Part shown: piece by piece, positions 1-64,000 of the stretch
How the letters are laid out: every line of letters begins with the position of its first letter
How positions within the stretch are numbered: the first letter of the stretch is position 1
Source: a virus
IMG/VR virus record: IMGVR_UViG_3300046001_007123
Direction: 5' to 3' (one strand)
DNA: 64,000 nucleotides
Notes under the pieces: generated by a model
The model's database searches: none
The model's input: only the letters and a program-made list of their open reading frames with translations
What the model was told of the DNA's origin: nothing
Made by a program: the position numbers and the translations under genes

Positions 1-180
1 GAAAGATTTGATGAATACTTAAATAAGTATCCTTCTTCAGTTCGTGATGTTATCAAAAAGAATGGAGAACAAGTTGATAAAAAACGTTTATGTTTATTGG
101 TGTCTTACCATAACCATAATAAAGCAAATAAACTTCTTTTCCGAGTTTTGGAGGAAAGGCTGGCTCAATGGTGGGATTAA
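1..180 (+). CDS. hypothetical protein, C-terminal fragment (5' end outside window)
   Basis: Frame 1 is open from base 1 to TAA at 178-180 (...LFRVLEERLAQWWD*). No recognisable motif. Confidence 0.3.
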   Translation, partial: ERFDEYLNKYPSSVRDVIKKNGEQVDKKRLCLLVSYHNHNKANKLLFRVLEERLAQWWD

Positions 181-270
181 AATTAGAACAAATTCCATTT
201 GATAGTAATTGAAAAAATGATTAAATTTGTATCTCACAAGTAATAACCAATAAATAAAATATGAAGTAGT

Positions 271-489
271 ATGTTTAATAAAATTAAATTAGGAGGGTGG
301 GGAGTCACCATACTAGTTATAATACATCTTTACGTTGTAAACTTATACACTGAGTTTATCTTAAGTAGGGAAGTATCGATCGAATTACAAATTGTGTCGA
401 CATTAGGAGTTTTGGTTAGCACATATTATATGTTTAAACTCATTTACAAATTTATTTATAACAATTTAAAAGAAAAAAAAGATGATTAG
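271..489 (+). CDS. small hydrophobic membrane protein
   Basis: 72-aa ORF with two hydrophobic segments (GVTILVIIHLYVV, VSTLGVLVSTYYMF). It overlaps the start of the SPFH gene, which is the position of an NfeD-like partner. Confidence 0.4.
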   Translation: MFNKIKLGGWGVTILVIIHLYVVNLYTEFILSREVSIELQIVSTLGVLVSTYYMFKLIYKFIYNNLKEKKDD

Positions 490-1435
490 TACATTAATTT
501 TTATTACAGGTTTAATTGCGGCAATCCTCATCGCATTAAAAACACGAGGAAGTATGTTTAAAGTTGAAACAGATCGATGGAATGATACCAGAGAGACATT
601 TCAAGCGAGTTGGTTAATCAAGCCTATTGGTGTTTTCGTTTTAGGTTTAATTTTATCGATGGTTCAACCATTTGCCCTTGAAAAAGTAGATAGTGGATAC
701 AAAGGTTTAAAAGTTAGTTTGGTAGGATCTCAACGTGGTGTTACAAATTACCAATACAAAACAGGGTGGGTAGTTTATAATACTTGGACAGAACAGATGT
801 TAGAGTTCCCAACGTTCCAACAACACATTGAGTATGATGACCAACAAGTAATCACAAAAGGTGGATTCCCTGCAACCATTAAACCAACATTTAACTACTC
901 TTTGAAAGAGGCAAATATTGGGGATATGTTCGTGAATTTACGATTGGATGTGAAACAAGTAGAGCAAGGATGGTTGAAAAACGCAATTATCGGAGCGGTG
1001 AATGACGTGGCAAACACTTGGGAGGTTGATAGTATCTTTGGACACAGACAAGCATTTGAAGCATCTATCGTCGCTGAATGTAACGTTCGATTATCTAAAT
1101 GGTTCAACGTATCACAATTACGTACAAACATCACACCACCTGAAGCATTACAAGAATCAATTATCGCTAAAACAAAGGCGATCCAACAAGCGGAAGCATC
1201 GGAACAACAAGCATTAACTGCGATTGCTGAAGGTAAACGTAAAGTTGCTGTAGCTAGAGCTGACTCTGCGGAATTAATCATTAACGCTTACGCCGCGGCA
1301 CAAGCAATTAAGATTAAACAAAATCAAATTACACCAATGTATATTGAGTATTTGAAAGCACAAGCTTGGGACGGGAAATTGCCAACAACAATGGCAGGTA
1401 ATAGTGGAATGTTTTTAAACTTAAATAAAAAATAA
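482..1435 (+). CDS. SPFH/band-7 (prohibitin/stomatin/HflC-like) membrane protein
   Basis: N-terminal TM helix (ISTLIFITGLIAAILIAL). Band-7-like core. C-terminal Ala/Gln/Glu-rich coiled coil (QQAEASEQQALTAIAEGKRKVAVARADSAELIINAYAAAQAIKIKQ), typical of the HflC/prohibitin family. Confidence 0.8.
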   Translation: MISTLIFITGLIAAILIALKTRGSMFKVETDRWNDTRETFQASWLIKPIGVFVLGLILSMVQPFALEKVDSGYKGLKVSLVGSQRGVTNYQYKTGWVVYNTWTEQMLEFPTFQQHIEYDDQQVITKGGFPATIKPTFNYSLKEANIGDMFVNLRLDVKQVEQGWLKNAIIGAVNDVANTWEVDSIFGHRQAFEASIVAECNVRLSKWFNVSQLRTNITPPEALQESIIAKTKAIQQAEASEQQALTAIAEGKRKVAVARADSAELIINAYAAAQAIKIKQNQITPMYIEYLKAQAWDGKLPTTMAGNSGMFLNLNKK

Positions 1436-1436
1436 T

Positions 1437-1658
1437 ATGCAAACATTAATTTTTAATACAACCTTAAAAACGGTTAAAGTACTAAGTAATTATAGACACA
1501 CAGGAGATGTTGTGGAATCTTTTGATAATGTCCCAACCGTTAAATGTTCTGAGTTAGGTTTTTACGAGGTAATGCAGAAAATGGATACAGAATCCTTAGG
1601 TGTAATCCCCGTGATGAGATTACCAATCTCAAATACAAATATGATTATTGTTAAATAA
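1437..1658 (+). CDS. hypothetical protein
   Basis: 73-aa ORF packed immediately after the SPFH gene and followed by a strong terminator. No motif recognised. Confidence 0.35.
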   Translation: MQTLIFNTTLKTVKVLSNYRHTGDVVESFDNVPTVKCSELGFYEVMQKMDTESLGVIPVMRLPISNTNMIIVK

Positions 1659-1665
1659 TTAAACC

Positions 1666-1696
1666 AACCCCACCCCAATAAGGTGGGGTTTTTTTA
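1666..1696 (+). terminator. rho-independent terminator (CCCCACC-loop-GGTGGGG, then T7)
   Basis: Perfect 7-bp GC stem with a 7-nt loop followed by TTTTTTT. The same motif type recurs at 2143, 57655, 57896 and 58552. Confidence 0.7.
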
Positions 1697-1751
1697 TATG
1701 TTAATTCTCATATAATGGAGAATATATGGTAGTTAACATATATTTATCATT

Positions 1752-2087
1752 ATGAAAAAGATTGTAAAACTTACAGAATCCGATTTAATTAGAATCGTAC
1801 AAAGAGTTATCCAAGAAGGTAAAACAGATAAAGGAGTTAAGGAAAAGGATGTTGACGTTAAACTCGATAGATTTCAAGAAACAATTAAAAACTTTATTAA
1901 ATCACACGATTGTAAAGTAAAACAAGTTGGTAACGATTTTGAAATTCATTGTGATGGAAAACACGTTGGACAAGTTATGTTCCGAAAAGATGGAATAACC
2001 GTTAAAAAGGTTGGTAGTAAATTTGGTAAAGAATTTAAATTTAATGAACTTGGTAAAGTAAAAAGTGAAATAAAAGGATTGATCTAA
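1752..2087 (+). CDS. member of the N-terminal-module family (variant 1: MKKIVKLTESDLIRIVQRVIQE)
   Basis: 111-aa ORF with its own TATATTTAT box abutting the ATG and its own terminator. The N-terminus matches at least 15 other genes in the window. Confidence 0.6.
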   Translation: MKKIVKLTESDLIRIVQRVIQEGKTDKGVKEKDVDVKLDRFQETIKNFIKSHDCKVKQVGNDFEIHCDGKHVGQVMFRKDGITVKKVGSKFGKEFKFNELGKVKSEIKGLI

Positions 2088-2137
2088 TGAAAATTATCAA
2101 ACTAACCGAATCTGATTTAACCAATATTATATAATAT
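2087..2137 (+). pseudogene. 16-aa remnant of a family-1 gene (MKIIKLTESDLTNII*)
   Basis: Starts on the ATG overlapping the stop of 1752..2087. It encodes only the conserved N-terminal module and then stops. The terminator follows immediately. Confidence 0.5.
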
Positions 2138-2142
2138 TAATA

Positions 2143-2170
2143 CCCACCCCAATAAGGTGGGTTTTTTATT
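2143..2170 (+). terminator. rho-independent terminator (ACCCACC-loop-GGTGGGT, then T6)
   Basis: GC stem-loop with a T-run. Same sequence type as 1666..1696. Confidence 0.7.
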
Positions 2171-2175
2171 TAAAA

Positions 2176-2730
2176 ATGTTTTATTATATTTGTGATATGA
2201 GTAAGATAGATTGGATTTTAGAACAACACAAAAGTACGAATCATCAATATGATACGTATCTTCCGTATGAATTTCACTTGAGAATGGTTTCAAATGTTGC
2301 ACAGGAATTTATTAATTTTGTGCCGGATAGAAATGATGGGGAAACTTCATTTAGAGGATCAGTACTTATTGCAACTTGGGGTCACGACCTAATTGAGGAC
2401 ACTCGTGTTTCATACAATGATGTGAAGAATCATTTGGGTCAAGATGCTGCCGACATCATTTACGCAGTTACCAACGAGAAAGGTAAGAACCGTAAAGAAC
2501 GAGCAAACGACAAATACTACGAAGGTATTAGAAATACGCCAGGTGCGGTGTTCGTTAAGTTGTGTGATCGTATTGCGAACGTACAATACTCAAAGATGAC
2601 AGGTAGTCGTATGTTTGAGATGTATAAGAAAGAAAGTGATAACTTCTTGACTAGCTTAGGTTTTGTTGAAGGGCAAGCACATCCCCTTGGTGAAATGTGT
2701 AATTATTTAGAAAACTTATTTAATGATTGA
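2176..2730 (+). CDS. HD-domain (p)ppGpp-hydrolase-like protein (small alarmone hydrolase, RelA/SpoT/Mesh1-type HD)
   Basis: H...HD..ED...D signature: FHLRMV, ATWGHDLIEDT, YAVTNEKG, VKLCDRIANVQY. These match the SpoT/Mesh1 hydrolase motifs AALLHDVIEDT and VKLADRLHNMRT. Confidence 0.7.
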   Translation: MFYYICDMSKIDWILEQHKSTNHQYDTYLPYEFHLRMVSNVAQEFINFVPDRNDGETSFRGSVLIATWGHDLIEDTRVSYNDVKNHLGQDAADIIYAVTNEKGKNRKERANDKYYEGIRNTPGAVFVKLCDRIANVQYSKMTGSRMFEMYKKESDNFLTSLGFVEGQAHPLGEMCNYLENLFND

Positions 2731-2951
2731 TTATGGAAAATAGAAGTAGACATTACGGAGACGTTGTAAAATGGATTGAAAAGGTAATTGATTCTTGTGA
2801 GACATATCAACAAACATTAGCAGCTAAAATGTTAATAGTTAATTTTGGTAAACAAATGTCTCGTAACAAAGTTGATACTAGATTAATGTGGGGTATAAGA
2901 TCTTCATTGGATCTTACATTAACTATTAAACGTGATAAATTGATAAATTGA
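2727..2951 (+). CDS. hypothetical protein
   Basis: 74-aa ORF with ATGA overlap with the upstream gene. Confidence 0.35.
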   Translation: MIMENRSRHYGDVVKWIEKVIDSCETYQQTLAAKMLIVNFGKQMSRNKVDTRLMWGIRSSLDLTLTIKRDKLIN

Positions 2952-2964
2952 TAAAACTTGCGGA

Positions 2965-3216
2965 ATGAATGGTAAACTAGTAAAATCACTTGGTGAATGG
3001 TTTGTTAAGTATGATAATGACGGACATATTGTACTTTACCCATTGTGCCCACAAACTTTAGTGTGGGCGAATAATCCATTGACCCAAAAGTTTATAAAAG
3101 AAGACATTGAGGTGGTTTTTTCTTTAATAGTTAAGGGTGAGTATTGTGAAACAAAAGAAATGTTGTTAAAAAACTATCAGGCAAAAATCACCTCCGTTGA
3201 TCACGAAACAATATAA
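2965..3216 (+). CDS. hypothetical protein
   Basis: 83-aa ORF in a same-strand array. Confidence 0.4.
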   Translation: MNGKLVKSLGEWFVKYDNDGHIVLYPLCPQTLVWANNPLTQKFIKEDIEVVFSLIVKGEYCETKEMLLKNYQAKITSVDHETI

Positions 3217-3219
3217 AGA

Positions 3220-3660
3220 ATGATTGATTTATCAAAATACAAGATTATAAAATACGCATACCCCTTTTCTTCAGATGAATTAGGAGTAATGATATGGGAT
3301 AAAATGAATGATCAAGAATCCAAATGGGCGATTCAGTTAACCTTGAAAGGTGTTAATGACACTGGTGGAACAGACACTGATTCTTGGGATTGTTTTTTTC
3401 TTGATGATAAGTTAAAAAATAAAATCGATGAGGTATTAGTTAAATACAATGTTCCGTTTGAGGTGGAAGATGAAACTCACTTACTTTTAGAAAATATTGA
3501 TTTATTACCTATTACGCTGATTGAAAAGTTAGATAAATATTTAGTTGAAAATTTAAGTATTGACGATGTGTTGGATAGAATATCGGAAGTTGGACTTCCT
3601 AACATAACAACCTTTGAGAGATACTTTTTAGATAAACACAAAGATGACGAACAAGATTGA
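3220..3660 (+). CDS. hypothetical acidic protein
   Basis: 146-aa ORF with an Asp/Glu-rich C-terminus. Confidence 0.4.
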   Translation: MIDLSKYKIIKYAYPFSSDELGVMIWDKMNDQESKWAIQLTLKGVNDTGGTDTDSWDCFFLDDKLKNKIDEVLVKYNVPFEVEDETHLLLENIDLLPITLIEKLDKYLVENLSIDDVLDRISEVGLPNITTFERYFLDKHKDDEQD

Positions 3661-4252
3661 TAATATAGAACAAATAAAAAAATTACTCAACTTCGAAAAT
3701 AAGGGTGACTTTTATATGCTTTACGTTCTTAAACGTAAGAAGGACCAACCTGAGGGGGAAAGAGATAATCACCAGTCAGTTAGAACAATTAAATCATATT
3801 GTATTGAGTCCATTGAACATTTGGATCGTAGATACGATGAGATTAAACAACTTTGTGAGATGTTTAAGGCTCGTGCTTATATCCACGTCCAAAAACAAAA
3901 TCATACGGACGTGTCATTGAATATGATGGTTGATCTTGCTAAAAGAATACAAGACGGTAATCATAAACAACAAGGTTTATTTGATTCTGTTGTGGGACAA
4001 GTTAAAACACAAGAGAAACGCTGGATTGTCGATATCGATACGACCGATTATCACGCTGTTACTGAAGTGACACAATTTATAACCAGCCTCAGACCTGAAG
4101 GTCCAAAGGTTGAAATGGTAATCCCAACTAAAAATGGATACCATTTAATAACTGCTAGATTTGATGTTAAAACCTTTTCTGAAAAATATCCGGAAATTAG
4201 TATTCAAAAAAAGAATCCGACACTACTTTATTTACCAAACGTTCTTTCGTGA
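3644..4252 (+). CDS. hypothetical protein
   Basis: 202-aa ORF. No motif recognised. Confidence 0.45.
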   Translation: MTNKIDNIEQIKKLLNFENKGDFYMLYVLKRKKDQPEGERDNHQSVRTIKSYCIESIEHLDRRYDEIKQLCEMFKARAYIHVQKQNHTDVSLNMMVDLAKRIQDGNHKQQGLFDSVVGQVKTQEKRWIVDIDTTDYHAVTEVTQFITSLRPEGPKVEMVIPTKNGYHLITARFDVKTFSEKYPEISIQKKNPTLLYLPNVLS

Positions 4253-4977
4253 TATTTATGGGTATGATAGGAATATACAAAATTACCAACCCAAAAAATA
4301 AAGTCTATATTGGACAAAGTGTTAATATTGAAGAAAGGTTTAAAAAATATATTAAATTAAATTGCCCATCTCAAACAAAATTACTGAATTCACTAAAAAA
4401 ATATGGTATTGATAGTCACAAATTTGAAATTATTGAAGAATGTTTGTTGGAAAACTTGAATGATCGAGAGAGGTATTGGCAAGATTACTATAACGTTTTA
4501 GAGGAAGGGTTGAATTTAATAAAAACCAAAACAGACACTAAAAGTGGTTATTTATCTGAAGAAACTAAAAATAAAATAAAAACATCCATGTTAGGTAAAA
4601 AAATACATAGTGATGAGTACAAGGAAAAGTTAAGACAAAGAATGTTAACAAACAACCCAAACAATATTGAGGGGGTTAGGGAAAAAATAATAAAGAATAA
4701 AACAGGAAAAAAACAACCTAAAATTTCTGAATCTAAAAAAGGTAAAAAACGTCCAGATATTTCTGGTGAAAAAAGTTTTTTTTACAAAAATAGACCCGCA
4801 AATGCTGGAACACCAAAAAAGGAAATTATACAAATTGACAAATTAACTAATGAGATTATCCAAATTTTTCCAAGTATAAGCGAGGCAATGAGAAAAACAA
4901 ATATAAAAGGAATTAAAGATTGCCTATCAAATAGACAAAAAACATCTGGAGGTTTTATTTGGAAATATCTAAATTAA
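4249..4977 (+). CDS. GIY-YIG homing endonuclease (I-TevI/Seg-like)
   Basis: GIYKITNPKNKVYIGQS...ERFKKY forms the GIY-YIG motif. Three NUMOD3-like basic repeats follow (TKNKIKTSMLGKK, REKIIKNKTGKKQ, SESKKGKKRPD). The C-terminal IQIFPSISEAMRKTNIKGIKDCLSNRQKTSGGFIWKY is an IENR1/NUMOD1-like HTH. Confidence 0.85.
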   Translation: MIFMGMIGIYKITNPKNKVYIGQSVNIEERFKKYIKLNCPSQTKLLNSLKKYGIDSHKFEIIEECLLENLNDRERYWQDYYNVLEEGLNLIKTKTDTKSGYLSEETKNKIKTSMLGKKIHSDEYKEKLRQRMLTNNPNNIEGVREKIIKNKTGKKQPKISESKKGKKRPDISGEKSFFYKNRPANAGTPKKEIIQIDKLTNEIIQIFPSISEAMRKTNIKGIKDCLSNRQKTSGGFIWKYLN

Positions 4978-4984
4978 TAATATA

Positions 4985-5350
4985 ATGAAAATCAACAGAC
5001 AAGAAGTTTATGATAAGTGTTCAGGTCATTGCGCTTATTGTGGAATTGAAATAACATTCAAACAGATGCAAGTGGATCACATAAAACCATTATATCGTAA
5101 TGATAAAGTTGAGACACTTGAGGCTTGGGGTGTTGAACGAGGAACAGATGAGATGGACAATTTAAATCCATCCTGTTCTCGTTGTAATAAATGGAAATCA
5201 ACATTCAGTTTAGAGATGTTTAGAACCATAGTCGAAAACTCTATCGATAGAATGGAGAGAGATACTCCTAATTTCAGATTAGCTCGTGATTACGGACTTA
5301 TTGAAGTCAAACAAAATCCTGTGGTTTTTTACTTTGAACGAAAGAATTAG
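4985..5350 (+). CDS. HNH homing endonuclease
   Basis: CSGHCAYCG ... DHIKP ... N ... CSRCNKWK: two Cys pairs flanking the His-Asn-His core. Confidence 0.8.
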   Translation: MKINRQEVYDKCSGHCAYCGIEITFKQMQVDHIKPLYRNDKVETLEAWGVERGTDEMDNLNPSCSRCNKWKSTFSLEMFRTIVENSIDRMERDTPNFRLARDYGLIEVKQNPVVFYFERKN

Positions 5351-5384
5351 AATAAATACCGGTTGTCTGATTTTAAATTTATTA

Positions 5385-5397
5385 ATATATTTGTATT
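5385..5397 (+). promoter_or_regulatory. TAnnTTTG-type box abutting the start codon (ATATATTTGTATT-ATGGAAAA)
   Basis: TATATTTG matches the Bacteroidota sigma-A -7 consensus and ends 5 nt before the ATG. A near-identical string occurs before ATG 49907 and before the minus-strand ATG at 49752. Confidence 0.4.
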
Positions 5398-5715
5398 ATG
5401 GAAAAAGTTATTATAGAAAAAGATGCGGTTCGCAAATGCGTAATCTTGGAAAAAGACGGTGAGTTTGTATTTCGTTCAGGGCCAGGAGAGTTCCACGAAG
5501 ATGTTGCAAATAGATTCAGAGGAATTGATCCAGAACTAAAGGAATGGAGAATTCGTGGTGGTGGTAGAGTTAGATGGTCTGATCTTGGTATTAGAGTTTA
5601 CGGTTATTCGGTTGACTACGGTCGTATGGATAAAGATGTTGTTGAACAACTGGTATCAGAGTTTGCAAATGAAAATGGTATTGAATTTATAAATGAAACA
5701 GGAGAGGGTTATTAA
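5398..5715 (+). CDS. hypothetical protein
   Basis: 105-aa ORF. Confidence 0.4.
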   Translation: MEKVIIEKDAVRKCVILEKDGEFVFRSGPGEFHEDVANRFRGIDPELKEWRIRGGGRVRWSDLGIRVYGYSVDYGRMDKDVVEQLVSEFANENGIEFINETGEGY

Positions 5716-5716
5716 A

Positions 5717-6004
5717 ATGAGAAAGTTAGTATTTTTAATGGGATTATTCCTATTGGTGTCTTGTGAAAGAGAAATTGAAGTAACCGTCGAAAAAACAACT
5801 GAGGTGGAAGATATTGGTGGTCTTGAGTTTGAATATACCGATATGGATGTGTACCACATTCAAGAAATTGATGGGTGTGAATACATTTTAGTTAATGGAA
5901 TGGATAATCGTGAACCGGCATTAACACACAAAGGGAATTGTAAATATTGTTTGGAACGAAACAAACAAAGGGTAATTGAGGTTAATGAAAAAGAAGAATA
6001 TTAA
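5717..6004 (+). CDS. putative lipoprotein
   Basis: Signal peptide with lipobox: MRKLVFLMGLFLLVSC. Confidence 0.5.
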   Translation: MRKLVFLMGLFLLVSCEREIEVTVEKTTEVEDIGGLEFEYTDMDVYHIQEIDGCEYILVNGMDNREPALTHKGNCKYCLERNKQRVIEVNEKEEY

Positions 6005-6005
6005 T

Positions 6006-6437
6006 ATGAAAAATTTATTATTTATTACCTTAATGGTATTTGGATTGTTTTCTTGTGATATGCCTGTCAAAAAAAGAGGTAGAACGGAAAATATCTATTT
6101 ACGACAATTAGTTAAAACGGATGAGGTAACGAAAGAGGGTTCCGCTAGTTATTTTTTAGTGATGGGATCGGCGTCTTATAGTGAGGAAGTTACCACTAAA
6201 ATTAAATTGATGGGTAAAGTGAATGGGTTCTATCGTCTTATTGAGTTTGATTTTAAAGATGCGAGAATTAAAATTGATAACACAATTAATAAACCATACC
6301 TTTATATAACTTATCGAGATTATTATAATCGTAGTACAAACCAATTACTTGGTAGTGAGTGGTATTTAGTTACCTCATTCGTTATTGTATGTCCTGAGAA
6401 ATATCTACCCGAAAAATTATTACCAATAAGTTTATGA
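6006..6437 (+). CDS. putative lipoprotein
   Basis: MKNLLFITLMVFGLFSC signal peptide plus lipobox. Confidence 0.5.
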   Translation: MKNLLFITLMVFGLFSCDMPVKKRGRTENIYLRQLVKTDEVTKEGSASYFLVMGSASYSEEVTTKIKLMGKVNGFYRLIEFDFKDARIKIDNTINKPYLYITYRDYYNRSTNQLLGSEWYLVTSFVIVCPEKYLPEKLLPISL

Positions 6438-6458
6438 AACCTATAGAAGAATATTAAA

Positions 6459-7721
6459 ATGATTAACCCAACAGGAAATAAATTAGAAAAAATTTTATTC
6501 GAGATCTTCGATAAATCTATCGAAAACGCCGATATATATAACCATAACAAAAGTTTATGGTTAATCTTTACCAATGATATGAAGTGGGTTGTTGAATACA
6601 CGGACACACAAACTCTGTGGTATAACTACCAATTCTTTAAGAATGAAATGGAACTTGTTGGTTTAGATTGTGTTACAAACAAAGACCTTATCCAAAAGTG
6701 GTTTGAAACAAGATTCCTTAAACCTAAGGTTGAAAAAACCATCCAGGATGGGGTAAAACACACCTTTTATCCAAATCGTGGTCAATGGGAAGGTGTTGAA
6801 GACACTATTCAAAATTGGGTGAAACACACCCATTTTTCTTTAAACCTATTAGACCCATCGTATCGTGTTGAAGACGCCATTAAAAATGGGGTGAAGAACA
6901 CCGGAAGAAATTATCACTATACGAGAACAGTTGAAGATACCATTCAAAATGGGGTGAAACACACCCATTTTTCTTTCAAAAAGGTCAACACAATAATTGA
7001 AGACACTATTCAAAATGGGGTGAAACACACCATACAACACGATCAAGATGTCCTTTTGTTGGTTGAAGATACCATTCAAAATGGTGTGAAACAAACTAAA
7101 GGTACTCTACGACATCCGGCATTCGTTGAAGATGCGGTTCAAAATGGAGTTATACATACGCAAGAAATTGATTGGAACCGTGATATCGGACTGGTTAAAG
7201 ACACCATTAAAAATGGGGTGAAAGACACCCAACGTGCTTTTGGTGAAAACAAATTACAAGTTGAAGACACCATTCAAAATGGGGTAAAGCACACATCATT
7301 AAAGCGTTTAGATCCATCGTATCGTGTTGAAGACGCCATTAAAAATGGTGTTAAAGAAGTGAAAGAAGTAAGTGAACTTAGTTTAGTAAGTGAAATATTT
7401 AAGGTTAATAGTAAAAGGGTAATTCAAAATGGGGTGAAGGAGACCACAACCAACAGATACCATCGTCGTAAGGAAGTTGAAGATACCATTGAAAATGGGG
7501 TGAAAAAAACTTCAGATAGACCTTTGGGGATAGAACTTGAGTGCATTAACGACATTATCCAAAATGGAGTGAAGTCCGTCTGTTTTGCTTATAATTGTGG
7601 CGATAATAGTGTTGAGGATATTATTGAAAATGGGGTGAAGTACGTTGATTTTGCTTTTGATCTTGGTTATTATGGTGATACTACGGTTGAGGATATTATT
7701 GAAAATGGTGAAAAAATATAG
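6459..7721 (+). CDS. tandem-repeat protein A (about 15 copies of [VI]EDTIQNGVK[HDE]T with 3-8-aa linkers)
   Basis: 90-aa N-terminal domain followed by imperfect tandem repeats. The DNA period is 48-57 nt. Confidence 0.6.
   Translation: MINPTGNKLEKILFEIFDKSIENADIYNHNKSLWLIFTNDMKWVVEYTDTQTLWYNYQFFKNEMELVGLDCVTNKDLIQKWFETRFLKPKVEKTIQDGVKHTFYPNRGQWEGVEDTIQNWVKHTHFSLNLLDPSYRVEDAIKNGVKNTGRNYHYTRTVEDTIQNGVKHTHFSFKKVNTIIEDTIQNGVKHTIQHDQDVLLLVEDTIQNGVKQTKGTLRHPAFVEDAVQNGVIHTQEIDWNRDIGLVKDTIKNGVKDTQRAFGENKLQVEDTIQNGVKHTSLKRLDPSYRVEDAIKNGVKEVKEVSELSLVSEIFKVNSKRVIQNGVKETTTNRYHRRKEVEDTIENGVKKTSDRPLGIELECINDIIQNGVKSVCFAYNCGDNSVEDIIENGVKYVDFAFDLGYYGDTTVEDIIENGEKI
6720..7718 (+). repeat. in-frame tandem coding repeats (unit about GTTGAAGATACCATTCAAAATGGGGTGAAACACACC)
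   Basis: The repeat unit is directly visible in the DNA. Third positions vary between copies. Confidence 0.7.
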
Positions 7722-7724
7722 AAG

Positions 7725-15731: not shown

Positions 15732-17642
15732 ATGAAATTAATTAAGGGGTTAATCCTTACAATGTTATTATCACTACCTTTTATAGGGTTATCACAAGTA
15801 CCTTCAGCACCATCTAATGGTTTGTGGGGTATCATTGCGTCTCAATATCAGATTGGGACTTCAGCACAAGGGTCAACAACCGCCAAAATTACACTACAAA
15901 ATACAACCCTAACAAAATTCGCTGGGGTTCAGCTTAGAGTATTTTATGATAAGGTAGCATTTACAAATGCAACGGTATCTTTGATAGGATCAACAACAAA
16001 CTTAGATCTTCAATATGTGACTAACACTGCGAATGGTTACATTACAATGACATTAAGTTACACTGGTCCAAGTTCTACGTACACTATACCAAACGGTGAA
16101 AAATTCTTAATCACATTTACTCACGCTCCAGCATCAACATTTAATAACTTATCAACAATAAGTAACTTAACTTGGACAGGAGTTCAAACGTTTACACCAT
16201 ACGCCGCAAAACAAGATGGTATGGATACAACTTTGAGTGTTCATAACTATGGTGGTGTGTTTACACCTGTAAACTTTGATTACCACGGAACATTTACAAA
16301 CGTAACTGGTACAGGAGCTAAAACATTAACTTTAGCGTTAGAGAAAAAACCATCAGGTGGATCAACTTGGACACAACATTCTGTTTATGTTACGGATAAT
16401 AACGGAGACTTTAATATTTCGGTTCCATTGGATACGACATATTGGGACGTTCGTTTAGCTGTTAAAGGAGATACTATGGGTGTTGGTAATGTTGTATCAA
16501 CAACAGATGCTCAATTAATAAACCAATGGGTTTTGGGTAACGGAACAATGACAGGGTTTGATTACTATACTGCAGATGTTAACGGATCTAACAACACAAC
16601 AATCTCAGACGTTTGGGGTGTGTTTGGTAGAGTTTCAGGAAGATTTACATCTTGGCCTAACAATACAAAAGATGTTAAATTCTTTACGTCAACGGAATAT
16701 ACGACAATTAATGGTTCGTCAACTAACTACACCTCATCAATTGCTGGTGTAACTAACTTTACATTTGATATCCTACCGGGTCAACCTGATTCAGTTGTTT
16801 ATTATGTGATGGTACCGGGTGATGCAAATGGGACAGGATATAATATGGCTCGTATAACCCCTATTGAGGTAGTGGTTGGTCCAATACCTGGTTTAGAAAA
16901 TCAAATATACAATGTTATTGACACTAAAGTGGAATACGATTTCCCAACACAATCTATTGAAATAAATGTTCCTAATATCTCAGTTCAGGCTGGTAACTTA
17001 GTTGAACTTCCTGTGAGTGTTATAACAAATGGAATTGAATTAAGTTCATTACAATTTGGTTTGAAATACAATGACACCTTATTACAATTTAAAGGTATTA
17101 CATCATCAGCCGAGGCAATGAAATGGATTTCATACGTTAACCCTAACGACAACGAGATTGAATGGGGAGGGTTTGATCCTACAAATAATGACAACACATT
17201 AAAAGATGGTAATCAAGTTGTTATAATACAATTCTTGGCGTTACAACCACAGAACTTATGGGATGCAAGTCCTTTGTACACTAATAGAAAATTTGCTGGA
17301 ACTACATACTCAAGTGATTTGTCTTTAACACCAACTAACGGAATCCTTCAGGTATTAAAAATGGAAGGTGGAAACATCTTGAACGATAACAATATGGAAG
17401 TATATCCTAATCCATATCAAGACGAAGTTACAATCACATTCAAAGTTGAGGAGACAACAAACGCAACACTATCGGTATATGATTTAGTTGGTAGAAAGTT
17501 AGTTACAATATTAGACACACAAATACCTGATGGGATTTATAACTACACTAAAAACTTAGGTGAGTTAGAACCAGGGGTTTACATAGTTAAACTTAGTGTT
17601 GAGAACGGAGTTCCATCATTCGAAAGAATAATTAAACAATAA
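15732..17642 (+). CDS. secreted protein with type IX secretion system C-terminal sorting domain
   Basis: Signal peptide MKLIKGLILTMLLSLPFIGLSQ. Thr/Asn-rich beta-rich body. The last 85 aa (VYPNPYQDEVTITF...LSVYDLVGRKL...GVYIVKLSVENG) match the Por/T9SS CTD. Confidence 0.75.
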   Translation: MKLIKGLILTMLLSLPFIGLSQVPSAPSNGLWGIIASQYQIGTSAQGSTTAKITLQNTTLTKFAGVQLRVFYDKVAFTNATVSLIGSTTNLDLQYVTNTANGYITMTLSYTGPSSTYTIPNGEKFLITFTHAPASTFNNLSTISNLTWTGVQTFTPYAAKQDGMDTTLSVHNYGGVFTPVNFDYHGTFTNVTGTGAKTLTLALEKKPSGGSTWTQHSVYVTDNNGDFNISVPLDTTYWDVRLAVKGDTMGVGNVVSTTDAQLINQWVLGNGTMTGFDYYTADVNGSNNTTISDVWGVFGRVSGRFTSWPNNTKDVKFFTSTEYTTINGSSTNYTSSIAGVTNFTFDILPGQPDSVVYYVMVPGDANGTGYNMARITPIEVVVGPIPGLENQIYNVIDTKVEYDFPTQSIEINVPNISVQAGNLVELPVSVITNGIELSSLQFGLKYNDTLLQFKGITSSAEAMKWISYVNPNDNEIEWGGFDPTNNDNTLKDGNQVVIIQFLALQPQNLWDASPLYTNRKFAGTTYSSDLSLTPTNGILQVLKMEGGNILNDNNMEVYPNPYQDEVTITFKVEETTNATLSVYDLVGRKLVTILDTQIPDGIYNYTKNLGELEPGVYIVKLSVENGVPSFERIIKQ

Positions 17643-17666
17643 ATAAACAAACAAATAAAAACAAAA

Positions 17667-17999
17667 ATGTCAGAAGAAGCGCAAGAGACCAATGACGGAA
17701 CTTGGTCAGGGTTGAAAAAAACAATCATCGGGACTTTAACTACCGTAATTGCTGGTGGTGGAGTATGGGTGAGTACATTATTATTCGGAGGTGGAGATGA
17801 ATCCGCTGAGGAAACTAAAACTGAACAAGTAGCACCGGCAAGTCAACCTGTTATTGTAAACGTTCAACAAAATCAAGAGAATAAACAAAAAGTTGAAAAT
17901 GGTGGAGGAACTCACGTAATTGAACGAGTAGTTGAAAAACCGTCAACAACACAAGCACAACCTGAAAAACCAAAAAAGGTTGAAGAAGAATCTTGGTAA
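17667..17999 (+). CDS. single-pass membrane protein
   Basis: TM segment IIGTLTTVIAGGGVWVSTLLFGG followed by a charged tail. The upstream leader AAACAAATAAAAACAAAAATG is duplicated before 18027. Confidence 0.45.
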   Translation: MSEEAQETNDGTWSGLKKTIIGTLTTVIAGGGVWVSTLLFGGGDESAEETKTEQVAPASQPVIVNVQQNQENKQKVENGGGTHVIERVVEKPSTTQAQPEKPKKVEEESW

Positions 18000-18026
18000 A
18001 TTAATAAACAAATAAATAAAACAAAA

Positions 18027-18311
18027 ATGGCAGAAAAGAAAACAAAAAAGAAATCATTCTTAGTAAGAATGTTTATGGATCAAAATGATATAAACGAAAA
18101 ATCAATAGTAGGATTTGGATCATTTTTAATGATGGTGGTGTGTCTTGGTGTGGATATTTGGACTGGTTTTCACGGACAAGAAATGCCAATTAACCAATTC
18201 ATCTATGACGGATTTTTGTGGATTACTTTAGGTTCTTTTGGTATTGCATCTGTTGATAAGTACTTATCGGGTAAAACTGCAACTAAAGAAGAAGAGGAAG
18301 AAATCGGATAA
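18027..18311 (+). CDS. two-TM small membrane protein (holin-like?)
   Basis: Two hydrophobic helices (IVGFGSFLMMVVCLGVDIW; GFLWITLGSFGIASV) and a charged C-terminus (EEEEEIG). Confidence 0.4.
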   Translation: MAEKKTKKKSFLVRMFMDQNDINEKSIVGFGSFLMMVVCLGVDIWTGFHGQEMPINQFIYDGFLWITLGSFGIASVDKYLSGKTATKEEEEEIG

Positions 18312-19054
18312 TGAAAAAAGTAGTATTCATACTATCAATATTTAGTTTATTCAGTTGTAAAACAACACAAGCTCAGCCCCCACAAACCAGTGGGGGTATT
18401 GGTTCTGTGAAAACTGAACAATATCAAGCTGAATTTGAGAAGAAGCAATCTATCAATGATGTGTCAGATTATACTGATACAATACAAGTTCCCATCCAAT
18501 TATTAAAGATTGGTATTAATGAGGAGTTGTATGAGTTATATCCTGAACTTAAAGACAAACGAGTTGGTTTAGGTGTAACAAACATTGTGATTGAGTATTT
18601 AGAGTATACGGGTAGATTTGTTTTTACCGAAGAAAAAGAAGACATCAAACAACGAATGATTGCTCAGGACAAAGCTTCTGATAAAGGAATTTCAGTTAAT
18701 AAGATTGATGTAAAAGGAAATGTAATCTTAGCAAAATACTTTGTATACATTGAGGTATATGACTTCAGTGTATCGGAGGATGAGGTTGTTAAAGTTAACG
18801 GACAACAGACAACAACACAAACAACACGATTAGGATTACAAATTAAATTCGTAGATGCTGAGACAAGTCAAGTGATCGTTGGATCAGGATTGGGTGAGGC
18901 AAGTACGGTAAAGACCTCAACAATATTGGGGGACATCTCAGATGATGTTAAATTTAACCAATCAACTATTGGTATAACAACAAAGAAGGCGTTAGAGACA
19001 GCATCTTCAAGAGTGGTGAGTCGACTTATCACAAAAGGAGTATTTAAAAATTGA
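18311..19054 (+). CDS. putative lipoprotein
   Basis: MKKVVFILSIFSLFSC lipobox. Confidence 0.5.
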   Translation: MKKVVFILSIFSLFSCKTTQAQPPQTSGGIGSVKTEQYQAEFEKKQSINDVSDYTDTIQVPIQLLKIGINEELYELYPELKDKRVGLGVTNIVIEYLEYTGRFVFTEEKEDIKQRMIAQDKASDKGISVNKIDVKGNVILAKYFVYIEVYDFSVSEDEVVKVNGQQTTTQTTRLGLQIKFVDAETSQVIVGSGLGEASTVKTSTILGDISDDVKFNQSTIGITTKKALETASSRVVSRLITKGVFKN

Positions 19055-20667
19055 AACTAAATGTATTCATATTATTGTTTTATTGCGTGTTTGGGTTCTT
19101 TAACCTGAATGCGCAATCTTACAATTATAGTTACTCTGATCCCTGTACGGGAAATCTTAAAACTATAGTCATACCGATAAATGGAAACGTAATAGTTTCA
19201 TACTACGGTGAAACGGGATCGTTTAGTCAAAACGATTTTACAAACGGGACATTTGAATCTTGGACTAATAACATATTTTCACAATATGGAACAAATAGTC
19301 CTTGCTCTGAAATAATAGGTTTGGGTACGGCAATTAACATAACCCAAGGAACAGCATTAAACGTAATCGGAATTCTTAATTCATTATCCACAATCTCAGA
19401 TTTAGCGGGGGGATCCACAAATTTAATAGGTGGGTCTGTAACTACTATTAATAATACAGGGAATGGAAATTCAAAGGGTAACGATAAGAAGGGGAATAAA
19501 TCCCAAAATGGAAGTGGAAATAATACTACAAATAATAATACCACAACCAATAATACTCAAAATCAAACGAATGGAACAGGTAACTCTACTCAAGGAGGTA
19601 CAACCACTTCTGGAACAAATGAAGGAGGTACAAACGGAGGAAATGGAACCACTAGTCAAAATGTTGGAACTCAAAATCCAACACAAGCAGGAGGAACTAC
19701 AACTCAAGGTGGATCAAATGAAACTGGAAATCAATCGACTAACCCGACTATAAATGGGGGAACTCAAACAACAGAACCAAATGGTGGTGGTCAAACAACT
19801 GAAACACCAATAAACAATCAAACAACAAGTGGAAATGGAAATAGTAGTAGTGAGCCTGGGAATGGGTCTAATGGTGGGGCAGGGAATAACGGGACTGGTT
19901 CGGGAAGTAATAAACCTGAGGAAAATAAAACTCCTGAAACAGGAAAAGAAGAAGGTGGACAAACAAATATAACAGGTGGTGCAACCACAACGGTAAAGGC
20001 AACCCCAACTAGTAAAGAAGGTGGTAAACCCACAATAGTCGCTAGTGGTGACTTTGTTGGGTTTAACTTTAGAGATTCTGAAGTGAATACAGGGTTAAAA
20101 GTAACAGGTGGGTATACTGCAATGAGATGGGATGGTAAAAGAAGTTCGGGGGTTTTAGGTGACTATACTTCAGCCCTTAGAGGTCCTAATATAACTGCGT
20201 TCTATGCTTTTATTAGACCTAAATCAATTGTGATTGGTTCTGGAACACTAACCATTGGGTTTGAAGGTAATAAGTCATTATACGGTACGGTAGCAATAGG
20301 ACAAATGTTTACGTTTAAGAAACCTAAATCTCTTAAACTTCTTTATATGGGGACGGTATCTTATGGAAATGTTTATAGAGAATCATTTTTGGGGACTGCA
20401 TTAATTGTTGGGGGGACTTACGATATGAGGATAGGTAAACGAATAGATGTTAAATTAATGAATTTATTTGTTTACGCTCCGTATGTTAGTTACTATAATG
20501 ATGTTGTATTGAAATCTCCTTATGTGATGTTACCAAGTATTGGTACAAATATTAAAATTACAAAGAAGTTCAAATTCAACATAAACGCAGGTGGTGCTTG
20601 GGATTTAAAAACAAGTGCTTTAAATTATACGGTAACGTGTGGAGCAAGAATGTTAGTAGGACAATAA
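19051..20667 (+). CDS. secreted N/G/T/S-rich low-complexity protein with beta-rich C-terminal domain
   Basis: Signal peptide. A 200-aa GNGT/NTT low-complexity tract. The C-terminal 200 aa have alternating hydrophobic residues. It could be an outer-membrane beta-barrel. Confidence 0.5.
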   Translation: MKLNVFILLFYCVFGFFNLNAQSYNYSYSDPCTGNLKTIVIPINGNVIVSYYGETGSFSQNDFTNGTFESWTNNIFSQYGTNSPCSEIIGLGTAINITQGTALNVIGILNSLSTISDLAGGSTNLIGGSVTTINNTGNGNSKGNDKKGNKSQNGSGNNTTNNNTTTNNTQNQTNGTGNSTQGGTTTSGTNEGGTNGGNGTTSQNVGTQNPTQAGGTTTQGGSNETGNQSTNPTINGGTQTTEPNGGGQTTETPINNQTTSGNGNSSSEPGNGSNGGAGNNGTGSGSNKPEENKTPETGKEEGGQTNITGGATTTVKATPTSKEGGKPTIVASGDFVGFNFRDSEVNTGLKVTGGYTAMRWDGKRSSGVLGDYTSALRGPNITAFYAFIRPKSIVIGSGTLTIGFEGNKSLYGTVAIGQMFTFKKPKSLKLLYMGTVSYGNVYRESFLGTALIVGGTYDMRIGKRIDVKLMNLFVYAPYVSYYNDVVLKSPYVMLPSIGTNIKITKKFKFNINAGGAWDLKTSALNYTVTCGARMLVGQ

Positions 20668-20675
20668 TAACAATA

Positions 20676-21644
20676 ATGTTATTTGTGATTCCGTTTATGG
20701 GGTTTACTCAAACCTTTACATATTCGGGATACATTTATAATGCGGATGGAACAGGCGCGGTTAATGTACCTGTTAAGTTGTATAAAAGAACAACACCGGT
20801 AATGAATGGATTTACCAATCAACAAAACTTTAATGGGCACTCATATTATAGATCAACAGGGTCAATGACTTGGACGGACGCAAGACAAGCCTGTATTAAT
20901 ATGGGGGGACATTTAGTTACCTCAACATCATTAGCCGAAAACAATTTCCTATTCAGCCTTTGGCCAAATGGGTGGATCGGATTAACCGATGAGGTCAATG
21001 AAGGTGTGTGGAGATGGGTTACGGGTGAACCTTATTCTTGGTCGTATTGGAATAGTGGAGAACCAAACAATGCCGGTAACGAGGACTACATTCAATTCGT
21101 CGGAGGAGGTAGATGGAATGATTTACCTAACACATCATTACCATATGTTTTGGAGTTTGAATATATTGTGACTTTTACCCCTTGGGTGTTACATCAAACG
21201 GTTTACACTAACTCATCGGGGTACTATAACTTTTCACAACCGACAAGTCCTGCGGTTGAGTGGTACATACAATATGATGCTCCAACACCGGTAACTACAC
21301 TACAAACTACGGATATGGTAGAAGTTTCTAAATTAATATTAGGTGTTACACCAATTAAAAGTATTCATTACCACAGATATGATGTGAACTATGATGGGAG
21401 AATAAACGTTGCCGATCAAAATTATATTAATCTTAGACGATATGGTTTATTAGGGGGTTGGATTAATATGAGTCCATCCAGATTATATACAACCGCACAA
21501 TACACAACATTAACGACAAATACATCAGATCTAAGATCAACAATACCTGGTGTGTCATCAATAACAATAAACTCACCTGTAAGTGGGGGATCACAAAACT
21601 ATTATCTGATCGCTCCTGGGTATAAAACAACCGTATCATATTAA
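20676..21644 (+). CDS. secreted C-type lectin-domain protein with dockerin-like Ca-binding repeat
   Basis: Signal peptide MLFVIPFMGFTQT. CTLD signature WIGLTDEVNEGVWRWVTGEPYSWSYWNSGEPNN...EDYIQF...WNDLPN. DVNYDGRINVADQNYINLRRYGL matches the dockerin consensus DxNxDGxVNxxD. Confidence 0.65.
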   Translation: MLFVIPFMGFTQTFTYSGYIYNADGTGAVNVPVKLYKRTTPVMNGFTNQQNFNGHSYYRSTGSMTWTDARQACINMGGHLVTSTSLAENNFLFSLWPNGWIGLTDEVNEGVWRWVTGEPYSWSYWNSGEPNNAGNEDYIQFVGGGRWNDLPNTSLPYVLEFEYIVTFTPWVLHQTVYTNSSGYYNFSQPTSPAVEWYIQYDAPTPVTTLQTTDMVEVSKLILGVTPIKSIHYHRYDVNYDGRINVADQNYINLRRYGLLGGWINMSPSRLYTTAQYTTLTTNTSDLRSTIPGVSSITINSPVSGGSQNYYLIAPGYKTTVSY

Positions 21645-21645
21645 A

Positions 21646-22239
21646 ATGAAAAATTTATTACTAACATTATTATTAACATTACCATTATTTGTTTTCAGTC
21701 AGAAAGCGTTAAGAGATTCCGTCTACATTAAAACAGATATGTTTGAGATTGTTTATTCTGAAAAATTACAACAACCAAAGTTCATTCGTTATACGGTACA
21801 ATGTCCCAATGGATCCGCACCAAGAAAAGGTATGGATTTCTATACTTGTGATTCGATACTGACATCTGACGATAAGGATTATGCGAACAACCCATATGAT
21901 AAAGGGCACTTAGCGCCCGCGGCAGATTTCAATTGTACTAAAGAATTACTATTCAAAACATTCACATACTTAAATTGTTCACTACAACAAGAGAACTTAA
22001 ATAGAACTACTTGGAGATTGTTAGAGGTTAGAGAAAGAGAATTGGCGAAGACAAATAAAAGTGTGATCGTTGAAATTCGTTGTGTTTATTCAACCAAATC
22101 AATTGTGTTACCAACAGGAGCTACGGTACCTGACGGATATTATAAGACAATTAAATACGGAAACAAAATCGAGAAATACTATTTCAAAAACGAGAAACCA
22201 TCAACAACCGACTTTACTAAATACCAAATTAAATTATGA
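21646..22239 (+). CDS. secreted DNA/RNA non-specific endonuclease (Serratia NucA/EndA family)
   Basis: Signal peptide followed by the DKGHLAPAADF active-site motif (DRGH-type). Confidence 0.75.
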   Translation: MKNLLLTLLLTLPLFVFSQKALRDSVYIKTDMFEIVYSEKLQQPKFIRYTVQCPNGSAPRKGMDFYTCDSILTSDDKDYANNPYDKGHLAPAADFNCTKELLFKTFTYLNCSLQQENLNRTTWRLLEVRERELAKTNKSVIVEIRCVYSTKSIVLPTGATVPDGYYKTIKYGNKIEKYYFKNEKPSTTDFTKYQIKL

Positions 22240-22691
22240 AAAATATAATCTTACTACTTGGTATGTTACTACTTGGTAACATCGCTAAAGCTCAACAATG
22301 TGTATTTGTTGATTCTGTATACTCGACTGCGAAATTAAGAGAACTTGGTAATAGAGATATTCGTTTTGGGGTTAAACAAATTGTTGAGGATGAGTTATCT
22401 GAAAAATATTGTTTATCAGAACAAGGGGATAAAATAGATGTTGAAATTTACTATTTTGGTTTACCTAAGACAACCATAAGAGTTGTTGGTGTTGAAAAAA
22501 CAAATACAATAACTCAAGTTGGAATTAAACTTCATTATAAAGGTAATTGTTACCAAGGGATGGGTGAGTCAGACACAGAGATTAGAGCAATTATTATTGA
22601 AGTTCAAGAGGGATCGATACCTTTTGAGAAGATGACATTGTCTTCAGCATTGAAGAAAGCAATACACGACGCAGCAATTAAATTACCGTGA
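22236..22691 (+). CDS. secreted hypothetical protein
   Basis: Signal peptide MKNIILLLGMLLLGNIAKAQQ. Confidence 0.45.
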   Translation: MKNIILLLGMLLLGNIAKAQQCVFVDSVYSTAKLRELGNRDIRFGVKQIVEDELSEKYCLSEQGDKIDVEIYYFGLPKTTIRVVGVEKTNTITQVGIKLHYKGNCYQGMGESDTEIRAIIIEVQEGSIPFEKMTLSSALKKAIHDAAIKLP

Positions 22692-23140
22692 GAATATGGA
22701 CACTCTTACTGGTTATGTTCACTTTCACACCAATATTTGGGCAAATAAAAATAACGGATGTTGGTGATGGATGGAAAGGGAAAGTCGAACAAGCGTTAGA
22801 TACAATACAAAAATACGATAAAGAAAAGTACTACCTTATTATGGAAACGTGTAAGGTAGTTGCTTTTTGGAATGGGGGATTCTCAACCACAGAATCAGAT
22901 AGTGTTATCACAATACCATCCAAAGAAATGAATAATGGTAATATCTATAACATTTCGGCAATCCTCGTTCACGAATCATTACATTTATACCTCCTAAAAA
23001 CTAACCTTAATTTGAACCCAAATGTGGAGGAAGTCATTGCGTACCAACACGAATTGGAGTTTTTAAAAAAAATACCTTACGTTGATAAATGGTTGATTGA
23101 AAACGCCAAAAACAAAATACAATTTTATACAAAACCATAG
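22688..23140 (+). CDS. secreted protein with HExxH motif (putative Zn-metallopeptidase)
   Basis: Signal peptide MRIWTLLLVMFTFTPIFGQ. ILVHESLHLY. Confidence 0.4.
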   Translation: MRIWTLLLVMFTFTPIFGQIKITDVGDGWKGKVEQALDTIQKYDKEKYYLIMETCKVVAFWNGGFSTTESDSVITIPSKEMNNGNIYNISAILVHESLHLYLLKTNLNLNPNVEEVIAYQHELEFLKKIPYVDKWLIENAKNKIQFYTKP

Positions 23141-23188
23141 TTGATTTGGTGGTGTTAATGTGGTATCATTAATAACAAACTATAGAAG

Positions 23189-23560
23189 ATGGAAAAACCC
23201 GACAACGTAGCAGATAATCCTGGACTATTACCATATGGTAGTAATGTTGGGGCGCCATCTATTAAACTGACCGACATCCAAAGTTGGAAAGAACCCAGAA
23301 TAATGGATCTTAATAAACAATTTATTGATAGATTTGAGGAATTAAAAAAAGAGTATCAGAAACTTGTTGATGAATACCAATGGAATGATTTGGTTTATCA
23401 ATCAAAATTTACTTTTGAACCAGTAATTGGGAAAATTTACCACCTTTATGTTGGTAACAACCAAAAAAATTTCCTATCTTTGATAGAACCAAATTTTTGG
23501 GATAAAGAACACATTGGATCTTTTAAGTATAATCACGACAATAAATGGATTAAAATATGA
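23189..23560 (+). CDS. hypothetical protein
   Basis: 123-aa ORF. Confidence 0.4.
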   Translation: MEKPDNVADNPGLLPYGSNVGAPSIKLTDIQSWKEPRIMDLNKQFIDRFEELKKEYQKLVDEYQWNDLVYQSKFTFEPVIGKIYHLYVGNNQKNFLSLIEPNFWDKEHIGSFKYNHDNKWIKI

Positions 23561-24249
23561 AATTAACAATTATATCGGATACTCACGGAAAACACAAACA
23601 CATTACAGGTGATTTACCTGGTGGTGATTTGTTGTTACACGCTGGTGATTTAAGTTCTATGGGTTACGAACACGAGATCCGTGAGTTTGCGTCTTGGTAT
23701 AATAAACTTGACGACTACGGACACAAAGTATTCATTGCTGGTAACCACGATTGGGGTTTCCAAAACAACGTAGAGAAAATCAAAGGTATTCTCACTGAAT
23801 ACAAACACATTGATTACGTACAAGACGAGTTAATTACAATACAAGATGGTGATGGACCTGAAGTTAAAATTTGGGGATCTCCTTGGCAACCTGAGTTCTA
23901 TAATTGGGCGTTTAACTTACCTAAAAATGGTGAAGAGTTGAAAGCGGTTTGGGATATGATTCCTGAAGGGATAGACATCTTAATTACTCACGGACCAGCT
24001 TGGGGATTCTTGGATGACGTTGAAGGTCGTCGAGGACAACACTTAGGTTGCGAATTACTTGCAGAACGAATCAAACAAATCAAACCGAAGATTCACATCT
24101 GTGGTCACATCCATAGTGGTCACGGACATTATTACGACGGACACACACACTACTTCAATGCGTCTGTGTTGGACGAACGATACCTTTATTCTCACTTGCC
24201 GTGGAATATTGATTGGAATCCAATAACAAATGAAATTAAATTTTTATAA
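23557..24249 (+). CDS. metallophosphoesterase (calcineurin-like, MJ0936/YfcE-like)
   Basis: ISDTHGKH, GDLSSMGY, GNHDWGF, ITHGPAW, CGHIHSGHGH: a complete MPP motif set. Confidence 0.75.
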   Translation: MKLTIISDTHGKHKHITGDLPGGDLLLHAGDLSSMGYEHEIREFASWYNKLDDYGHKVFIAGNHDWGFQNNVEKIKGILTEYKHIDYVQDELITIQDGDGPEVKIWGSPWQPEFYNWAFNLPKNGEELKAVWDMIPEGIDILITHGPAWGFLDDVEGRRGQHLGCELLAERIKQIKPKIHICGHIHSGHGHYYDGHTHYFNASVLDERYLYSHLPWNIDWNPITNEIKFL

Positions 24250-24746
24250 TGGAAAAGGCACATTTAGTTGAGAATAGAATTTTTATGGATAAAAGAGGAA
24301 CCTTTAGTCCGTTAGATCTTACTAAGTTAGATAAGAATTGGGTTCAAAGTAATGTAAGTGTCAACCCCCAGAAATTTACGTTAAGGGGGTTGCACTTTCA
24401 AAAGGACGAGTACGCTCAAGCCAAACTAATAAAAGTCATTGGTGGTAAGATATTGGACTTTGTGGTGGATCTTAGATGGGTATCTGAAGATTATAATAAA
24501 GTATTTTTCTTTGAGATGAACGAAGGTGATGAGATATATGTACCAAGATACTTCGCCCACGGATTTATCACTATAGAAGACAATACTATTGTTCAGTACT
24601 TAGTTGATAATGATTATAGTCCTGAGAACGAGGGGGTGAAAGTTTGGTCTGACTATCCTGAGATATATGGTAAAATAAAAGAAATTTACCCATCCTTTAA
24701 TGATGACCTTGTTTTGATTGCCGATAAAGATTTAATTAACAAATAG
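24249..24746 (+). CDS. dTDP-4-dehydrorhamnose 3,5-epimerase-like cupin (RmlC family)
   Basis: DKRGTFSPL...QSNVSVN..TLRGLHFQ...AQAKLIKVIGGKILDFVVDLR...YVPRYFAHGFITIEDNTIVQYLVDN.YSPENEGVKVWSD tracks the RmlC signature. Confidence 0.7.
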   Translation: MEKAHLVENRIFMDKRGTFSPLDLTKLDKNWVQSNVSVNPQKFTLRGLHFQKDEYAQAKLIKVIGGKILDFVVDLRWVSEDYNKVFFFEMNEGDEIYVPRYFAHGFITIEDNTIVQYLVDNDYSPENEGVKVWSDYPEIYGKIKEIYPSFNDDLVLIADKDLINK

Positions 24747-24776
24747 AAAGTCGATGATATTTATAATAAAAATATT

Positions 24777-25259
24777 ATGAGTGAATTTGATTTAAGTGAG
24801 CAGTTAAAGGTTGAATTGTTAAGAAGAAATCTTTTAGAACAAGAAGAAGATAAAACAGAGGACAAAGAAGAGGATTCAAAAGAATCTAACACTAATGAAG
24901 GTTTTTGTGAAATGATATGTCATTTATTGCAATCACAAACTCAAGTACACGTTTTTCATTTAGGAACAAAATCATATTCTGAACACAAGGCACTTCAAAA
25001 ATACTATGAAGGTATTGACGCATTAACTGACGGTTTGGTTGAATCTTACCAAGGAAAGTATGGTTTGATGACTAACTATAAATCATATAAGATGAGTGGT
25101 TATAAAAGCGGTAAACAAGTATTAAGTTACTTTACACAATTATTAAGTGTTATTGATAAAAATAGAAACGACGTTGAAGATAGTTATATCCAAAATCAAA
25201 TTGATACGGTACAAGAACTGATTTATTCAACAATGTATAAATTAAAGTTTTTATCTTAA
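24777..25259 (+). CDS. Dps-like ferritin-fold protein
   Basis: After an acidic N-tail, LLQSQTQVHVFHLGTKSYSEHKALQKYYEGIDALTDGLVESYQ matches the Dps ferroxidase-site pattern (HW..G..F..H..FeE.y.e.....D.iaER). Confidence 0.5.
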   Translation: MSEFDLSEQLKVELLRRNLLEQEEDKTEDKEEDSKESNTNEGFCEMICHLLQSQTQVHVFHLGTKSYSEHKALQKYYEGIDALTDGLVESYQGKYGLMTNYKSYKMSGYKSGKQVLSYFTQLLSVIDKNRNDVEDSYIQNQIDTVQELIYSTMYKLKFLS

Positions 25260-26005
25260 CGAACTGAAATAACAACCCAGATAGAATCTGGGTTTTTTTC
25301 ATCTATATCATATTCTTGAAAAGGATCGTTGTAAGGAACGTAAGAATCTAATATTTTAATTTGATTAATTGATGGTGGACTCTCTATTTCGTCACTTTCT
25401 TCACTACTTAATGAAGTCCCTAACTTTAAATTTCTTAATTCATCATTTAAAGTGTACGTTATTAGAAGTTTCTTTTCCCAAAACAAATCTTCACTCTCAA
25501 CCTCACCTGAACCTCCACATTCATCACAATTTTCTAACCCACTTCCAGAACAATTACCGCAAGTAACTCCCCCATCACCATTACATCCATAACAAGGATC
25601 ACCAGTTTCATCTTCACCCGATCCATCACAAAGATCACAAGTGGATTCACCATTAGTGTCACATTCATTGCAATCAAACGCTCCATTACCCTGACATTCG
25701 GGACACGTAAAATATCCACTACCCAATTCACTAAAGATCATACTTTCAATAATAGTAAATTGATTTAAAACATCGTTAACCGATTGATCAACATCACCCT
25801 CCAAATCATATAGATAAACCATAAATGATAATCTAATTTTATCTGTGTTTGTAACTCTTTGGGTTAAAATCTGTAGAAATTCATCATCAGTGATTTCTTT
25901 GTAAATTTTTGAAGGATTAAAAAGATAGTTTTCACCTTGATCGTCAATTATATGATTGTATATTTGTTTTGTAAAAATCTTGTATTTTTTTTGATCTAAA
26001 GCCAT
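25256..26005 (-). CDS. DnaJ-type zinc-finger (six CxxCxGxG repeats) protein
   Basis: CPECQGNG, CNECDTNG, CDLCDGSG, CYGCNGDG, CGNCSGSG, CDECGGSG in tandem. Acidic C-terminus. Its stop codon overlaps the stop of the convergent + gene. Confidence 0.6.
   Translation of the reverse strand: MALDQKKYKIFTKQIYNHIIDDQGENYLFNPSKIYKEITDDEFLQILTQRVTNTDKIRLSFMVYLYDLEGDVDQSVNDVLNQFTIIESMIFSELGSGYFTCPECQGNGAFDCNECDTNGESTCDLCDGSGEDETGDPCYGCNGDGGVTCGNCSGSGLENCDECGGSGEVESEDLFWEKKLLITYTLNDELRNLKLGTSLSSEESDEIESPPSINQIKILDSYVPYNDPFQEYDIDEKNPDSIWVVISVR
25275..25300 (+). terminator. rho-independent terminator (ACCCAGAT-loop-ATCTGGGT, then T7)
   Basis: Hairpin plus T-run just after the stop of 24777..25259. The hairpin lies inside the 3' coding end of the convergent minus gene. 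Confidence 0.65.
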
Positions 26006-26026
26006 CTTCCCTTTTAGTTATAAATA

Positions 26027-26323
26027 TTGTATAATTATAATATGGAAAAAAATCCACAAATAAATAAAGATTTGTTTTATCATTTGGCGAGACACCATAG
26101 TATAGTGTTCCCACCTGATGGGATTTATAATTCTGAATTACCAAGTTTATTTATAGAGGATGGTAGGACGTTTAAGATTGAAGGTAATAAGAAATATCTT
26201 AAACATAAACTACTTGAAGAGGTGGAATTTAGTAACCCTGAATTAATTAATGACGATAACATCGGATCAACAAATAAAACAATAAAACACTTTTTAGAAA
26301 GTGCATCAAAAATAAGAAAATAA
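26027..26323 (+). CDS. hypothetical protein
   Basis: 98-aa ORF. Confidence 0.4.
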   Translation: MYNYNMEKNPQINKDLFYHLARHHSIVFPPDGIYNSELPSLFIEDGRTFKIEGNKKYLKHKLLEEVEFSNPELINDDNIGSTNKTIKHFLESASKIRK

Positions 26324-26676
26324 TGGCACATCCAAACCTACATTCAAAAAGTTCAGCCAAAAAGTTTGGCGGAAAATGGGAAGATTATATACATCTACAC
26401 AATTGGTTAGATGAGAGTAAGGGTTGGTACGGACATTCCTTACATAGAGCCTTCAGACACCATTCAGAGGGGATATTTGAAATGGAACAAAAGTTTGGGT
26501 CTGAGTTTATAAATAGTGATGGGAAGATTGTTTACACAAGATATGTTGGGGAACAACACGTAAAAGAAGATTGTGACGGACACATTCCTTCGGCATCAGA
26601 GTGGATGAAAATATTAATATCAGGTGAGAGACCTACTTGGGTAACAAGAACTAAAAAGTTGGAGTTTGAAGATTAA
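26323..26676 (+). CDS. hypothetical His/Trp-rich protein
   Basis: 117-aa ORF. Confidence 0.4.
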   Translation: MAHPNLHSKSSAKKFGGKWEDYIHLHNWLDESKGWYGHSLHRAFRHHSEGIFEMEQKFGSEFINSDGKIVYTRYVGEQHVKEDCDGHIPSASEWMKILISGERPTWVTRTKKLEFED

Positions 26677-26700
26677 TGTATTTATAAATAAATAAGCAGA

Positions 26701-27438
26701 ATGGAATTAACTGAAATACAAAAAAAAGACCTACAAAAATATTCATTATTACTTAACTCATTAAATGAAGAAGATGGGATAAGTTGGAGTAGAAATTATT
26801 ACGACGGTGAATGGGAGGATGACTTAGGAGGACCATTTTATAATGGTAAGTATACTGATGAACCAAGTTTCATACCTAAATCAATAGAAGAATTATTCGA
26901 CAACATTGTGGAAGGATTTGACACTAGTAATTTTTATGATGAAATGTATGATAACGAAACTGGAACTTTGTATTTTGAGATTAATGCTCAAGATAGACAA
27001 GTTGTTGTGACATATGAGTATCCAGAACTAAATTCTGAGGAAACAAGTGTAACCAAAACTTTTGTTGATTTAGCTAATATACCTAACCCTTGGTATAGTC
27101 AAAATAACCCAAATAAACGTGAAAGGTTTTTAGATAAGGAATTCATTAATGAATTAAAAACTAAATATGGTAATGAAATTTTGTTAACATATGAAGGTAG
27201 TGGTGATGAAGGATGGATAAATGATTTTATGGAAACTGACAAAGGGGAAGTTAGAATGGATTCACTATTGGAAGATATATCTTACAACGTCATTGATTTG
27301 TTTCACGGTGGTTGGGAAAATAATGAAGGGTCTAATGGGTCGATACTAATTAATTTAGATGATGAAGATATTACAATTACACACAATAACAATTATGTTG
27401 AGGAAGTCCTAAAACATAATTTTACATTAAACTTCTAA
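26701..27438 (+). CDS. hypothetical acidic protein
   Basis: 245-aa ORF. Confidence 0.45.
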   Translation: MELTEIQKKDLQKYSLLLNSLNEEDGISWSRNYYDGEWEDDLGGPFYNGKYTDEPSFIPKSIEELFDNIVEGFDTSNFYDEMYDNETGTLYFEINAQDRQVVVTYEYPELNSEETSVTKTFVDLANIPNPWYSQNNPNKRERFLDKEFINELKTKYGNEILLTYEGSGDEGWINDFMETDKGEVRMDSLLEDISYNVIDLFHGGWENNEGSNGSILINLDDEDITITHNNNYVEEVLKHNFTLNF

Positions 27439-27455
27439 CTGAATATTTATCATTA

Positions 27456-28319
27456 ATGGAAAAGTTAATAAAAGAAGAGATATTAAGAATCTCAGAAGTG
27501 ATGAGGATCCAAACTCTAAACGAATCAGAGTATATGGAGTGTGGGAGATTTTCGGACAACAAACAAAAAATGTTGCTTTGCAAAAAAATCGCATCATTAA
27601 AAAGCTGGTTACATAAAGACGATGGACTTGGACTTAAAAGGATTATTAACAATAAAACCGAAGAACTTAAAACAGACGTTCCTGATTCCTTGAAACAACA
27701 ATTCATTAAGGGGGCGGAACTACTCCAATCATTAGGTAAGATAAGTGAGAAACAAAAAGAATACTTTATAAATAACAAAGTTAATTCAAGTAAGTTAGTT
27801 TACATAAATGGCGAATGGCAACCAATTAATAAGTTGAATACCAACTATTCGGATCTTTCTGAGTTGATTACGGATTTAATTTATAAAGGTGGTGAAAATG
27901 CTAAACCCACAATACAATCTATCATTAATAACCCAACCGAAGGATTAAAAAAAATCAAACCATACATTGGAAGATTGGTTGATAAGTATTTTGAAGATCC
28001 TAACGTACTATTGGATTATACTAAAAACATTCAAAGAGCAAGTGCGATCGGTGAGAGTGCTGAGAATAGAATTAAAGAAACCTTAGAGGATATGGGGTTT
28101 GAATCCGAATATAGTGGAGGTAATGGTGATCTAATTGATATGACTTTTGGTACCGATCTAATAATGACACACCCAACTCACGGAACAAAAACAATTCAGG
28201 TTAAAAATTCAGAAAGAGCTTGGGATAGAAAAGATGCTTACTCTTATGTTGATTGGGTTATTATTGCAAATCCTTTTACTATCTACGATAATAAAACTAA
28301 AAAACCTATTCAGATATGA
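27456..28319 (+). CDS. hypothetical protein (N-terminus MEKLIKEEILRISEV resembles family variant 2)
   Basis: 287-aa ORF. Confidence 0.45.
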   Translation: MEKLIKEEILRISEVMRIQTLNESEYMECGRFSDNKQKMLLCKKIASLKSWLHKDDGLGLKRIINNKTEELKTDVPDSLKQQFIKGAELLQSLGKISEKQKEYFINNKVNSSKLVYINGEWQPINKLNTNYSDLSELITDLIYKGGENAKPTIQSIINNPTEGLKKIKPYIGRLVDKYFEDPNVLLDYTKNIQRASAIGESAENRIKETLEDMGFESEYSGGNGDLIDMTFGTDLIMTHPTHGTKTIQVKNSERAWDRKDAYSYVDWVIIANPFTIYDNKTKKPIQI

Positions 28320-29047
28320 TGACACCAGGGCAAATGTGGGTTAAAAGAAGATATAAGGATCTTATAAGTGATGTTGAAGAGGCAACATCTCTCATAAATG
28401 TTGAGGATCATAAAGACTTCAAAGACTATGCTACTGAAGTATATGATTCGGCTTTAGATATCTATATGTCACATACTGACCACGAGTTAGATAATTTTTG
28501 GGACATATATAGTAGTATAATGGATTCAATGGAAGATATTTTTAATGATCAGTTGAAAGATTATTACGGTAATTCTGAAGAAACCCTAAATGAAAACTTT
28601 GATCAGATTCTTGATTTATACAAAAAAGTTAAGGAAGGCGAAAAGTTAAAACCATCCGAACAATCTATGATGAGGTCGTTTAAAAATTTTGTTGATAAAG
28701 GTGGTAACGCAGAAGAGTTTGTTTACGATCTTGATCAAGAGATGATGCCAGATGAAAGAGAGGGTGAAAGATTTAGATGGGAAAGACACGGAACTCCTTT
28801 AACTTATGAGTTTTCCGAAGAATATGAATCAGATGGGGAAATAAATTACTTCGGTGAGATAAAATATATGGGCGATGAATTCCTTGGGGTTATCTCAACA
28901 GACAAAAGAGGTTATCTAACCGATTATGACTTTTATAGTGTGTTCGATGAAGAAGTTAGATTACAGGATATTTTAAAAGAAAATGGACTCGAACCTGAAA
29001 TAACCAACTTCTTTCAAGAAGAGATAATCAATTCATTAAGAAAATGA
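28316..29047 (+). CDS. hypothetical acidic protein
   Basis: 243-aa ORF with ATGA junction. Confidence 0.45.
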   Translation: MMTPGQMWVKRRYKDLISDVEEATSLINVEDHKDFKDYATEVYDSALDIYMSHTDHELDNFWDIYSSIMDSMEDIFNDQLKDYYGNSEETLNENFDQILDLYKKVKEGEKLKPSEQSMMRSFKNFVDKGGNAEEFVYDLDQEMMPDEREGERFRWERHGTPLTYEFSEEYESDGEINYFGEIKYMGDEFLGVISTDKRGYLTDYDFYSVFDEEVRLQDILKENGLEPEITNFFQEEIINSLRK

Positions 29048-29595
29048 AAATAGTTATCACGGAATCTCAAATGAGAATGGTGATTGAGAGTTCAAACAAA
29101 CCCACTCGTAAATCCGAAATTCTTAAAAAAATGTGGGATAAACAAACTAAAGAGAAAGGTTACCCGACTTTTGATGAAGATATCTTAGGTTATTTCGGTA
29201 TAGATAGATGGACGGATATTAGGGACTATGGTGAGTTCTTCAATGATTACATTGGCGGAGAAGAAAAAACTATGGAAATAATTGATAACTTATCAATTAA
29301 TAACTTCTCAACAAAAGATTTTCCTGAAATGTTTGTTGGTGGGTATGACTTTGATTGGAGAATCACTAATGTTTACGTAAAAGATGATGTTTATAAAATA
29401 GAGTGTCAAGTATCAGAAGGGGGATCTGTTACCACTATGGATGGTAGACACTTATCTTTAGAAGATGCTTTGAATGATGATGAGGTTGGATTTGAGATAC
29501 AGGGTGAAGTAAGTGGAGTTATACAAGATTGTTTAAACTCATTAATATATCCGAGAACGGGAATAAAGGTTTTAGTGTATTACGTGGAGATATGA
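29044..29595 (+). CDS. family-1 member (MKIVITESQMRMVIESSNK)
   Basis: Conserved N-terminal module. ATGA junctions on both sides. Confidence 0.55.
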   Translation: MKIVITESQMRMVIESSNKPTRKSEILKKMWDKQTKEKGYPTFDEDILGYFGIDRWTDIRDYGEFFNDYIGGEEKTMEIIDNLSINNFSTKDFPEMFVGGYDFDWRITNVYVKDDVYKIECQVSEGGSVTTMDGRHLSLEDALNDDEVGFEIQGEVSGVIQDCLNSLIYPRTGIKVLVYYVEI

Positions 29596-29963
29596 AAATA
29601 ATAATTACAGAATCACAATTAAAAACTATAACATTTCAAAATACGGTTGATATGTCATTTGACGATATCAAAAAAAAATGTAATAAGATGAACGAACTTG
29701 GCGCCGATGCCCCTGAGATTATTAGTTTTGATGTTTGTGATCAAATAGAGTCAATTTCAAAAGTTGAAGTTGTAAATGTGTATAAAACAAACAATATGAT
29801 TGAAATATCGATTATTGTTTATTACGAAACTATTTTTCAATCGTTAGATGTTGGTGGATTCCTCTATGAGTTAGAATATCATTTGAGAGAATATTTAGGG
29901 AAAGGGAACTTTAAGTTAAAACTACTTAATTCAATAAATACAAGAGAGGACTTTAACTGGTGA
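29592..29963 (+). CDS. family-1 member (MKIIITESQLKTITFQ)
   Basis: Start moved to the ATG overlapping the upstream TGA, where the conserved module begins. Confidence 0.55.
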   Translation: MKIIITESQLKTITFQNTVDMSFDDIKKKCNKMNELGADAPEIISFDVCDQIESISKVEVVNVYKTNNMIEISIIVYYETIFQSLDVGGFLYELEYHLREYLGKGNFKLKLLNSINTREDFNW

Positions 29964-30295
29964 TGAAAATAATAATAAGTGAAAATCAAATGATGAGTTT
30001 AAGGTTCAGACGAAGAGGTGTGGAACTTGATAAAATAAGTGATATAATTGAGTATCAAACTGAAATACAAGATCCTTGTAATTTTGATGATGGTGAAGAA
30101 TATGCGGATTTTTGTATAAACCAAGGAATTAGTTTTTATTATTGTGATGAAAATTATTGTGATGAAGATGATGAGGATTACAGAGAACCTTCTGATGAAA
30201 TGATTGAGGTTAGAGAAGAAGTTGAAACATACCTAAATAATAAGTACTATAATTATTTAGTTAATTTATGGGAAGAAGATGGAAATTGTGATTAA
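29963..30295 (+). CDS. family-1 member (MKIIISENQMMSLRFRRR)
   Basis: TGATG junction. Conserved module. Confidence 0.5.
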   Translation: MKIIISENQMMSLRFRRRGVELDKISDIIEYQTEIQDPCNFDDGEEYADFCINQGISFYYCDENYCDEDDEDYREPSDEMIEVREEVETYLNNKYYNYLVNLWEEDGNCD

Positions 30296-30296
30296 T

Positions 30297-30599
30297 ATGA
30301 AAATAATACTAACAGAAAAGCAGGCGGATAGAATATTCAAAGACGAGATTGTTTGTGAGAAATGTGAACACTCTTGGAATAAAGAGGAGGGTGATAGACA
30401 TCCATACCTTTGCCACGATTGTGGTTGGGACCTGAAGGAACAAAAATATGACAAAGAAAATCTTTATAAGTTTTGGAAGAAGAAATTATCTAAAGATCCT
30501 ATTGAGGAAAAATGGTCTGAAAAATATAAAAAATCAATAAATTGTAAAAACCCAAAAGGTTTTAGTCAGAAGGCTCATTGTCAAGGGAGAAAAAAATAA
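30297..30599 (+). CDS. family-1 member with Cys4 zinc ribbon (MKIILTEKQADRIF...CEKCEH...CHDCGW)
   Basis: Conserved module plus CxxC...CxxC. Confidence 0.5.
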   Translation: MKIILTEKQADRIFKDEIVCEKCEHSWNKEEGDRHPYLCHDCGWDLKEQKYDKENLYKFWKKKLSKDPIEEKWSEKYKKSINCKNPKGFSQKAHCQGRKK

Positions 30600-30606
30600 G
30601 TCATTT

Positions 30607-31164
30607 ATGAATTTAATTACATTTATAATACCATCGATTAATAGACCCACAATAGACAATACAATCCAATCCTTACTTAATCAAACTAACCCAAATTGGA
30701 GTTGTTTTGTTCTTTACGACGGAGTTGTCGGGAAAGAATTTAATGACCCAAGAATACGAACATTCAACATAGAAAAGTTAGGAGTAAAGGGGGAAAGACA
30801 CGGAAATGCTGGGTTAGTTAGAAATGAAGGGATTAAAATGTGTGAAACAGAATGGATTGGATTCTTAGATGATGATGATACAATACACGAAGATTATGTT
30901 AAAACACTTGTAGAAAAATACTTACAATATGATTTTGTTGTTTGGAGAATGAAAACAACCGACGGTAAGATATTTCCCGAACTTTCAAGAAACAATCTTA
31001 TTAGAAACCGAGTTGGTATATCAATATCGTTTAAGACTACAATACCTAATATGTTATTCGACACTAATGACGATGGTGAAGATTTTGAGTTTGTCGATAA
31101 ATTACAAAATACCACGAACAATTTTATAATTGCACCTGAGATCTATTATAACATTAGACACTAA
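30607..31164 (+). CDS. glycosyltransferase family 2 (GT-A fold)
   Basis: IIPSINRPTIDNTIQSLLNQT...GFLDDDDTIHEDY (DxD motif). Confidence 0.7.
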   Translation: MNLITFIIPSINRPTIDNTIQSLLNQTNPNWSCFVLYDGVVGKEFNDPRIRTFNIEKLGVKGERHGNAGLVRNEGIKMCETEWIGFLDDDDTIHEDYVKTLVEKYLQYDFVVWRMKTTDGKIFPELSRNNLIRNRVGISISFKTTIPNMLFDTNDDGEDFEFVDKLQNTTNNFIIAPEIYYNIRH

Positions 31165-31214
31165 AAACAATTTATTAAAATTAATTTTTTCCTATAGTTA
31201 TAATAAAAAAAGAT

Positions 31215-31961
31215 ATGGGAATGCCTTTAATTGAACAAAACGCTGGTTATGCTTTAGGTAATTTTATAATGTTAACACCAGGGATAAAAAGGTTATCGGA
31301 AAAGGTAGGTCATAAAATAGATGTTTTTTTCACAATACCTTACGTTAAAGATTGTTTTATTGATTGTGATTTTATGAATCACGTAGGTAAATTACGAAGA
31401 GAACCAACGTTCTCCTCAAAAATGATTAATCTAAATGTTCCAGATTACGAATACACATTTGAATTAATGGTTGGTGAAAAATGGACTGACAAATACCACA
31501 CATATGTTGATCCCGCAATTGAAATACCAAAGAATAACGGAGATTATTTATTGTTATTAAATGGTTTGGGTGGGTTATCACTTAACGATAATGATCCGAA
31601 ACCAAAATGGTACGGAAAGAAGGAAGTACCTGAAGAGATATACGACCTAATAAAAGAAAATAGTAACTTACCAATTTATTTCACGGGATCGGAATCAGAT
31701 ATGAAACAAAATCCTTGGATGGAAAAGATATGTGATAGAATTGAAATTGGTGATATCCGAAAATCATTATCATTAGTGAGAGATGCTAAAAAGATTATTT
31801 CTAACGATACTGGATTAGCACATTGTGCTGGTGCAATGAATAAAGATCTCTTAATACTTTGGAAAGATACTCCATTTATAAAAAATCAAAACCCCGGTAA
31901 AAATACAAGATACTCCCAAAAAGAAAGTTGGATAAAAGATATTAATGAATACTTAAGTTAA
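31215..31961 (+). CDS. GT9-like glycosyltransferase (heptosyltransferase fold)
   Basis: ISNDTGLAHCAGAMNKDLLILW resembles the GT9 NDSGxMHLAAA motif. Confidence 0.5.
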   Translation: MGMPLIEQNAGYALGNFIMLTPGIKRLSEKVGHKIDVFFTIPYVKDCFIDCDFMNHVGKLRREPTFSSKMINLNVPDYEYTFELMVGEKWTDKYHTYVDPAIEIPKNNGDYLLLLNGLGGLSLNDNDPKPKWYGKKEVPEEIYDLIKENSNLPIYFTGSESDMKQNPWMEKICDRIEIGDIRKSLSLVRDAKKIISNDTGLAHCAGAMNKDLLILWKDTPFIKNQNPGKNTRYSQKESWIKDINEYLS

Positions 31962-32581
31962 TGCACATTATAACATTTTACGATAAAAAGATAAAACCAT
32001 TAGTTGTTGATTTACAACAAAAAGTTTTTAATAAATATGGTTTCACAATTAACCAAATTATGGTTGAGAATTGGACAACACACGGAGATGCGGTTGACAA
32101 TTATTTGAAAGACATATATGACCCTGAAGAGATAATTGTTTTATTTGACATTGATGCAATACCATTAAATAAAAAAATAATACCACTTGCAGTTGAATGG
32201 GCTAAAAATAACGTTGGATTATTTGGTAATGCTCAAGTGGCTTCTAAATTAAAACCACCACATAACAAATTTATTTTTGCGGCACCATCATTCTTAGTTT
32301 TTAGTATAAGAACATATAATGAGTTAGGGAGACCATCCTTCAATACGACTAACAGATCGGATTGTGCTGGAGAACTTTCTCACATTGCGACGGAAAATGA
32401 GATGTCAATTAATTTATTATTTCCTAATCACGCTGAAATACCAAATGTTAAACTTGATGAGAATCATAGTTTTGGGTATGGAACAACATATGGTAACAAT
32501 ACGTACCACGCATTTGAATCTAGGTTCGGTAAAAAAGATGTATTCTTTATTAATAAATGTAATTCAATATTAGGGGTATGA
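31961..32581 (+). CDS. hypothetical protein (possible glycosyltransferase accessory)
   Basis: 206-aa ORF inside the GT cluster. It contains a DxD-like LFDIDAIP. Confidence 0.4.
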   Translation: MHIITFYDKKIKPLVVDLQQKVFNKYGFTINQIMVENWTTHGDAVDNYLKDIYDPEEIIVLFDIDAIPLNKKIIPLAVEWAKNNVGLFGNAQVASKLKPPHNKFIFAAPSFLVFSIRTYNELGRPSFNTTNRSDCAGELSHIATENEMSINLLFPNHAEIPNVKLDENHSFGYGTTYGNNTYHAFESRFGKKDVFFINKCNSILGV

Positions 32582-33276
32582 TTATGGAATATGATTTTTG
32601 TGTTTTAATTACAACCTACAATAGATCGGAGATGCTTTATAAGTTATTGGACGATATTGATCGTAATAAAAAAGATTATAAAATATTAGTTGCGGTCTTT
32701 GATGATGGGTCGACTGAAAAAATAGATTTGTCAGGAAGAGATGTTATTAAAATAGGTATGTTTCCAAATATGGGTAAGAAGAAATATTACGTTACATACA
32801 ACGCAACCTTTAGTTTTGTTAAAAACGTAAATTCAAAGTATTTTATTTATTTACCTGACGATATTTCTTTAGTAGATAACTTTTTTGATGAAACCAAAAG
32901 ATTATACGAATCGATAGACTCGACTAAAAAAATATGTTTAAGTATATTAACTGACGATAGGGTTAATAAATCACATTGGGGTTATAAAAACCCAAAAGAT
33001 TTAGGTGAGGTTTTGCGGACACAATGGAATGACCTATGTTTCATATGTGAGAAGAATTTCTTTGAATTACTTGATTATAGGGTTAATGCGATTAGCGAAA
33101 AAAGATGGATTAATGATCCGCTAATAAGTTCTGGTGTTGGTCATCAAATCACCCAAAGACTTAATAGTAGTGGTAAATTTTTGTATCACGTAAAAAAATC
33201 ATTAGTGTATCACGGAGTTCACGAATCCAAAATGAATAAAAACGAAAGAAAAAAGAATAATTTAATCACAATATGA
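32578..33276 (+). CDS. glycosyltransferase family 2
   Basis: FCVLITTYNRSEMLYKLLDDI...VFDDGS. Confidence 0.65.
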   Translation: MIMEYDFCVLITTYNRSEMLYKLLDDIDRNKKDYKILVAVFDDGSTEKIDLSGRDVIKIGMFPNMGKKKYYVTYNATFSFVKNVNSKYFIYLPDDISLVDNFFDETKRLYESIDSTKKICLSILTDDRVNKSHWGYKNPKDLGEVLRTQWNDLCFICEKNFFELLDYRVNAISEKRWINDPLISSGVGHQITQRLNSSGKFLYHVKKSLVYHGVHESKMNKNERKKNNLITI

Positions 33277-34175
33277 GTGAAAAAAGAATAGTTAGTGTTG
33301 CGTCTTACAAAAGAATAGATAGTTTGGTTAAAACAATCGATTCAATTTATGATCAGTGTGATGAGATTAATATATTTTTAAATGATCACGAAGGGGAAAT
33401 TCCCCCTCAATTTTTAGATGAAAAAATAAACTTATATTTTTCCGATAATAGGTATGGGGACGCACTAAAGTTTGCAAAATTAATTGATTCGGACGGTTAT
33501 TACCTTACAATAGATGACGACTTAATTTACCCACCAAACTACGTTGACCATATGATCACAAGGTGTAAAGAGTTTTCAAATAAGAGGGTTATAACCCTAC
33601 ACGGAAGAAAGTTTTCTAAAGAACCAATAAAATCATTTTATAGTTCTTACATTGAATTTTATCATTGTCTTAGACATCAAAAAAGAGACGCGTTTATACA
33701 TTTTGGAGGCACTGGTGTTATGTGTTTTCATACAAGTTTAATGAAAATACCAATCACATATTTTGAACATCCAAATATGGCAGACGTATGGGTTGGTAAG
33801 TATTGTATTGAAAATAATATTGAAGTATTATCAATTGCTCACGAGAAAGATTTCTTGACATACCAACCACAAACAACAACGATATTTGATACTCATTCTA
33901 ACTCAGATACAATACAAACAAAAATAGTAAATGATTTGTTTAACCCAAGTAAGGAGGTAAACGTGGTAATAGAAACACCACCTATTCATACTAAAATAGA
34001 AAAAACTATAGAAAAGAGCCAAAAAACTTTAAATTATGAAATGGTAAACAAAATATTTGGGAACCAACACCACTCCACGCCCAAATCGATTAAACCCGTC
34101 CAAACCCAACAAACAAGACCTTCAGGTAATGTCCATATGTTAAGTAAAATAATGGGTAAAAAAAGAGGTAGATGA
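33273..34175 (+). CDS. GT-A-like glycosyltransferase
   Basis: SVASYKRIDSLVKTIDSIYDQ... followed by TIDDDLIYP. Confidence 0.55.
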   Translation: MSEKRIVSVASYKRIDSLVKTIDSIYDQCDEINIFLNDHEGEIPPQFLDEKINLYFSDNRYGDALKFAKLIDSDGYYLTIDDDLIYPPNYVDHMITRCKEFSNKRVITLHGRKFSKEPIKSFYSSYIEFYHCLRHQKRDAFIHFGGTGVMCFHTSLMKIPITYFEHPNMADVWVGKYCIENNIEVLSIAHEKDFLTYQPQTTTIFDTHSNSDTIQTKIVNDLFNPSKEVNVVIETPPIHTKIEKTIEKSQKTLNYEMVNKIFGNQHHSTPKSIKPVQTQQTRPSGNVHMLSKIMGKKRGR

Positions 34176-35131
34176 GTTTAAGTGTAATTATACCTACATA
34201 TGATAATGTGGATTTTTTGGATGAACTATTCGACTCAATTAAAAAAAATCAAGCTAACTTCCCCTTTGAGGTTTTAGTAGGTATTGATAATTGCGAAAAA
34301 ACAAAAGAATATATTAAAGATAAAACCTTCCCACCTAATTTCTTCTTTTTTTTCTTTTTGGAAAATGTTGGACCATATAAGATAAAAAATACTTTGTCTG
34401 AAATATCAAAATATGATAATTTATTTTTCTTTGATTCCGATGATGTTATGACGGAAAGTTGTTTATCTGAATTAAATAGTTTGACCTTAAAATATGAATG
34501 TGTCAAACCCAAATTTATAAACTTTAGAGATAATAATTTTGGTAGGGATTATAAAGACGAAAAGGGGCTTTACGGGGAAGGAGTATTCGCAATAAGAAAG
34601 AACTTATTTCTTGCAATGAATGGATTTGAGGGTTGGAGATGTGCTGCTGATTCGGATTTTATGGGTAGATTATATAGGATGAAAAGAAAAATTAATTTAA
34701 CAAGTAATATATTATTTCATAGACGACTACACCCAAAAAGTTTAACATTAAGTAATGAAACGGGGTATGCCTCCCAAATACGAGGTAAATATTTTAGAAT
34801 GTCAAAAAATAAAACTAATTTCGGTCCATTGACGATATTAGAGAAGGCTGACTACCAAATGTTGGATAATACTACGATTGAGTGGTCAGAATCAATTTCT
34901 GTGATAGAACAAAATGAAGTTGATCTGATAAAAGATCTAAAAGATAAGAAGCACCGATTATTAGAAACAATCTTCCAAAACCTACCAAAAGAAGTTAAAC
35001 CAAAAGAAGTTAAGGTGATTGATTATAATAGGGTGAATCAGAATAGTAATACCCAAACAACGAATACTTTAAATAATGCCCTGAAAAAGGCCAAATTAGA
35101 AAACCTCAAAAAAAATTATGGAAGAAGATAG
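34172..35131 (+). CDS. glycosyltransferase family 2 with internal poly-T tract
   Basis: LSVIIPTYDNVDFLDELFDSIKKNQ...FFDSDDVM. Codons 57-63 are FFFFFFL, encoded by TTCTTCTTTTTTTTCTTTTTG. Confidence 0.65.
   Translation: MSLSVIIPTYDNVDFLDELFDSIKKNQANFPFEVLVGIDNCEKTKEYIKDKTFPPNFFFFFFLENVGPYKIKNTLSEISKYDNLFFFDSDDVMTESCLSELNSLTLKYECVKPKFINFRDNNFGRDYKDEKGLYGEGVFAIRKNLFLAMNGFEGWRCAADSDFMGRLYRMKRKINLTSNILFHRRLHPKSLTLSNETGYASQIRGKYFRMSKNKTNFGPLTILEKADYQMLDNTTIEWSESISVIEQNEVDLIKDLKDKKHRLLETIFQNLPKEVKPKEVKVIDYNRVNQNSNTQTTNTLNNALKKAKLENLKKNYGRR
34340..34360 (+). repeat. T-rich homopolymeric tract (including T8) inside the GT2 CDS
   Basis: ttcttcttttttttctttttg. A possible slipped-strand site. Confidence 0.6.
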
Positions 35132-35162
35132 TTGATTTTAAAAAATTAACTATATTTGTTCT

Positions 35163-35522
35163 ATGGAACACAGCTTAAAAATAGGGAGAGCAATTAAATG
35201 TACGGATATTAAGTTTGTTAAAAAATTAATTAAGAAAAAAGGAATTGAATTCCAAGGAAGATTCCAAAGACCTAATGATTGTACCATCAAGGTAGTTAAT
35301 ATTCGAAAATATCAAAACTTATATTACTCTGATAAATGTGTTTACGAGGTGGACGTTACTGTTAAACTTAATGAATACTACTACACTTACTTTAATAGAA
35401 GAAATAACATCCACGCAAATAAACGAATTAGAAACTACCAAAATATAACGGATCTTTTAAATGAACTAGTTTATTTTAACATTAAGGATATACAAATTTC
35501 AAAAATTACTTTTGAACAGTAA
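35163..35522 (+). CDS. hypothetical basic protein
   Basis: 119-aa ORF. Confidence 0.4.
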   Translation: MEHSLKIGRAIKCTDIKFVKKLIKKKGIEFQGRFQRPNDCTIKVVNIRKYQNLYYSDKCVYEVDVTVKLNEYYYTYFNRRNNIHANKRIRNYQNITDLLNELVYFNIKDIQISKITFEQ

Positions 35523-35527
35523 TTGAT

Positions 35528-35540
35528 TATATTTATTAAT
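35528..35540 (+). promoter_or_regulatory. TATATTTATTAAT box abutting ATG
   Basis: The same 13-mer also sits immediately before ATG 48462 and, at a short distance, before ATG 45194. Near variants precede 53915, 44667 and 54787. Confidence 0.4.
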
Positions 35541-36452
35541 ATGAAATTATCAATAACTGAGCAACAATATAAGATCATACAATCTCGATTAAATTATAAT
35601 CAAGTACTTGAGGAGATGGTATTTAAACTTTCCATCCTTACTGAAGATGAAGAAAGACAACCCGATATGGAGTGGGATTTCACTGAAGTTAAAAATGAGT
35701 TAGACCTTTCAAAACTATGGGTTAAGACCAAAGAAGACGCAAAAGAATATCTATCCAACTTAAAAGAAAAGATTAAAAACCTACCAAGTGATTTAAAAAA
35801 AAGAATATTAAAATATGTTCTATATTCTTTCTTAGGGTTATTATCGTTAAACCAAATCAACAATTACTTAGAAACACCATTACAGAATGTTGTTAAAACA
35901 GAGAAGAAGATTTTTAAATCTATGGAGATCCCAAGGATTCGAAAATCTTCTGAAGGGATCTTTAACCATTTAAAAAGAGAGGAAGGGTCTGTTAGACATA
36001 AAGGCGAACCGATTTTAACAGCATACGACATTGGTGACGGAGCATATACAATAGGATATGGTCACGCAATATTTCCAGGTGAAGATGAGGGTTATGAATT
36101 CTTACCTAACTACAATGATATCGTACCAGGTCAAACTGCAATAACCAAAAAAAATGCTGAAACATTACTTAAAAATGATATCATTGAAGCTGAAGGTATC
36201 ATAAATAAAATTTTAGATGATTGGGAGAAAAAAGGTATTAAAACAAAAATAACGCAAGGTATGTATGATGCGATGGTGTCAATGGCATACAATATGGGTA
36301 GTGGAATTAGGAAAAGTGATTTCATACAAGCGGTTAAAAGAGGTGATTTAGAAGGAGCCAAAGAATTGATCCTTCAGACAAGTTCACATATGTTTGATAA
36401 ATTCCCTGGCCTTGAGGTGAGAAGGAATAATGAATATAATATGTTTGTATGA
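35541..36452 (+). CDS. GH24 (T4-type) lysozyme with family-1 N-terminal module and internal TM segment
   Basis: N-terminus MKLSITEQQYKIIQSRL (family-1 module). TM segment ILKYVLYSFLGLLSL. Lysozyme core YTIGYGH...ITKKNAETLLKNDI...MYDAMVSMAYNMG...GLEVRRNNEYNMF aligns with the T4 e lysozyme. Confidence 0.75.
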   Translation: MKLSITEQQYKIIQSRLNYNQVLEEMVFKLSILTEDEERQPDMEWDFTEVKNELDLSKLWVKTKEDAKEYLSNLKEKIKNLPSDLKKRILKYVLYSFLGLLSLNQINNYLETPLQNVVKTEKKIFKSMEIPRIRKSSEGIFNHLKREEGSVRHKGEPILTAYDIGDGAYTIGYGHAIFPGEDEGYEFLPNYNDIVPGQTAITKKNAETLLKNDIIEAEGIINKILDDWEKKGIKTKITQGMYDAMVSMAYNMGSGIRKSDFIQAVKRGDLEGAKELILQTSSHMFDKFPGLEVRRNNEYNMFV

Positions 36453-37087
36453 TGAACGATAAAAAAATATTAAGTTTATTAAAAAAGTTTGAAGGTGGCA
36501 CCATTGATGTTGATGGGATGATACTCACACCAGTAAAAGTGTCCGAAAAAAATGAATATGTTTATTTTAGGGCTCAAAATCCAAACGATGTGCCATATTT
36601 TAGACCAATATTATTTTATAAACTTGAAGGTGTGTTGGATGAATTTGGGGATTATATAAATCAAAAATTAAAACCTATGATTCATAACGAAGACATTGAT
36701 AATGGGTTATATTTGAGTGAAGAGGTAACCGAAAAAATACAAAATGTATTAAATAATATTTCCGTTATAACTTTTCATTATCCCGACAAATATAGTGAGG
36801 TTAAGATTTATGGGGTTTCTGAAGGATTTAACACTGATTGGGAATTTGATAATTACTCAATAAAAAATATATTTAAACCATTAAGAGCATCCGTTAACGG
36901 TAAAGAGGAAAATGTTGGTGAAGCTGTGGAAAAATATTACGATTTTTTAGAAGAGAAAGAAACGTATTGGGAGTCAGAGCGTTTGTACTCTAACATAGAC
37001 GATGTGATTAATGAATATCCACTTTTACAGGACTACTATAGTGATACCGCTACATATTACGCAACTAGGTTTAACTTAAAATCTTAA
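36449..37087 (+). CDS. hypothetical protein
   Basis: 212-aa ORF. Confidence 0.45.
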   Translation: MMNDKKILSLLKKFEGGTIDVDGMILTPVKVSEKNEYVYFRAQNPNDVPYFRPILFYKLEGVLDEFGDYINQKLKPMIHNEDIDNGLYLSEEVTEKIQNVLNNISVITFHYPDKYSEVKIYGVSEGFNTDWEFDNYSIKNIFKPLRASVNGKEENVGEAVEKYYDFLEEKETYWESERLYSNIDDVINEYPLLQDYYSDTATYYATRFNLKS

Positions 37088-37170
37088 CATAAATCAAGAC
37101 ATTTTTAATTTACAAGTCCCGATAAAAGGATTATGTTTTGGTAAGAAAATAAACCAAAATAAATATAAAA

Positions 37171-37722
37171 ATGAAACAATTAGTAATTGACCCATCTCAC
37201 TCTGACTTGGGATTTAAAATTAAACACTTGATGGTATCAAATGTTAAAGGAACATTAACTGATTATTCAGGTGGAATGAAATACACTATGGATGATATGT
37301 CAGATGCTGAGGTTAGATTTGAGGCTGAAGTTAAATCAATTTCTACTGGTAACACAGATAGAGATAAACACCTTAACAATGAAGATTTCTTCAACACGGA
37401 GAGGTTCCCTAAAATGTATTTTGAATCAACTTACGTTAATCTTGACAATGGAAAGATGAAAGGTGAAATGACAATCAAAGATACAACAAAAGAAATTGAG
37501 TTGGACATCGAATACAATGGTAAAAATACGGATCCTTGGGGTAACACAAAACACGGATTTGAAATTAGCGGAGTAATTAATCGTTCAGATTATGATCTTA
37601 CTTGGAACGCGACTCTTGACACAGGAGGAGTATTATTAAGTGATGAGGTGAAGTTAAACTTAGATGTTCAGATGTTAGAAATGGTAGAAAATTTAGAACC
37701 TCAATCTGAAACTGCGGAATAA
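37171..37722 (+). CDS. YceI-like (polyisoprenoid-binding) domain protein
   Basis: IDPSHSDLGFKIKHLMVSNVKGT...FEAEVKSISTGNTDRDKHLNNEDFFNTERFPKMYFEST matches the YceI family. Confidence 0.7.
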   Translation: MKQLVIDPSHSDLGFKIKHLMVSNVKGTLTDYSGGMKYTMDDMSDAEVRFEAEVKSISTGNTDRDKHLNNEDFFNTERFPKMYFESTYVNLDNGKMKGEMTIKDTTKEIELDIEYNGKNTDPWGNTKHGFEISGVINRSDYDLTWNATLDTGGVLLSDEVKLNLDVQMLEMVENLEPQSETAE

Positions 37723-37751
37723 TATAATTTTCGTACAACACAAAACTATAA

Positions 37752-37782
37752 AATCCCTACATAATTGTGGGGATTTTTCTTT
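37752..37782 (+). terminator. rho-independent terminator (AAATCCCTAC-loop-GTGGGGATTTTT)
   Basis: GC stem plus T-run. Belongs to the ATCC..GGGGAT terminator type. Confidence 0.65.
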
Positions 37783-37802
37783 TATTAAAGTATTTATATG
37801 TG

Positions 37803-39344
37803 ATGAAAAGTTTAATTAAAAAAGTATTACAGGAAGAGGTTAAAGGTATTTTAACTGAAAGTGGTATAAGAAACATACGTGAATTAGCAAAGAGATACCC
37901 AATGGCTAAAATTTACTTTCACCAAGATTTGGATGGAGTAACTACGGCTTTAGCGATGAAAAACTATTTGGAACAACACGGGATCAAAGTTGTTGATGCT
38001 GAGATAATCCAATATGGGGACAAAGAGTTTGCGATTAAGAAACAAGATGCTTCAGGTGATATAATGCCAGTACTTGTTGATTTTGCTCACGGAAAACCAA
38101 TGTTTGTTATTCATACAGATCACCACGATACTCAAGCGGGTGTTGAAAAAGGAACCTCAACAAACTTTAAACCATCAAGATCAAACGTTGAGACGATCTC
38201 TCAAACAATTTCACCAAAGGATATCTTCACCAAAGATGATATTGAGTTAATTTCAATGGTGGATTCGGCTGACTACGCAAAGAATGATATCACACCAGAA
38301 CAGGTAATGAATTATTTGTATAAGTTCGATAGAGAAAAATCAGTAGGTCAAAACAAAAAACTATTAGGTTTGATTACAAACAAACTTCTTTTAGCATTTA
38401 AAAACAAACCTAATTTCTTAAGAGATATTGTTATGAATGCTAAACCATCTTTAATGAGTATGTTATTAAACATTAAAGATCAGATGAAAACAAAAGGGTA
38501 TGCTAGTATTGAGAACTTAGAAAAAAACAAAGAAGATTATGTTAGGTCTCAGAAAATGAATCCAAACGTCGATCTTCAAGATAAAGTAATCGTTCAATAT
38601 GGTGGTGGTAATATGATGAGACCTGGATCATATGATCGATTTACTCCATTTAGAAATAATCCTGAAGCTGACTTCTTGGTAATTGCTTGGCCAATGGGAA
38701 TGGTTCAGGCATCTTGTAATCCATTTAAGAAAGAAAGAGCACTTAAAGGTGTTAACTTAGGTGAGGTTAAAGATGAGGTCTTAGGTAAATGGGAATCTCA
38801 ATTAAGAGAAAAAATGATTCCATTATCAACAATAAAGTGGGTATCTGAATCAGGAAAAGATTTCGGAGGAGAGTCAGTTGGATTTACATTCAAAGATTTT
38901 ATGGCACTTTATGGTGATAAATTCGATGGATCAAAAACAAGTGAAAAATCTTTAGAGGTTATCAAAAAAGCAATGGATACACCATTCAAGGAATTATCCG
39001 AAAAAGAAATGGACTTAATGGATTCTATACAAGTTAGCGCTTGGGATTTAATAAATGCTAATAGTGGTGGACACAAATGTATTACAAACATATCGGCATT
39101 GAATTACTTTGGTCGTGGAAAAAGACCACCAAAAGGAAAATATAGTTACGATGCAAATGCTGAAGATTCGGCATATGTTAAGTTTACGAAGATGATCCAA
39201 CGTGAGTTTGCAAGAGTTCTTAAAGAAAAGATTGCAAAAGCTGGTGACGAAAGATATGAACCTGAGTATGAGATTGATGTTAACGAATCGGTTAGAATTA
39301 CCAAATCAAAAATCAAATCAAAACCTTATAAAATCAACAGATAA
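37803..39344 (+). CDS. DHH/DHHA1 phosphoesterase with family-2 N-terminal module
   Basis: N-terminus MKSLIKKVLQEEVKGILTES. DHH motifs HQDLDGVTTALAM, VDFAHG, IHTDHHD. C-terminal GGH (DHHA1-like). Confidence 0.7.
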   Translation: MKSLIKKVLQEEVKGILTESGIRNIRELAKRYPMAKIYFHQDLDGVTTALAMKNYLEQHGIKVVDAEIIQYGDKEFAIKKQDASGDIMPVLVDFAHGKPMFVIHTDHHDTQAGVEKGTSTNFKPSRSNVETISQTISPKDIFTKDDIELISMVDSADYAKNDITPEQVMNYLYKFDREKSVGQNKKLLGLITNKLLLAFKNKPNFLRDIVMNAKPSLMSMLLNIKDQMKTKGYASIENLEKNKEDYVRSQKMNPNVDLQDKVIVQYGGGNMMRPGSYDRFTPFRNNPEADFLVIAWPMGMVQASCNPFKKERALKGVNLGEVKDEVLGKWESQLREKMIPLSTIKWVSESGKDFGGESVGFTFKDFMALYGDKFDGSKTSEKSLEVIKKAMDTPFKELSEKEMDLMDSIQVSAWDLINANSGGHKCITNISALNYFGRGKRPPKGKYSYDANAEDSAYVKFTKMIQREFARVLKEKIAKAGDERYEPEYEIDVNESVRITKSKIKSKPYKINR

Positions 39345-39348
39345 TAAA

Positions 39349-39648
39349 CTACGCAAGATTCTTTAGAACCATCTCCAAAGAGTAGATGGATTCTTTGTCT
39401 TGTTTAGTTTTATTTGTCTTAGATCTTAAGTAGTTCAAACTATCAATAATTTCTTCTCTCTTACTTTTTGATCTCAAAGGTGGGGTTACCAATGAGGGAG
39501 TTTTTCTTGTATTCGCCTTACTTAAATTATCAGATCCAAGAAACTCTCTAACAATCTCTAACGACTTATCAGGATTCCAAGTGAAGATGTTAACCAAAAC
39601 GTATGCGAATATCTTTTTCATATTATAAAGATACAAAATATTCAACAC
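39349..39648 (-). CDS. hypothetical protein (isolated minus-strand gene, signal-peptide-like N-terminus)
   Basis: 99-aa ORF. MKKIFAYVLVNIF... Confidence 0.4.
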   Translation of the reverse strand: MLNILYLYNMKKIFAYVLVNIFTWNPDKSLEIVREFLGSDNLSKANTRKTPSLVTPPLRSKSKREEIIDSLNYLRSKTNKTKQDKESIYSLEMVLKNLA

Positions 39649-39677
39649 ATAACTATCTTTAAGGATATTTATTTATA

Positions 39678-40319
39678 ATGAAACAACTCATCAGACATAT
39701 ATTAAAAGAAGAAGTTAATCGAAAATATTCTAAACCTACACCAAAGGTAGAACAACTTGTTTATAGATGGTTAAATGATTATTTTAATGGTGCTCAAATG
39801 TACCACAACAAATCGTGGGAATCAACACATAGTTTTGAATTTTGTAATCACGGAAAAGAAATATTACATATTACTTTATATTTTAATGTTGATTATAGTG
39901 TTTATGATGATAAAAGAAAAACCGAAGAAAGAGATCTTGAGCGAGGTTACCTAACAGTTCCAAAAAATGTATTTGAAGAGTTATCGTTAGATATTCCTGT
40001 AAGGGCAAGTTATTTAAAATACCTTTTTGAAGAATGGTTTGACGATACTTATTTAGGTGAAATTCAAAAGTTTATGGGTAGAAATGATATCTATATTGAT
40101 GAATTTGATGTTACTGGTAGAGACGCTGAAACTTGCGTACCACCAGTAACAAAACCTGAAGATGTGAGTGATGAGGATATGATACAATATATTCTTAAAA
40201 CCACACTTTTTAAAAAAGATGATATATTAAAATATGAAAATGAAGAACCAGGTTGGATTGAAAAAACTTATTTAGAAAAACTTCGCGGTGATGAAATGGA
40301 AAGATTAAGAGGACAATGA
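39678..40319 (+). CDS. family-2 member (MKQLIRHILKEEVNRK)
   Basis: First of five consecutive paralogs. Stop and start codons overlap. Confidence 0.55.
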   Translation: MKQLIRHILKEEVNRKYSKPTPKVEQLVYRWLNDYFNGAQMYHNKSWESTHSFEFCNHGKEILHITLYFNVDYSVYDDKRKTEERDLERGYLTVPKNVFEELSLDIPVRASYLKYLFEEWFDDTYLGEIQKFMGRNDIYIDEFDVTGRDAETCVPPVTKPEDVSDEDMIQYILKTTLFKKDDILKYENEEPGWIEKTYLEKLRGDEMERLRGQ

Positions 40320-40822
40320 GAGAACTAATAAGAAAAATATTAAATGAAAGTATAGTCAAGGATCAAGTTAAACAATTGATTGATGATGAAGGTCTTGCAG
40401 GTGCTATAGAATATATTGGTGGTGCCGATAATTTAATTAAGATCTTATATAATGGTGATATAATGAAATACTACGAAGAAACGGGATTCCGACCGATAAG
40501 ATTAACTATAGATCCCAATTTATATATTGATGATCTAATTGTTCAAAAGTTAAATTTACCATCAATTAGGTTTTCAGGTCAAGATATGAAAGATTTAGGT
40601 GAGTTTAGTTGGACAACTAATGGTCATACTTATAAGTTTAATGCTCAATTGATACCAAGGGATCTTTACTCAGGTCAAAAAATATGGAGAGTTGTTGGTC
40701 AATCAGGTGATTATGGATTTGGTTATTCATTTATTACTAAAAGAAATACATTAGGTAAAAGGGCAAGAACACAAATATACAACCAAATAATAGATAAATA
40801 CGATTTACAAGAGTACCTGTGA
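40316..40822 (+). CDS. family-2 member (MRELIRKILNESIVKD)
   Basis: ATGA junction. Confidence 0.55.
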   Translation: MRELIRKILNESIVKDQVKQLIDDEGLAGAIEYIGGADNLIKILYNGDIMKYYEETGFRPIRLTIDPNLYIDDLIVQKLNLPSIRFSGQDMKDLGEFSWTTNGHTYKFNAQLIPRDLYSGQKIWRVVGQSGDYGFGYSFITKRNTLGKRARTQIYNQIIDKYDLQEYL

Positions 40823-41664
40823 GAGAACTAATTAGACATATCTTAAAAGAACAATCGAATAAACTTAAGTTATTAAAAGTAATTCAAAATGAAGGTATTT
40901 TTAGTGCCGCTGAACTTGTCGGTGGACTAAATAACCTTAAAAGAGTATTCAAAGATAACAAGGCAATAATTGATAGAATTGAATCTCTTAAAGGTAAAGT
41001 CACCTTTGGTTATGATGGAATCGATTTCCCGTTCAACTTTGATATCATTGGAATGAAGGCAAACAAGTGGAATACTAATTTTTGGCCAATAGTTAATGTT
41101 ACTTATGACAATAGTGAATTAACTGAGGAGGAAGATAACTTGGTTAAACGTTTTATTATTGAAGGACAAGATAGTCCATATAATGTTTCTTTAGATAAAA
41201 ATTACGAAAAAATTAGGTTCAACACACCTAATTATATTACTATTAAGGAAATAAATGGTGAAAATGCTGATCAAATTGATTTCCCTATAGTACCATTTAC
41301 AGATCCATTTGATGAAATGTTACAATTAAGAAGTAAGTTATATAAAAAAACATCTCTTTACGAAAGTGTTGAGGACACACAGAAAAACGTAATCAATTTT
41401 CTTATGAGAAGATATGAAGTTGAGGATAAAGATTTGGGTTGGGGTGAAGATAATTTACCGATGAGGTTAGTTAAATTCGACGTTAACGGACAAACCTACG
41501 TTATCACAAGTTTCGACACAAAAAGAAAACAGATAAATGAGATACTTTATATGTTAATCGAAAATAATATAATCGAGAGACCGTTTGAAAACTTTAACGA
41601 AAACGATCCGTATAGACAAAAAATAGTTAGAACAATTAAAATGTTTTTGAATAAAGTAATGTAA
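40819..41664 (+). CDS. family-2 member (GTG start; MRELIRHILKEQSNK)
   Basis: GTGA junction with the upstream stop. Confidence 0.5.
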   Translation: MRELIRHILKEQSNKLKLLKVIQNEGIFSAAELVGGLNNLKRVFKDNKAIIDRIESLKGKVTFGYDGIDFPFNFDIIGMKANKWNTNFWPIVNVTYDNSELTEEEDNLVKRFIIEGQDSPYNVSLDKNYEKIRFNTPNYITIKEINGENADQIDFPIVPFTDPFDEMLQLRSKLYKKTSLYESVEDTQKNVINFLMRRYEVEDKDLGWGEDNLPMRLVKFDVNGQTYVITSFDTKRKQINEILYMLIENNIIERPFENFNENDPYRQKIVRTIKMFLNKVM

Positions 41665-42113
41665 TGAAAGAATTAATTAGACATATATTAAAAGAGGAGG
41701 TTAACAATAGTAAAAACATTACTAAAGGTATTAATCTTGCGGTTAAATTACTATCCAAAAAATATCCATTCATTGTTGGATGGAAATTGGCTAACGAATT
41801 AAATGATTATACATATACTATTTATGTGAACTTACTTGTAGATTTCCCAAAAGTTAAAGAATATTATGGACTTGAGACAAATAAAGTATATTTAAGATCT
41901 CCCGAATTTATTTATGACTCAGGACACGGAAAACCTTACCCTTTCTCTGCTTTGGATTATGATAAAGTATTTGATGACCCATTTTTTATTAATAAAGAGT
42001 TAGTGAATAATTTTTCTGACATATATAATGATTTACCTGATAGTTTAAAAATGGAACGTGGTGACGACAAATATAAAGATATAAATGTGGATAGTTATTT
42101 TTATGTCAAATGA
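41664..42113 (+). CDS. family-2 member (MKELIRHILKEEVNNSK)
   Basis: TAATG junction. Confidence 0.55.
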   Translation: MKELIRHILKEEVNNSKNITKGINLAVKLLSKKYPFIVGWKLANELNDYTYTIYVNLLVDFPKVKEYYGLETNKVYLRSPEFIYDSGHGKPYPFSALDYDKVFDDPFFINKELVNNFSDIYNDLPDSLKMERGDDKYKDINVDSYFYVK

Positions 42114-43756
42114 AAAAATTACTTAATAAAATAATACAGGATTTTATTTTACCTGAATACAAACACGTAATATGTGATATTGAGGTTAAAGATCCAAATG
42201 AAAGATTTGATACCTTGGGAGGAACTCCATTTAAATCACCAAGTGTTACTATAACATTTATTGGTGGTCGAGGAACAAAACTTTGGCCCGTTACTCAAGG
42301 GATTCAGAAAATGTATGATGACGTAATGGATGAGGTTTGGCATACCATATATGATTATACTGAAACTGCTGTCGACATCTATAGCAACACCACAAAAGAT
42401 TGTGGGAAAGAAAACATTTACCTTAAAGAACATATTAAAAAAGTTTTAAAAGAAGAAACACAAAAAATTAAAAAAAGAGCTCCATTGGAAAAGGCCGTTA
42501 CAACTTTTATTGAATCGTTGTTGGAAGATTATGATCTACCTGAAAATTTTAAAGGAGTCGCTGTTGATATTGTTGATGGTGGTAAAGAATGTCATATTAC
42601 AGGACTATTCGAGAATAGTTTTAATCAAAATGATTCTAATAAACTATTTTCAGTCTTCAATAAAATAAAGAAAGAAATACCAAATTATTTTGGAGACCAA
42701 TTTGATTACGTAACAACTGGTAACTCAACCATAAATAATTATAACGATCATCAGTGGTGGTATGATAAGAAAAAATCAATTAATGAATCAAAATTCTTTC
42801 GTAGAAGAATTGATATGGTCCTGATGGACAAAGAATTCTATGAGTATTTAAATATCGTTACCAGTCTTTCTTTAGAAAGGATTCTTAATAATGTTGAATT
42901 TAATTTTAATGATTTCAACGACGGAGTTATAACTCACCTTATAGATGCTTACTATATGGATTTATCCGATAATAGATCAAACAAAGTACCTTATGATGAA
43001 ATTTATGACTTCCTGTCAAAATATTATTACGATAAGATCAAAGATAGGTATGATAGTTTGTTTACCCAAAACATCAATGAACTTTTTAATCGAAAAGACA
43101 TTAGAAGAAGAACATCTGAATTTAACGAGGAGAACATCATACGATTGATTAAAAAGGAAATGAGTGAAACAGACCCGAACGATTATTCGGATGAGTATGA
43201 TTATGCTTCCGACATAATAAGTTGGGTTATTCCACATTTTTATCCATATAATGAATACGACCCAAAGTATGAGGACACATATGAGGAGATTGATGATTTT
43301 ATGAAGATGGAATACGGAGGAATGATATTTGATTACTTCAATGAAATTAATCCTGATATTAACGATTTAAATGAATCGGAAAACAAAAAGTATGGATTAC
43401 TTAGACCAATAGAAGAGAATGGTTTATTTCAGGTAATGCAAGACACAGGACTATCTCTTCAACAAATCATATCAAAGACAGGTGAACTACCAAGAGAAGT
43501 ATTAGAGAGATACATTAGGGACTTTATAAATGAGGAAGGATATCATCAGACAAAAGGAGATGTAACGATAGAATTTTCAATAGAATTAGATAAAGATAAA
43601 AGTGCCGATTCATTTTATTTGTCGGGAGATAAGGTTACGGTAGAAGTAAATGAGTATGGTAAGTATGGTATGCAAATAAATGGATTTATAGAAAGACTAT
43701 CAAACTTCACTGATAAAGAAATTTATATGGTAGTTAAAGGTATGATTAATTGGTGA
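42110..43756 (+). CDS. family-2-related large protein with an internal second copy of the module (LKEHIKKVLKEETQKIKK at about aa 105)
   Basis: 548 aa. The N-terminus MKKLLNKIIQDFILPEY plus the internal module suggest a fusion of two family members. Confidence 0.5.
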   Translation: MKKLLNKIIQDFILPEYKHVICDIEVKDPNERFDTLGGTPFKSPSVTITFIGGRGTKLWPVTQGIQKMYDDVMDEVWHTIYDYTETAVDIYSNTTKDCGKENIYLKEHIKKVLKEETQKIKKRAPLEKAVTTFIESLLEDYDLPENFKGVAVDIVDGGKECHITGLFENSFNQNDSNKLFSVFNKIKKEIPNYFGDQFDYVTTGNSTINNYNDHQWWYDKKKSINESKFFRRRIDMVLMDKEFYEYLNIVTSLSLERILNNVEFNFNDFNDGVITHLIDAYYMDLSDNRSNKVPYDEIYDFLSKYYYDKIKDRYDSLFTQNINELFNRKDIRRRTSEFNEENIIRLIKKEMSETDPNDYSDEYDYASDIISWVIPHFYPYNEYDPKYEDTYEEIDDFMKMEYGGMIFDYFNEINPDINDLNESENKKYGLLRPIEENGLFQVMQDTGLSLQQIISKTGELPREVLERYIRDFINEEGYHQTKGDVTIEFSIELDKDKSADSFYLSGDKVTVEVNEYGKYGMQINGFIERLSNFTDKEIYMVVKGMINW

Positions 43757-43879
43757 TAATATATTATTACATATTGATAGTGAAATGATGGGTAAAGTAT
43801 TTGAAAAGTTATTTAAAAAGAAAGTTAATATTGTAAGAGGATATGGTGAATTATAAATAATTTCTACTATATTTGCCAT

Positions 43880-44485
43880 ATGGAAGGATATATCTATTTG
43901 GGTGAATACTATGATGTTCTCGGAAGAGAACTCGACACAACCGACAAGAAGATCGGGAAAACAATCTCTTTAACTCAAAGAGAGTATCAACTTAACAGAA
44001 CAAAATCTCCAATAGGATATAAGATTATCTCTGCGTATATGGTAGACGATATGGATAAGGTGGAAAAACTATTACACGCCATCCTCGATAGTCGAAGATT
44101 GGTTGGGGAGTGGTTTAAAGATGATGAGGACACATTAACAGGTGAGTTCATCAACTTTATGAATATCTATGGGGCTACCACTATGGATATGAAACAACTC
44201 AAAGAAGAACAAATCTCATTAAGTGGTGATGAAAGATTAGTGAAGATCGCCGACTCATTTGGTAAAGATACGATGTTGATCCGAACATACAAAGGAATCG
44301 ACTACGACGTACTATTAGATTCAAAAGGAATATTACACTTCAACGGAGAAACCTTTGACACTCCAAATAAGTTCTACAATAGTGGTTTACTTAAGTTCTT
44401 AACTGGTAAACGAGGTAATAGTGGTACCAATCAGGTAACTCAATTTAAAGTTAAGGAAACGAAGGAATCACTAAGAGAATTATAA
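43880..44485 (+). CDS. T5orf172 (GIY-YIG-like) domain protein
   Basis: GYIYLGEYYD...KKIGKTISLTQREYQLNRTKSPIGYKII...VEKLLHAILDSRRLVGEWF follows the T5orf172 pattern (GxVYI..KIG.T....R...L....P.....E..LH..F...R..GEWF). Confidence 0.65.
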   Translation: MEGYIYLGEYYDVLGRELDTTDKKIGKTISLTQREYQLNRTKSPIGYKIISAYMVDDMDKVEKLLHAILDSRRLVGEWFKDDEDTLTGEFINFMNIYGATTMDMKQLKEEQISLSGDERLVKIADSFGKDTMLIRTYKGIDYDVLLDSKGILHFNGETFDTPNKFYNSGLLKFLTGKRGNSGTNQVTQFKVKETKESLREL

Positions 44486-44504
44486 TTTAATGAAAACAAT
44501 AATT

Positions 44505-44612
44505 AGTCAGGTGGCGGAATTGGTAACGTACATATAATGAGAGTTCTGCAGGCTCGCCCGAAAAGTAAGTTATATGGTGGTATAAATACAGGTTCGAATC
44601 CTGTCCTGACTA
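44505..44612 (+). ncRNA. tRNA-derived element A (tRNA-Leu-type acceptor/D arm and T arm/acceptor; 57-nt non-tRNA centre)
   Basis: 5' AGTCAGGTGGCGGAATTGGTAACG ... 3' ACAGGTTCGAATCCTGTCCTGACTA. The centre contains a 7-bp CATATAA/TTATATG stem and will not fold as an anticodon arm. Confidence 0.5.
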
Positions 44613-44614
44613 CA

Positions 44615-44650
44615 TAAAAATCCTTCACAATGGTGGGGGATTTTTATTTT
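44615..44650 (+). terminator. rho-independent terminator (ATCCTTCAC-loop-GTGGGGGAT, T-run)
   Basis: Follows element A directly. The next ATG is at 44667. Confidence 0.6.
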
Positions 44651-44666
44651 AGTATATTTATTAGAT

Positions 44667-45122
44667 ATGAATCTTAAGGAACAAATAAAGAAAGTATTAA
44701 GGGAAGAGACAAACATTAAACCTGCGTTAAGAAATCTAATTGATATGGCGGTTGATGGATTAGACGACTTATATTATGATTGGGCAGAATATGATTGTGG
44801 TATGGGAGTATGTTGTGACCCATATGCAATAGGATTTGTAAAACAAACAAGTGAGTATAACGATTACACCTTCAAGTTGGTTGATGGAGATAAATGGGAT
44901 GTGTATGGGGATTACCCTGAAGAATTTATTGATGACTTACCTGAAGTATGTTATGACACACCCGACCTTAGAAACCCAAACTTCAATACAATAATTTTAT
45001 ATGAAGAATTGGCTAGCGAAATTGAGGATTACTTCGGATCGGTTAAAAATTGGGAATCACCTCTATTGGATTTAATAAACGAAAAGTATCATAGTCACGC
45101 AACTAGAATATTATTCATATAA
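44667..45122 (+). CDS. family-2 member (MNLKEQIKKVLREETN)
   Basis: 151-aa ORF. TATATTTATTAGAT box abuts the ATG. Confidence 0.5.
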   Translation: MNLKEQIKKVLREETNIKPALRNLIDMAVDGLDDLYYDWAEYDCGMGVCCDPYAIGFVKQTSEYNDYTFKLVDGDKWDVYGDYPEEFIDDLPEVCYDTPDLRNPNFNTIILYEELASEIEDYFGSVKNWESPLLDLINEKYHSHATRILFI

Positions 45123-45193
45123 TTCACAATAAAAATCACAAAATAATAGATGTTTTCGTTATTCCATATATTTATTAATTAAAGTAGACAACT

Positions 45194-45805
45194 ATGGAAT
45201 TAAATAGATTTAAACAATTATTAGAATCAACAATGGGCGATGCCAAACCATTGATCTCAGAACAAGAAGAAATGGGTTATACGGTCAAAAATGACGCAAC
45301 TTTTGAAAATGCAACTAGTGAGGCTAAACCTGAGTTAAAGATTTTTAAAGGAACTAAGTTTGTTAAAAACGGTGATGTGTTAGTCGCTAACACTAAGTAT
45401 CAATTTGTTGATAGTAGAACTGGGGTTAAACTAGGTTATGGACCAAAAGATGCGTTAAAATTTGAGTACGCGGGTAAAGTTACTTACAACTGCGCCGAGG
45501 GTAAATTTACGGTAAACGCATCTAAAGATAAGTATTTCCAACAATACGGCGGTCTAACAAAAGCTTTAGCTCCATTATGTAAAACAAAGGTTGCGCCAAC
45601 GAACACCGAAACCAAATCAAACCATATATGTGACACAGATAAAACAAGTCAATTACAGACAGGTAGATCTTTCAAGTATTGTAAAAATGGTGAGGATTAT
45701 TATTTCATCGGAACTGCAGGTGAGTTCCAAACTAAATACCCTGAATGGACACAGGCGAAAGGTACAGGTTTAGAATCAATCAAGACAAAGATATTCTATA
45801 AGTAA
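45194..45805 (+). CDS. hypothetical Cys-containing protein. Its N-terminal stretch (FKQLLESTMGDAKPLISEQEE) recurs in the small ORF 57476..57649
   Basis: 203-aa ORF. The shared module is visible by eye. Confidence 0.45.
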   Translation: MELNRFKQLLESTMGDAKPLISEQEEMGYTVKNDATFENATSEAKPELKIFKGTKFVKNGDVLVANTKYQFVDSRTGVKLGYGPKDALKFEYAGKVTYNCAEGKFTVNASKDKYFQQYGGLTKALAPLCKTKVAPTNTETKSNHICDTDKTSQLQTGRSFKYCKNGEDYYFIGTAGEFQTKYPEWTQAKGTGLESIKTKIFYK

Positions 45806-45832
45806 AATAACATTACATAAAATAAATAATTT

Positions 45833-45868
45833 AATCCTCCACTTGTAAAGATGGGGGATTTTTTATAT
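45833..45868 (+). terminator. rho-independent terminator (AATCCTCCA-loop-TGGGGGATT, T6)
   Basis: GC stem with T/G wobble plus T-run. Confidence 0.65.
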
Positions 45869-45878
45869 ATTAGCGGTA

Positions 45879-46280
45879 ATGAAAGATCTGACGAAATATA
45901 TTGACTCATTAGTGGAGGGAAATGTGGATAACTATGAGATAAACTTCAAAGATGGGGCGTATGTTGTTACGATCATAATAGATATTTCAGATAAAACTTT
46001 CCCTGCATATCTTCTTGTGGATATGTTAGCTATGTCACGTAGAGATATAGTTAGAAGAATGTTAAGTGGTTATTTACCTAAAAATTTATTTGTTGTAGAT
46101 CACAAAGTGGTTGGTCAGGAGATAAATGTAAAATTAACCTATCCCGATGACATTAGAATAACAGGGTATGTTGATATGGACGACATTCAACCACTAAACA
46201 TCGGTGACTACATTAATATGAGAGTAGATCCTTGTAATATAAACGACATATCTACATTCGTAACATATGATCCATTATGA
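45879..46280 (+). CDS. hypothetical protein
   Basis: 133-aa ORF. Confidence 0.4.
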   Translation: MKDLTKYIDSLVEGNVDNYEINFKDGAYVVTIIIDISDKTFPAYLLVDMLAMSRRDIVRRMLSGYLPKNLFVVDHKVVGQEINVKLTYPDDIRITGYVDMDDIQPLNIGDYINMRVDPCNINDISTFVTYDPL

Positions 46281-46531
46281 ATAAGTTAGAGAACATAATG
46301 TTGAGATACTTTGAGTTAATAAACTCATTACCTTACGATGAGGTAAAGATGGCTACGAGTTTAATGGAACCAATGGGGATTGTGGTATTAACAATATACG
46401 TTAAAACGATGGATGAAAAATACCTGTATCAAAAAATGATAAATAGGAAAAGAGTAATTGATATATTAAATGGTGAGATGTCATATATGTTCCCATATGT
46501 ATTTTTAATGAAGTGTAAAGTAAAAATTTAA
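46277..46531 (+). CDS. hypothetical protein
   Basis: 84-aa ORF. Confidence 0.35.
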   Translation: MNKLENIMLRYFELINSLPYDEVKMATSLMEPMGIVVLTIYVKTMDEKYLYQKMINRKRVIDILNGEMSYMFPYVFLMKCKVKI

Positions 46532-46533
46532 AA

Positions 46534-46695
46534 ATGAAAAAGGAATTAAAAGAAGATCTAATAGCATTAACAATATTGGTGGTGATGTTTTCGGGGTTGG
46601 CAATGGGAGTGTTAGGTGGATCATTAACTAGTTCGTTAGGTGTTGCTTTATTTGTGGTGTCGATAATAGTGGCTTACTGGGTAACATTAGATTGA
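46534..46695 (+). CDS. 53-aa two-TM membrane peptide (not in ORF track)
   Basis: MKKELKEDLIALTILVVMFSGLAMGVLGGSLTSSLGVALFVVSIIVAYWVTLD*. ATG 3 nt after the upstream stop. Confidence 0.35.
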   Translation: MKKELKEDLIALTILVVMFSGLAMGVLGGSLTSSLGVALFVVSIIVAYWVTLD

Positions 46696-46765
46696 TGATT
46701 CCGATTGCATAACCTATAATTGGTTTTGGAAATAAAAAAATAATGTATTATATTTGAAAAATATT

Positions 46766-46910
46766 AGTCAGGTGGCGGAATGGTAGACGCTAACCAAGTA
46801 AATCCAAAAGACAGCCTTGCTACTGCAATAGGTGTAGGGGATATGGATTTAATAGTATAATGTGCAGAATGATTACTAACGATTTACAGGTTCGAATCCT
46901 GTCCTGACTA
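46766..46910 (+). ncRNA. tRNA-derived element B (95-nt centre)
   Basis: Same 25-nt 5' half and 26-nt 3' half as element A. The centre has AAATCC/GGATTT and TTGC/GCAA stems. Confidence 0.5.
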
Positions 46911-46932
46911 CAAAAAATTAAAACAAATAGAT

Positions 46933-47049
46933 ATGGACTTTGATGAAGAAAAAGAATGGGATAGACTGTGGATAAAACATAGAAATGCAATGATTCATAT
47001 GTTAATATGTGGTGTGATACTCGGTTGGTGTATTGGAATTTATTGTTAA
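46933..47049 (+). CDS. 38-aa hydrophobic peptide (not in ORF track)
   Basis: MDFDEEKEWDRLWIKHRNAMIHMLICGVILGWCIGIYC*. Lies between elements B and C. Confidence 0.3.
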   Translation: MDFDEEKEWDRLWIKHRNAMIHMLICGVILGWCIGIYC

Positions 47050-47058
47050 CTAACAAAT

Positions 47059-47095
47059 AGTCAGGTGGTGGAATTGGTAGACTCAGTCCTGACTA
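47059..47095 (+). ncRNA. tRNA-derived element C, collapsed to a 37-nt minihelix
   Basis: AGTCAGGTGGTGGAATTGGTAGAC-TCAG-TCCTGACTAC. The 5' half is joined almost directly to the acceptor 3' strand. Confidence 0.45.
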
Positions 47096-47110
47096 CAAAA
47101 AATTAAAGAT

Positions 47111-47344
47111 ATGGAACAAGAGGAAAAACAAAAATTGATCAATCTAATGTTTGAGATGGTTTTAGCGACAACTAATGACCCTGTTTTTTGTAAAAGACCT
47201 AGAGGTGAGAGAATGGCTTGGGTTGCAAATAATCTAAGAGATATTGGAATTGACACACACCCAATCGGGATGAGTTGGGGTGTAATGGTAAGTGAAGACT
47301 TTAGAGATACCGTTGAAGTCATCAAAGATAATTTAGATAATTAA
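47111..47344 (+). CDS. hypothetical protein
   Basis: 77-aa ORF between elements C and D. Confidence 0.4.
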   Translation: MEQEEKQKLINLMFEMVLATTNDPVFCKRPRGERMAWVANNLRDIGIDTHPIGMSWGVMVSEDFRDTVEVIKDNLDN

Positions 47345-47348
47345 TCAT

Positions 47349-47445
47349 AGTCAGGTGGCGGAATGGTAGACGCTGATATTTGAGACTACAAGAAACCTAG
47401 GAACGGAAGTGGCAGCTCATACAGGTTCGAATCCTGTCCTGACTA
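47349..47445 (+). ncRNA. tRNA-derived element D (47-nt centre)
   Basis: Conserved halves. The centre has a CCUAGG palindrome. Confidence 0.5.
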
Positions 47446-47514
47446 CGAAATCCTGAAAATACATACGTCCGTTTACGGCTATGGAAGTGGTTGACAGCTG
47501 GAAAGACAGCAAAT

Positions 47515-47636
47515 AGTCAGGTGGCGGAAGTGGTGTACGCAGTGGTGTGTTAAATGTGGGAATAGACATAATCCCTAACCCTGAAAGGGGCTAACTGCTT
47601 GTCTCTTAGCTACAGGTTCGATTCCTGTCCTGACTA
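47515..47636 (+). ncRNA. tRNA-derived element E (71-nt centre; T-loop variant TTCGATT)
   Basis: Conserved halves. The centre has a CCCU-GAAA-GGGG GNRA hairpin. Confidence 0.5.
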
Positions 47637-47654
47637 CAATTAAAAATAAATGTT

Positions 47655-47912
47655 ATGAATATTAAACAATTAAAAGAATCAATCTCAAATCTTCCTGATG
47701 AAATGGAAGTGGTTTTACAAAAAGATAGTGAAGGTAACGGGTATAGTCCACTTAAAGGTGTTGACTCAGATGCTGTTTATATTCCTTATAATACGTGGTC
47801 AGGAGATGTTTATTCAATGGGATGGACTTCAGATGAAGCTGATATGTCAGATAAACAATGGCAAGAAATAAAGTCAAAACCAAGAACTTTGATTTTATAT
47901 CCTGTCAATTAA
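47655..47912 (+). CDS. hypothetical protein
   Basis: 85-aa ORF between elements E and F. Confidence 0.4.
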   Translation: MNIKQLKESISNLPDEMEVVLQKDSEGNGYSPLKGVDSDAVYIPYNTWSGDVYSMGWTSDEADMSDKQWQEIKSKPRTLILYPVN

Positions 47913-47921
47913 CATTAACAT

Positions 47922-48022
47922 AGTCAGGTGGCGGAATTGGTAGACGTATCTCACTCAGGTGTAGATTTGGTGAAACATAAAATGTATCGAATACATTACA
48001 GGTTCGAATCCTGTCCTGACTA
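47922..48022 (+). ncRNA. tRNA-derived element F (50-nt centre with a CTCAGGT Leu-CAG-like loop and an AAUGUAU-CGA-AUACAUU hairpin)
   Basis: Nearest to a real type-II tRNA-Leu. The putative anticodon stem has only 3-4 bp and 15 extra nt. Confidence 0.5.
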
Positions 48023-48038
48023 CAAATAATAAAAACAT

Positions 48039-48422
48039 ATGAATGGATTAGAATTTAAAGACAAACTCAAGGAATATATTAATTCGGAGTATGAAAGATT
48101 ACAGGAACAAAGAAAGGATCCTAACCATAATAATTCATTAGAGTGGGCATACTTACAAAAATGTGAAGCTGAACAACTATTGTTACAATATATAGAAACA
48201 TTAAAGTACACCAAAAAGAGATGGTTTAGAAAACCTGAAACACTATATAAAGATGTTAAACTATGGGAGTTTGACCGTTTTTGGTCCAAGTATTCTGAAT
48301 CTTATCGTAACCATCCAGCAGACAGTGCCGAAGCCAACCTAAGAAGTTGGTACAGATATAAGGCACCATATTCTTACGGTAATAACATCATTCATAAAAT
48401 ATTAAAAGATTCCCTCATATAA
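48039..48422 (+). CDS. hypothetical protein
   Basis: 127-aa ORF. Confidence 0.4.
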   Translation: MNGLEFKDKLKEYINSEYERLQEQRKDPNHNNSLEWAYLQKCEAEQLLLQYIETLKYTKKRWFRKPETLYKDVKLWEFDRFWSKYSESYRNHPADSAEANLRSWYRYKAPYSYGNNIIHKILKDSLI

Positions 48423-48450
48423 CAATGGGGGGATTTTTTGTTTACGGGTA
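48411..48450 (+). terminator. rho-independent terminator (TCCCTC-loop-GGGGGGA, T6)
   Basis: Overlaps the 3' end of the 48039 gene. Confidence 0.6.
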
Positions 48451-48461
48451 TATTTATTAAT

Positions 48462-48824
48462 ATGAACCTACAAGAAAACATACAAAGAATTAGAGAAATG
48501 ATGGGAATGGATAATTCTCGTTTAACTTTTGACATACAAAAACTTGTGGATGATGAAATTATATTCGTTACAGAACCAGGTGATGGACAAGGAGGAATTG
48601 CAAAACCAAATTGGGAAGGGGATTGTAGTGTAATAACATTAGCCAACTTAACAGATGATGAAATAAAATTAAATCCGTGGAGATTAAAGGCAATAGAAAG
48701 ACCTTTTAGTGATTGCATACCATATGTCCAAGATAGACAAAATGAATGGAGTGAAGAAAAATACCAACAAGTTATTGATTCAATAAAAATGAAAGGTGAA
48801 GAAGTTGATAATTATATAATATGA
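48462..48824 (+). CDS. family-2 member (MNLQENIQRIREMMG)
   Basis: Start moved to the ATG directly after the TATATTTATTAAT box. Confidence 0.5.
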   Translation: MNLQENIQRIREMMGMDNSRLTFDIQKLVDDEIIFVTEPGDGQGGIAKPNWEGDCSVITLANLTDDEIKLNPWRLKAIERPFSDCIPYVQDRQNEWSEEKYQQVIDSIKMKGEEVDNYII

Positions 48825-49276
48825 ACCTACAGGAACACATAAGAAGAGTACTAAAGGAAGAGACGTTAAAGACCAAATTAATTCACAACATCAAGAATGA
48901 TGGTTGGTTTAATGTTTCGCCATATGTAGGTGGTGATGATAATCTTAAAAAAGTTACTGACATACATAACGCGTTAGGTTTTATGAAGTTGTTTTTAGAT
49001 CTAAAAGGAGTTGTAAGCGAACAAGAACCACTAATGAGGTTATATAAAAATGAGAATGGGGAAAACGTATTTGTTATAAGAACTATATGGAATGAAAATA
49101 CGATTTACGTTAATTATGATTTAATTTTTAGACCATTAAAGGTTTTTTTAGAAACGGATACAAATATGAAGACAAGAGATTTTTTAGACAAATGGTTTAA
49201 AAATAAGTACGGTATTATAGTTAATGATTGGGTAAATCATTTCTCAAAGGATGATTATATAGGGATGATTAATTAA
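48821..49276 (+). CDS. family-2 member (MNLQEHIRRVLKEETLK)
   Basis: ATGA junction. Confidence 0.5.
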   Translation: MNLQEHIRRVLKEETLKTKLIHNIKNDGWFNVSPYVGGDDNLKKVTDIHNALGFMKLFLDLKGVVSEQEPLMRLYKNENGENVFVIRTIWNENTIYVNYDLIFRPLKVFLETDTNMKTRDFLDKWFKNKYGIIVNDWVNHFSKDDYIGMIN

Positions 49277-49752
49277 TACTCATCGGAGATCAATCTCTCA
49301 TAGTTTCTAGCAACCCCAACCAAATCATAGTCATCCAAGCATCTCCAAGAGTTAACAAATAAGATACGATTATATCCGATCTCAGACACGTTCTCATAAT
49401 ATTCAAGAGATTCGTCATCAATAATAAGAAACTTCGTGTAACCCTCAGATTTACGTTTAATAACAAACCCAGCACGATCATCGGGATCACCAAAGGTAAG
49501 ACCATTCACAATGATACCTCTACTAATCAAGAAATCCTTAAACTCCTCACCATCATTAGATCCGTTCCAATAAGAGCGACCCCAAGTAGATACAATACAT
49601 ATATGAGCATCAAACATTGTGATGATACTATTAAGGACTTCAACAGATTTAGGGATGAAAGAATGTTTACCATCAGGATCACGGTCCTTTAGTTTAAGGT
49701 AACTAACAAGTACACCATCAATGTCAAGATATATAGTAAACGGTTTTTCCAT
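49273..49752 (-). CDS. HAD-superfamily phosphatase
   Basis: MEKPFTIYLDIDGVL (motif I DxDG), CIVSTW (motif II), K, IIDDE (motif IV). The upstream TTTGTACT-ATGGAAAAA copies the + strand leader. Confidence 0.65.
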   Translation of the reverse strand: MEKPFTIYLDIDGVLVSYLKLKDRDPDGKHSFIPKSVEVLNSIITMFDAHICIVSTWGRSYWNGSNDGEEFKDFLISRGIIVNGLTFGDPDDRAGFVIKRKSEGYTKFLIIDDESLEYYENVSEIGYNRILFVNSWRCLDDYDLVGVARNYERLISDEY

Positions 49753-49788
49753 AGTACAAAGATAATAATAATATATGTATGACACAAT

Positions 49789-49873
49789 AAGAGTATACGA
49801 TTAAACTATTCATTACATCCTCCCGTTCGTAAACTCACTACGGACTTCATTCATAATTTTATCCTATACTCTT
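49789..49873. repeat. 85-bp element with 9-bp terminal inverted repeats (AAGAGTATA...TATACTCTT), copy 1
   Basis: Internal CCGT-loop-ACGG hairpin. A second copy (about 80% identical) lies at 50886..50967. Confidence 0.6.
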
Positions 49874-49906
49874 TTGTAGAATGGGAATCTTTTATATATT
49901 TGTATT

Positions 49907-50089
49907 ATGGAAAATACAAAATCACTTTTAGATGAGGTTCTCGAACACTATGAGAACAACGATCAACCTACAGACGAAACTCCGTCGGAGGTTAAAGAAT
50001 CTTTCTGTAAATTACAGGAGTATTTAGTTGGGGATGGGGATATTCGACATCTGTATGATTACTACAATTTAGTTAATCAAGGTAAGTAA
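49907..50089 (+). CDS. hypothetical acidic protein
   Basis: 60-aa ORF with the ATATATTTGTATT-ATGGAAAA leader. Confidence 0.4.
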   Translation: MENTKSLLDEVLEHYENNDQPTDETPSEVKESFCKLQEYLVGDGDIRHLYDYYNLVNQGK

Positions 50090-50096
50090 AAAAACT

Positions 50097-50130
50097 TAGA
50101 TCCTCCATTGTGAAGTGGGGGATTTTTTGT
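50097..50130 (+). terminator. rho-independent terminator (GATCCTCCA-loop-TGGGGGATT, T6)
   Basis: ATCC..GGGGAT type. Confidence 0.65.
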
Positions 50131-50141
50131 ATATTTGTTTT

Positions 50142-50888
50142 ATGGACATTGAAAAAAAGATATCAATTAAGAATTTTATTAAAGACCTCACAGTCTCTGA
50201 AGTAGTTGATTTTTTTGGGTCTTTAAAAAACGTATCAAAAATTCTTGGATATGAATCAATTTTAAATCTTTATGGTGCGACTGATAACGGACATCCCGAT
50301 TATATTTTTTATGACGGAGTTAAACAAACAGTAACAAATGATTTTAATTTTGGTGATTGGACTAGTATAAATAAAATTATTTGGGACTCAGGTCAATGTT
50401 TCCACACAAACATTACTAACCTTTCCAATATGCAATCTACATCAGGTAATTTTGGTATTTACGATTTAGTTTTAACTAATTTCGGAGGTTTAGAAATTCA
50501 CAACGGGGATTTTATTGTGGGACACGATTCTACAATTATTATTTGGGACACTTTAAAAAATGTATTGGGCAATTTAGTAATCTATGAAACAGCTTGCGTG
50601 GAAAGTTTGGGAAATTTAAAGATAGTTGGTGGTAAGTTAGACATTAGAGGGGTAGTGCATGATTTAGGTGAGTTAGAATATGTCGGAGGAGATTTAATTG
50701 TAAAAAACAAGTTACTCAAATCTTTAGGTAATGTAAAACACATAAAAGGTAGACTTAGAATTAGAAATAGTGGGATATCAGATATTGGTTCTTTAGAGAA
50801 AGTTGATGGTGGAGTTTTAATAGATAAAAACACGCCAACTTCTTTAATTAATCAACTTAAAGAACGAAACATTAAGTACAAAAAGTAA
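50142..50888 (+). CDS. leucine-rich-repeat-like protein
   Basis: Repeating LGNLVIY / SLGNLKIVGGKLDIRG / LGELEYVGGDLIV / SLGNVKHIKGRLRIRN / IGSLEKVDGGVLI units. Confidence 0.5.
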   Translation: MDIEKKISIKNFIKDLTVSEVVDFFGSLKNVSKILGYESILNLYGATDNGHPDYIFYDGVKQTVTNDFNFGDWTSINKIIWDSGQCFHTNITNLSNMQSTSGNFGIYDLVLTNFGGLEIHNGDFIVGHDSTIIIWDTLKNVLGNLVIYETACVESLGNLKIVGGKLDIRGVVHDLGELEYVGGDLIVKNKLLKSLGNVKHIKGRLRIRNSGISDIGSLEKVDGGVLIDKNTPTSLINQLKERNIKYKK

Positions 50889-50967
50889 GAGTATACGATC
50901 AATTCATTCGGTTCATAGTCCTCCGTTATCACTACGGAATTCACCTCATAAATTTATCCTACACTCT
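50886..50967. repeat. 85-bp TIR-bounded element, copy 2 (AAGAGTATA...TACACTCTT)
   Basis: Starts on the stop codon of 50142..50888. The internal CCGT-loop-ACGG hairpin is conserved. Confidence 0.6.
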
Positions 50968-51247
50968 TACCGTTATTATAGGTCCATAAGGTAAAATATA
51001 ATTTACAAATTAATGTATATTTGTAAAAAGTATTTTCAGTTATTAATCCCCCCACTTATAAAAGACCCCCAATGAAAGACAGACATTATGGTATACAATT
51101 TTGTTATACGATGAGGTATTCATTGTGGTGTTCATTTTAAAGGAATGTTCAGTTACACTGAACATAAAGAATTAGTGAACAGATGAAGGAATATATGAAA
51201 GTATATTTTAGTATGTAGATGAAAGGGTTATTAAGTATATCATTCAG

Positions 51248-51264
51248 GTCAGGTTAAACCTGAC
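51248..51264. other. perfect 7-bp hairpin GTCAGGT-TAA-ACCTGAC (acceptor-stem sequence of the tRNA-derived elements with no insert)
   Basis: GGTCAGG...CCTGACTAT mirrors the AGTCAGG...CCTGACTAC ends of elements A to F. Confidence 0.4.
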
Positions 51265-51495
51265 TATAGTGATATAAAAGATACCCACTTATTACCACCA
51301 CTTTACTTGTATGTTTAGTATGTCTATTATTAGGGGGTCAGATGTTGAATGGATCCCTTACGGGTCGTTGAAGAATGATTATAATATGACATTATGTCCT
51401 ACTCTAACGTCCTAAAGGACTGTCCCCGCTCATTGTACTCTAACACTATATTTTTTGCTGGAATTTATATATAGTAAAAAAAATGGTCTTCTTGA

Positions 51496-51517
51496 CCCCT
51501 ACAGAGGGGATTTTTTA
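51496..51517 (+). terminator. orphan rho-independent terminator (CCCCT-ACAG-AGGGG, T6) in a non-coding region
   Basis: No ORF upstream, which suggests a small RNA 3' end. Confidence 0.45.
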
Positions 51518-51683
51518 TGGCTGGTCATACAACCAGCAAGGATTATGGTGGTAGAAAGTGGTAATGAAATGGGGAAGTAATAGATCAAAACCCCGTGAGG
51601 GGATTGTGTGGTGAAGCGAACGTGACTGACATTTTGACAAAATCAAGTTTTTTAACATATATTTATTAACAAAAGTCCCCCTT

Positions 51684-51965
51684 ATGATAGAATTAATCAA
51701 CAAGTTCTCAACAACACTAACCGATAATAACGGTACCATAATGGTTAATTATGAGAATGGTCCCCTAACAGGGTTCTGTGAGTATAGTATGATCGAAGTA
51801 AATAACCGATTTAAACAGAAGGCGTGGGTTCTTGTCAACACCGATATGGGTGATGTCATAGAGTTCATTCATTCCAACTCCCCTCTGTCAGGAGAGAAAC
51901 TACAAGATGTTAATAAGTTATTAAGAGATCATTCCCTTTCAAAGGTCAAGGAGATCAATCCTTAA
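51684..51965 (+). CDS. hypothetical protein
   Basis: 93-aa ORF with the TATATTTATTAAC box 20 nt upstream. Confidence 0.4.
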   Translation: MIELINKFSTTLTDNNGTIMVNYENGPLTGFCEYSMIEVNNRFKQKAWVLVNTDMGDVIEFIHSNSPLSGEKLQDVNKLLRDHSLSKVKEINP

Positions 51966-52173
51966 TAGGGGGTTCAAGAACATCATCCTCAAGTAAACCT
52001 TTCTCAAGGGGTTTAGTAGGTTCAAGATCTATATCAGAGATAATATGTTTACTGATCCACATCCCCAACTTAGTGTGGGGGCGTGTCTTAACTATATGAA
52101 TACTGATTAGTATTGGTAAGGATAGAATGGCGATCCCCAACATACACAGAAGGAAGTATAAGATATAAATCAT
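51955..52173 (-). CDS. small membrane protein
   Basis: 72 aa with an N-terminal TM helix YILYFLLCMLGIAILSLPILISI. Confidence 0.4.
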   Translation of the reverse strand: MIYILYFLLCMLGIAILSLPILISIHIVKTRPHTKLGMWISKHIISDIDLEPTKPLEKGLLEDDVLEPPIKD

Positions 52174-52355
52174 TCTTCGTCCTCTTCTTCAATAAGGTTT
52201 AGTTCAGTAGATGGTAGAACACAAGGGATGGTTCTAACGATCATAGATGAAACCCCCAATCCAAATAGGGATGACAATAGTACGATAAGTAAATTAGTTT
52301 TCATATATCTCCAAAAAGTTAATGGTCCAATCATACATTCTTCTAACAGGTCCAA
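52170..52355 (-). CDS. small membrane protein with acidic tail
   Basis: 61 aa (LLIVLLSSLFGLGVSSMIV), ending EEEDEE. ATGA overlap with 51955..52173. Confidence 0.4.
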   Translation of the reverse strand: MDLLEECMIGPLTFWRYMKTNLLIVLLSSLFGLGVSSMIVRTIPCVLPSTELNLIEEEDEE

Positions 52356-53120
52356 CCAATGAACAGTAGAGTCTGTACATAATGAGGGGTAATGTTAAAT
52401 AGAGAATAGTAATCATATGTAAATATAAGTATAATATTTTGATTGACAATATGTTTTTTATAATAGATGATTATATTTATAATAGATCATTCACCCCACG
52501 CAGGGTGTTAGTTGTTCAGTCACTTCGGTACGTAAAGGATAAGATGATCACAACAAACAAACAATAAGATCTGTAATCTCTTACAAACGTGGGGGAATTT
52601 TTTTATGCTTATATATATTATAAGGCAGGTTGGAGTCTACACTCCAAGGGGTGTTGTTCCCCCAGCCCGACATCTCTCTCACATTGTCCATACAAAGATA
52701 GGGAATATAATTGACACCACCAAAGGATCACTAAGTTATTTACTAAATAAAGTTATTAACAATATACCTACCTCCCCTGATCTTGGCATGGGGGTCCTCC
52801 TGTCATATAGACCCCTCCCCCCCTCCGTATCCCCCCCATATATGACATTTTGACACCCTATTAGGGGGGTCAATCCCGCGTGTAACGTATTCGTAAAAAA
52901 TTTTCTGGAAAAAAATTTGGGAAAAATGGAAACTATTTCCCCCATCTATTCTTGGATTTATCTATATGAATACACCACATAAATCCAATCATAATCCGTA
53001 AAGTAAAACTCTTCTAATCTGTAATGTCGACCCCCTCTTCAAATGGATCCCAAATACTGAAAAAAAATTTCTGGAAAAAATTGGGGAAAATGGGAGTATT
53101 TATAATTAAACAATAACATT

Positions 53121-53348
53121 ATGAAAAAAGTAATTAGATTAACTGAAAGGGATCTTGAGAATATCGTTAAACGAACAATCAATGAGTGGGACGAAAATAC
53201 TTTGTATAAGGACATCAAAGGAATAATCAGAAACTCCAATTCGGGACGAGAAGAAGTTATTAGTATTTTGAGAACCATTGCTGACGAAATGGAATCAGGT
53301 GGGAGAATGAGTGACAACATCAGAAAGAGATTTAGAGGTGAAATGTAA
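53121..53348 (+). CDS. family-1 member (MKKVIRLTERDLENIVKRTINEW)
   Basis: 75 aa with its own terminator. Confidence 0.55.
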   Translation: MKKVIRLTERDLENIVKRTINEWDENTLYKDIKGIIRNSNSGREEVISILRTIADEMESGGRMSDNIRKRFRGEM

Positions 53349-53374
53349 GTAACCCCTTTTGTAAATAAAAATTA

Positions 53375-53408
53375 AACCCCTTCAACCACGGAGGGGTTTT
53401 TTGTTTTC
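53375..53408 (+). terminator. rho-independent terminator (AAACCCCTTC-loop-GGAGGGGTTTTTT)
   Basis: GC stem plus T-run. Confidence 0.7.
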
Positions 53409-53426
53409 CATAGTATTTATTTATAT

Positions 53427-53903
53427 ATGAAAATCATTATCACAGAATCTCAATTAAATCTATTTCTTAATGAAGAATCATTAAAACAGAATCTACTATC
53501 TCAGATTGAGGAGAACGGGTGGGCTGAAACCGCCGAACTTGTTGGGTATAAAAACCTTTTAAACATTGTTGGTTATGATAAGTTGGTTGACTTATTGATT
53601 TCCTCTTTTAATGATTTAAATGTAATAACAAGGGGTCGTAATGTAATCTTACGTGATAACCACCTCCCATTAATGGAAACAACTAAAGATGTATTTGGGG
53701 ATAATTGGGTAATGGTATATAACGATCATATTATATTGAGACTCGAACTTAGATTGGGTTCCGACATTTTAGAAATTTATGAAAAAGTAAGAAGGGAATT
53801 CATTAGGGAACTAATAAATAGATTTCCTGAATTATCTGGACAAAAAGTTGAGGTCTTTAAAGACAGCGGACTTTATCAAAAATACGATTCATTTGAGTTA
53901 TAA
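53427..53903 (+). CDS. family-1 member (MKIIITESQLNLFLNEES)
   Basis: 158 aa. GTATTTATTTATAT-ATG leader. Confidence 0.55.
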   Translation: MKIIITESQLNLFLNEESLKQNLLSQIEENGWAETAELVGYKNLLNIVGYDKLVDLLISSFNDLNVITRGRNVILRDNHLPLMETTKDVFGDNWVMVYNDHIILRLELRLGSDILEIYEKVRREFIRELINRFPELSGQKVEVFKDSGLYQKYDSFEL

Positions 53904-53914
53904 TATTTATTAAT

Positions 53915-54295
53915 ATGGAACAATTAATTAAAAGGATTATTAGGGAGTCGGTTATGGGGAAGTTCGTTGAATCTCATATCCCCCAGCTTAACAACCTTAA
54001 AAGGAAATCTAATTATAGTTCTCGTTTGTATGGATCAAACGTTATCTATTACGATAAGGACAGTAAGGAATATTATTTTAGGGTTGCCGAACCAAGGGAC
54101 GTATATTATTGGGACGAAGTTGAGGATAAGTACATATTAAGGAATGTCGGGAAAACCTTATATATCCTTAAAGATCTTTATAATGAAATATCTGACTTCA
54201 TCCCTAACGATGATATGATATTAAAATGGTTTAACGAGAAGTATAAACAAGATGCCGAAAGGTTGCAAACACATTATATTCTAAAACAAGCATAA
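53915..54295 (+). CDS. family-2-like member (MEQLIKRIIRESVMG)
   Basis: 126 aa. ATATTTATTAAT-ATG leader. Confidence 0.5.
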   Translation: MEQLIKRIIRESVMGKFVESHIPQLNNLKRKSNYSSRLYGSNVIYYDKDSKEYYFRVAEPRDVYYWDEVEDKYILRNVGKTLYILKDLYNEISDFIPNDDMILKWFNEKYKQDAERLQTHYILKQA

Positions 54296-54302
54296 CTCAT
54301 CT

Positions 54303-54632
54303 ATGAAATTAATAATCACTGAAGATCAATATAATAAATTATCCCTACGTAGAAGATTGGGGGATATGTTAAATGTTGCGTCTGATTTAATCGATATGGG
54401 TGATGAATTTTATGGTAATCTTGATTTCTGTAAGTATTTCCCCACGTTTCAGAAATACATAAGTAATATAGTTGGGGACATTATAGAACTTTATGACCCT
54501 GATTATGGTATTGATGATATATCTGATTTTATTTATGAGGGTGTTGGTTACGAAACCTTCGTTAAGTTATTAATGGATGAACACGGGGCTAAGATTAGAA
54601 GTTTCTATAATAGAAAAACAAGAGATTGTTAA
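54303..54632 (+). CDS. family-1 member (MKLIITEDQYNKLSLRRR)
   Basis: 109 aa. Confidence 0.55.
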   Translation: MKLIITEDQYNKLSLRRRLGDMLNVASDLIDMGDEFYGNLDFCKYFPTFQKYISNIVGDIIELYDPDYGIDDISDFIYEGVGYETFVKLLMDEHGAKIRSFYNRKTRDC

Positions 54633-54698
54633 TAATTCTGCCTTTCTTATTGAATCCGGAAACGGATCCCGACTTCGTCGGAAAAAAATCGACCGACC

Positions 54699-54718
54699 GA
54701 ACCCTTCGGGTCTTTTTG
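54699..54718 (+). terminator. GC-rich hairpin (ACCC-TTC-GGGT) plus T-run. A second hairpin, CCGAC-TTC-GTCGG, lies at about 54669..54681
   Basis: Unusually GC-rich 80-nt spacer. The 64-aa ORF 54577..54771 that covers it is probably spurious. Confidence 0.5.
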
Positions 54719-54786
54719 TGATTATTAAGTTGTTTACTTTAGTAGTCCCTTCAGAAAAAGGTGGTTGTTAATATATTTATTATAAT

Positions 54787-55416
54787 ATGAAATACATTAT
54801 AACCGAATCTCAGTATCAGTCCATTAAGGAGTCTTTAGAAAAAAACAAAAAGTTTTTAATTAAAACTATGGGTGTTGATCTAACCGACAATATTCAGATG
54901 GTAAACTCACGATATGATGTCCCGACGGAATTTGATGAAGGTATTAGTCCTGATTTGGTTAGACGTATGTTAAACAATTGGGGACCTATGTATCTTTTTA
55001 ATCTGAATGGTAAGGATTATTTATATCAGGATCGTGGGGAGTACGAATGGTTTATTGATACGGAGGGTTTTGAGTTTGTTGATAATGAAATTATTGAGAA
55101 ACTTGGGGTTGATGTATTGGGTATGGATTTTTCTGATATAATTAAAGTATTTTATACTGAAGATCAATCCATAAACGAATCCACAGAAAAGGATTATACT
55201 TCCCTGATCGATAAGTTTATTTCCGAATATGATTTCCCTGATTATTTTAAGGGATATAACATTGGTAGAGATGACGACGCGTATAAGGTCACATTTGTTG
55301 TCGGTAAAGAACAAATGAAAAGATACCAAGAGGTCTTCAAGGTAATCGAACCATTATTTGACGATATAAATTCTTTCATTCCAATTAATGTGTGGCCAAA
55401 GGTTGAGTATAAGTAA
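54787..55416 (+). CDS. family-1 member (MKYIITESQYQSIKESLEK)
   Basis: 209 aa. ATATATTTATTATAAT-ATG leader. Confidence 0.55.
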   Translation: MKYIITESQYQSIKESLEKNKKFLIKTMGVDLTDNIQMVNSRYDVPTEFDEGISPDLVRRMLNNWGPMYLFNLNGKDYLYQDRGEYEWFIDTEGFEFVDNEIIEKLGVDVLGMDFSDIIKVFYTEDQSINESTEKDYTSLIDKFISEYDFPDYFKGYNIGRDDDAYKVTFVVGKEQMKRYQEVFKVIEPLFDDINSFIPINVWPKVEYK

Positions 55417-55435
55417 AATCTCAAATTGACCTTTC

Positions 55436-55458
55436 AGGTAAAGTGTCTACCTTTTTTA
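55436..55458 (+). terminator. rho-independent terminator (AGGTA-loop-TACCT, T6)
   Basis: Stem-loop plus T-run after the 54787 gene. Confidence 0.55.
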
Positions 55459-55534
55459 CTCTTTCTTTTTATTTATAAAGAAAAATCCCTATGAAAAAAA
55501 TAGTAAAATAAAAAAACTACATATATTTATATGT

Positions 55535-56191
55535 ATGAACAAAAGTTATAGTAAAATCAGACACATCCAAGAATCCAATAGGTTAATGGAAAACAGAACC
55601 TTAGGAAGAAAAGTTTTGCTTGAGTACGACATTGATGATGATAAAATGTCATCTGTTGATCAAGAATTAAATTCCGTTGCACCCGATGTTCAGGCATTAA
55701 ACCCTCAATTCGATTTTAGTAGTGTTGAAGCTGCTCAAAATAGCGTTGATAATAGTGAGATATGTCAAATCGGTGATGATGTTGAGGGATTTGTTTCAAG
55801 AAGATTTGGACAAAAGATTAAGGAGATGTTTCCTGACAAAGCTCAAGAGGTAATTAAAACAATGTCAGGTTACATTAGTAAGTTTATTGATTATTTATCA
55901 TCATTAAAGTTATCCGACCTTAAATCATTGGTTAAAAGTCTGAAGTCAAAAATAAAAGGTGATGAGGTTGTTTCTGAAGAAATAATTAAAGAGTTCTTTG
56001 GTACAAGTATGGCTCTTGTTACGATCGGATCATTTGCAATGCCAGCATTAGTTTTAACAATCGCGTCTTGGGTAATTGTAGGTTTGGTTACACTTTGGTT
56101 ATTAAAAGTCATTTTGTGCTCATTCAACATAAATATAACTACGAAAAATAAGTGTCGAGTTAAAAGTTTTTCTTGGGGTCAGTGTAATTAA
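55535..56191 (+). CDS. hypothetical protein with C-terminal double TM anchor
   Basis: 218 aa. MALVTIGSFAMPALVLTIASWVIVGLVTLWLLKVIL. Confidence 0.45.
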   Translation: MNKSYSKIRHIQESNRLMENRTLGRKVLLEYDIDDDKMSSVDQELNSVAPDVQALNPQFDFSSVEAAQNSVDNSEICQIGDDVEGFVSRRFGQKIKEMFPDKAQEVIKTMSGYISKFIDYLSSLKLSDLKSLVKSLKSKIKGDEVVSEEIIKEFFGTSMALVTIGSFAMPALVLTIASWVIVGLVTLWLLKVILCSFNINITTKNKCRVKSFSWGQCN

Positions 56192-56197
56192 GATATA

Positions 56198-56551
56198 ATG
56201 AAAAAAATAATAAAATTAACTGAGTCGGAATTAATTAACGTTGTTAAAATGGTAATTGAATCAAATGATGGTCCCACCATTCCAAAACACATTCAAAGGA
56301 GATACTCAGACATTAAAGATGCTGTTTATGATTATTTGCTTTTTTTTAATATGAATCAATTGGTTGGTAATTTTGATGATTTTAGATCAGAACTTGCTTG
56401 GGACGTAGCAAACGAAGTACTGACTAAGTCCAAAAACGACGGTGATTTAACAACGAGTAGAAATCAAATGATCCAATTCATTAAAAATCACTTTTACGAA
56501 GAACTAAAAGAATATTACGATCGGAATAATTATTGGTCCAGAAAAAAATAA
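56198..56551 (+). CDS. family-1 member (MKKIIKLTESELINVVKMVIESNDG)
   Basis: 117 aa. Confidence 0.55.
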   Translation: MKKIIKLTESELINVVKMVIESNDGPTIPKHIQRRYSDIKDAVYDYLLFFNMNQLVGNFDDFRSELAWDVANEVLTKSKNDGDLTTSRNQMIQFIKNHFYEELKEYYDRNNYWSRKK

Positions 56552-56553
56552 CA

Positions 56554-56592
56554 AAATCCTCCATCATAATTGATTGGGGGATTTTTTTTTAT
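56554..56592 (+). terminator. rho-independent terminator (AATCCTCCATCA-loop-TGATTGGGGGATT, T9)
   Basis: ATCC..GGGGAT type. Confidence 0.65.
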
Positions 56593-56604
56593 TATATTTT
56601 TTTT

Positions 56605-57105
56605 ATGGAACGAAGTAATGAACATAACTCCTATATGGCGTATAAACAACACAAAGAAGATAATGAATTAAGAGGACTCATTTACAATAAATATCTTAAG
56701 GTATTAGGTAGATTTATTGAGAATATGTATCCTAAATTAAAATTTGATATTTTTGTTTGTGAACGCAATAAAAAACAAAGAAAGTCGGACTGGTATGGAA
56801 TGGTATATATGAATTTAGTCATTTATGATGTAATCAGGCAACCAATATATAACCCAAGAACCTTTGACCCCAGTTATAGGTCGTTAAGTTACGATGGGTT
56901 TATATCGTCTTACGATTTTTATGACACAATAGATTCTTATATGTCAGAAATAAATAAACATCTTTTAATATCCTTTGAACCTCCAAGAGATGAAAATATG
57001 TCGACCACTATGATGATGTCTAATATGTTACAAATTCCTGACTTTGAATGTTGGGTGGAACATTGGAAAAAATCCTACGTCAAAGGCGATTTTCAAATAT
57101 ATTAA
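56605..57105 (+). CDS. hypothetical protein
   Basis: Start moved to MERSNEHNSY, directly after the terminator and T-run. The upstream part of track ORF 56533 is terminator sequence. Confidence 0.45.
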   Translation: MERSNEHNSYMAYKQHKEDNELRGLIYNKYLKVLGRFIENMYPKLKFDIFVCERNKKQRKSDWYGMVYMNLVIYDVIRQPIYNPRTFDPSYRSLSYDGFISSYDFYDTIDSYMSEINKHLLISFEPPRDENMSTTMMMSNMLQIPDFECWVEHWKKSYVKGDFQIY

Positions 57106-57125
57106 CTAAAATAAAAACAGAAACA

Positions 57126-57383
57126 ATGGCAAAAATTAATGTTTATCGTACTGAATCCTACGACACTTGGATTCTTAAAGAACCTGTGGAAATTGACACA
57201 GACAACTACCCTGAAATGGAGGGAATGACCGAAGAGGAAATGAAAGATTATATTCGTGATAATTATCACGATATGAAACCAGTCAATGGTGAGTGGTATG
57301 ATAGTCTGTCAGAAGAATTGGACAGTCAGGACATCCGTAGAGATAAGATCACAAACGAAGATCAAGACATTATGTTTGATTAA
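57126..57383 (+). CDS. hypothetical acidic protein
   Basis: Start moved to MAKINVYRTESYD. Confidence 0.4.
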   Translation: MAKINVYRTESYDTWILKEPVEIDTDNYPEMEGMTEEEMKDYIRDNYHDMKPVNGEWYDSLSEELDSQDIRRDKITNEDQDIMFD

Positions 57384-57387
57384 ATTT

Positions 57388-57414
57388 AAAACCCCCTTAA
57401 TTGGGGGTTTTTAT
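57388..57414 (+). terminator. rho-independent terminator (AAACCCCC-TTAAT-GGGGGTTTTT)
   Basis: Perfect 6-bp stem with T-run. Confidence 0.7.
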
Positions 57415-57475
57415 ATGGTAATTACCATATATTCACAATTATATGATGATTACCATATATTTATAGTAAAAAACT

Positions 57476-57649
57476 ATGAAACATTTATTGAACGATATGA
57501 GTTCTGAGGAGAAGAATAGTATCCGAGAACAACACGAAGGTGGAATTAAAGTAGACACTTCAAAATTTAAATCACTTTTGGAATCTAAATTAGGGGATTC
57601 AAAACCATTGGTTGATGAAGTTTCTGAAACAAAAAATAAAACTAAATAA
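57476..57649 (+). CDS. 57-aa protein made of two shared modules (not in ORF track)
   Basis: MKHLLNDMSSEEKNSIREQHEGG is related to the N-terminus of 59803 (ISESEKERILGMHKEAT). KFKSLLESKLGDSKPLVDEVSE is related to the N-terminus of 45194 (RFKQLLESTMGDAKPLISEQEE). It has its own terminator. Coordinates are good to about 1 nt. Confidence 0.45.
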   Translation: MKHLLNDMSSEEKNSIREQHEGGIKVDTSKFKSLLESKLGDSKPLVDEVSETKNKTK

Positions 57650-57654
57650 TGATT

Positions 57655-57680
57655 AACCCACCACAAGTGGGTTTTTTATT
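57655..57680 (+). terminator. rho-independent terminator (AACCCAC-CACAA-GTGGGTT, T6)
   Basis: CCCACC type. Confidence 0.65.
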
Positions 57681-57712
57681 TATTTGTGAATCTTTTAAAT
57701 TATTATTATAAT

Positions 57713-57892
57713 ATGACGAACGAACAAAAAGGGGTGGCTTACGGCAAGTTAATGGTTGAACACACCAAATTACAGAACAAAATGGCAGAAATACAAGGAT
57801 CATCTATCAATTTATCTAACGATCAATTGAAAGAGGTTGAGGAGATCAAAAGGAAAATGGTTTACATTTTTAATTTAGCGTCTCGTCTCTAA
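57713..57892 (+). CDS. hypothetical protein
   Basis: Start moved to the internal ATG (MTNEQKGVAYGKLMVEHTKLQNK...), because track ORF 57686 begins inside the preceding terminator. Confidence 0.4.
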   Translation: MTNEQKGVAYGKLMVEHTKLQNKMAEIQGSSINLSNDQLKEVEEIKRKMVYIFNLASRL

Positions 57893-57895
57893 TGA

Positions 57896-57928
57896 AACTA
57901 CCCACCTCATCGGTGGGTTTTTTGTTTT
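57896..57928 (+). terminator. rho-independent terminator (CTACCCACC-TCAT-CGGTGGGT, T6)
   Basis: Part of a 50-bp block that is repeated exactly at 58536..58585. Confidence 0.7.
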
Positions 57929-57946
57929 ATGTAGTATTTATATCAT

Positions 57947-58516
57947 ATGAAAATTGTTATTTCTGAATCCCAATATCATAGTCTTTTTAAAAGTCAAGAT
58001 GAAAAGAACTCAAACCTCATCTATAAGATGTGGAATGATGGTATGGACATTTATGAGATTTCAGAACTATTGGGTATGAAGGAAACCCAAGTGGTCGTCC
58101 TACTTAAAGATAAAGAAATCAATATTGATTGCGGATTTGCCGATTACTTACTTCCAATACTTTATAAGACAAATTTACTTAATACAAAATTTAACTTTAA
58201 CGGGGGTCAGATGAAAATTGAGTTAGAATGGTCGAATTTTGGTGGGTATCTAGAATTTGAATATGAGGACAAAGATTGTAGGTTAGTGGGAATGGCAACC
58301 CCTTATTGGAACGGTGATTGTACAACACCTGTTGATGGGAGTGAATTTGAAAATAAAATCACGGGTGATTACGTTGATAGTTACACAGAATTAGGTTTAC
58401 GTATTGACTCCCCCTCTAATTTTAAATCAATACAAGAACTTATGGATTTTCTAAACAACTATTTCCCAAAACAATTGATCATCCCAATAAGAACATTAAT
58501 AGACTACTATAAATAA
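57947..58516 (+). CDS. family-1 member (MKIVISESQYHSLFKSQDEK)
   Basis: 189 aa. Confidence 0.55.
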   Translation: MKIVISESQYHSLFKSQDEKNSNLIYKMWNDGMDIYEISELLGMKETQVVVLLKDKEINIDCGFADYLLPILYKTNLLNTKFNFNGGQMKIELEWSNFGGYLEFEYEDKDCRLVGMATPYWNGDCTTPVDGSEFENKITGDYVDSYTELGLRIDSPSNFKSIQELMDFLNNYFPKQLIIPIRTLIDYYK

Positions 58517-58535
58517 AAATACGTTTAATATATCA

Positions 58536-58585
58536 TCTCGTCTCTAATGAAACTACCCACCTCATCGGTGGGTTTTTTGTTTTAT
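58536..58585 (+). repeat. exact 50-bp duplicate of 57881..57930 (TCTCGTCTCTAATGAAACTACCCACCTCATCGGTGGGTTTTTTGTTTTAT), including the terminator
   Basis: Copy 1 covers the last 4 codons and stop of gene 57713..57892. Copy 2 is purely intergenic. Confidence 0.7.
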
Positions 58586-58598
58586 CGTATATTTATTA

Positions 58599-59021
58599 TT
58601 GATGGACAAACCGGAAGCGATATCAAAAGAAAAAATAAAAAAGATCAATAAGGTCATTAAAGATATGGTCTTTACTTATAAAGGACCTGTGTCAGAATAC
58701 AACAATGGAGAATTCCAATATCAGATTAGTATTTCGGGTCAAAAACATATGATTTCTGTTGGTGAGTATTATAATTATTTAATTATGGATGTTGTTATAA
58801 TTGACGGATCACCTATGACAACATTATTCATAAAATACTTACCTTATATCTTGGGTGATTATAAAACTTTAAATTATTTAAGTCGTGAAATTTCAGAAGA
58901 ATTACAATATTTTTTCGGAGTTGAGTACGTTAGAGTTGTTTATAGTGATGGGAAAATTAAGGTAAGCGAAGAATATCAACAGAAGATAGATAATACTGAA
59001 CCAGAACAATTTCATAAATAG
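58599..59021 (+). CDS. hypothetical protein
   Basis: 140-aa ORF. Confidence 0.4.
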   Translation: MMDKPEAISKEKIKKINKVIKDMVFTYKGPVSEYNNGEFQYQISISGQKHMISVGEYYNYLIMDVVIIDGSPMTTLFIKYLPYILGDYKTLNYLSREISEELQYFFGVEYVRVVYSDGKIKVSEEYQQKIDNTEPEQFHK

Positions 59022-59060
59022 TATTTAAAATGTCAATTACTCTGTCTATTATTGTTTTTA

Positions 59061-59372
59061 ATGAAAAAGGCAATCTCAAATTTATTTGATTTAGTTTATG
59101 GGACTATCAGTCCGTTGGAATCAAAAATATTTGGTAAAATATGTTTTATTTTCTATGATGAAGATACATTTAAACCCATAATTGTTTATTATCCATCCAC
59201 CAGAGATGTTAAAACGTTAAGAGATAAGGAAATGGACTTCTCAACATTTATCCCCCTTCATAGTCAAGATTTTAAGGAACAGTTTTCATATTGGATGGAA
59301 CAAAAATTTGGTAAGGAAATATTGTTCAAGGGTATTGACTTCATTGAATTTACTGAAGAACTACTTATGTGA
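59061..59372 (+). CDS. hypothetical protein
   Basis: Start at MKKAISNLFDL. Confidence 0.4.
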   Translation: MKKAISNLFDLVYGTISPLESKIFGKICFIFYDEDTFKPIIVYYPSTRDVKTLRDKEMDFSTFIPLHSQDFKEQFSYWMEQKFGKEILFKGIDFIEFTEELLM

Positions 59373-59383
59373 TATTTATTATT

Positions 59384-59725
59384 ATGAGTGTAAGAGACGA
59401 ACTATTAAAATTTAAAAATTCATCACCAAGGAATAAAAAACAATCTTTAAACGAGCAAAGTGTTTTTTCTAACTTACCGGGAGTACAACCTGATAAGATG
59501 AATTATCAGAGACCCATCCCCGACCCTGTTACAATACCGGATTGTTTTTCGGTTCTTATGAACCTAAAAGATAATATGGTTTCTTTTGATAAAAACTCAC
59601 TTAAAGACGAAGTTCAAAAAAGAATGAATGGGGTTGACATCATATTTGATCCTAACGCTCATTCTAATGATTTAGGAATTACCGTAATGAAGGATGGTAA
59701 ACCATTTTGTTTTGTTAGTAAGTAA
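59384..59725 (+). CDS. hypothetical protein
   Basis: Start at MSVRDELLKF. Confidence 0.4.
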   Translation: MSVRDELLKFKNSSPRNKKQSLNEQSVFSNLPGVQPDKMNYQRPIPDPVTIPDCFSVLMNLKDNMVSFDKNSLKDEVQKRMNGVDIIFDPNAHSNDLGITVMKDGKPFCFVSK

Positions 59726-59740
59726 AAAATATTTAAATTA

Positions 59741-59768
59741 AAACCTCATAGAATGGGGTTTTTTTATT
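59741..59768 (+). terminator. rho-independent terminator (CCTCAT-AGA-ATGGGG, T8)
   Basis: Stem with T/G wobble plus a long T-run. Confidence 0.6.
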
Positions 59769-59802
59769 TATTGAAATATTTATTAATGTATAAAAATTAC
59801 AT

Positions 59803-60636
59803 ATGAAAAAAAATCTATTTATAATAAGTGAATCCGAAAAAGAAAGAATCTTAGGGATGCACAAAGAAGCTACCAAAAGAAGTTATATTTCTGAACAAGC
59901 GGCACCGGCAGCACCTGCGGCAACTACACCGGCAGCACCTGCGGCAACTACACCGGCAGCACCTGCGGCAACTACACCGGCAGCACCTGCGGCAACTACA
60001 CCTGAGGCAACCGCACCAACTGGAGAAACAACATATAGTTCTTATAGTGATTACGATTACGACTATAAAAAAGAAGGAGATAAATACTTTTTCAAATTAA
60101 AGTTTGAACCTAAGAGTCCTAAAGCGTTGGCATACAAAAATGCTGGTAAATTTTTATCTTGGACCGAACCAACAGGAAAAGCATTAGAGGCAATAAAAAA
60201 ATTACCATTCTCAAGTGAGAAATTAGCAACCAAACCAGCAACGGCAGTTACTGGCCAACTTGCTGCTGACCAATCTAAGACATTGGCGGCATCAGGTGGT
60301 GGTGGTAGTGTACCAAAACTTGCTGACCCAATTGGTGATGCTAAAAAATTGATGCCTAAGATAGATACTTTAGACCCTGTAAAATCAAGTGAGGTTATTG
60401 CTTGGTCAAAATCACCTTCAGGTCAATACGTCCTTAATACACCGGCAGATCAAAGAGAGGCCGCGTTGGATAATTTAGATCGTAGAAAGGGTGATGCAAA
60501 AACGAGAGAACTTAAAAAAGAGATTAGACAAGCTTTAGGTATGTCAGCTGACACTTTAGTTGGTAAGGTAGCATCTTCAGTAAGAGGAGGCGTCCAAGGA
60601 CTTAAACAAGGGTTCCGACAACAAGTAACTAAATAA
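59803..60636 (+). CDS. protein with family-1-like N-terminus (MKKNLFIISESEKERIL) and a (TTPAAPAA)x4 linker
   Basis: 277 aa. The C-terminal half is Lys/Ala-rich. Confidence 0.5.
   Translation: MKKNLFIISESEKERILGMHKEATKRSYISEQAAPAAPAATTPAAPAATTPAAPAATTPAAPAATTPEATAPTGETTYSSYSDYDYDYKKEGDKYFFKLKFEPKSPKALAYKNAGKFLSWTEPTGKALEAIKKLPFSSEKLATKPATAVTGQLAADQSKTLAASGGGGSVPKLADPIGDAKKLMPKIDTLDPVKSSEVIAWSKSPSGQYVLNTPADQREAALDNLDRRKGDAKTRELKKEIRQALGMSADTLVGKVASSVRGGVQGLKQGFRQQVTK
59905..60000 (+). repeat. 4 x 24-nt perfect tandem repeat (CCGGCAGCACCTGCGGCAACTACA) encoding PAAPAATT
   Basis: Four identical copies with no synonymous drift. The duplication is recent or the tract is length-variable. Confidence 0.8.
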
Positions 60637-60656
60637 ATAATTAATTAAATAAAAAT

Positions 60657-61220
60657 ATGAAAAAAATTAGATTAACCGAGACAGAATTTAGATCACTTAT
60701 AAAAAGAATTGTGGTTGAAGCTCAAAATGAAATGTATAATGATGAAATTGAAGAGGGTATGTTCGGAGGTTTTGGGGATAAACTTGACGATGCTGTAAAA
60801 GGTGTTGCTGATTTCTTTAAGAATGAAGTGTTATCTGATTTATCCGATGAGGACAAAATGAATTTAAAAAGAAGAATATCTAACGTTAACATTGAAAGAG
60901 AAATGGAAAAGGTTGACAATGGTGAAGAAGATATGTTAGAAGAAGGAATTATCACTGAGGGTATTGGTGATCGATTAAGAAGTTTCTTTGAGAGATTAGG
61001 TATTGGTAGTGGTCTTGGTATTTCCGCTTCTGGACTTTTAGGTCTTGTATCAAACGGAGCTGGATGGTCTGAAAGTGAAATATTAACAAATGTTCACGAT
61101 ATTATGCAGAACGCAGGGATTGGTAATTACGGTGGACCTGTTTCACTTTTGGTAATTATCGCAGGAATTGCCTTGGCGTTAAAATCAACATCAATGAGAC
61201 ATAATAGAATGGGTAAGTAA
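60657..61220 (+). CDS. family-1 member with Gly-rich C-terminal TM anchor (MKKIRLTETEFRSLIKRIVVEAQNE)
   Basis: 187 aa. GPVSLLVIIAGIALAL near the C-terminus. Confidence 0.55.
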   Translation: MKKIRLTETEFRSLIKRIVVEAQNEMYNDEIEEGMFGGFGDKLDDAVKGVADFFKNEVLSDLSDEDKMNLKRRISNVNIEREMEKVDNGEEDMLEEGIITEGIGDRLRSFFERLGIGSGLGISASGLLGLVSNGAGWSESEILTNVHDIMQNAGIGNYGGPVSLLVIIAGIALALKSTSMRHNRMGK

Positions 61221-61237
61221 TAATTACTCACATAATA

Positions 61238-61268
61238 AAAAACCCCATAGTAATATGGGGTTTTTTTG
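61238..61268. terminator. bidirectional rho-independent terminator (A6-CCCCATA-loop-TATGGGG-T7)
   Basis: Lies between the convergent genes 60657..61220 (+) and 61272..61613 (-). Confidence 0.7.
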
Positions 61269-61271
61269 TGT

Positions 61272-61613
61272 CTAAACTTTTTTTCTTTCCTTGATAAATC
61301 TTTCTAAGATAAGAATGATCTCTTTAATTTCTTCCATTTCCTCATCGGTTACTAACTTTAATTTAAGTTTAACCCTAACAAATTTCCAAAATAAAAAGTA
61401 ATGAATTACGATTGCCAAAATTAATGTAGTCAAATTCTGATTAACAAAAAGAACGTACACAATAAAATATGGTGTTAAAGATAAGATAAAATCCACCTCT
61501 TCTTTACCGAAAAATCTCAAAAATTTATACGCAAAGATAGTTAACCTTAATTTTAAAAGTGATGAATTTTTGTATTCGTAAGCTTCTTTTTCGGACTTAG
61601 ACATTTCCTTCAT
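61272..61613 (-). CDS. three-TM small membrane protein
   Basis: 113 aa. LRLTIFAYKFLRFF / FILSLTPYFIVYVLFV / TLILAIVIHYFLFW. Confidence 0.45.
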   Translation of the reverse strand: MKEMSKSEKEAYEYKNSSLLKLRLTIFAYKFLRFFGKEEVDFILSLTPYFIVYVLFVNQNLTTLILAIVIHYFLFWKFVRVKLKLKLVTDEEMEEIKEIILILERFIKERKKV

Positions 61614-61669
61614 AATATCTTATTTTATAGTATTCCCACAAATATAGGAATATAAATTAAAATAAAAAA

Positions 61670-62095
61670 TTATCCCACAGAAATAACTTCTAAATCAAAA
61701 ATTAAATCCTTACCCGCTAATGGATGATTTGCGTCCAAAATAACTTTATCTTCAGTAACTTCTTTAACCACAACATTCATAGGACCTTGTGGTGTCATTG
61801 TTTGTAACATTTGACCTTCCGCAACTCCTTCAGGAACTTGAGTTTTATCTACTTCAGCAATTAATTGAGGATTAAACTCTCCGTACGCTTCGGTTGCCGG
61901 TATATTAATAGTTTTTTTCTCACCTTCTTCCATTCCAACAAGACCCTTTTCAAAACCAGGGATTAAAGATCCTTGTCCTAATGTTGCTGATAACGGTTCA
62001 CGACCTTCATTCAATGATGAATCAAACACACTACCATCTTCCAATTTACCCGTGTAATTAACAGTCACGGTACTGTTTACGTCAACTTTTTTCAT
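61670..62095 (-). CDS. FKBP-type peptidyl-prolyl cis-trans isomerase (SlyD/FkpB-like)
   Basis: VTVNYTGKLEDGSVFDSS...GQGSLIPGFEKGLVGMEEGEKKTINIPATEAYGE, then a flap region. Start taken at MKKVDV. Confidence 0.8.
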   Translation of the reverse strand: MKKVDVNSTVTVNYTGKLEDGSVFDSSLNEGREPLSATLGQGSLIPGFEKGLVGMEEGEKKTINIPATEAYGEFNPQLIAEVDKTQVPEGVAEGQMLQTMTPQGPMNVVVKEVTEDKVILDANHPLAGKDLIFDLEVISVG

Positions 62096-62159
62096 AAAAT
62101 ACAATTTCTATAAAAACTAACAAATAAAAACTATTATGTAAAACGATATTTATAATAAA

Positions 62160-62354
62160 ATGAAAAATTTTCTAAAATACCTTTATATTAATTTGATGAA
62201 CAAATATGGATCCTTTATGTGGTTTGGTATTCATATGGGTGTGACTCAAGTTACTTGGCATTGGTTAATGGAAATTGGTTTGTGCGTGTTGATTAATTCA
62301 ATGGTTTTACATACCCTTTACCTTGAATGGAAAGATTCGTTTAAAAAAAATTAA
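62160..62354 (+). CDS. small hydrophobic protein
   Basis: 64-aa ORF. Weak call. Confidence 0.3.
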   Translation: MKNFLKYLYINLMNKYGSFMWFGIHMGVTQVTWHWLMEIGLCVLINSMVLHTLYLEWKDSFKKN

Positions 62355-62389
62355 ACACAACCCCATTAACATAAATTCGTTTATATAGT

Positions 62390-64000
62390 ATGAGACATTT
62401 ATTACTTTTATTTTTATTCCCCCTTTTTGTTTATTCACAATATTGTCCTGACTTGGGTCCAGATCAATTTTTACCTTGTGGGGTAGGAACAACAACTCTA
62501 ACGGCTAATTTAAGTCAATGTGGGCCTGGAGGTCCTAACCCTAAACAAACTACGAATTATGGGGTGACTAACATTCCGTATGTTTCACAAACTAATACAG
62601 GGACTCAGTTATTTATGACTGATGATTCACAACAGGGTCCATTTAATATTGGGTTTAACTTTTGTTTTTTTGGAACAACATATACTCAATTTTATGTTGG
62701 GTCTAATGGGTGGATATCATTCGGTGGGGGACAACCAACAACGTTTACATCACAATCAATCCCAACGGGAAATGTGTTAGTCCCTAATAATTGTATTATG
62801 GGTCCTTGGCAAGATTGGCATCCAGGGATTGGTGGTCAGATAAGATATCAATTACAAGGCACTGCTCCTTGTAGGAAGTTAGTTATCAGTTGGATCGGTG
62901 TACCTATGTTCCAATGTAATAGTAATTTTGGAACATTCCATATTGTAATATATGAGACAACAAATATTATTGAAAATCATATCCAAGATAAACCTGATTG
63001 TTCTCAATGGCAGAATGGTACGTCAGTTCAAGGGATACATAACTCAACAGGTACGATTGGAATACCGGTTCCTGGTAGAAACTCAACCTCTTGGACTGCA
63101 AATAACGACGCATATCGATGGACGCCAAGTGGACCTACGGTAAATCCTGTTTTAACTTGGTTTAGAATAGGTAACCCTAACCCAATTGGGACTGGACCGA
63201 CAATAAATGTAACTCCTCCCGCAATAGGTGCTCAATATACGTGTCGATATGTCTATCCTATCTGTAATGCGGGGTGGTCAACTTGTAATTCAGTTGCAGG
63301 ACCAGGTCCTGACACCGTATTTGTTTTACCGGGTCTACCGAATCTACCTCAACCCACTATAACAACAACAAACCCAACGTGTTATCAGTATTGTGACGGA
63401 TCAATAAATGTTGTTCCTGTTGGTGGAAACGGAGTTCAAACAATTTCGTGGAATAACGGGATACCAAATAACTTTACTAACAACTTTTTATGTTCTGGTG
63501 TCTATAACTTTTTAATAACTGACTCTCAAGGTTGTACCGTAAGTGGGAATGTTACATTAGTGGATCCACCACAAATAATTGTAGACCCTATTGTTGGAAC
63601 AAGTATCCTATGTTATAACTCAACTACTAATCAGTTCACCACCTCGAGTCTAAACCCTAATTTAAATTACGTTTGGACGACAACAAATGGTAATATTACC
63701 TCAGGACAAGGGACTCCTCAAGTTAATTTAGACGTTACGGGTGTTAATGGGGGTAATTACCCTAATATGTTGTCGGTATACGCTGAAAATAACCTTGGAT
63801 GTTTAAGTCAAACTGAAAATTTCACTATTGATGTGTTAAACATACTCCCAATTATCGATCCTCTTGGTCCATATTGTGAATATGATGGGTGTGTTAACAT
63901 TAATACAACACCTACAGGTGGTATTTTATTCGGTAATAACGTTTGGGGAACACAATATTGTCCTGACAATGGATTTATTGGGTTAGATAATGTTACTTAC
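62390..64000 (+). CDS. secreted SprB-repeat / Ig-like adhesin-type protein, N-terminal 537 aa (continues beyond window); missed by the ORF track
   Basis: I translated it by hand. There is no stop from ATG 62390 to base 64000. Signal peptide MRHLLLLFLFPLFVYSQ. Repeated Cys-containing units such as CYQYCDGSINVVPVGGNGVQTISWNNG match the SprB repeat pattern (C.G..DG.I....GG..PY.Y.W). Confidence 0.65.
   Translation, partial: MRHLLLLFLFPLFVYSQYCPDLGPDQFLPCGVGTTTLTANLSQCGPGGPNPKQTTNYGVTNIPYVSQTNTGTQLFMTDDSQQGPFNIGFNFCFFGTTYTQFYVGSNGWISFGGGQPTTFTSQSIPTGNVLVPNNCIMGPWQDWHPGIGGQIRYQLQGTAPCRKLVISWIGVPMFQCNSNFGTFHIVIYETTNIIENHIQDKPDCSQWQNGTSVQGIHNSTGTIGIPVPGRNSTSWTANNDAYRWTPSGPTVNPVLTWFRIGNPNPIGTGPTINVTPPAIGAQYTCRYVYPICNAGWSTCNSVAGPGPDTVFVLPGLPNLPQPTITTTNPTCYQYCDGSINVVPVGGNGVQTISWNNGIPNNFTNNFLCSGVYNFLITDSQGCTVSGNVTLVDPPQIIVDPIVGTSILCYNSTTNQFTTSSLNPNLNYVWTTTNGNITSGQGTPQVNLDVTGVNGGNYPNMLSVYAENNLGCLSQTENFTIDVLNILPIIDPLGPYCEYDGCVNINTTPTGGILFGNNVWGTQYCPDNGFIGLDNVTY

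Follow-up and report, generated by a model that had tools for sequence, protein, structure and literature searches.

Large phages from aquatic habitats have been found before to carry gene blocks rich in glycosyltransferases, whose targets are putative. In the recently described moraphage lineage, each of four putative glycosyltransferase orthogroups is present in 80% or more of genomes and thus belongs to the core; three candidate roles are named there, DNA hypermodification, virion glycosylation and alteration of the host surface, and no anatomy is given (PMC12619734, Arch Virol 2025). A cyanomyovirus carries 13 glycosyltransferases plus RmlC (PMC12801897). According to Freeman et al. (2023), as cited in PMC12619734, mycobacteriophages use cytoplasmic glycosyltransferases, encoded outside the structural module, to decorate capsid and tail-tube subunits, and the sets vary from one related phage to another. 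Here we analyse a six-gene cassette (G1 to G6) in a window of 64,000 nucleotides (IMG/VR record IMGVR_UViG_3300046001_007123), which represents a lytic, T4-like, freshwater jumbo phage of Bacteroidota, probably of the moraphage lineage. A preliminary description had proposed the same three roles and stressed a large sugar-transfer capacity for a phage; the capacity is indeed large, but it has precedents (PMC12801897, PMC12619734).

The cassette is a single, tightly coupled operon whose six genes specify soluble glycosyltransferases of the Leloir type. Six ORFs were confirmed at 30607-35131 on the plus strand; all are glycosyltransferase-like, co-oriented and translationally coupled (Table 1). 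G2 and G3 overlap by 1 nt, G3/G4, G4/G5 and G5/G6 by 4 nt apiece, and the sole intergenic gap, between G1 and G2, measures 50 nt. Dozens of metagenomic relatives retain the block, which is therefore genuine and not a set of chance ORFs. Four fold or family types are represented (GT2, GT45/KfiA-like, compact GT9-like and orphan GT-A), and none of the six proteins has a membrane span or signal peptide (maximum 19-residue Kyte-Doolittle mean ≤1.35). The block holds only glycosyltransferases. Searches covered every ORF of 100 aa or more in ~84 kb of a genome exceeding 120 kb. Within these ~84 kb they turned up neither a priming phosphoglycosyltransferase nor a flippase, ABC transporter, polymerase or ligase, so that the block would be self-sufficient only with a cytoplasmic acceptor.

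Table 1. Positions of the cassette genes and associated features in the window.
Feature	Coordinates	Strand	Description
RmlC-family cupin	24249..24746	+	165 aa; dTDP-4-dehydrorhamnose 3,5-epimerase-like; PF00908 6.7e-35
Four small genes	29044..30599	+	Starts 29044, 29592, 29963, 30297; N-termini MK[IL]x[ILV][ST]ExQ (motif scan)
G1	30607..31164	+	185 aa; minimal GT2 (GT-A, LDDDD motif); variable 'slot 1'
G2	31215..31961	+	248 aa; compact GT9-like GT-B; optional module
G3	31961..32581	+	206 aa; orphan GT-A glycosyltransferase
G4	32578..33276	+	232 aa; GT2-like N-terminus CVLITTYNR, YLPDD motif
G5	33273..34175	+	300 aa; GT45-type, KfiA/heparosan-synthase C-domain-like; C-terminal tail at 34029-34172
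G6	34172..35131	+	319 aa; GT2 (DSDD motif); G5-type C-terminal tail at 35018-35128
Right flank	35163..36452	+	119-aa protein and lysozyme-domain protein (PF00959 1.8e-18)
Intrinsic-terminator-like hairpin	37750..37777	+	12-bp stem and T-run; strong

The preliminary description had counted three or four GT2 genes, a GT9-like gene and an unassigned gene. Profile matches place G1 (PF00535, 9e-15; TarP, 6h1j, 4.7e-7) and G6 (PF00535, 3e-11; TarS, 5.5e-14) firmly in GT2. G4 is probably a GT-A enzyme, the weakest call of the six: its matches to PF00535 (5e-4) and TIGR04440 (4e-9) are below cutoff, and comparison of its profile with that of G6 (hhalign) gave a probability of 78% across the 45 residues at the N-terminus. 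G5 has to be taken out of the GT2 count. Its profile matches PmHS2 residues 310-527, the GT45 domain of heparosan synthase (3e-29), and KfiA (3e-18), with TIDDDLIYP aligned; by sequence it is a KfiA/heparosan-synthase-type GT45 enzyme, retaining HexNAc-transferase-like. The GT9-like gene is G2, which, judged from sequence and an AF2 model (pLDDT 94.6), is a shortened GT9-like GT-B enzyme. The top PDB folds are GT9 structures (3tov, WaaC, WaaF and TibC), the match to PF01075 (1.5e-4) falls narrowly short of cutoff, and this family is carried by many of the 71 homologues (~240 aa). The unassigned gene, G3, matches no family in Pfam, PHROG or NCBIfam, but is assignable by fold and an invariant DxD as a divergent, predicted GT-A glycosyltransferase. 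Alignment of its 59 homologues shows D63 and D65 of this motif, H41, Q92 and H183 to be invariant, and the fold neighbours of its AF2 model (pLDDT 95.9) include LH3, Fringe, STIV A197, Mimivirus R699 and R655, and a PBCV-1 enzyme.

G5, with at least 299 homologues, and G6 end in the same type of tail. The motif of the G5 tail is retained in 102 of 118 homologues and its polybasic end in 117 of the 118; both tails carry +5 to +6 within the last 15 residues. G4 (pI ~8.8) and G6 (pI ~9.0) are also basic overall. The epimerase-like cupin that had been reported at 24249 was borne out: it matches PDB RmlC (3e-23) and retains the RGLHFQ, AKL, HGF and Y catalytic motifs. Against the NCBIfam equivalog TIGR01221 it scores 100 bits, under the cutoff of 155.75. 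It probably supplies a 6-deoxyhexose donor and is found in most relatives, being missing from the L007-L010 clade.

The genes flanking the cassette are conserved across relatives, whereas the cassette itself is modular. G6 is the sole cassette gene present in every relative examined (L001-L024). Most relatives keep G3, G4 and usually G5, which is missing from some; in one clade G2-G5 are replaced. Exchange between sister phages affects slot 1 and G2, the former alternating among three glycosyltransferase types (G1, RgpF (PF05045) and a reverse-strand 193-aa GT2-like gene). G2 is missing in L024 and the L001 clade, with G1 kept in L024. In L018, G4 is fused to G6, and multi-G6 proteins also occur, arrangements that indicate that the enzymes share one pathway.

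The four small genes lie directly 5' of the cassette and are probably co-transcribed with it; the ortholog of the last (start 30297) is 75-80% conserved and cassette-adjacent in all relatives. Synteny of the right flank is likewise kept in all relatives, and its lysozyme-domain protein (likely start 35541) shares the N-terminal motif (MKLSITEQQ). The hairpin at 37750 is the probable end of the transcription unit. As no comparable terminator was found between ~26.0 and 37.7 kb, the cassette lies within one unit of ~11.7 kb, which holds five genes with a common start ending I-[TS]-E. This ending fits the cleavage rule of T4 gp21, L/I-x-E (PMC9026906), and the motif is therefore a candidate capsid-targeting propeptide (CTS) of the T4 type. 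Membership of one unit with five CTS-like genes points to late expression of the cassette, at the time of head assembly.

Several observations bear on DNA as the acceptor. CATG is nearly purged (4 sites against 195-217 expected), and sister phages with the same core glycosyltransferases purge other 4-mers: GTAC in L007 (0 against 28 expected) and CCGG in L001, L002, L007, L009 and L024 (1 to 3 against 8 to 20 expected). This pattern indicates that the DNA is exposed to restriction enzymes. The sole thymidylate-synthase homologue retains L143 (LPPCH) and N177 (PFNIASY), as expected of a normal dTMP synthase and not of a hydroxymethylase or 5hoC synthase. Among the ORFs searched in the ~84 kb (≥100 aa), no C5-methyltransferase, TET/JBP dioxygenase, hydroxymethylase or dNMP kinase came to light. 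None of the six enzymes resembles known DNA glycosyltransferases, and G2-G6 gave no such likeness in 50,697 deposited phage genomes. By these sequence criteria the sugar chain built by the cassette almost certainly has an acceptor other than phage DNA.

The acceptor most likely lies among the phage's own particle proteins or on the surface of the infected cell. We tentatively favour a phage-made protein, a virion component being the best candidate. The block would then be an autonomous, modular glycan-assembly line, its six enzymes working in sequence in the cytoplasm of the infected cell on host nucleotide sugars and a 6-deoxyhexose donor made with the aid of the phage epimerase. The product may be a HexNAc-containing hetero-oligosaccharide or short polymer, and the shared C-terminal docking tail suggests that G5 and G6 act side by side on one chain. 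The glycan would be attached late, while particles are put together, on the pattern of mycobacteriophages, chloroviruses and mimiviruses, and cassette swaps would alter the outer sugars of the virion coat. Consistent with this reading are the solubility of all six enzymes and the lack of priming and export genes in the ~84 kb, the late expression suggested by the shared unit, the single pathway implied by the fusion and multi-G6 proteins, the evidence against DNA, and the retention of four glycosyltransferase orthogroups in the likely parent lineage, which is core and not moron behaviour (PMC12619734). Furthermore, members of the G3 family in distant phages lie within or beside virion modules. 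The UFOVP699 homologue has baseplate genes to one side and, to the other, those for the Gp23 capsid protein and the prohead protease, and a sialyltransferase-like GT29, NeuB and a CMP-sugar synthetase are encoded with it; a distant homologue in S-SRM01 (27% identity, 5e-11) adjoins tail-fibre and baseplate genes. However, the 50,697 phage genomes, which include actinophages with proven virion glycosylation, yielded only generic GT2 and one cyanophage match to the six proteins. The capsid-targeting reading of the motif is itself inferential, and T4-late-promoter control failed to hold up.

The enzyme families, which are those that bacteria use to make surface polysaccharides (KfiA/PmHS, TarS/TarP, LPS heptosyltransferases, with RgpF in the sister cassettes), also speak against a virion acceptor and lend some plausibility to remodelling of the host envelope, a reading nearly as likely as a virion acceptor. 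Classical Gtr-type seroconversion is unsupported, with no membrane-spanning proteins, GtrA or GtrC; instead, enzymes docked on the inner membrane face might extend or rebuild an undecaprenyl-linked glycan for export by host machinery, whether ABC-transporter-type O-antigen or capsule, LPS core or the outer portion of the general O-glycan of Bacteroidota. The changed surface could, for example, mask the receptor from competing phages or prevent loss of progeny on debris. G5 shares homology with domains of capsule polymerases, G6 is nearest to TarS, the GT2 half of PmHS2, K4CP and PglI, G2 has the fold of an LPS heptosyltransferase, and the polybasic tails could bind anionic lipid. Moreover, a bacterial G3 homologue (33% identity) directly follows Wzm/Wzt in a polysaccharide locus of Formosa sp. 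L2A11 (Flavobacteriaceae) that also holds GMD, Ugd, GT2s and a GT4. Further products of the phage are T9SS cargo proteins, a TonB-dependent receptor, a C-type lectin and a secreted nuclease, which makes envelope remodelling a genome theme, and similar cyanophage clusters are so read in the literature (PMC12801897). On the other hand, the ~84 kb yielded neither a priming transferase nor a flippase, ABC transporter or ligase, so this route would need compatible machinery in every host. Surface-conversion morons seldom show core glycosyltransferases kept across a divergent lytic lineage, and such conservation fits poorly with strain-variable host acceptors. Late expression would leave little time for surface replacement.

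Another cytoplasmic acceptor or product is unlikely, be it a host protein or small molecule modified for host takeover or in a toxin-like way, a non-virion phage protein, or a free or secreted polysaccharide joined to neither virion nor envelope. Sequence does not fix the acceptor, and GT9 includes protein heptosyltransferases such as TibC; however, six sequential transferases, an epimerase and terminal-enzyme swaps typify structural glycans, not single-hit modification of a host protein, and we know of no phage precedent. DNA hypermodification, in which sugar chains on hydroxymethylated or hydroxylated pyrimidines would block restriction in the style of T-even phages, RB69/DLP3 or MT-TET-GT gene clusters, is very improbable on the evidence above and in view of the five or six transferases, more than any DNA glycan known to us needs, even though documented phage DNA glycans reach three sugars and are made by LPS- or teichoic-acid-like enzymes, a variable cassette would suit an arms race against glycan-specific nucleases, G4, G6 and the two tails are basic, and the ~84 kb are part of a larger genome.

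Systems that glycosylate DNA (T4 alpha/beta-GT; MT-5mYOX-GT, bioRxiv 10.1101/2023.12.21.572611; RB69/DLP3 arabinosyl-5hoC, PMC13326640) share several glycosyltransferases, variable sugars and a T4-like phage with our case, but differ in base activation, thymidylate synthase, sequence and, given the strong site avoidance here, exposure to restriction. An enzymatic likeness is to Pasteurella PmHS2, whose GT45 half is matched by G5 and whose GT2 half is matched by G6 (residues 37-234, 7.7e-12, the entire catalytic domain); as separate adjoining genes, G5 and G6 mirror KfiA/KfiC of E. coli K5. This likeness is limited, the G6 match being generic GT2 (TarS scores as well) and G5 missing from some relatives. 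Unlike heparosan loci, the cassette lacks genes for UDP-glucose dehydrogenase, KpsMT and KpsC/S, and at ~30-35% identity the synthases are too distant for donor or acceptor specificity to be read from them.

PBCV-1 (A064R and partners) and the Mimivirus fibril clusters (R655/R699) likewise have autonomous, clade-variable sets of bacterial-type glycosyltransferases. Such giant-virus clusters make rhamnose/HexNAc polymers on virion fibrils, and the chlorovirus hyaluronan synthase makes a glycosaminoglycan on the infected cell. The mycobacteriophages differ in their actinobacterial host, smaller sets and lack of sequence kinship, and the acceptor is proven there but putative here. The T4-like cyanophages P-SSM2, S-SCSM1, S-SCSM2R and S-SRM01 are also large lytic myoviruses of aquatic habitats that encode many glycosyltransferases and sugar epimerases together with a lone RmlC, and their cell-wall/LPS-type clusters are usually ascribed a putative role in host-surface change (PMC12801897); they differ in host phylum and glycosyltransferase families, tblastn similarity being confined to the weak S-SRM01 match of G3. 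Moraphages resemble this phage in being jumbo phages of fresh water, in their T4-like structural genes and in signals of a Bacteroidota host, and the samples of that study and one relative here belong to the same BioSample series (SAMN083310xx); membership is probable on these grounds rather than from direct sequence comparison. To the moraphage account the present locus adds the GT45, compact GT9 and orphan GT-A assignments, the modular slots, the C-terminal tails common to G5 and G6, and the case against modified DNA.

Six plus-strand open reading frames, G1-G6, make up the cassette, and they lie exactly where the preliminary description had placed a glycosyltransferase cluster. Their packing is operon-like: G2 and G3 share one base and the pairs G3/G4, G4/G5 and G5/G6 share four bases each, leaving G1 and G2, with a 50-nt gap, as the sole separated pair. 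The GC content of the cassette (0.29-0.30) is near the window mean of about 0.32. Each of the six products is glycosyltransferase-like by its own line of evidence. The preliminary description counted three or four GT2 genes, of which two are firm at the Pfam gathering threshold for PF00535 (23.3 bits). G1 (185 aa; 55.4 bits, 9e-15), with TarP as its best solved relative (4.7e-7), is predicted to be a minimal GT2. G6 (319 aa; 44.0 bits, 3e-11) is likewise a predicted GT2, and a profile built from seven orthologues matched TarS (5.5e-14) and, across the whole catalytic domain, the GT2 half of PmHS2 (7.7e-12). G4 (232 aa) and G5 (300 aa) score 20.4 and just 18.1 bits (2.7e-3 for G5), respectively. 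The hallmarks of the GT-A fold, an N-terminal Rossmann-like strand and an acidic DxD-type motif, were observed in G1 (FLDDDDT), G4 (YLPDDIS) and G6 (FFDSDDV), and the motifs are kept in orthologues. G4 is nevertheless the weakest call of the six; it shows a GT2-like first strand and the conserved YLPDD motif, but its Pfam and NCBIfam matches are sub-threshold and its profile similarity to G6 is N-terminal only.

In the case of G5, profile comparison points to a KfiA-type GT45 enzyme rather than a GT2. The profile matched the GT45 half of PmHS2 (residues 310-527, 3e-29) and KfiA of E. coli K5 (residues 7-198, 3e-18), and the DDD motif aligned to that of GT45, with TIDDDLIYPPNY opposite TCDDDIIYPSDY. 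No UDP-glucose dehydrogenase or Kps gene was found in the window. The 'GT9-like gene' of the preliminary description is G2 (248 aa), for which the label holds at the level of fold; the PF01075 score is 21.6 bits, just under the gathering threshold of 22, and the protein is short. About 40 of 71 G2 homologues carry a precomputed PF01075 match. The AlphaFold model (pLDDT 94.6) has GT9 enzymes as its nearest structures, namely Veillonella GT9, WaaC, WaaF and the protein heptosyltransferase TibC, and the top 23 Foldseek matches in the PDB are all GT9 (3tov, WaaC, WaaF and TibC among them; E 1e-7 to 3e-4, TMq 0.5-0.66). G2 and its whole family measure about 225-250 aa against about 320-350 aa for full-size GT9, with TMt just 0.4-0.5, and on this model G2 is probably a shortened GT9-like GT-B enzyme. 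No heptose-synthesis genes that could supply its donor were seen. In PHROGs, G1 gave a weak N-terminal match to GtrB-like proteins (4e-6), while neither G2-G6 nor ten large neighbouring proteins had a match. Phase variation through the FFFFFF run of G6 was considered and rejected, as its codons are mixed TTC/TTT and form no homopolymer.

Homologues of G3, the orphan GT-A gene, were located in another phage and in a bacterium. In UFOVP699, a more distant T4-like jumbo phage, the homologue belongs to a nonulosonic-acid-type cluster with a CMP-sugar synthetase, a GT29 sialyltransferase-like gene, a methyltransferase, a GT25 and NeuB, flanked on one side by the Gp23/prohead-protease/DnaJ genes and on the other by baseplate genes. 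In the bacterium Formosa sp. L2A11 the homologue is preceded by a Wzm-like permease and Wzt (ABC and Wzt_C domains), and the locus also encodes a GDP-mannose dehydratase, a UDP-glucose dehydrogenase, several GT2s, a GT4, and sulfotransferase-like and acetyltransferase-like genes.

A near-identity DNA search of the region against 50,697 deposited phage genomes returned nothing similar and tblastn was essentially empty too: G1 gave TarP-like GT2 matches only, and G2-G6 gave none, including none in actinophages. Contigs of up to 272-318 kb in IMG/VR and in metagenomes carry the same locus, and the exact proteins of the window are encoded by lake contigs as long as 120 kb. Moraphages, described in 2025, are freshwater jumbo phages with T4-like structural genes and Bacteroidota hosts, and their core genome includes four putative glycosyltransferase orthogroups whose function was left open (PMC12619734). 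One relative of the window comes from the same BioSample series as the samples of that study, and the window is probably a moraphage member, to judge by sample series and gene content. T9SS, TonB and SprB domains signal a Bacteroidota host, and phage-typical accessory genes are present (GIY-YIG and HNH endonucleases, thymidylate synthase (TS), Acb3-like, ClpP, lysins and T5orf172). The homologue of the CBASS inhibitor Acb3 (PF25187, 1.6e-30) adjoins TS, and the adjacent homing-endonuclease pair also occurs in two lake contigs (L032 and L033). A plus-strand tRNA scored 43.6 bits in Rfam against a gathering score of 29 bits, although ARAGORN reported no tRNA in the window. Its acceptor, D and T arms are intact, about 50 nt stand where a 17-nt anticodon region is expected, and a terminator-like hairpin comes next; this tRNA may be intron-containing or disrupted.

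Comparison with related loci showed that the cassette is modular between conserved flanks. A small zinc-ribbon-like protein on the left, and a 119-aa protein and a lysozyme-domain protein on the right, are kept in every relative. Slot 1 is occupied by G1 in the window and L024, by a 292-aa RgpF-family protein in L019-L021 and the L001 clade, and by a reverse-strand 193-aa GT2-like gene in L007-L010 and L017. G2 is missing from L024. L018 lacks G5 and has G4 and G6 fused into one 565-aa protein, and in the L001 clade RgpF, two unassigned proteins and a G6 paralogue stand in place of G2-G5. L012 encodes an 805-aa protein with repeated G6-type domains, and G6 is the only universal cassette member across relatives. 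The G4-G6 fusion and the multi-G6 protein indicate that the enzymes belong to one pathway.

G5, G6 and the G6 paralogue have a C-terminal module in common, consisting of I-N-Y-x-K-V-N-x-I-F, 25-35 polar residues and a polybasic end. Among G5 homologues the motif is found in 102 of 118 and the basic end in 117 of 118, and no other protein of these loci carries the motif. Where tails were examined (window, L001, L007 and L024) each cassette has two tail-bearing enzymes, which suggests that both are drawn to the same place or partner; membrane, capsid or the sister tail are possible docking sites. A membrane-binding amphipathic helix was sought in the G5 and G6 tails, with hydrophobic moments (0.43-0.57) comparable to controls and not decisive.

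The cassette lies within one probable transcription unit, about 11.7 kb long and closed by a strong terminator. Eight otherwise unrelated proteins of the window share the N-terminus MK[IL]x[ILV][ST]ExQ, five of them encoded in the same unit as the cassette, and the L001 orthologues retain the motif. Its I-[TS]-E end fits the L/I-x-E cleavage rule of the T4 prohead protease, and it resembles the T4 capsid-targeting sequence of 10 residues (PMC9026906). By analogy, the proteins that bear it, including one with a lysozyme domain, may be internal head proteins that are packaged or injected. Two classes of promoter were considered and set aside. The T4-type late promoter TATAAATA occurs at 25 sites against 13.6 expected, with six of nine plus-strand copies intergenic and one at the head of the unit, but this last copy is kept only in L019 and none lies upstream of the UFOVP699 capsid gene. 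The scan for sigma-70-like promoters gave no more sites than shuffled sequence.

Coordinates of the cassette and of associated features in the window and in comparison loci
Feature	Locus	Coordinates
Cassette G1-G6 (+ strand)	window	30607-35131
Terminator ending the cassette's unit	window	37750
TATAAATA copy at unit head	window	26019
MK[IL]x[ILV][ST]ExQ ORF starts	window	29044, 29592, 29963, 30297, 35541, 53427, 54303, 57947
C-terminal module of G5	window	34029-34172
C-terminal module of G6	window	35018-35128
C-terminal module	L001	9864-9998
G4-G6 fusion	L018	11361-13058
Repeated G6-type domains	L012	9359-11776
RmlC-like cupin	window	24249-24746
TS homologue	window	10423-11670
Surviving CATG sites	window	4587, 11541, 50658, 52787
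Acb3 homologue	window	11803-12495
GIY-YIG (with NUMOD1) and HNH genes	window	4249-5350
tRNA (+ strand)	window	44505-44612
Cohesin + Por_Secre_tail T9SS cargo	window	15732-17642
C-type lectin with dockerin-like segment	window	20598-21644
Signal-peptide nuclease	window	21646-22239
853-aa TonB-dependent receptor	L032, just outside window	191-2752
SprB-like protein	L032, just outside window	2831-3826
PKD + CHU_C protein	L034, just outside window	11734-13962
UFOVP699 G3-homologue cluster	L023, LR796670.1	6411-13858
Formosa sp. L2A11 locus	L030, NZ_CP047028.1	5716-16185

We tentatively favour a virion or phage protein as the acceptor of the cassette glycan. The block consists of soluble glycosyltransferases only, without a priming enzyme, flippase, transporter or ligase, and would therefore suffice by itself only where the acceptor is cytoplasmic. 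In keeping with a virion acceptor, the cassette behaves like a core module in its lytic lineage, and the capsid-targeting-like genes in its unit suggest, on the T4 analogy, expression at the time of head assembly. Moreover, the G3 family is found in or beside virion modules of more distant phages (UFOVP699 and S-SRM01).

A lipid-linked glycan of the host envelope, which would amount to envelope remodelling, is nearly as probable an acceptor, and we rank it a close second, as the sequence evidence makes no clean distinction between the two. Every assignable family is of the surface-polysaccharide type (KfiA/PmHS, TarS/TarP, LPS heptosyltransferase and RgpF), the Formosa homologue of G3 lies directly 3' of Wzm/Wzt in a classical polysaccharide locus, the polybasic tails of G5 and G6 could bind membrane, and the phage genome is rich in envelope-directed proteins. 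Giant viruses glycosylate their virions with bacterial-type polysaccharide enzymes, and given these precedents enzyme ancestry alone does not settle the choice between virion and envelope. Whereas a transporter and a priming enzyme are expected in ABC-transporter polysaccharide loci, the phage cassette is without both, and no Wzm/Wzt or KpsMT transporter or priming enzyme appeared in any Pfam scan of the phage. The preliminary description also raised seroconversion, which in its Gtr-type form is not supported, since no segment of G1-G6 has membrane-span hydrophobicity and GtrA/GtrC-type genes are absent from the block. That the acceptor is something else seems unlikely.

On the sugar-supply side, the cupin noted in the preliminary description is borne out as a predicted RmlC-family protein with intact catalytic motifs (PF00908, 6.7e-35). 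Aligned to RmlC structures in the PDB, it retains RGLHFQ, AQAKL, FAHGF and the Tyr. Its score against TIGR01221 is 100 bits, under the equivalog cutoff of 155.75, and it is 165 aa long, where most RmlCs of known structure have about 180 aa (range 176-211 aa). About 84 kb of sequence contained no RmlA, RmlB or RmlD. A correlation between RmlC and cassette type was explored and gave no clean rule: RmlC is missing only from the reverse-strand slot-1 clade, yet L017 has both.

A more speculative proposal, to which we attach little probability, is that G5 and G6 work in alternation as a co-polymerase and build a heparosan-like polymer on the particle or the cell. The KfiA-type GT45 and the GT2 would be joined through the C-terminal tail that both carry throughout the lineage and would produce, during infection, a heparosan-like (glycosaminoglycan-type) or other disaccharide-repeat polysaccharide. 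The chain might be primed by G3 and G4 and capped or branched by the swappable slot-1 and G2 enzymes. The polymer could then coat the phage particle, giving a 'capsulated' phage (cf. Mimivirus fibrils), or the infected cell (cf. chlorovirus hyaluronan). If true, a polysaccharide polymerase system would for the first time have been shown in a bacteriophage.

DNA hypermodification, another candidate of the preliminary description, is the least probable reading and in our view very improbable. Known phage DNA glycosylation proceeds either through a TS homologue with N177D and L143D/E as the base-activating enzyme, or through a C5-methyltransferase and a TET-like dioxygenase (5mYOX) beside glycosyltransferases. 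The single TS homologue retains L and N (LPPCH, PFNIASY) and is similar to bona fide ThyA at about 1e-67; it measures 415 aa, two insertions (residues ~220-265 and ~328-383) interrupting what is otherwise a canonical ThyA. No methyltransferase or dioxygenase was found in the 20 kb of flanking sequence or among ORFs of 100 aa and longer, and the lack of any tblastn match to G2-G6 in the deposited phage genomes means none to a known DNA glycosyltransferase. In addition, CATG is purged, with 4 sites observed against 195-217 expected in 64 kb, and 1 against 60 and 4 against 57 in this phage's flanks. Of the four sites that survive, at least two lie inside the GIY-YIG homing endonuclease gene and the second TS insertion, which are probably recent arrivals. 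L012 has 6 CATG against 44 expected, and sister phages that share the core enzymes purge other sites: L007 has no GTAC where 28 are expected, and L001, L002, L007, L009 and L024 have 1-3 CCGG where 8-20 are expected. A loss of 4-bp palindromes that differs from lineage to lineage marks DNA as open to cutting by host restriction enzymes. Blanket base hypermodification would make such purging pointless, and the pattern implies that unmodified DNA has been under type II restriction pressure specific to the host. What probability we leave to DNA allows for motif-restricted modification encoded elsewhere in the genome, beyond the ~84 kb.

Multi-glycosyltransferase blocks are recurrent in large aquatic phages and we know of none whose acceptor has been established experimentally. 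The present cassette offers a useful test case: it is a conserved core module of an abundant freshwater lineage, sister phages supply natural 'swap' variants, the viral KfiA-type enzyme and the orphan GT-A family suit biochemistry, and DNA modification has already been set aside from sequence. Were the glycan on the virion, protein glycosylation of phage particles would reach past actinophages to Gram-negative, T4-like phages, with a bearing on adsorption, grazing and immune recognition. Were the host envelope to carry it, a strictly lytic phage would for the first time be seen to rewrite surface polysaccharide through host export machinery. The cassette differs from mycobacteriophage virion glycosylation in that G2-G6 have no homology by tblastn to its proven virion glycosyltransferases. 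Blocks of several glycosyltransferases with a lone RmlC have already been described in large aquatic myoviruses (PMC12801897); what is new here is a family map with its calls corrected, a viral GT45 and an orphan GT-A among them, together with the slot modularity, the shared tails and the restriction-avoidance argument.

Follow-up and report, generated by a model that had tools for sequence, protein, structure and literature searches.

The closest sequence analogues of the leader studied here are propeptides of bacteriophage T4 that gp21 cleaves. T-even internal proteins are diverse and have only the CTS in common; in T4 it reads MKTYQEFIAE, undergoes one cleavage and can have foreign cargo attached to it. 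T4 propeptides comprise 10-20 residues, Alt is processed at ITE-6 and LTE-619, and the T4 N-termini that we read were MAKINELLRE|S for gp24, MLKEQLIAE|A for gp22 and MEGLIE for gp67. Our study analysed 64,000 nucleotides of viral DNA, the whole of which is called the window, in which two enzymes begin with a leader whose hydrophobic-x-Glu ending is of the same type as the T4 gp21 sites (Alt MELITE, gp24 MAKINELLRE, internal proteins MKTYQEFIAE). The source phage belongs to an uncultured jumbo-phage lineage whose host is probably one of the Bacteroidota, and we found no earlier description of the leader in the literature. The two enzymes, their surroundings and the endolysin of the window comprise the following features.

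14748..15575, minus strand: separate canonical endolysin, PG_binding_1 plus GH19, without leader (phrog_181 at 1e-65; PF00182, PF01471)
35530..35536, plus strand: TATTTAT promoter-like motif, ending 4 nt ahead of the lysozyme ATG
35541..36452, plus strand: leader-tagged GH24 lysozyme, 303 aa; GH24 domain at about aa 135-303, catalytic E148, D166 and T170
35541..35579, plus strand: variant-1 leader MKLSITEQQYKII on the lysozyme, ITE tripeptide at aa 5-7
35625..35645, plus strand: second leader-like motif KLSILTE, lysozyme aa 29-35, from the alignment
35805..35861, plus strand: moderately hydrophobic conserved segment ILKYVLYSFLGLLSLNQIN, lysozyme aa 89-107, the 'TM' of the earlier note
36449..37087, plus strand: 212-aa ORF without leader, overlapping the stop codon of the lysozyme
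37171..37722, plus strand: YceI-like protein without leader, between the two enzymes (PF04264 at E 1e-43)
37750..37777, plus strand: terminator-like hairpin of 12 pairs with a T-rich tail, from the sequence
37791..37797, plus strand: TATTTAT promoter-like motif, ending 5 nt ahead of the DHH ATG
37803..39344, plus strand: leader-tagged DHH/DHHA1 phosphoesterase, 513 aa; H40-x-D42-x-D44, D93, D106-H107-H108, D154 and G422-G423-H424 (DHHA1)
37803..37841, plus strand: variant-2 leader MKSLIKKVLQEEV on the DHH enzyme, LQE at aa 9-11
37845..37862, plus strand: second module GILTES, DHH enzyme aa 15-20, from the alignment with orthologues
39234..39341, plus strand: variable C-terminal tail of the DHH enzyme, aa 478-513 (...RYEPEYEIDVNESVRITKSKIKSKPYKINR), from the alignment

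The lysozyme reading frame and its N-terminus, MKLSITEQQYKII, agreed with the earlier note, and its assignment to GH24 was upheld by Pfam (PF00959 over aa 159-298 at 67.5 bits, cut-off 22.3, E 1.7e-18), by a match to the phrog_7 endolysin (1e-19) and by the conservation of E148, D166 and T170 in an alignment with homologues; AF2 modelled aa 138-303 confidently. Of the 120 orthologues listed, 119 are full-length, and every one of these has the leader in the form MK[LV]xI[TR]E.Q. The second motif contains an invariant Glu, E35, which in the alignment falls opposite the final Glu of the megaphage homologue's own leader (MRYIKTFNE|D). The internal transmembrane segment that had also been claimed for this protein was not supported, as aa 89-107, although the top 19-residue Kyte-Doolittle window, had a mean of 1.04 (below the customary 1.6), and AF2 gave a broken helix in this region (H83-96 and H103-107, pLDDT about 55-65). 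The endolysin is a distinct gene, as proposed, with both its GH19 and its PG_binding_1 domain found. The 212-aa ORF matched no family; related loci conserve it together with the lysozyme (matches in L034, L208 and L213). Given the hairpin at 37750..37777, a new transcription unit begins with the DHH gene.

The second enzyme begins MKSLIKKVLQEEVKGILTES. All of its motif residues listed above are invariant across 52 DHH homologues, and together with the predicted fold these motifs indicate that it is a DHH/DHHA1 phosphoesterase; NrnA-like and RecJ/Cdc45-like structures gave similar scores against that fold. The identity first proposed therefore stands on coordinates, N-terminus, invariant motifs and predicted fold, but not on database scores, as the Pfam DHH match was sub-threshold (20.4 bits against a cut-off of 28.1) and a sequence-profile search of the PDB returned no match. 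E19 is invariant and lies directly ahead of the conserved core, and GILTES corresponds to the minimal N-terminus MKKKLITE|SG found in 89 of 120 orthologue clusters. The C-terminal tail is missing in 467-aa orthologues, and aa 486-513 have a pLDDT below 50 in the AF2 model. Homologues number more than 3,700, with identities of 65-88% over more than 100 clusters. This high, core-like conservation suggests that a housekeeping nuclease fits at least as well as an anti-defence role, and action of the enzyme against cyclic-nucleotide defence is speculation.

The leader extends well beyond these two enzymes, to about 22-24 of the 114 window ORFs (roughly a fifth), and every motif match in the window is on the plus strand and at an ORF N-terminus. 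In 1.35 Mb of loci that were not chosen by leader, the core motif was N-terminal in 65 cases and nominally internal in two, both of which are located at, or close to, the beginning of their reading frames. The family that had been proposed is thus real, occurring far beyond chance and almost exclusively at N-termini. It is built from module A, MK-(I/L/V)2-3-(T/S)-E-S-Q-(Y/L), and module B, M-x-x-L-I-(K/R)-x-(I/V)-L-x-E-E, singly or in tandem. Hydrophobic-x-Glu terminates all variants and is itself weakly specific, being found within the first 20 residues of 49 of the 114 window ORFs. The further leader genes are as follows.

1752..2087, plus strand: variant 3, module A then module B (MKKIVKLTESDLIRIVQRVIQE)
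27456..28319, plus strand: variant-2-like (MEKLIKEEILRISE), TATTTAT upstream
29044..30599, plus strand: four variant-1 genes in tandem, starting at 29044, 29592, 29963 and 30297 (MKIVITESQ, MKIIITESQ, MKIIISENQ, MKIILTEKQ)
39678..43756, plus strand: tandem array of five genes directly downstream of the DHH gene, four clearly variant 2 (MKQLIRHILKEE, MRELIRKILNES, VRELIRHILKEQ, MKELIRHILKEE)
44667..45122, plus strand: variant 2 (MNLKEQIKKVLREE), after a terminator and TATTTAT
48462..49276, plus strand: two variant-2 genes (MNLQENIQRIRE, MNLQEHIRRVLKEE)
53427..55416, plus strand: four genes of mixed variants (MKIIITESQ, MEQLIKRIIRES, MKLIITEDQ, MKYIITESQ)
56198..56551, plus strand: variant 3 (MKKIIKLTESELINVVKMVIES)
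57947..58516, plus strand: variant 1 (MKIVISESQY), after a terminator and TATTTAT
60657..61220, plus strand: variant 3 (MKKIRLTETEFRSLIKRIVVE)

In the five-gene array, the gene with VRELIRHILKEQ uses a GTG start at 40819, and the fifth gene (start 42110, MKKLLNKIIQD) is a weak leader match only. A leader-only mini-ORF was also seen at 2087-2134.

Selection on the leader acts at the peptide level: first and second codon positions are fixed while third positions vary (0.45-1.68 bits), and Ser is encoded by both AGT and TCN and Leu by both TTA and CTA. Across related viral contigs, 274 leader proteins fell into at least 115 clusters without similarity past residue 25, several of which mix leader variants. 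DHH orthologues of 65-88% identity begin with variant 2, with variant 1 or with the minimal MKKKLITE only, and hydrophobic-hydrophobic-x-E always directly precedes the conserved core. In the AF2 models of both enzymes the leader is a helix of low confidence that lies outside the catalytic fold. Taken together with the genome-specific leader of a megaphage described below, these data strongly support the view, put forward in the earlier note, that the leader is a portable module and not a component of a fold. The domains recognised behind it were two lysozymes, an M23 peptidase, PG_binding, a sigma-70/ECF factor, a CCA/poly(A) polymerase with HD, SET and DHH. Leader proteins were mostly ORFans, with 19 Pfam families in 114 of them compared to 50 in 112 controls. 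The leader is absent from portal, TerL, capsid, sheath and metabolic enzymes. It is carried by a pterin-4a-carbinolamine dehydratase and by a conserved 280-aa protein located where T4 has its small terminase, both unexpected as head cargo.

The leader also has lineage-specific variants. The 642-kb megaphage LR756502.1 has 923 ORFs, of which 54 (strict) to about 95 (loose) begin with MK[HY]LKxYK[IL]FES, and its homologues of the lysozyme and the DHH enzyme carry their own genome's form, MKHLKxYKIFES, the Glu of which aligned with E35 and E19, respectively. In the cultured relative Flavobacterium phage immuto, leader-like N-termini were only faint. The megaphage also encodes portal, protease and capsid. 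Its leader genes are mostly concentrated in one 100-kb block, which consists of small paralogous ORFans and is distant from the head genes; such clustering could likewise be expected of an early host-takeover class.

Our preferred explanation, held tentatively and at a little below an even chance, is that the leader is a capsid-targeting, protease-cleaved propeptide of the T4 type, so that both enzymes would be packaged and ejected cargo. The leader would dock its protein on the scaffolding core during prohead assembly, and an S77 (gp21-type) prohead protease would cleave after the leader Glu. Cuts are predicted at ITE7|Q and probably also LTE35|D in the lysozyme, and at LQE11|E and LTE19|S in the DHH enzyme; the mature enzymes would remain in the head and enter the cell together with the ejected DNA. 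We infer docking, cleavage, packaging and ejection, as well as the DHH substrate, the packaging and cleavage of leader proteins being argued from resemblance to T4.

Several lines of circumstantial evidence agree with such a propeptide. Leader-carrying contigs encode TerL, Portal_T4, Peptidase_S77, a scaffold-like protein and a Gp23-type capsid protein. Near residue 60 this capsid protein reads LLNE|S or LLTE|A, the T4 gp23 counterpart being FLTE|A. On a 282-kb contig, two leader genes, one of variant 1 and one of variant 2, lie directly upstream of TerL. Neither the contig of the window nor any contig with a DHH or lysozyme orthologue yielded the S77 protease, whose link to the leader holds at the level of lineage and leader. 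Of 24 leader genes, 12 have TATTTAT in the 30 nt upstream, compared to 12 of 90 other window genes (Fisher p = 3e-4); the motif also lies 16 nt upstream of the GH19 endolysin and, in related loci, stands ahead of the genes for TerL, portal, p257 and protease. The expression signals of leader genes therefore fit late genes, the motif being common to head genes and endolysin, although TATTTAT could be a general rather than a late promoter. The recognised cargo and the scale are also plausible for head loading, as the leader share of 10-20% of genes is comparable with the head-protein share of SPN3US, which has a 240-kb genome and some 50 proteins in its head. The virion targeting claimed in the earlier note thus remains a proposal, with circumstantial support from the gp21-type endings, the S77 and T4-like head module of leader contigs and the shared upstream motif. 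The strong conservation of the DHH enzyme counts against the propeptide, being what one would sooner look for in a core enzyme of replication or repair than in arms-race cargo; so do the weak specificity of hydrophobic-x-Glu, the two unexpected cargo proteins, the clustering of megaphage leader genes and the faint N-termini of phage immuto.

A tag for some other cytoplasmic phage process is possible but rather unlikely; it might recruit proteins to a phage- or host-encoded chaperone or unfoldase (DnaK/DnaJ, ClpA-type, GroEL), time degradation (N-degron) or localise proteins to a replication or assembly compartment. Any protein-recognition tag would be expected to be peptide-level, portable and lineage-specific, and its hydrophobic stretches with basic neighbours (MKIIIT, KxLIRHILK) look like Hsp70-binding segments of the generic kind, although the invariant Glu and the T/S-E-S-Q signature exceed the specificity of a chaperone patch. 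DnaK adjoins leader genes in the related megaphage (L003 448-2331), whereas the window itself yielded no chaperone or Clp gene. The tagged sigma factor, CCA-adding enzyme and pterin dehydratase appear cytoplasmic, and megaphage leader genes cluster apart from the head module; against this, leader genes do occur within the head module, leader and head genes share the promoter-like motif, and the closest sequence analogues are the gp21-cleaved propeptides of T4. ClpA-like and DnaK/DnaJ genes are listed for Bacteroidota jumbo phages in the moraphage paper, and the N-terminus of the T4 head protein is reported to direct proteins to GroEL.

More doubtful is a start-of-gene cassette with little function in the mature protein, spread via duplication and cassette exchange, which would ease initiation through A/U-rich first 10 codons on Shine-Dalgarno-less, nearly leaderless mRNAs and/or serve as a recombination junction. 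TATTTAT ends 1-6 nt ahead of the ATG in 11 leader genes, so that their mRNAs would be almost leaderless, and leader codons are A/T-rich; yet selection for such codons alone would not fix T-E-S-Q or the invariant Glu, and half of the window leader genes are operon-internal (stop/start overlaps, without TATTTAT) and retain the leader. Small paralogous leader genes in tandem arrays and the mini-ORF at 2087-2134 are also in keeping with a cassette, as is the difference in leader type among orthologues, which requires recombination at the leader-body junction. However, residues are kept while synonymous sites drift, the AGT/TCN and TTA/CTA switches would be intolerable for an RNA- or DNA-level signal, and the leader is retained on the lysozyme and DHH enzyme in hundreds of diverged orthologues, in a different form in other lineages. 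Common descent of one expanded multigene family, with the lysozyme and DHH cases as coincidences or recent fusions, is highly improbable: many leader genes are paralogues in arrays, G(W/L/I)xxAxE(L/Y)(I/V)GG follows the leader in ORFs 40316, 40819, 48821 and 53427 and DILLELxDDG is common to many megaphage leader genes, but the 115 clusters without detectable similarity past residue 25 include unrelated folds (GH24, M23, DHH, sigma-70, nucleotidyltransferase, SET), strict orthologues swap leader variants and the first of these motifs sits behind variant-1 and variant-2 leaders alike.

In summary, if the leader were a cytoplasmic tag, both enzymes would work inside the infected cell that produces them. 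If it is a capsid-targeting propeptide, the GH24 protein would be a virion-borne wall hydrolase, separate from the GH19 endolysin, and the DHH/DHHA1 protein would arrive pre-made, as a phosphoesterase or nuclease active at the very start of infection. The leader may then mark proteins that these phages inject.

The leader was found at the start of both enzymes considered here, which the earlier note had essentially right, and on approximately 22-24 of the 114 ORFs of the window. Patterns for the three variants (variant 1 is module A, variant 2 is module B, and variant 3 is A followed by B) gave around 20 matches in the window, all on the + strand and all at ORF starts. Module A reads (I/L/V)(I/L/V)(T/S)-E-S-(Q/D/E)-(Y/L) and module B reads L-I-(K/R)-x-(I/V)-L-x-E. 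The features concerned are as follows (↓ marks a predicted cleavage point throughout):

35541-36452, + strand: GH24 lysozyme; N-terminus with module A twice (MKLSITE ... KLSILTE)
37803-39344, + strand: DHH/DHHA1 phosphoesterase (DHH enzyme); N-terminus with module B then A (MKSLIKKVLQEE-VKG-ILTES)
14748-15575, - strand: separate endolysin

When 1.35 Mb of loci that had not been chosen for the leader were searched in six frames, the core motif was N-terminal in 65 matches and nominally internal in two, both of which sit at or near the start of their own reading frame. The Glu at position 7 was present in at least 90 % of 114 leader proteins and in all 32 independent variant-1 leaders.

An exact back-translated MKIIITESQ pattern was found in at least 118 stretches of IMG/VR contigs, and 274 leader proteins from such stretches and the window formed 115 clusters with no similarity past residue 25, several of which mixed variants. 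Leader variants were also exchanged among orthologues: in the 120 DHH orthologue clusters, 89 had a minimal MKKKLITE↓SG start, approximately 25 a variant-2-like extension and three a variant-1 extension, and a hydrophobic-hydrophobic-x-Glu preceded the conserved core in 119 of the 119 intact sequences. Every full-length lysozyme orthologue among the 120 listed kept MK(L/V)xI(T/R)E.Q. The proposal that the leader is a portable module rather than part of a fold was therefore well supported. Leader proteins with recognizable domains included two lysozymes, an M23 peptidase, PG_binding, a sigma-70/ECF factor, a CCA/poly(A) polymerase with HD, SET, a pterin-4a dehydratase, DHH and L5 gp82. Pfam families numbered 19 in the 114 leader proteins compared to 50 in 112 non-leader controls of similar length, and neither Pfam nor PHROGs returned anything for most window leader proteins.

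Two further features of the leader genes were observed. A leader-only mini-ORF (2087-2134, MKIIKLTESDLTNII and a stop codon) begins with an ATG that overlaps the stop of the variant-3 gene at 1752-2087 (TAATG), and is directly followed by an intrinsic-terminator hairpin at ~2143-2168; it may be left over from a leader gene that was deleted, or be a free leader peptide. A second module, G(W/L/I)xxAxE(L/Y)(I/V)GG..NL, lies approximately 25-45 residues into the products of ORFs 40316-40822, 40819-41664, 48821-49276 and 53427-53903, which are small and otherwise different. As this module trails both variant-1 and variant-2 leaders, the N-terminal region may comprise more than one exchangeable piece.

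The complete 642-kb megaphage LR756502.1 carries a different leader, MK(H/Y)(L/I)KxYK(I/L)FES, which starts 54 (strict pattern) to ~95 (loose pattern) of its 923 ORFs. The N-termini of its homologues are MLRKYGQFINEE (DHH) and MRYIKTFNED (lysozyme), and the Glu at the end of these leaders aligned exactly with E19 of the DHH enzyme and E35 of the lysozyme of the window. Both enzymes are thus leader-tagged in two lineages with different tags, and the boundary between tag and enzyme is hydrophobic-x-Glu in both. A further motif, DILLELxDDG, is common to many LR756502.1 leader proteins. The strict leader genes of the megaphage are concentrated in its first 100 kb (34 of 54, mainly at 11-100 kb), where most leader genes form a 100-kb block of small paralogues at a distance from the head genes.

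The lysozyme ORF (303 aa) matched PF00959 over aa 159-298 with 67.5 bits (cut-off 22.3, E 1.7e-18), and its PHROGs match was phrog_7 endolysin (9.8e-20). Among 24 homologues, E148 (in EEGS) and D166 were invariant and T170 nearly so (DGAYTIGYGH); these we take to be the equivalents of the catalytic E11, D20 and T26 of T4 lysozyme, and by sequence the ORF is a GH24 lysozyme. The AF2 model was confident at the catalytic domain only (aa 138-303), with the first 130 residues modelled as low-confidence helices. An internal TM segment, as proposed in the earlier note, did not hold up: the best KD19 window (aa 89-107) had a mean of 1.04 and AF2 gave a broken helix. An SAR or membrane-anchored lysozyme was rejected, as the protein has no hydrophobic helix of ~18 or more residues, and its leader is charged and amphipathic. 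The separate endolysin at 14748-15575, also proposed previously, was confirmed by PG_binding_1 and GH19 domains. The lysozyme would be a second muralytic enzyme beside this endolysin, with a proposed role at entry as part of the virion, which it shares with the virion-associated peptidoglycan hydrolases T4 gp5 and T7 gp16. The T4 gp5 lysozyme domain and T7 gp16 are domains of tail/core structural proteins, whereas the enzyme here is a free GH24 protein that carries a leader and a helical N-terminal region of 130 residues.

The DHH enzyme (513 aa) scored 20.4 bits against the Pfam DHH family (PF01368; E 6.6e-4), below the cut-off of 28.1, and a precomputed PF01368 match was present in one of its 120 listed homologue clusters. 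A PDB sequence-profile search from its homologues returned a His-tag artefact and no genuine match, and a PHROGs search with the enzyme gave no family. Because these searches gave no route, the assignment rests on motifs and fold. DHH motifs I-IV (H40, D42, D44, D93, D106-H107-H108, D154) and the DHHA1 motif G422-G423-H424 (as SGGH) were invariant in sets of 15 and of 52 homologues, both of which include megaphage proteins at 41-45 % identity. The AF2 model (pLDDT 73, pTM 0.70) had a two-domain DHH plus DHHA1 fold, and the top matches in both structure searches were almost all members of the DHH superfamily. The motifs and the predicted fold therefore bear out the earlier assignment of this ORF as a DHH/DHHA1 phosphoesterase, despite its sub-threshold Pfam score, and the model would place it with either NrnA-like or RecJ/GAN-like enzymes. 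It has only 10-16 % identity to stand-alone DHH/DHHA1 enzymes (NrnA, PggH, Pde2, DhhP, PAP phosphatase) and to archaeal RecJ/Cdc45 (GAN), from which it differs by extra helical insertions, the N-terminal leader and a variable C-terminal tail. Judged by its more than 3,700 homologues, typically at 65-88 % identity, the gene behaves like a conserved core gene.

The earlier note suggested that the DHH enzyme counters cyclic-nucleotide-based defence, a function performed by the phage phosphodiesterases Acb1 and Apyc1, which degrade cyclic nucleotide signals. Neither belongs to the DHH proteins, Acb1 being a 2H phosphoesterase and Apyc1 having a metallo-beta-lactamase fold. Our literature search found no phage anti-signalling enzyme of DHH fold. 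In T-even phages, CTS cargo has been described as diverse anti-defence proteins with only the CTS in common, and by this analogy the suggestion is reasonable as a conjecture; strong conservation and a RecJ/NrnA-like fold would suit a nucleic-acid-end or nanoRNA/pAp phosphoesterase equally well. The C-termini of DHH orthologues vary (39234-39341 in the window; homologues P0018, P0050, P0117). Many end in ...LKEKI (467 aa), the window protein has a tail that is acidic then basic (RYEPEYEIDVNES...KSKIKSKPYKINR), and other orthologues add up to 300 residues. By analogy with the T4 Alt C-terminus, V-N-E and M-N-E in this tail could be a second processing site.

The window has a G+C content of ~32 % and nearly all of its genes lie on the + strand. 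A gene identical to its DHH gene is present on an 81-kb ENA metagenome contig, while a megablast search of 35000-40000 against 50,697 phage records found no relative at the DNA level; at the protein level, the phage records with the DHH gene were only uncultured megaphages of 635-735 kb. For approximately half of the window ORFs, homologues lie on viral contigs in IMG/VR that reach 257-321 kb, with gene order partly kept. Several secreted proteins of the window have Bacteroidota-style signal peptides, the nearest cultured relative of the head protease of this lineage is that of a T4-like Flavobacterium phage, and aquatic jumbo 'moraphages' of Bacteroidota, in which a T4-type prohead protease is a core gene, have been described as similar. 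On this basis we regard the window as belonging to an uncultured jumbo phage, the host of which is probably a member of the Bacteroidota. The gene runs at 15732-23140 and 62390-64000, which encode such signal peptides or lipoprotein signals (e.g. MKNLLLTLLLTLPLFVFSQ and ...LFSCKTTQAQ), are unusual in a phage and hint at the host phylum. Between the lysozyme and DHH genes lies a gene for a YceI-like protein (37171-37722, PF04264, E 1e-43); YceI proteins are normally bacterial, and periplasmic or lipid-binding. Likely homing-endonuclease-type genes sit inside or beside the leader-gene arrays at 43880-44485 (T5orf172/MUG113) and 4258-4977 (GIY-YIG-like N-terminus, GIYKITNPKNKVYIGQS). A candidate phase-variable tract in ORF 34172-35131 was dropped, as its poly-Phe stretch is not a pure homopolymer.

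Leader-bearing contigs encode a T4-type head module consisting of TerL, Portal_T4, Peptidase_S77, an acidic scaffold-like protein and a Gp23-type capsid protein. The S77 protease is 30 % identical to the T4 prohead protease gp21, PF03420 was present in all 120 of its listed homologues, and of the 2,077 phage records that matched it, those listed were mostly annotated as prohead protease. In two related loci (L131 and L305), variant-1 and variant-2 leader genes adjoin TerL, Portal_T4, Peptidase_S77 (10001-10690 in L305) and Gp23. On a 282-kb contig, a variant-2 gene (345 aa) and a variant-1 gene (~280 aa) lie directly upstream of TerL (L305 2937-4829), and the variant-1 gene, which occupies the T4 small-terminase position, is conserved upstream of TerL in 22 diverged loci (L131 1217-2062 and 21 others). 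These two head-module leader proteins had no Pfam or PHROGs family, and tblastn against cultured phages gave no match. The portal, TerL, capsid, sheath and metabolic genes are without a leader, and around residue 60 the capsid protein contains LLNE↓S or LLTE↓A, comparable to FLTE↓A of T4 gp23. The same head module is present in LR756502.1, where the prohead protease domain is the N-terminal part of a 699-aa ORF (225272-227371) between the portal and capsid genes. Flavobacterium phage immuto (NC_055915.1) shares the protease at 43 % identity, beginning ...KGLLTE↓S, and has faint leader-like N-termini at 6935-7399 and 8448-9206 (MKKQILSEQFRRMQKLAGIITESQF, MKKSQLRQIIKEAL) and in a 73-aa gene between portal and protease (18615-18836, MKKSQIVKAVQEVLEE). 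The S77 protease was not found on the contig of the window, nor on contigs with a DHH or lysozyme orthologue. Window ORFs had no match in the protease neighbourhoods, the DHH-gene loci and protease loci had no contig in common, and the neighbourhood on the 282-kb contig contained no window homologue.

The general cleavage consensus of gp21 is (I/L)-x-E. The leaders MKIIITE↓S, MKKIxKLTE↓S and MxxLIRxILKE↓E resemble T4 propeptides in length, position and P3-P1 type: both comprise 6-20 residues at the extreme N-terminus, are common to unrelated proteins, end in (I/L)-x-Glu and occur in a phage lineage with an S77 protease, a T4-type portal, a scaffold-like protein and a gp23-type capsid protein. 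The ITE and LTE tripeptides of the leaders are identical to those of T4 Alt (MELITE), which is cut at ITE-6 and LTE-619, and the N-termini of T4 gp24 (MAKINELLRE↓S), gp22 (MLKEQLIAE↓A) and gp67 (MEGLIE) are of the same kind. T4 propeptides have been reported to be 10-20 residues long; IPI, IPII and IPIII, which are internal proteins of T4, have only the ~10-residue CTS (MKTYQEFIAE) in common and are cut once by gp21, and the CTS can take foreign proteins into the head. The leaders differ from those of T4 in consensus, which is MKIIITESQ(Y/L) and MxxLI(K/R)x(I/V)LxEE here and MKHLKxYKIFES in the megaphage, in their tandem modules, and in scale, as ~20 % of window ORFs and at least 115 protein clusters carry a leader compared to the handful in T4, although this comparison is at the level of sequence.

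The jumbo phages SPN3US and phiKZ are described as having ~50 head proteins, many of which are ejected, and N-terminal propeptides cut after Glu. Their paralogues gp53 and gp54 have identical N-terminal 15-mers and diverged bodies, which the authors read as CTS-like. Unlike the leaders, SPN3US and phiKZ propeptides are mostly >100 residues long, have no short genome-wide conserved motif and have a small P3 residue (A/S/G-x-E sites) rather than I/L; in addition, these phages have an S80 protease and a host of another phylum, compared to the S77 lineage here.

We tentatively propose, at a confidence that stops just short of even, that the leader is a T4-type capsid targeting sequence or propeptide and that both enzymes are packaged and ejected cargo. 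The virion-borne, ejected lysozyme and DHH enzyme of the earlier note are the best available hypothesis, based upon resemblance and co-occurrence. The predicted cleavage sites would be ITE7 and LTE35 in the lysozyme and LQE11 and LTE19 in the DHH enzyme, giving mature N-termini of QQYKIIQSR... or DEERQPDMEWDFTEVK... and of SGIRNIRELAK..., respectively. Our caution arises because Hydrophobic-x-Glu is common (within the first 20 residues of 49 of the 114 window ORFs), some tagged proteins are odd, the megaphage leader genes form a separate block, the promoter-like motif upstream of leader genes may be a general one, and the protease is unlinked to the window contig.

The odd tagged proteins, namely the pterin dehydratase and the product of the gene at the small-terminase position, are a point against head cargo. 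The main rival is a cytoplasmic recognition tag for a chaperone, Clp or localization. With the T4-like ends of the leaders on the other side, we consider such a tag unlikely. A Sec, Tat or lipoprotein signal peptide was rejected: the leader has no h-region and no more than 3-4 consecutive hydrophobic residues, followed by T-E-S-Q or K-E-E, and genuine signal peptides of the same window differ from it (e.g. MKNLLLTLLLTLPLFVFSQ at 21646).

That the leader is a start-of-gene cassette for translation or recombination appears improbable, although a sequence motif does mark the starts of many leader genes. TATTTAT was found ≤30 nt from the start of 12 of 24 leader genes compared to 12 of 90 other genes (p = 3e-4), including both enzymes, where for the DHH gene it lies behind a terminator hairpin. 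The fuller motif (A)TATTTAT(T/A)A stops 1-6 nt short of the ATG in many leader genes, often right after a terminator hairpin and T-run, and 11-22 nt short of the start in some other genes, the GH19 endolysin included. Examples are:

1741, 27444, 35530, 37791, 39666, 44655, 48451, 53414, 53904, 54774 and 57935: (A)TATTTAT(T/A)A
upstream of 15575, - strand: (A)TATTTAT(T/A)A

Classical sigma-70 sites were not enriched, and the motif is probably a phage, perhaps late, promoter giving nearly leaderless mRNAs. TATTTAT is also found in related loci ahead of TerL, portal, p257 and protease, and in the window ahead of the GH19 endolysin, which suggests late co-expression of leader genes with head genes and counts in favour of the capsid targeting reading; it may, however, be a general promoter. 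Within the leader itself, codon positions 1 and 2 of conserved residues are fixed and position 3 is variable, with both AGT and TCN used for Ser and both TTA and CTA for Leu. As synonymous sites vary, a DNA- or RNA-level repeat was rejected. Plain paralogy as the source of the shared N-terminus is highly improbable and was rejected, given clusters that are unrelated past residue 25.

The T4-type capsid targeting reading can be extended, in a form that we regard as possible and would lean against, to an 'address label' for a very large set of packaged and ejected proteins in uncultured Bacteroidota jumbo and mega phages. The label would co-evolve with the scaffold and S77 protease of each lineage, being MKIIITESQ and MxxLIRxILKEE here and MKHLKxYKIFES in the 642-kb megaphage, and the proteins that bear it would come from more than 100 families, among them wall hydrolases, a sigma factor, a CCA-adding enzyme, a SET methyltransferase and the DHH phosphoesterase. 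CTS-type propeptides are already known; new here are the consensus sequences of the leaders, the use of modules singly and in tandem, the differences between lineages and the scale on which leaders occur (10-20 % of genes, at least 115 families), and a full-text search of open-access papers and bioRxiv found nothing on the leader strings or on CTS-like tags in huge phages.

In summary, our knowledge of huge phages comes almost solely from metagenomes and no function has been assigned to most of their genes, so a tag on 10-20 % of genes would place hundreds of ORFans in one class at once. If the tag is CTS-like, that class would be head-loaded proteins delivered with the DNA, as is the T-even anti-restriction class, and on this reading the cleavage sites and mature N-termini of the lysozyme and the DHH enzyme are predicted exactly. 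A role in chaperone recruitment, degradation or localization would be of interest too, since the searchable literature describes no genome-wide, lineage-specific phage peptide code. If the address label is real, the injected arsenal of never-cultured phages would be readable straight from metagenomes, and such capsids could be loaded with foreign proteins by means of the leader.

Follow-up and report, generated by a model that had tools for sequence, protein, structure and literature searches.

Different protein modules organised by two short peptide signals, a leader and a junction, in a large uncultured phage, probably of Bacteroidota

In phage T4, propeptides of 10-20 residues direct proteins to the prohead, and Alt is cut at ITE-6 and LTE-619 (PMC5694885), while the targeting sequence is the sole common part of the T-even internal proteins (PMC3012670). 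In the T4 sequence record, gp24 starts with MAKINELLRE·S, gp23 has FLTE·A, gp22 MLKEQLIAE·A and Alt MELITE·L. Diverged paralogs of phage SPN3US retain identical N-termini (PMC5694885). Polyvalent proteins of phages and conjugative elements are chains of 2-15 disparate domains in combinatorial architectures (Iyer et al. 2017, PMC5512222). For these chains, delivery along with the DNA and release by embedded zincin-like peptidases are predicted (PMC5512222). Here we showed, by comparison with homologues, that five consecutive genes in a 64 kb window (the whole stretch of DNA analysed, 64,000 nucleotides) encode independently folding modules of ~100 residues that are organised by two short peptide signals, a leader and a junction (Table 1).

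The DHH-family-like gene upstream (Pfam DHH 6.6e-4, below the cut-off) anchors synteny with the relatives L004 and L005, and its homologues are found in huge uncultured phages of 635-735 kb, the Mahaphages, with predicted Bacteroidetes hosts. The Mahaphage clade includes the Lak phages, which were grouped with T4-related jumbo phages (PMC7824862). The source of the window is a large uncultured phage, probably of Bacteroidota. Among 50,697 phage records, megablast and tblastn found no relative of the locus, of gene 3 or of gene 5, and no cultured relative; Pfam and PHROGs gave no family for the five proteins or for other leader-bearing proteins. The pattern TATTTAT-N2-8-ATG occurs 25 times in the window versus 6.9 expected, mostly at + strand gene starts, and after the box at 39666 the next one lies at 44655. 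Judged from this single box and the next hairpin, co-transcription of the five genes is plausible. The T5orf172/MUG113 gene takes a different position in L004. Promoter and terminator cassettes do adjoin unit-initial genes here.

Table 1. Features of the locus (window coordinates; residues refer to the respective protein)
Feature	Position	Strand	Description
DHH-family-like gene	37803-39344	+	513 aa, upstream; leader MKSLIKKVLQEE and second ILTES site
TATTTAT box, promoter-like	39666-39672	+	5 nt upstream of the 39678 ATG; sole box before the five genes
Gene 1	39678-40319	+	213 aa; leader MKQLIRHILKEE (39678-39713), body A
Gene 2	40316-40822	+	168 aa; leader MRELIRKILNES, helical sub-module of ~35 aa (contains EGLAGAIEYIGGADNL), body B
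Gene 3	40819-41664	+	281 aa, GTG start; leader (V/M)RELIRHILKEQ, sub-module shared with gene 2, C1, LYES, C2
LYES junction in gene 3	41356-41367, residues 180-183	+	between bodies C1 and C2
Gene 4	41664-42113	+	149 aa; leader MKELIRHILKEE, body D
Gene 5	42110-43756	+	548 aa; starts with MKKLLNKIIQDF
Module M1	42110-42421, residues 1-104	+	leaderless; predicted alpha-beta-beta-alpha-beta; AlphaFold pLDDT 75-88
Internal leader LKEHIKKVLKEE	42422-42457, residues 105-116	+	fusion scar and flexible linker; residues 103-123 pLDDT <50
Module M2	42458-42778, residues 117-223	+	alpha-beta-beta-alpha-beta again; 16-44 homologous segments; pLDDT 60-73
Junction INES	42779-42790, residues 224-227	+	precedes M3
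Module M3	42788-43072, residues 227-321	+	all-helical; 31 homologous segments; pLDDT 77-95
Degenerate junction INE·L	43073-43084, residues 322-325	+	residues 322-337 pLDDT <50
Module M4	43082-43366, residues 325-419	+	helical; 8-12 homologous segments; pLDDT ~80
Junction LNES	43367-43378, residues 420-423	+	residues 417-427 pLDDT <50; conserved in 40+ homologues
Module M5	43376-43753, residues 423-548	+	four helices, four-stranded sheet, helix; pLDDT 88-96
T5orf172/MUG113 gene	43880-44485	+	leaderless, within putative unit; PF13455 2.3e-10, PF10544 3.9e-8
Terminator-like hairpin and T-run	44614-44647	+	closes putative transcription unit

The first-pass annotation had described five ORFs from 39678 to 43756 as paralogs which all begin with one motif and arose by tandem duplication into an operon. 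The + strand ORFs are real, with successive overlaps of ATGA, GTGA, TAATG and ATGA, and the proteins are acidic (pI 4.1-6.6). The motif was found at the start of genes 1 to 4 (39678, 40316, 40819 and 41664) and is missing from gene 5 (42110), where MKKLLNKIIQDF forms the first helix of module M1 and is preceded in homologues by a junction or a true leader. The GTG start of gene 3 is supported because homologues begin with MRELIRHILKE, using ATG and in one case GTG again. The duplication was not supported, since the bodies are without sequence or profile similarity. In all-against-all BLASTP of the five proteins, similarity was limited to the first 13-17 residues, or ~45 for genes 2 and 3, and hhalign of module profiles gave <5% probability for all body pairs with two exceptions, gene 2 (13-50) with gene 3 (13-50) at 97% and gene 3 (13-50) with M5 at 65%. 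Beyond the leader, the bodies are unrelated except for a sub-module of ~35 residues common to genes 2 and 3. Homologue comparison shows the five genes to be a series of different modules, and each of them has distinct orthologues in related phages.

The leader is an amphipathic peptide of 12-14 residues, M-[KR]-x-L-I-[RK]-x-[IV]-L-[KRN]-E-[ESQ], with a sister-gene version MNLQExIRRVLKEE. Six-frame translation of the window gave six matches to a strict 9-residue pattern, all on the + strand, and these lie at gene starts because each is 6-20 codons past a stop. Leader variants were found on at least 22 (22-23) genes of the window, all at true gene starts and including those for a lysozyme (35541) and the DHH-like protein (37803); in the relative L010, about half of the ORFs are leader-bearing. 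Variants here include MKELIRHILKEE/MNLQEHIRRVLKEE, and further classes are MKIIITESQ and MKKIxKLTESDL here and MK[HY]LKxFExF in Mahaphages of 635-642 kb. The leader itself terminates in the junction motif [L/I/M]-x-E-[S/A], the ends seen being LKE·E, LNE·S, LKE·Q, ITE·S and LTE·S, and 20% of ORFs have [LI]xE[SEAG] within residues 3-22, versus 4.5% of internal 20-residue windows. An N-terminal leader is carried by 98 of the 120 distinct homologues. Across these sequences, nearly every polypeptide has exactly one leader, at its N-terminus. A text search of the literature for the leader and junction motifs returned nothing relevant.

Gene 5 was said to carry the module twice. Its internal leader copy LKEHIKKVLKEE is present, and it is the only one because the N-terminus is MKKLLNKIIQDF and not the motif. 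The reading of this copy as a scar of gene fusion is borne out, since internal leaders in homologues are rare and always stand directly after a module junction. The protein does not fall into two halves: the coverage profile from 146 homologues splits it into five blocks. Gene 5 and its shuffled homologues were aligned in two partial alignments. Coverage dips at the internal leader copy and drops from 32 to 11 homologues at residue 325, where homologues read NINES. M1 has 79 homologous segments; their place within other proteins varies widely, but each follows [LIM]-N-E-[SA]. M3 homologues begin directly behind NES or behind a leader, for example MKELIRAILKES. M5 has 65 homologous segments and is the usual C-terminal module of such chains; only 66 clusters match it in 1.84 billion representatives, and nearly always C-terminally. 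Structure prediction was run on gene 5 (AlphaFold) and gave compact domains with low-confidence linkers, the topologies differing between M1/M2, M3/M4 and M5. The pLDDT is <50 exactly at the leader copy and the junctions (pTM 0.42-0.44), and the alpha-beta-beta-alpha-beta topology gave weak Foldseek matches to ring-building and protein-binding domains.

In every homologue, every block is preceded by a junction [LIM]-[NQKRTY]-E-[SA], or by the leader if it is first. LNES and INES are the commonest forms, and LNES, INES and MNES are over-represented 40-80 times in these proteins; where gene 3 reads LYES, its homologues read LNES. Clustering merged the junction-delimited segments into one component and so yields no number of module families. 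Related metagenomic phages (contigs of 128-318 kb) hold the same modules alone or joined in other combinations, and long relatives have 6-8 modules per chain in varying order. Orthologues of gene 1 stand alone in L010 (59% identity) and L011, and are internal in a 410-aa protein of L005 (residues 185-394) and a 655-aa protein of L004 (265-479), where the gene 2 orthologue is C-terminal (residues 488-655) in the same ORF. Gene 3 has 39 homologues; full-length ones are 37-44% identical, and in others just the N-terminal 54-73% is retained, with different modules following it. Orthologues of gene 4 stand alone in L005, L010 and L011, and one is fused in P0033 (residues 185-324) behind the N-half of a gene 3 homologue. 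These alignments show that related phages swap, divide and join modules precisely at the leader and junction signals, and that the five genes here correspond to one to three longer ORFs elsewhere. Homologous modules occur both stand-alone and fused, in keeping with the earlier proposal that an autonomous unit begins at the motif. An N-glycosylation sequon (N-x-S) as the meaning of NES was rejected because ~40% of the junctions are without Asn and some have Ala for Ser. Intein or 2A-like self-cleavage was likewise rejected, since the junction motif does not fit it.

The best explanation, to which we give about even chances, is that the module row carries leader and junction signals for T4-like proteolytic processing or targeting. 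The junction would be a protease recognition site cut after Glu, and the leader a removable propeptide addressing the polypeptide to the cutting site, for which the prohead is the likeliest place. Cutting would free the modules as small acidic proteins, each on its own, that enter the host together with the DNA. The principle known from T4, with capsid-targeting sequences and gp21 cutting at [L/I]-x-E, would thereby be extended to polyproteins. The lysozyme (35541) and the DHH-like protein (37803) are plausible injected cargo. Against this reading stand the number of leader-bearing genes, very large for capsid cargo, the acidity of the proteins, where T4 internal proteins are basic, and the Asn that mostly precedes Glu, a residue gp21 is not known to prefer there. 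Tblastn gave no match to a T4 gp21-type protease in the window or the related loci examined, and none to T4 gp18-gp24 in ~180 kb of the Mahaphages LR756502.1 and LR745206.1, which are distant relatives only. One candidate protease is a ClpP-like gene at 13423-14148 (Pfam CLP_protease 1.7e-53), best matching phage 'head maturation protease' families; in related huge phages, homologues of it lie close to the DHH gene. Another is an HExxH module that ends 22 related chains and weakly resembles SprT/zincins (E = 0.0067 for SprT-like, short of the Pfam cut-off); it is absent from the window and the related loci searched.

A bolder and rather unlikely possibility is a peptide address code spanning the whole genome in huge Bacteroidota phages, in which a Glu-specific protease would cut leaders and junctions and a single virion could carry and inject dozens of different, freely shuffled effector modules. 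If true, leaders would tag a quarter to half of the accessory proteins, enzymes included, and no phage would be known to inject a protein repertoire nearly as large, one made from polyproteins. If leader and junction do serve processing and targeting, a sequence rule would predict delivered or processed proteins, with their mature ends, among huge-phage genes of unknown role; DNA phages would be able to use polyproteins with a fixed cleavage code; and harmless gain, loss, splitting and fusion of modules would allow fast turnover of host-takeover and anti-defence proteins. The leader might serve as a packaging tag, a use to which the T4 targeting sequence is already put. Even without cleavage, one leader per chain and one junction per module mark where domains begin and end in hundreds of metagenomic proteins that lack annotation.

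A rather unlikely alternative is that the chains stay uncut as intact multidomain proteins, with the junction as a conserved flexible linker or helix cap and the leader as a docking or assembly helix or a stability tag. The predicted flexible linkers and independent domains suit it, as do the generic alpha-beta-beta-alpha-beta topology of many modules, shared with ring-building and protein-binding domains in weak Foldseek matches, and the lack of a protease tied to the leader/junction system in the window, the related loci and the two Mahaphages. However, a passive linker does not need a near-invariant Glu-Ser after Leu, Ile or Met in front of unrelated modules, nor would stand-alone genes be expected to keep the motif at their N-terminus, and the free module order and splitting into genes indicate that modules need not stay joined.

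It is improbable that the conserved element acts at the nucleotide level, whether as a mobile cassette with a promoter or translation-initiation signal or as a hotspot of recombination (cf. PeSL), with the peptide as by-product. Many leader genes do lie directly behind a TATTTAT box, often itself after a terminator hairpin, the leader codons are A/T-rich, and shuffling occurs at leader and junction sites. But genes 2, 3 and 4 bear the leader without a promoter box and overlap the preceding stop codon, junctions are kept in frame within long ORFs, and synonymous codons vary freely: five different Leu codons, drawn from both families, are found, and Ser is encoded by AGT, TCG and TCT. From this free codon variation and the presence of the leader on translationally coupled genes without a box, we infer that selection on the leader is at the peptide level.

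It is highly improbable that the leader is an N-terminal degron or recognition tag for timed removal by the phage ClpP-like protease with a host unfoldase: a ClpP-family gene is in the window and, in related huge phages, homologues of it lie close to the DHH gene, but its 'head maturation protease' resemblance fits processing as well as degradation, internal junctions and the one-leader-per-chain rule with free fusion are left unexplained, and we know of no described ClpX N-motif that the leader matches. The model of the first-pass annotation, tandem paralogs whose bodies diverged past recognition while the N-terminus was retained, is largely refuted already and highly improbable: it can draw on the common leader, the single strand with overlapping stop and start codons, the additional ~35 residues of genes 2 and 3 and the secondary-structure order shared by M1 and M2, by which some modules may be very distant relatives, but it meets bodies with no detected similarity, unlike predicted folds (M1/M2 alpha/beta, M3/M4 all-helical, M5 helices plus sheet) and orthologues of every gene, at 35-59% identity, in relatives with other gene order and fusion state.

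Compared with known systems, the locus resembles the T4 capsid-targeting sequence (IPI-III, Alt and gp24; gp21 cuts at [L/I]-x-E) in having a short N-terminal peptide of ~6-20 residues on unrelated, fast-evolving accessory proteins at hypervariable loci, ending in Leu/Ile-x-Glu plus a small residue (here MKIIITE·S and MRELIRKILNE·S). The leader differs from MKTYQEFIAE, is carried by dozens of genes instead of a handful, and its site recurs inside the chains, where it joins up to 7-8 modules into putative polyproteins; the proteins, known here from their genes, are acidic, whereas T4 internal proteins are basic. The inner-head and ejection paralogs of phiKZ and SPN3US (protease gp175/gp245, S/A/G-x-E) also belong to large phages rich in head-internal proteins; there too, diverged proteins keep their N-termini alike, and cleavage falls after Glu in a three-residue motif at several sites per protein, cleavage being only proposed here. 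Their propeptides are mostly >100 residues, the proteins are true paralog families, and the residue two before Glu is small there and Leu/Ile here; homology of those propeptide proteins to the present ones was not detected. The PeSL-type promoter cassette of T4-type phages, a non-coding promoter with a stem-loop beside the shuffled ORF, was rejected as a counterpart, the conserved element here being coding, synonymously variable and found on box-less genes. Polyproteins of eukaryotic RNA viruses and ASFV likewise chain functional units with short conserved protease sites between them, putative ones in the present case, although here the virus is a DNA phage, the unit order is free and units are often separate genes. 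Polyvalent proteins share the combinatorial joining of disparate modules in one polypeptide (five in gene 5, up to 7-8 in relatives), and 22 relatives end in the HExxH module, a weak zincin-like match below the Pfam cut-off; however, the modules here match no described polyvalent domain and have no Pfam matches, most are also stand-alone genes, and the fixed junction tetrapeptide and common leader are not features of that class. The leader-tagged modules are a variation on T4 internal proteins and polyvalent proteins.

The five genes, named here by their start coordinates, are joined in order by ATGA, GTGA, TAATG and ATGA overlaps (see table). Four of the five open with a near-identical dodecapeptide, here called the leader (MKQLIRHILKEE, MRELIRKILNES, (M)RELIRHILKEQ and MKELIRHILKEE). 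The N-terminus of 42110 is MKKLLNKIIQDF, which has in common with the other four starts only M-K-x-L and two aliphatic positions, and an internal leader copy, LKEHIKKVLKEE, occupies residues 105-116 of this protein. Of the first-pass annotation, the five ORFs, their overlaps and the internal copy were recovered, while the N-terminal motif ascribed to all five genes was found in four. A strict nine-residue pattern of the motif matched six times in all six frames of the window (G+C ~30-35%, belonging to metagenomic contigs of 81-121 kb); all matches were on the plus strand, 6-20 codons past a stop, which ties the motif to gene starts and rules out a chance occurrence.

As judged from sequence and profile comparison, the bodies of the five genes are not paralogs. 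In all-against-all BLASTP, similarity spanned ~45 residues for 40316 and 40819 (and 48821) and only the first 13-17 residues for the other pairs. Profiles of twelve segments, built from all available homologues, were compared using hhalign, and residues 13-50 of 40316 and 40819 matched each other with 97% probability. This sub-module matched the start of M5, the last module of 42110, with 65%, and all remaining segment pairs were below 5%. Pfam and PHROGs gave no match for any of the five proteins. Pairwise alignment, which had been proposed as a check on an origin by tandem duplication, thus contradicts that origin, since nothing is shared beyond the leader and the sub-module.

Transcription signals were consistent with a common unit. 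A TATTTAT box 2-8 nt 5' of ATG occurred 25 times in the window against 6.9 expected. One box lies at 39666 and the next at 44655, just past a terminator-like hairpin (44614-44647), so the five genes and the following T5orf172 gene look like one transcription unit. A G-rich hairpin with a T-run often precedes the box (e.g. 37750-37777 and 44614-44647). From their sequence, such elements look like cassettes that combine a terminator with a promoter and leave hardly any 5' leader, much as in the PeSL cassettes of T4-type phages.

Coordinates of the genes, modules, boxes, leader-bearing starts and related proteins
Feature	Position	Strand	Remark
Gene 1	39678-40319	+	213 aa
Gene 2	40316-40822	+	168 aa
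Gene 3	40819-41664	+	281 aa, GTG start
Gene 4	41664-42113	+	149 aa
Gene 5	42110-43756	+	548 aa
M1	42110 residues 1-104		coverage block; predicted alpha-beta-beta-alpha-beta
M2	42110 residues 117-~190		coverage block; predicted alpha-beta-beta-alpha-beta
M3	42110 residues 227-322		coverage block; predicted helical
M4	42110 residues 325-~410		coverage block; predicted helical
M5	42110 residues 423-548		coverage block; four helices, four-stranded sheet, final helix; pLDDT 88-96
TATTTAT boxes	1741, 27444, 35530, 37791, 39666, 44655, 48451, 53414, 53904, 54774, 55524, 57935, 58590, 59373	+	2-8 nt before ATG
Other leader classes	29044, 29592, 29963, 30297, 35541, 53427, 54303, 54787, 57947; 1752, 56198, 59803, 60657; 44667, 48462, 48821, 53915, 37803		on unrelated proteins
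39678 in relatives			separate gene in L010 (59% identity) and L011; internal part of a 410-aa (L005) and a 655-aa protein (L004)
40316 in relatives			segment right after the 39678 part in the same 655-aa ORF of L004
40819 (residues 1-152) and 41664			fused as one protein in P0033
M1 and M5 in relatives			C-terminal modules of very different chains
42110, whole			95%-identical strain with 213 more residues past its end (P0045)
HExxH-module proteins	L010 12551-13150		P0051-P0067, P0091, P0101-P0107, P0120

The longest protein, 42110, strings together five modules. Among 5.8 billion proteins searched, 146 relatives were recovered, most of which span only ~20-35% of the query within proteins of 300-950 residues, the exceptions being near-identical (94-100%) copies or fragments and a few collinear multi-module relatives. 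The coverage profile splits into five blocks, M1-M5. AlphaFold, run on two partial alignments (pTM 0.42-0.44), placed segments of pLDDT <50 between compact domains at residues 103-123, 322-337 and 417-427, which coincide with the internal leader copy and with the junctions INE/L and LNES. The protein had been read as a fusion carrying one module twice; the profile has five blocks with a single leader copy inside. Likewise, 40819 consists of two bodies linked at LYES (residues 180-183), and many of its relatives retain only the first part, followed by other modules. The modules are acidic, and no significant structural neighbours were found for them. Two Cys recur in many of them. One falls within the first strand (..VCDIKV.., ..HVICG..), the other 5-9 residues ahead of the junction (..PNCEWSP-LNES, ..ENCEDEVKF-LNES, ..KDCGKENIY-L[KR]E), and their recurrence suggests either a shared alpha-beta-beta-alpha-beta architecture or a site for a disulfide or a metal.

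To read the junctions, homologues were anchored at fixed positions of M1, M3 and M5. The four residues preceding these modules were [L/I/M]-[N/Q/K/R/T/Y]-E-[S/A] whichever module came before, mostly LNES, INES or MNES, tetrapeptides that are 40-80-fold over-represented. When the module was first in its protein, a leader preceded it instead, e.g. MNLKEHIRRILKEEVNES or MKELIRAILKES. Long relatives contain six to eight modules, each ending in ..h-N-E, with the next beginning S-[EK]... The leader stands at the N-terminus in 98 of 120 distinct relatives, which together with the junction before each internal module indicates one leader per polypeptide and one junction per added module. True internal copies are seldom seen and, like the one in 42110, always come immediately after a junction, in agreement with the earlier view of the 42110 copy as a fossil of gene fusion. 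Across an alignment of 24 leader copies, the codon for the first Leu was CTC, CTA, CTG, TTA or TTG and that for the final Ser AGT, TCG or TCT. Genes 40316, 40819 and 41664 bear the leader though each overlaps the stop codon of the gene before it and has no TATTTAT box, which precedes unit-initial genes by 3-8 nt. Selection on the leader is at the peptide level.

Two syntenic loci were found on contigs of 317,792 and 241,097 bp, and IMG/VR contributed three further contigs (128-281 kb). Both syntenic loci encode, in order, lysozyme, an unknown gene, YceI, the DHH-like protein, a small reverse gene and a variable cluster. The same modules occur there and in other relatives in various states of fusion (table), contrary to tandem duplication and as expected of a pool of autonomous modules. 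The motif does mark the start of an autonomous unit, as first proposed. Out of 1.84 billion representatives, M5 matched just 66 clusters, which makes the system lineage-specific. A T5orf172/MUG113 (GIY-YIG-like) gene (43880-44485) adjoins the 3' end of 42110, and in L004 (11284-11889) it follows the 40819 homologue. Given the 213-residue extension in P0045, this mobile gene may have truncated the 42110 chain. Five to six glycosyltransferase-like genes (30607-35131, assigned from Glycos_transf_2 matches at homologous loci) lie directly upstream of the lysozyme-YceI-DHH block and are kept in L004 and L005.

Leaders extend well beyond the five genes. Of 547 candidate starts in the window, 23 fitted one of the simple variant patterns (MKELIRHILKEE, MNLQExI.., MKIIITESQ and MKKIxKLTES), all 23 on the plus strand and at real gene starts, the entry of 42110 being marginal and obtained with a loosened pattern. 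The other classes (MKIIITESQ.., MKKIxKLTESDLxxIV.., MNLQExIRRVLKEE / MNLQENIQRIREMMG) all hold [LI]-x-E-[S/E]. Carriers include phage lysozyme 35541 (Pfam 1.7e-18), DHH-like protein 37803 and, in relatives, a P-loop kinase-like protein; some related chains are fused to a MazG or DUF2237 domain. Homologues of the DHH-like protein were confined to uncultured phages with genomes of 635-735 kb, the Mahaphage clade, with Bacteroidetes as predicted hosts. In two of these genomes (LR756502.1, 642 kb; LR745206.1, 635 kb) another recurrent peptide, MK[HY][LI]Kx[FY]ExF.. (MKHLKKFESY, MRHIKSYKIFESS, MKYIKLFEAFEES), stands at the start of many genes, often ending ..[IL]-[NK]-E-[ESG]; shared N-terminal leaders thus seem general in this huge-phage group.

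Elsewhere in the window, 6459-7721 and 7725-8918 do represent a tandem pair of paralogs (43% identity, E = 3e-73). Both are built from some ten copies of a repeat of ~20-30 residues (core (V/I)EDTIQNGVK(H/D)T) and matched no family. A PKD/CHU_C protein is encoded from 62390 onward, and signal peptides of lipoprotein type occur several times in the window. On the same contigs, just upstream of the window start (L013/L014, 1-3826), lie genes for a TonB-dependent receptor of 853 aa, a Por_Secre_tail (T9SS) protein and a SprB-like protein. This set of cell-surface genes is either out of the ordinary for phage DNA or hints at a partly cellular contig.

We hold with high confidence the descriptive model of modules organised by leader and junction. 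As a mechanism, the leader would recruit its polypeptide to a protease specific for Glu, with cleavage at the junctions; this would explain one leader per chain, flexible and exposed junctions, free module order and harmless splitting or fusion. Since no protease could be linked to these signals, the modules are acidic and the tagged genes are many, uncomfortably so for capsid cargo, we give processing or targeting about an even chance. An HExxH module (..FLLFLIFHEITHQYQFKKYG..) with a weak SprT-like/zincin match (E = 0.0067) is C-terminal in 22 related chains, always last in chains of 528-932 aa or else a separate leader-bearing gene, and is a possible in-chain peptidase. Another candidate processing enzyme, on homology, is the ClpP-family protease encoded at 13423-14148 (Pfam 1.7e-53; best PHROG matches 'head maturation protease', 3e-35); it lies outside any head-gene context, and homologues occur near the DHH gene in Mahaphage loci. 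No homologue of gp21, the T4 prohead protease, was found in the window, the related loci or ~180 kb from two Mahaphages.

No description of this system was found in the searchable literature. The related known kinds are T4-type targeting propeptides and polyvalent proteins or polyproteins. The junction and the leader end conform to the motif that the T4 prohead protease recognises in its substrates, as seen in T4 record sequences (cut marked by a slash: gp23 ..FLTE/AEIGG, gp24 MAKINELLRE/S, gp22 MLKEQLIAE/A, Alt MELITE/L). In T4, N-terminal propeptides of 10-20 residues direct internal proteins, gp24 and Alt into the prohead before gp21 cuts them off; Alt is cleaved at ITE-6 and LTE-619, and diverged head paralogs of giant phages retain identical N-termini (PMC5694885). 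The module chains also overlap in concept with polyvalent proteins, a class of phage proteins with several domains that are predicted to travel together with the DNA and to be freed by embedded zincin-like peptidases (PMC5512222).
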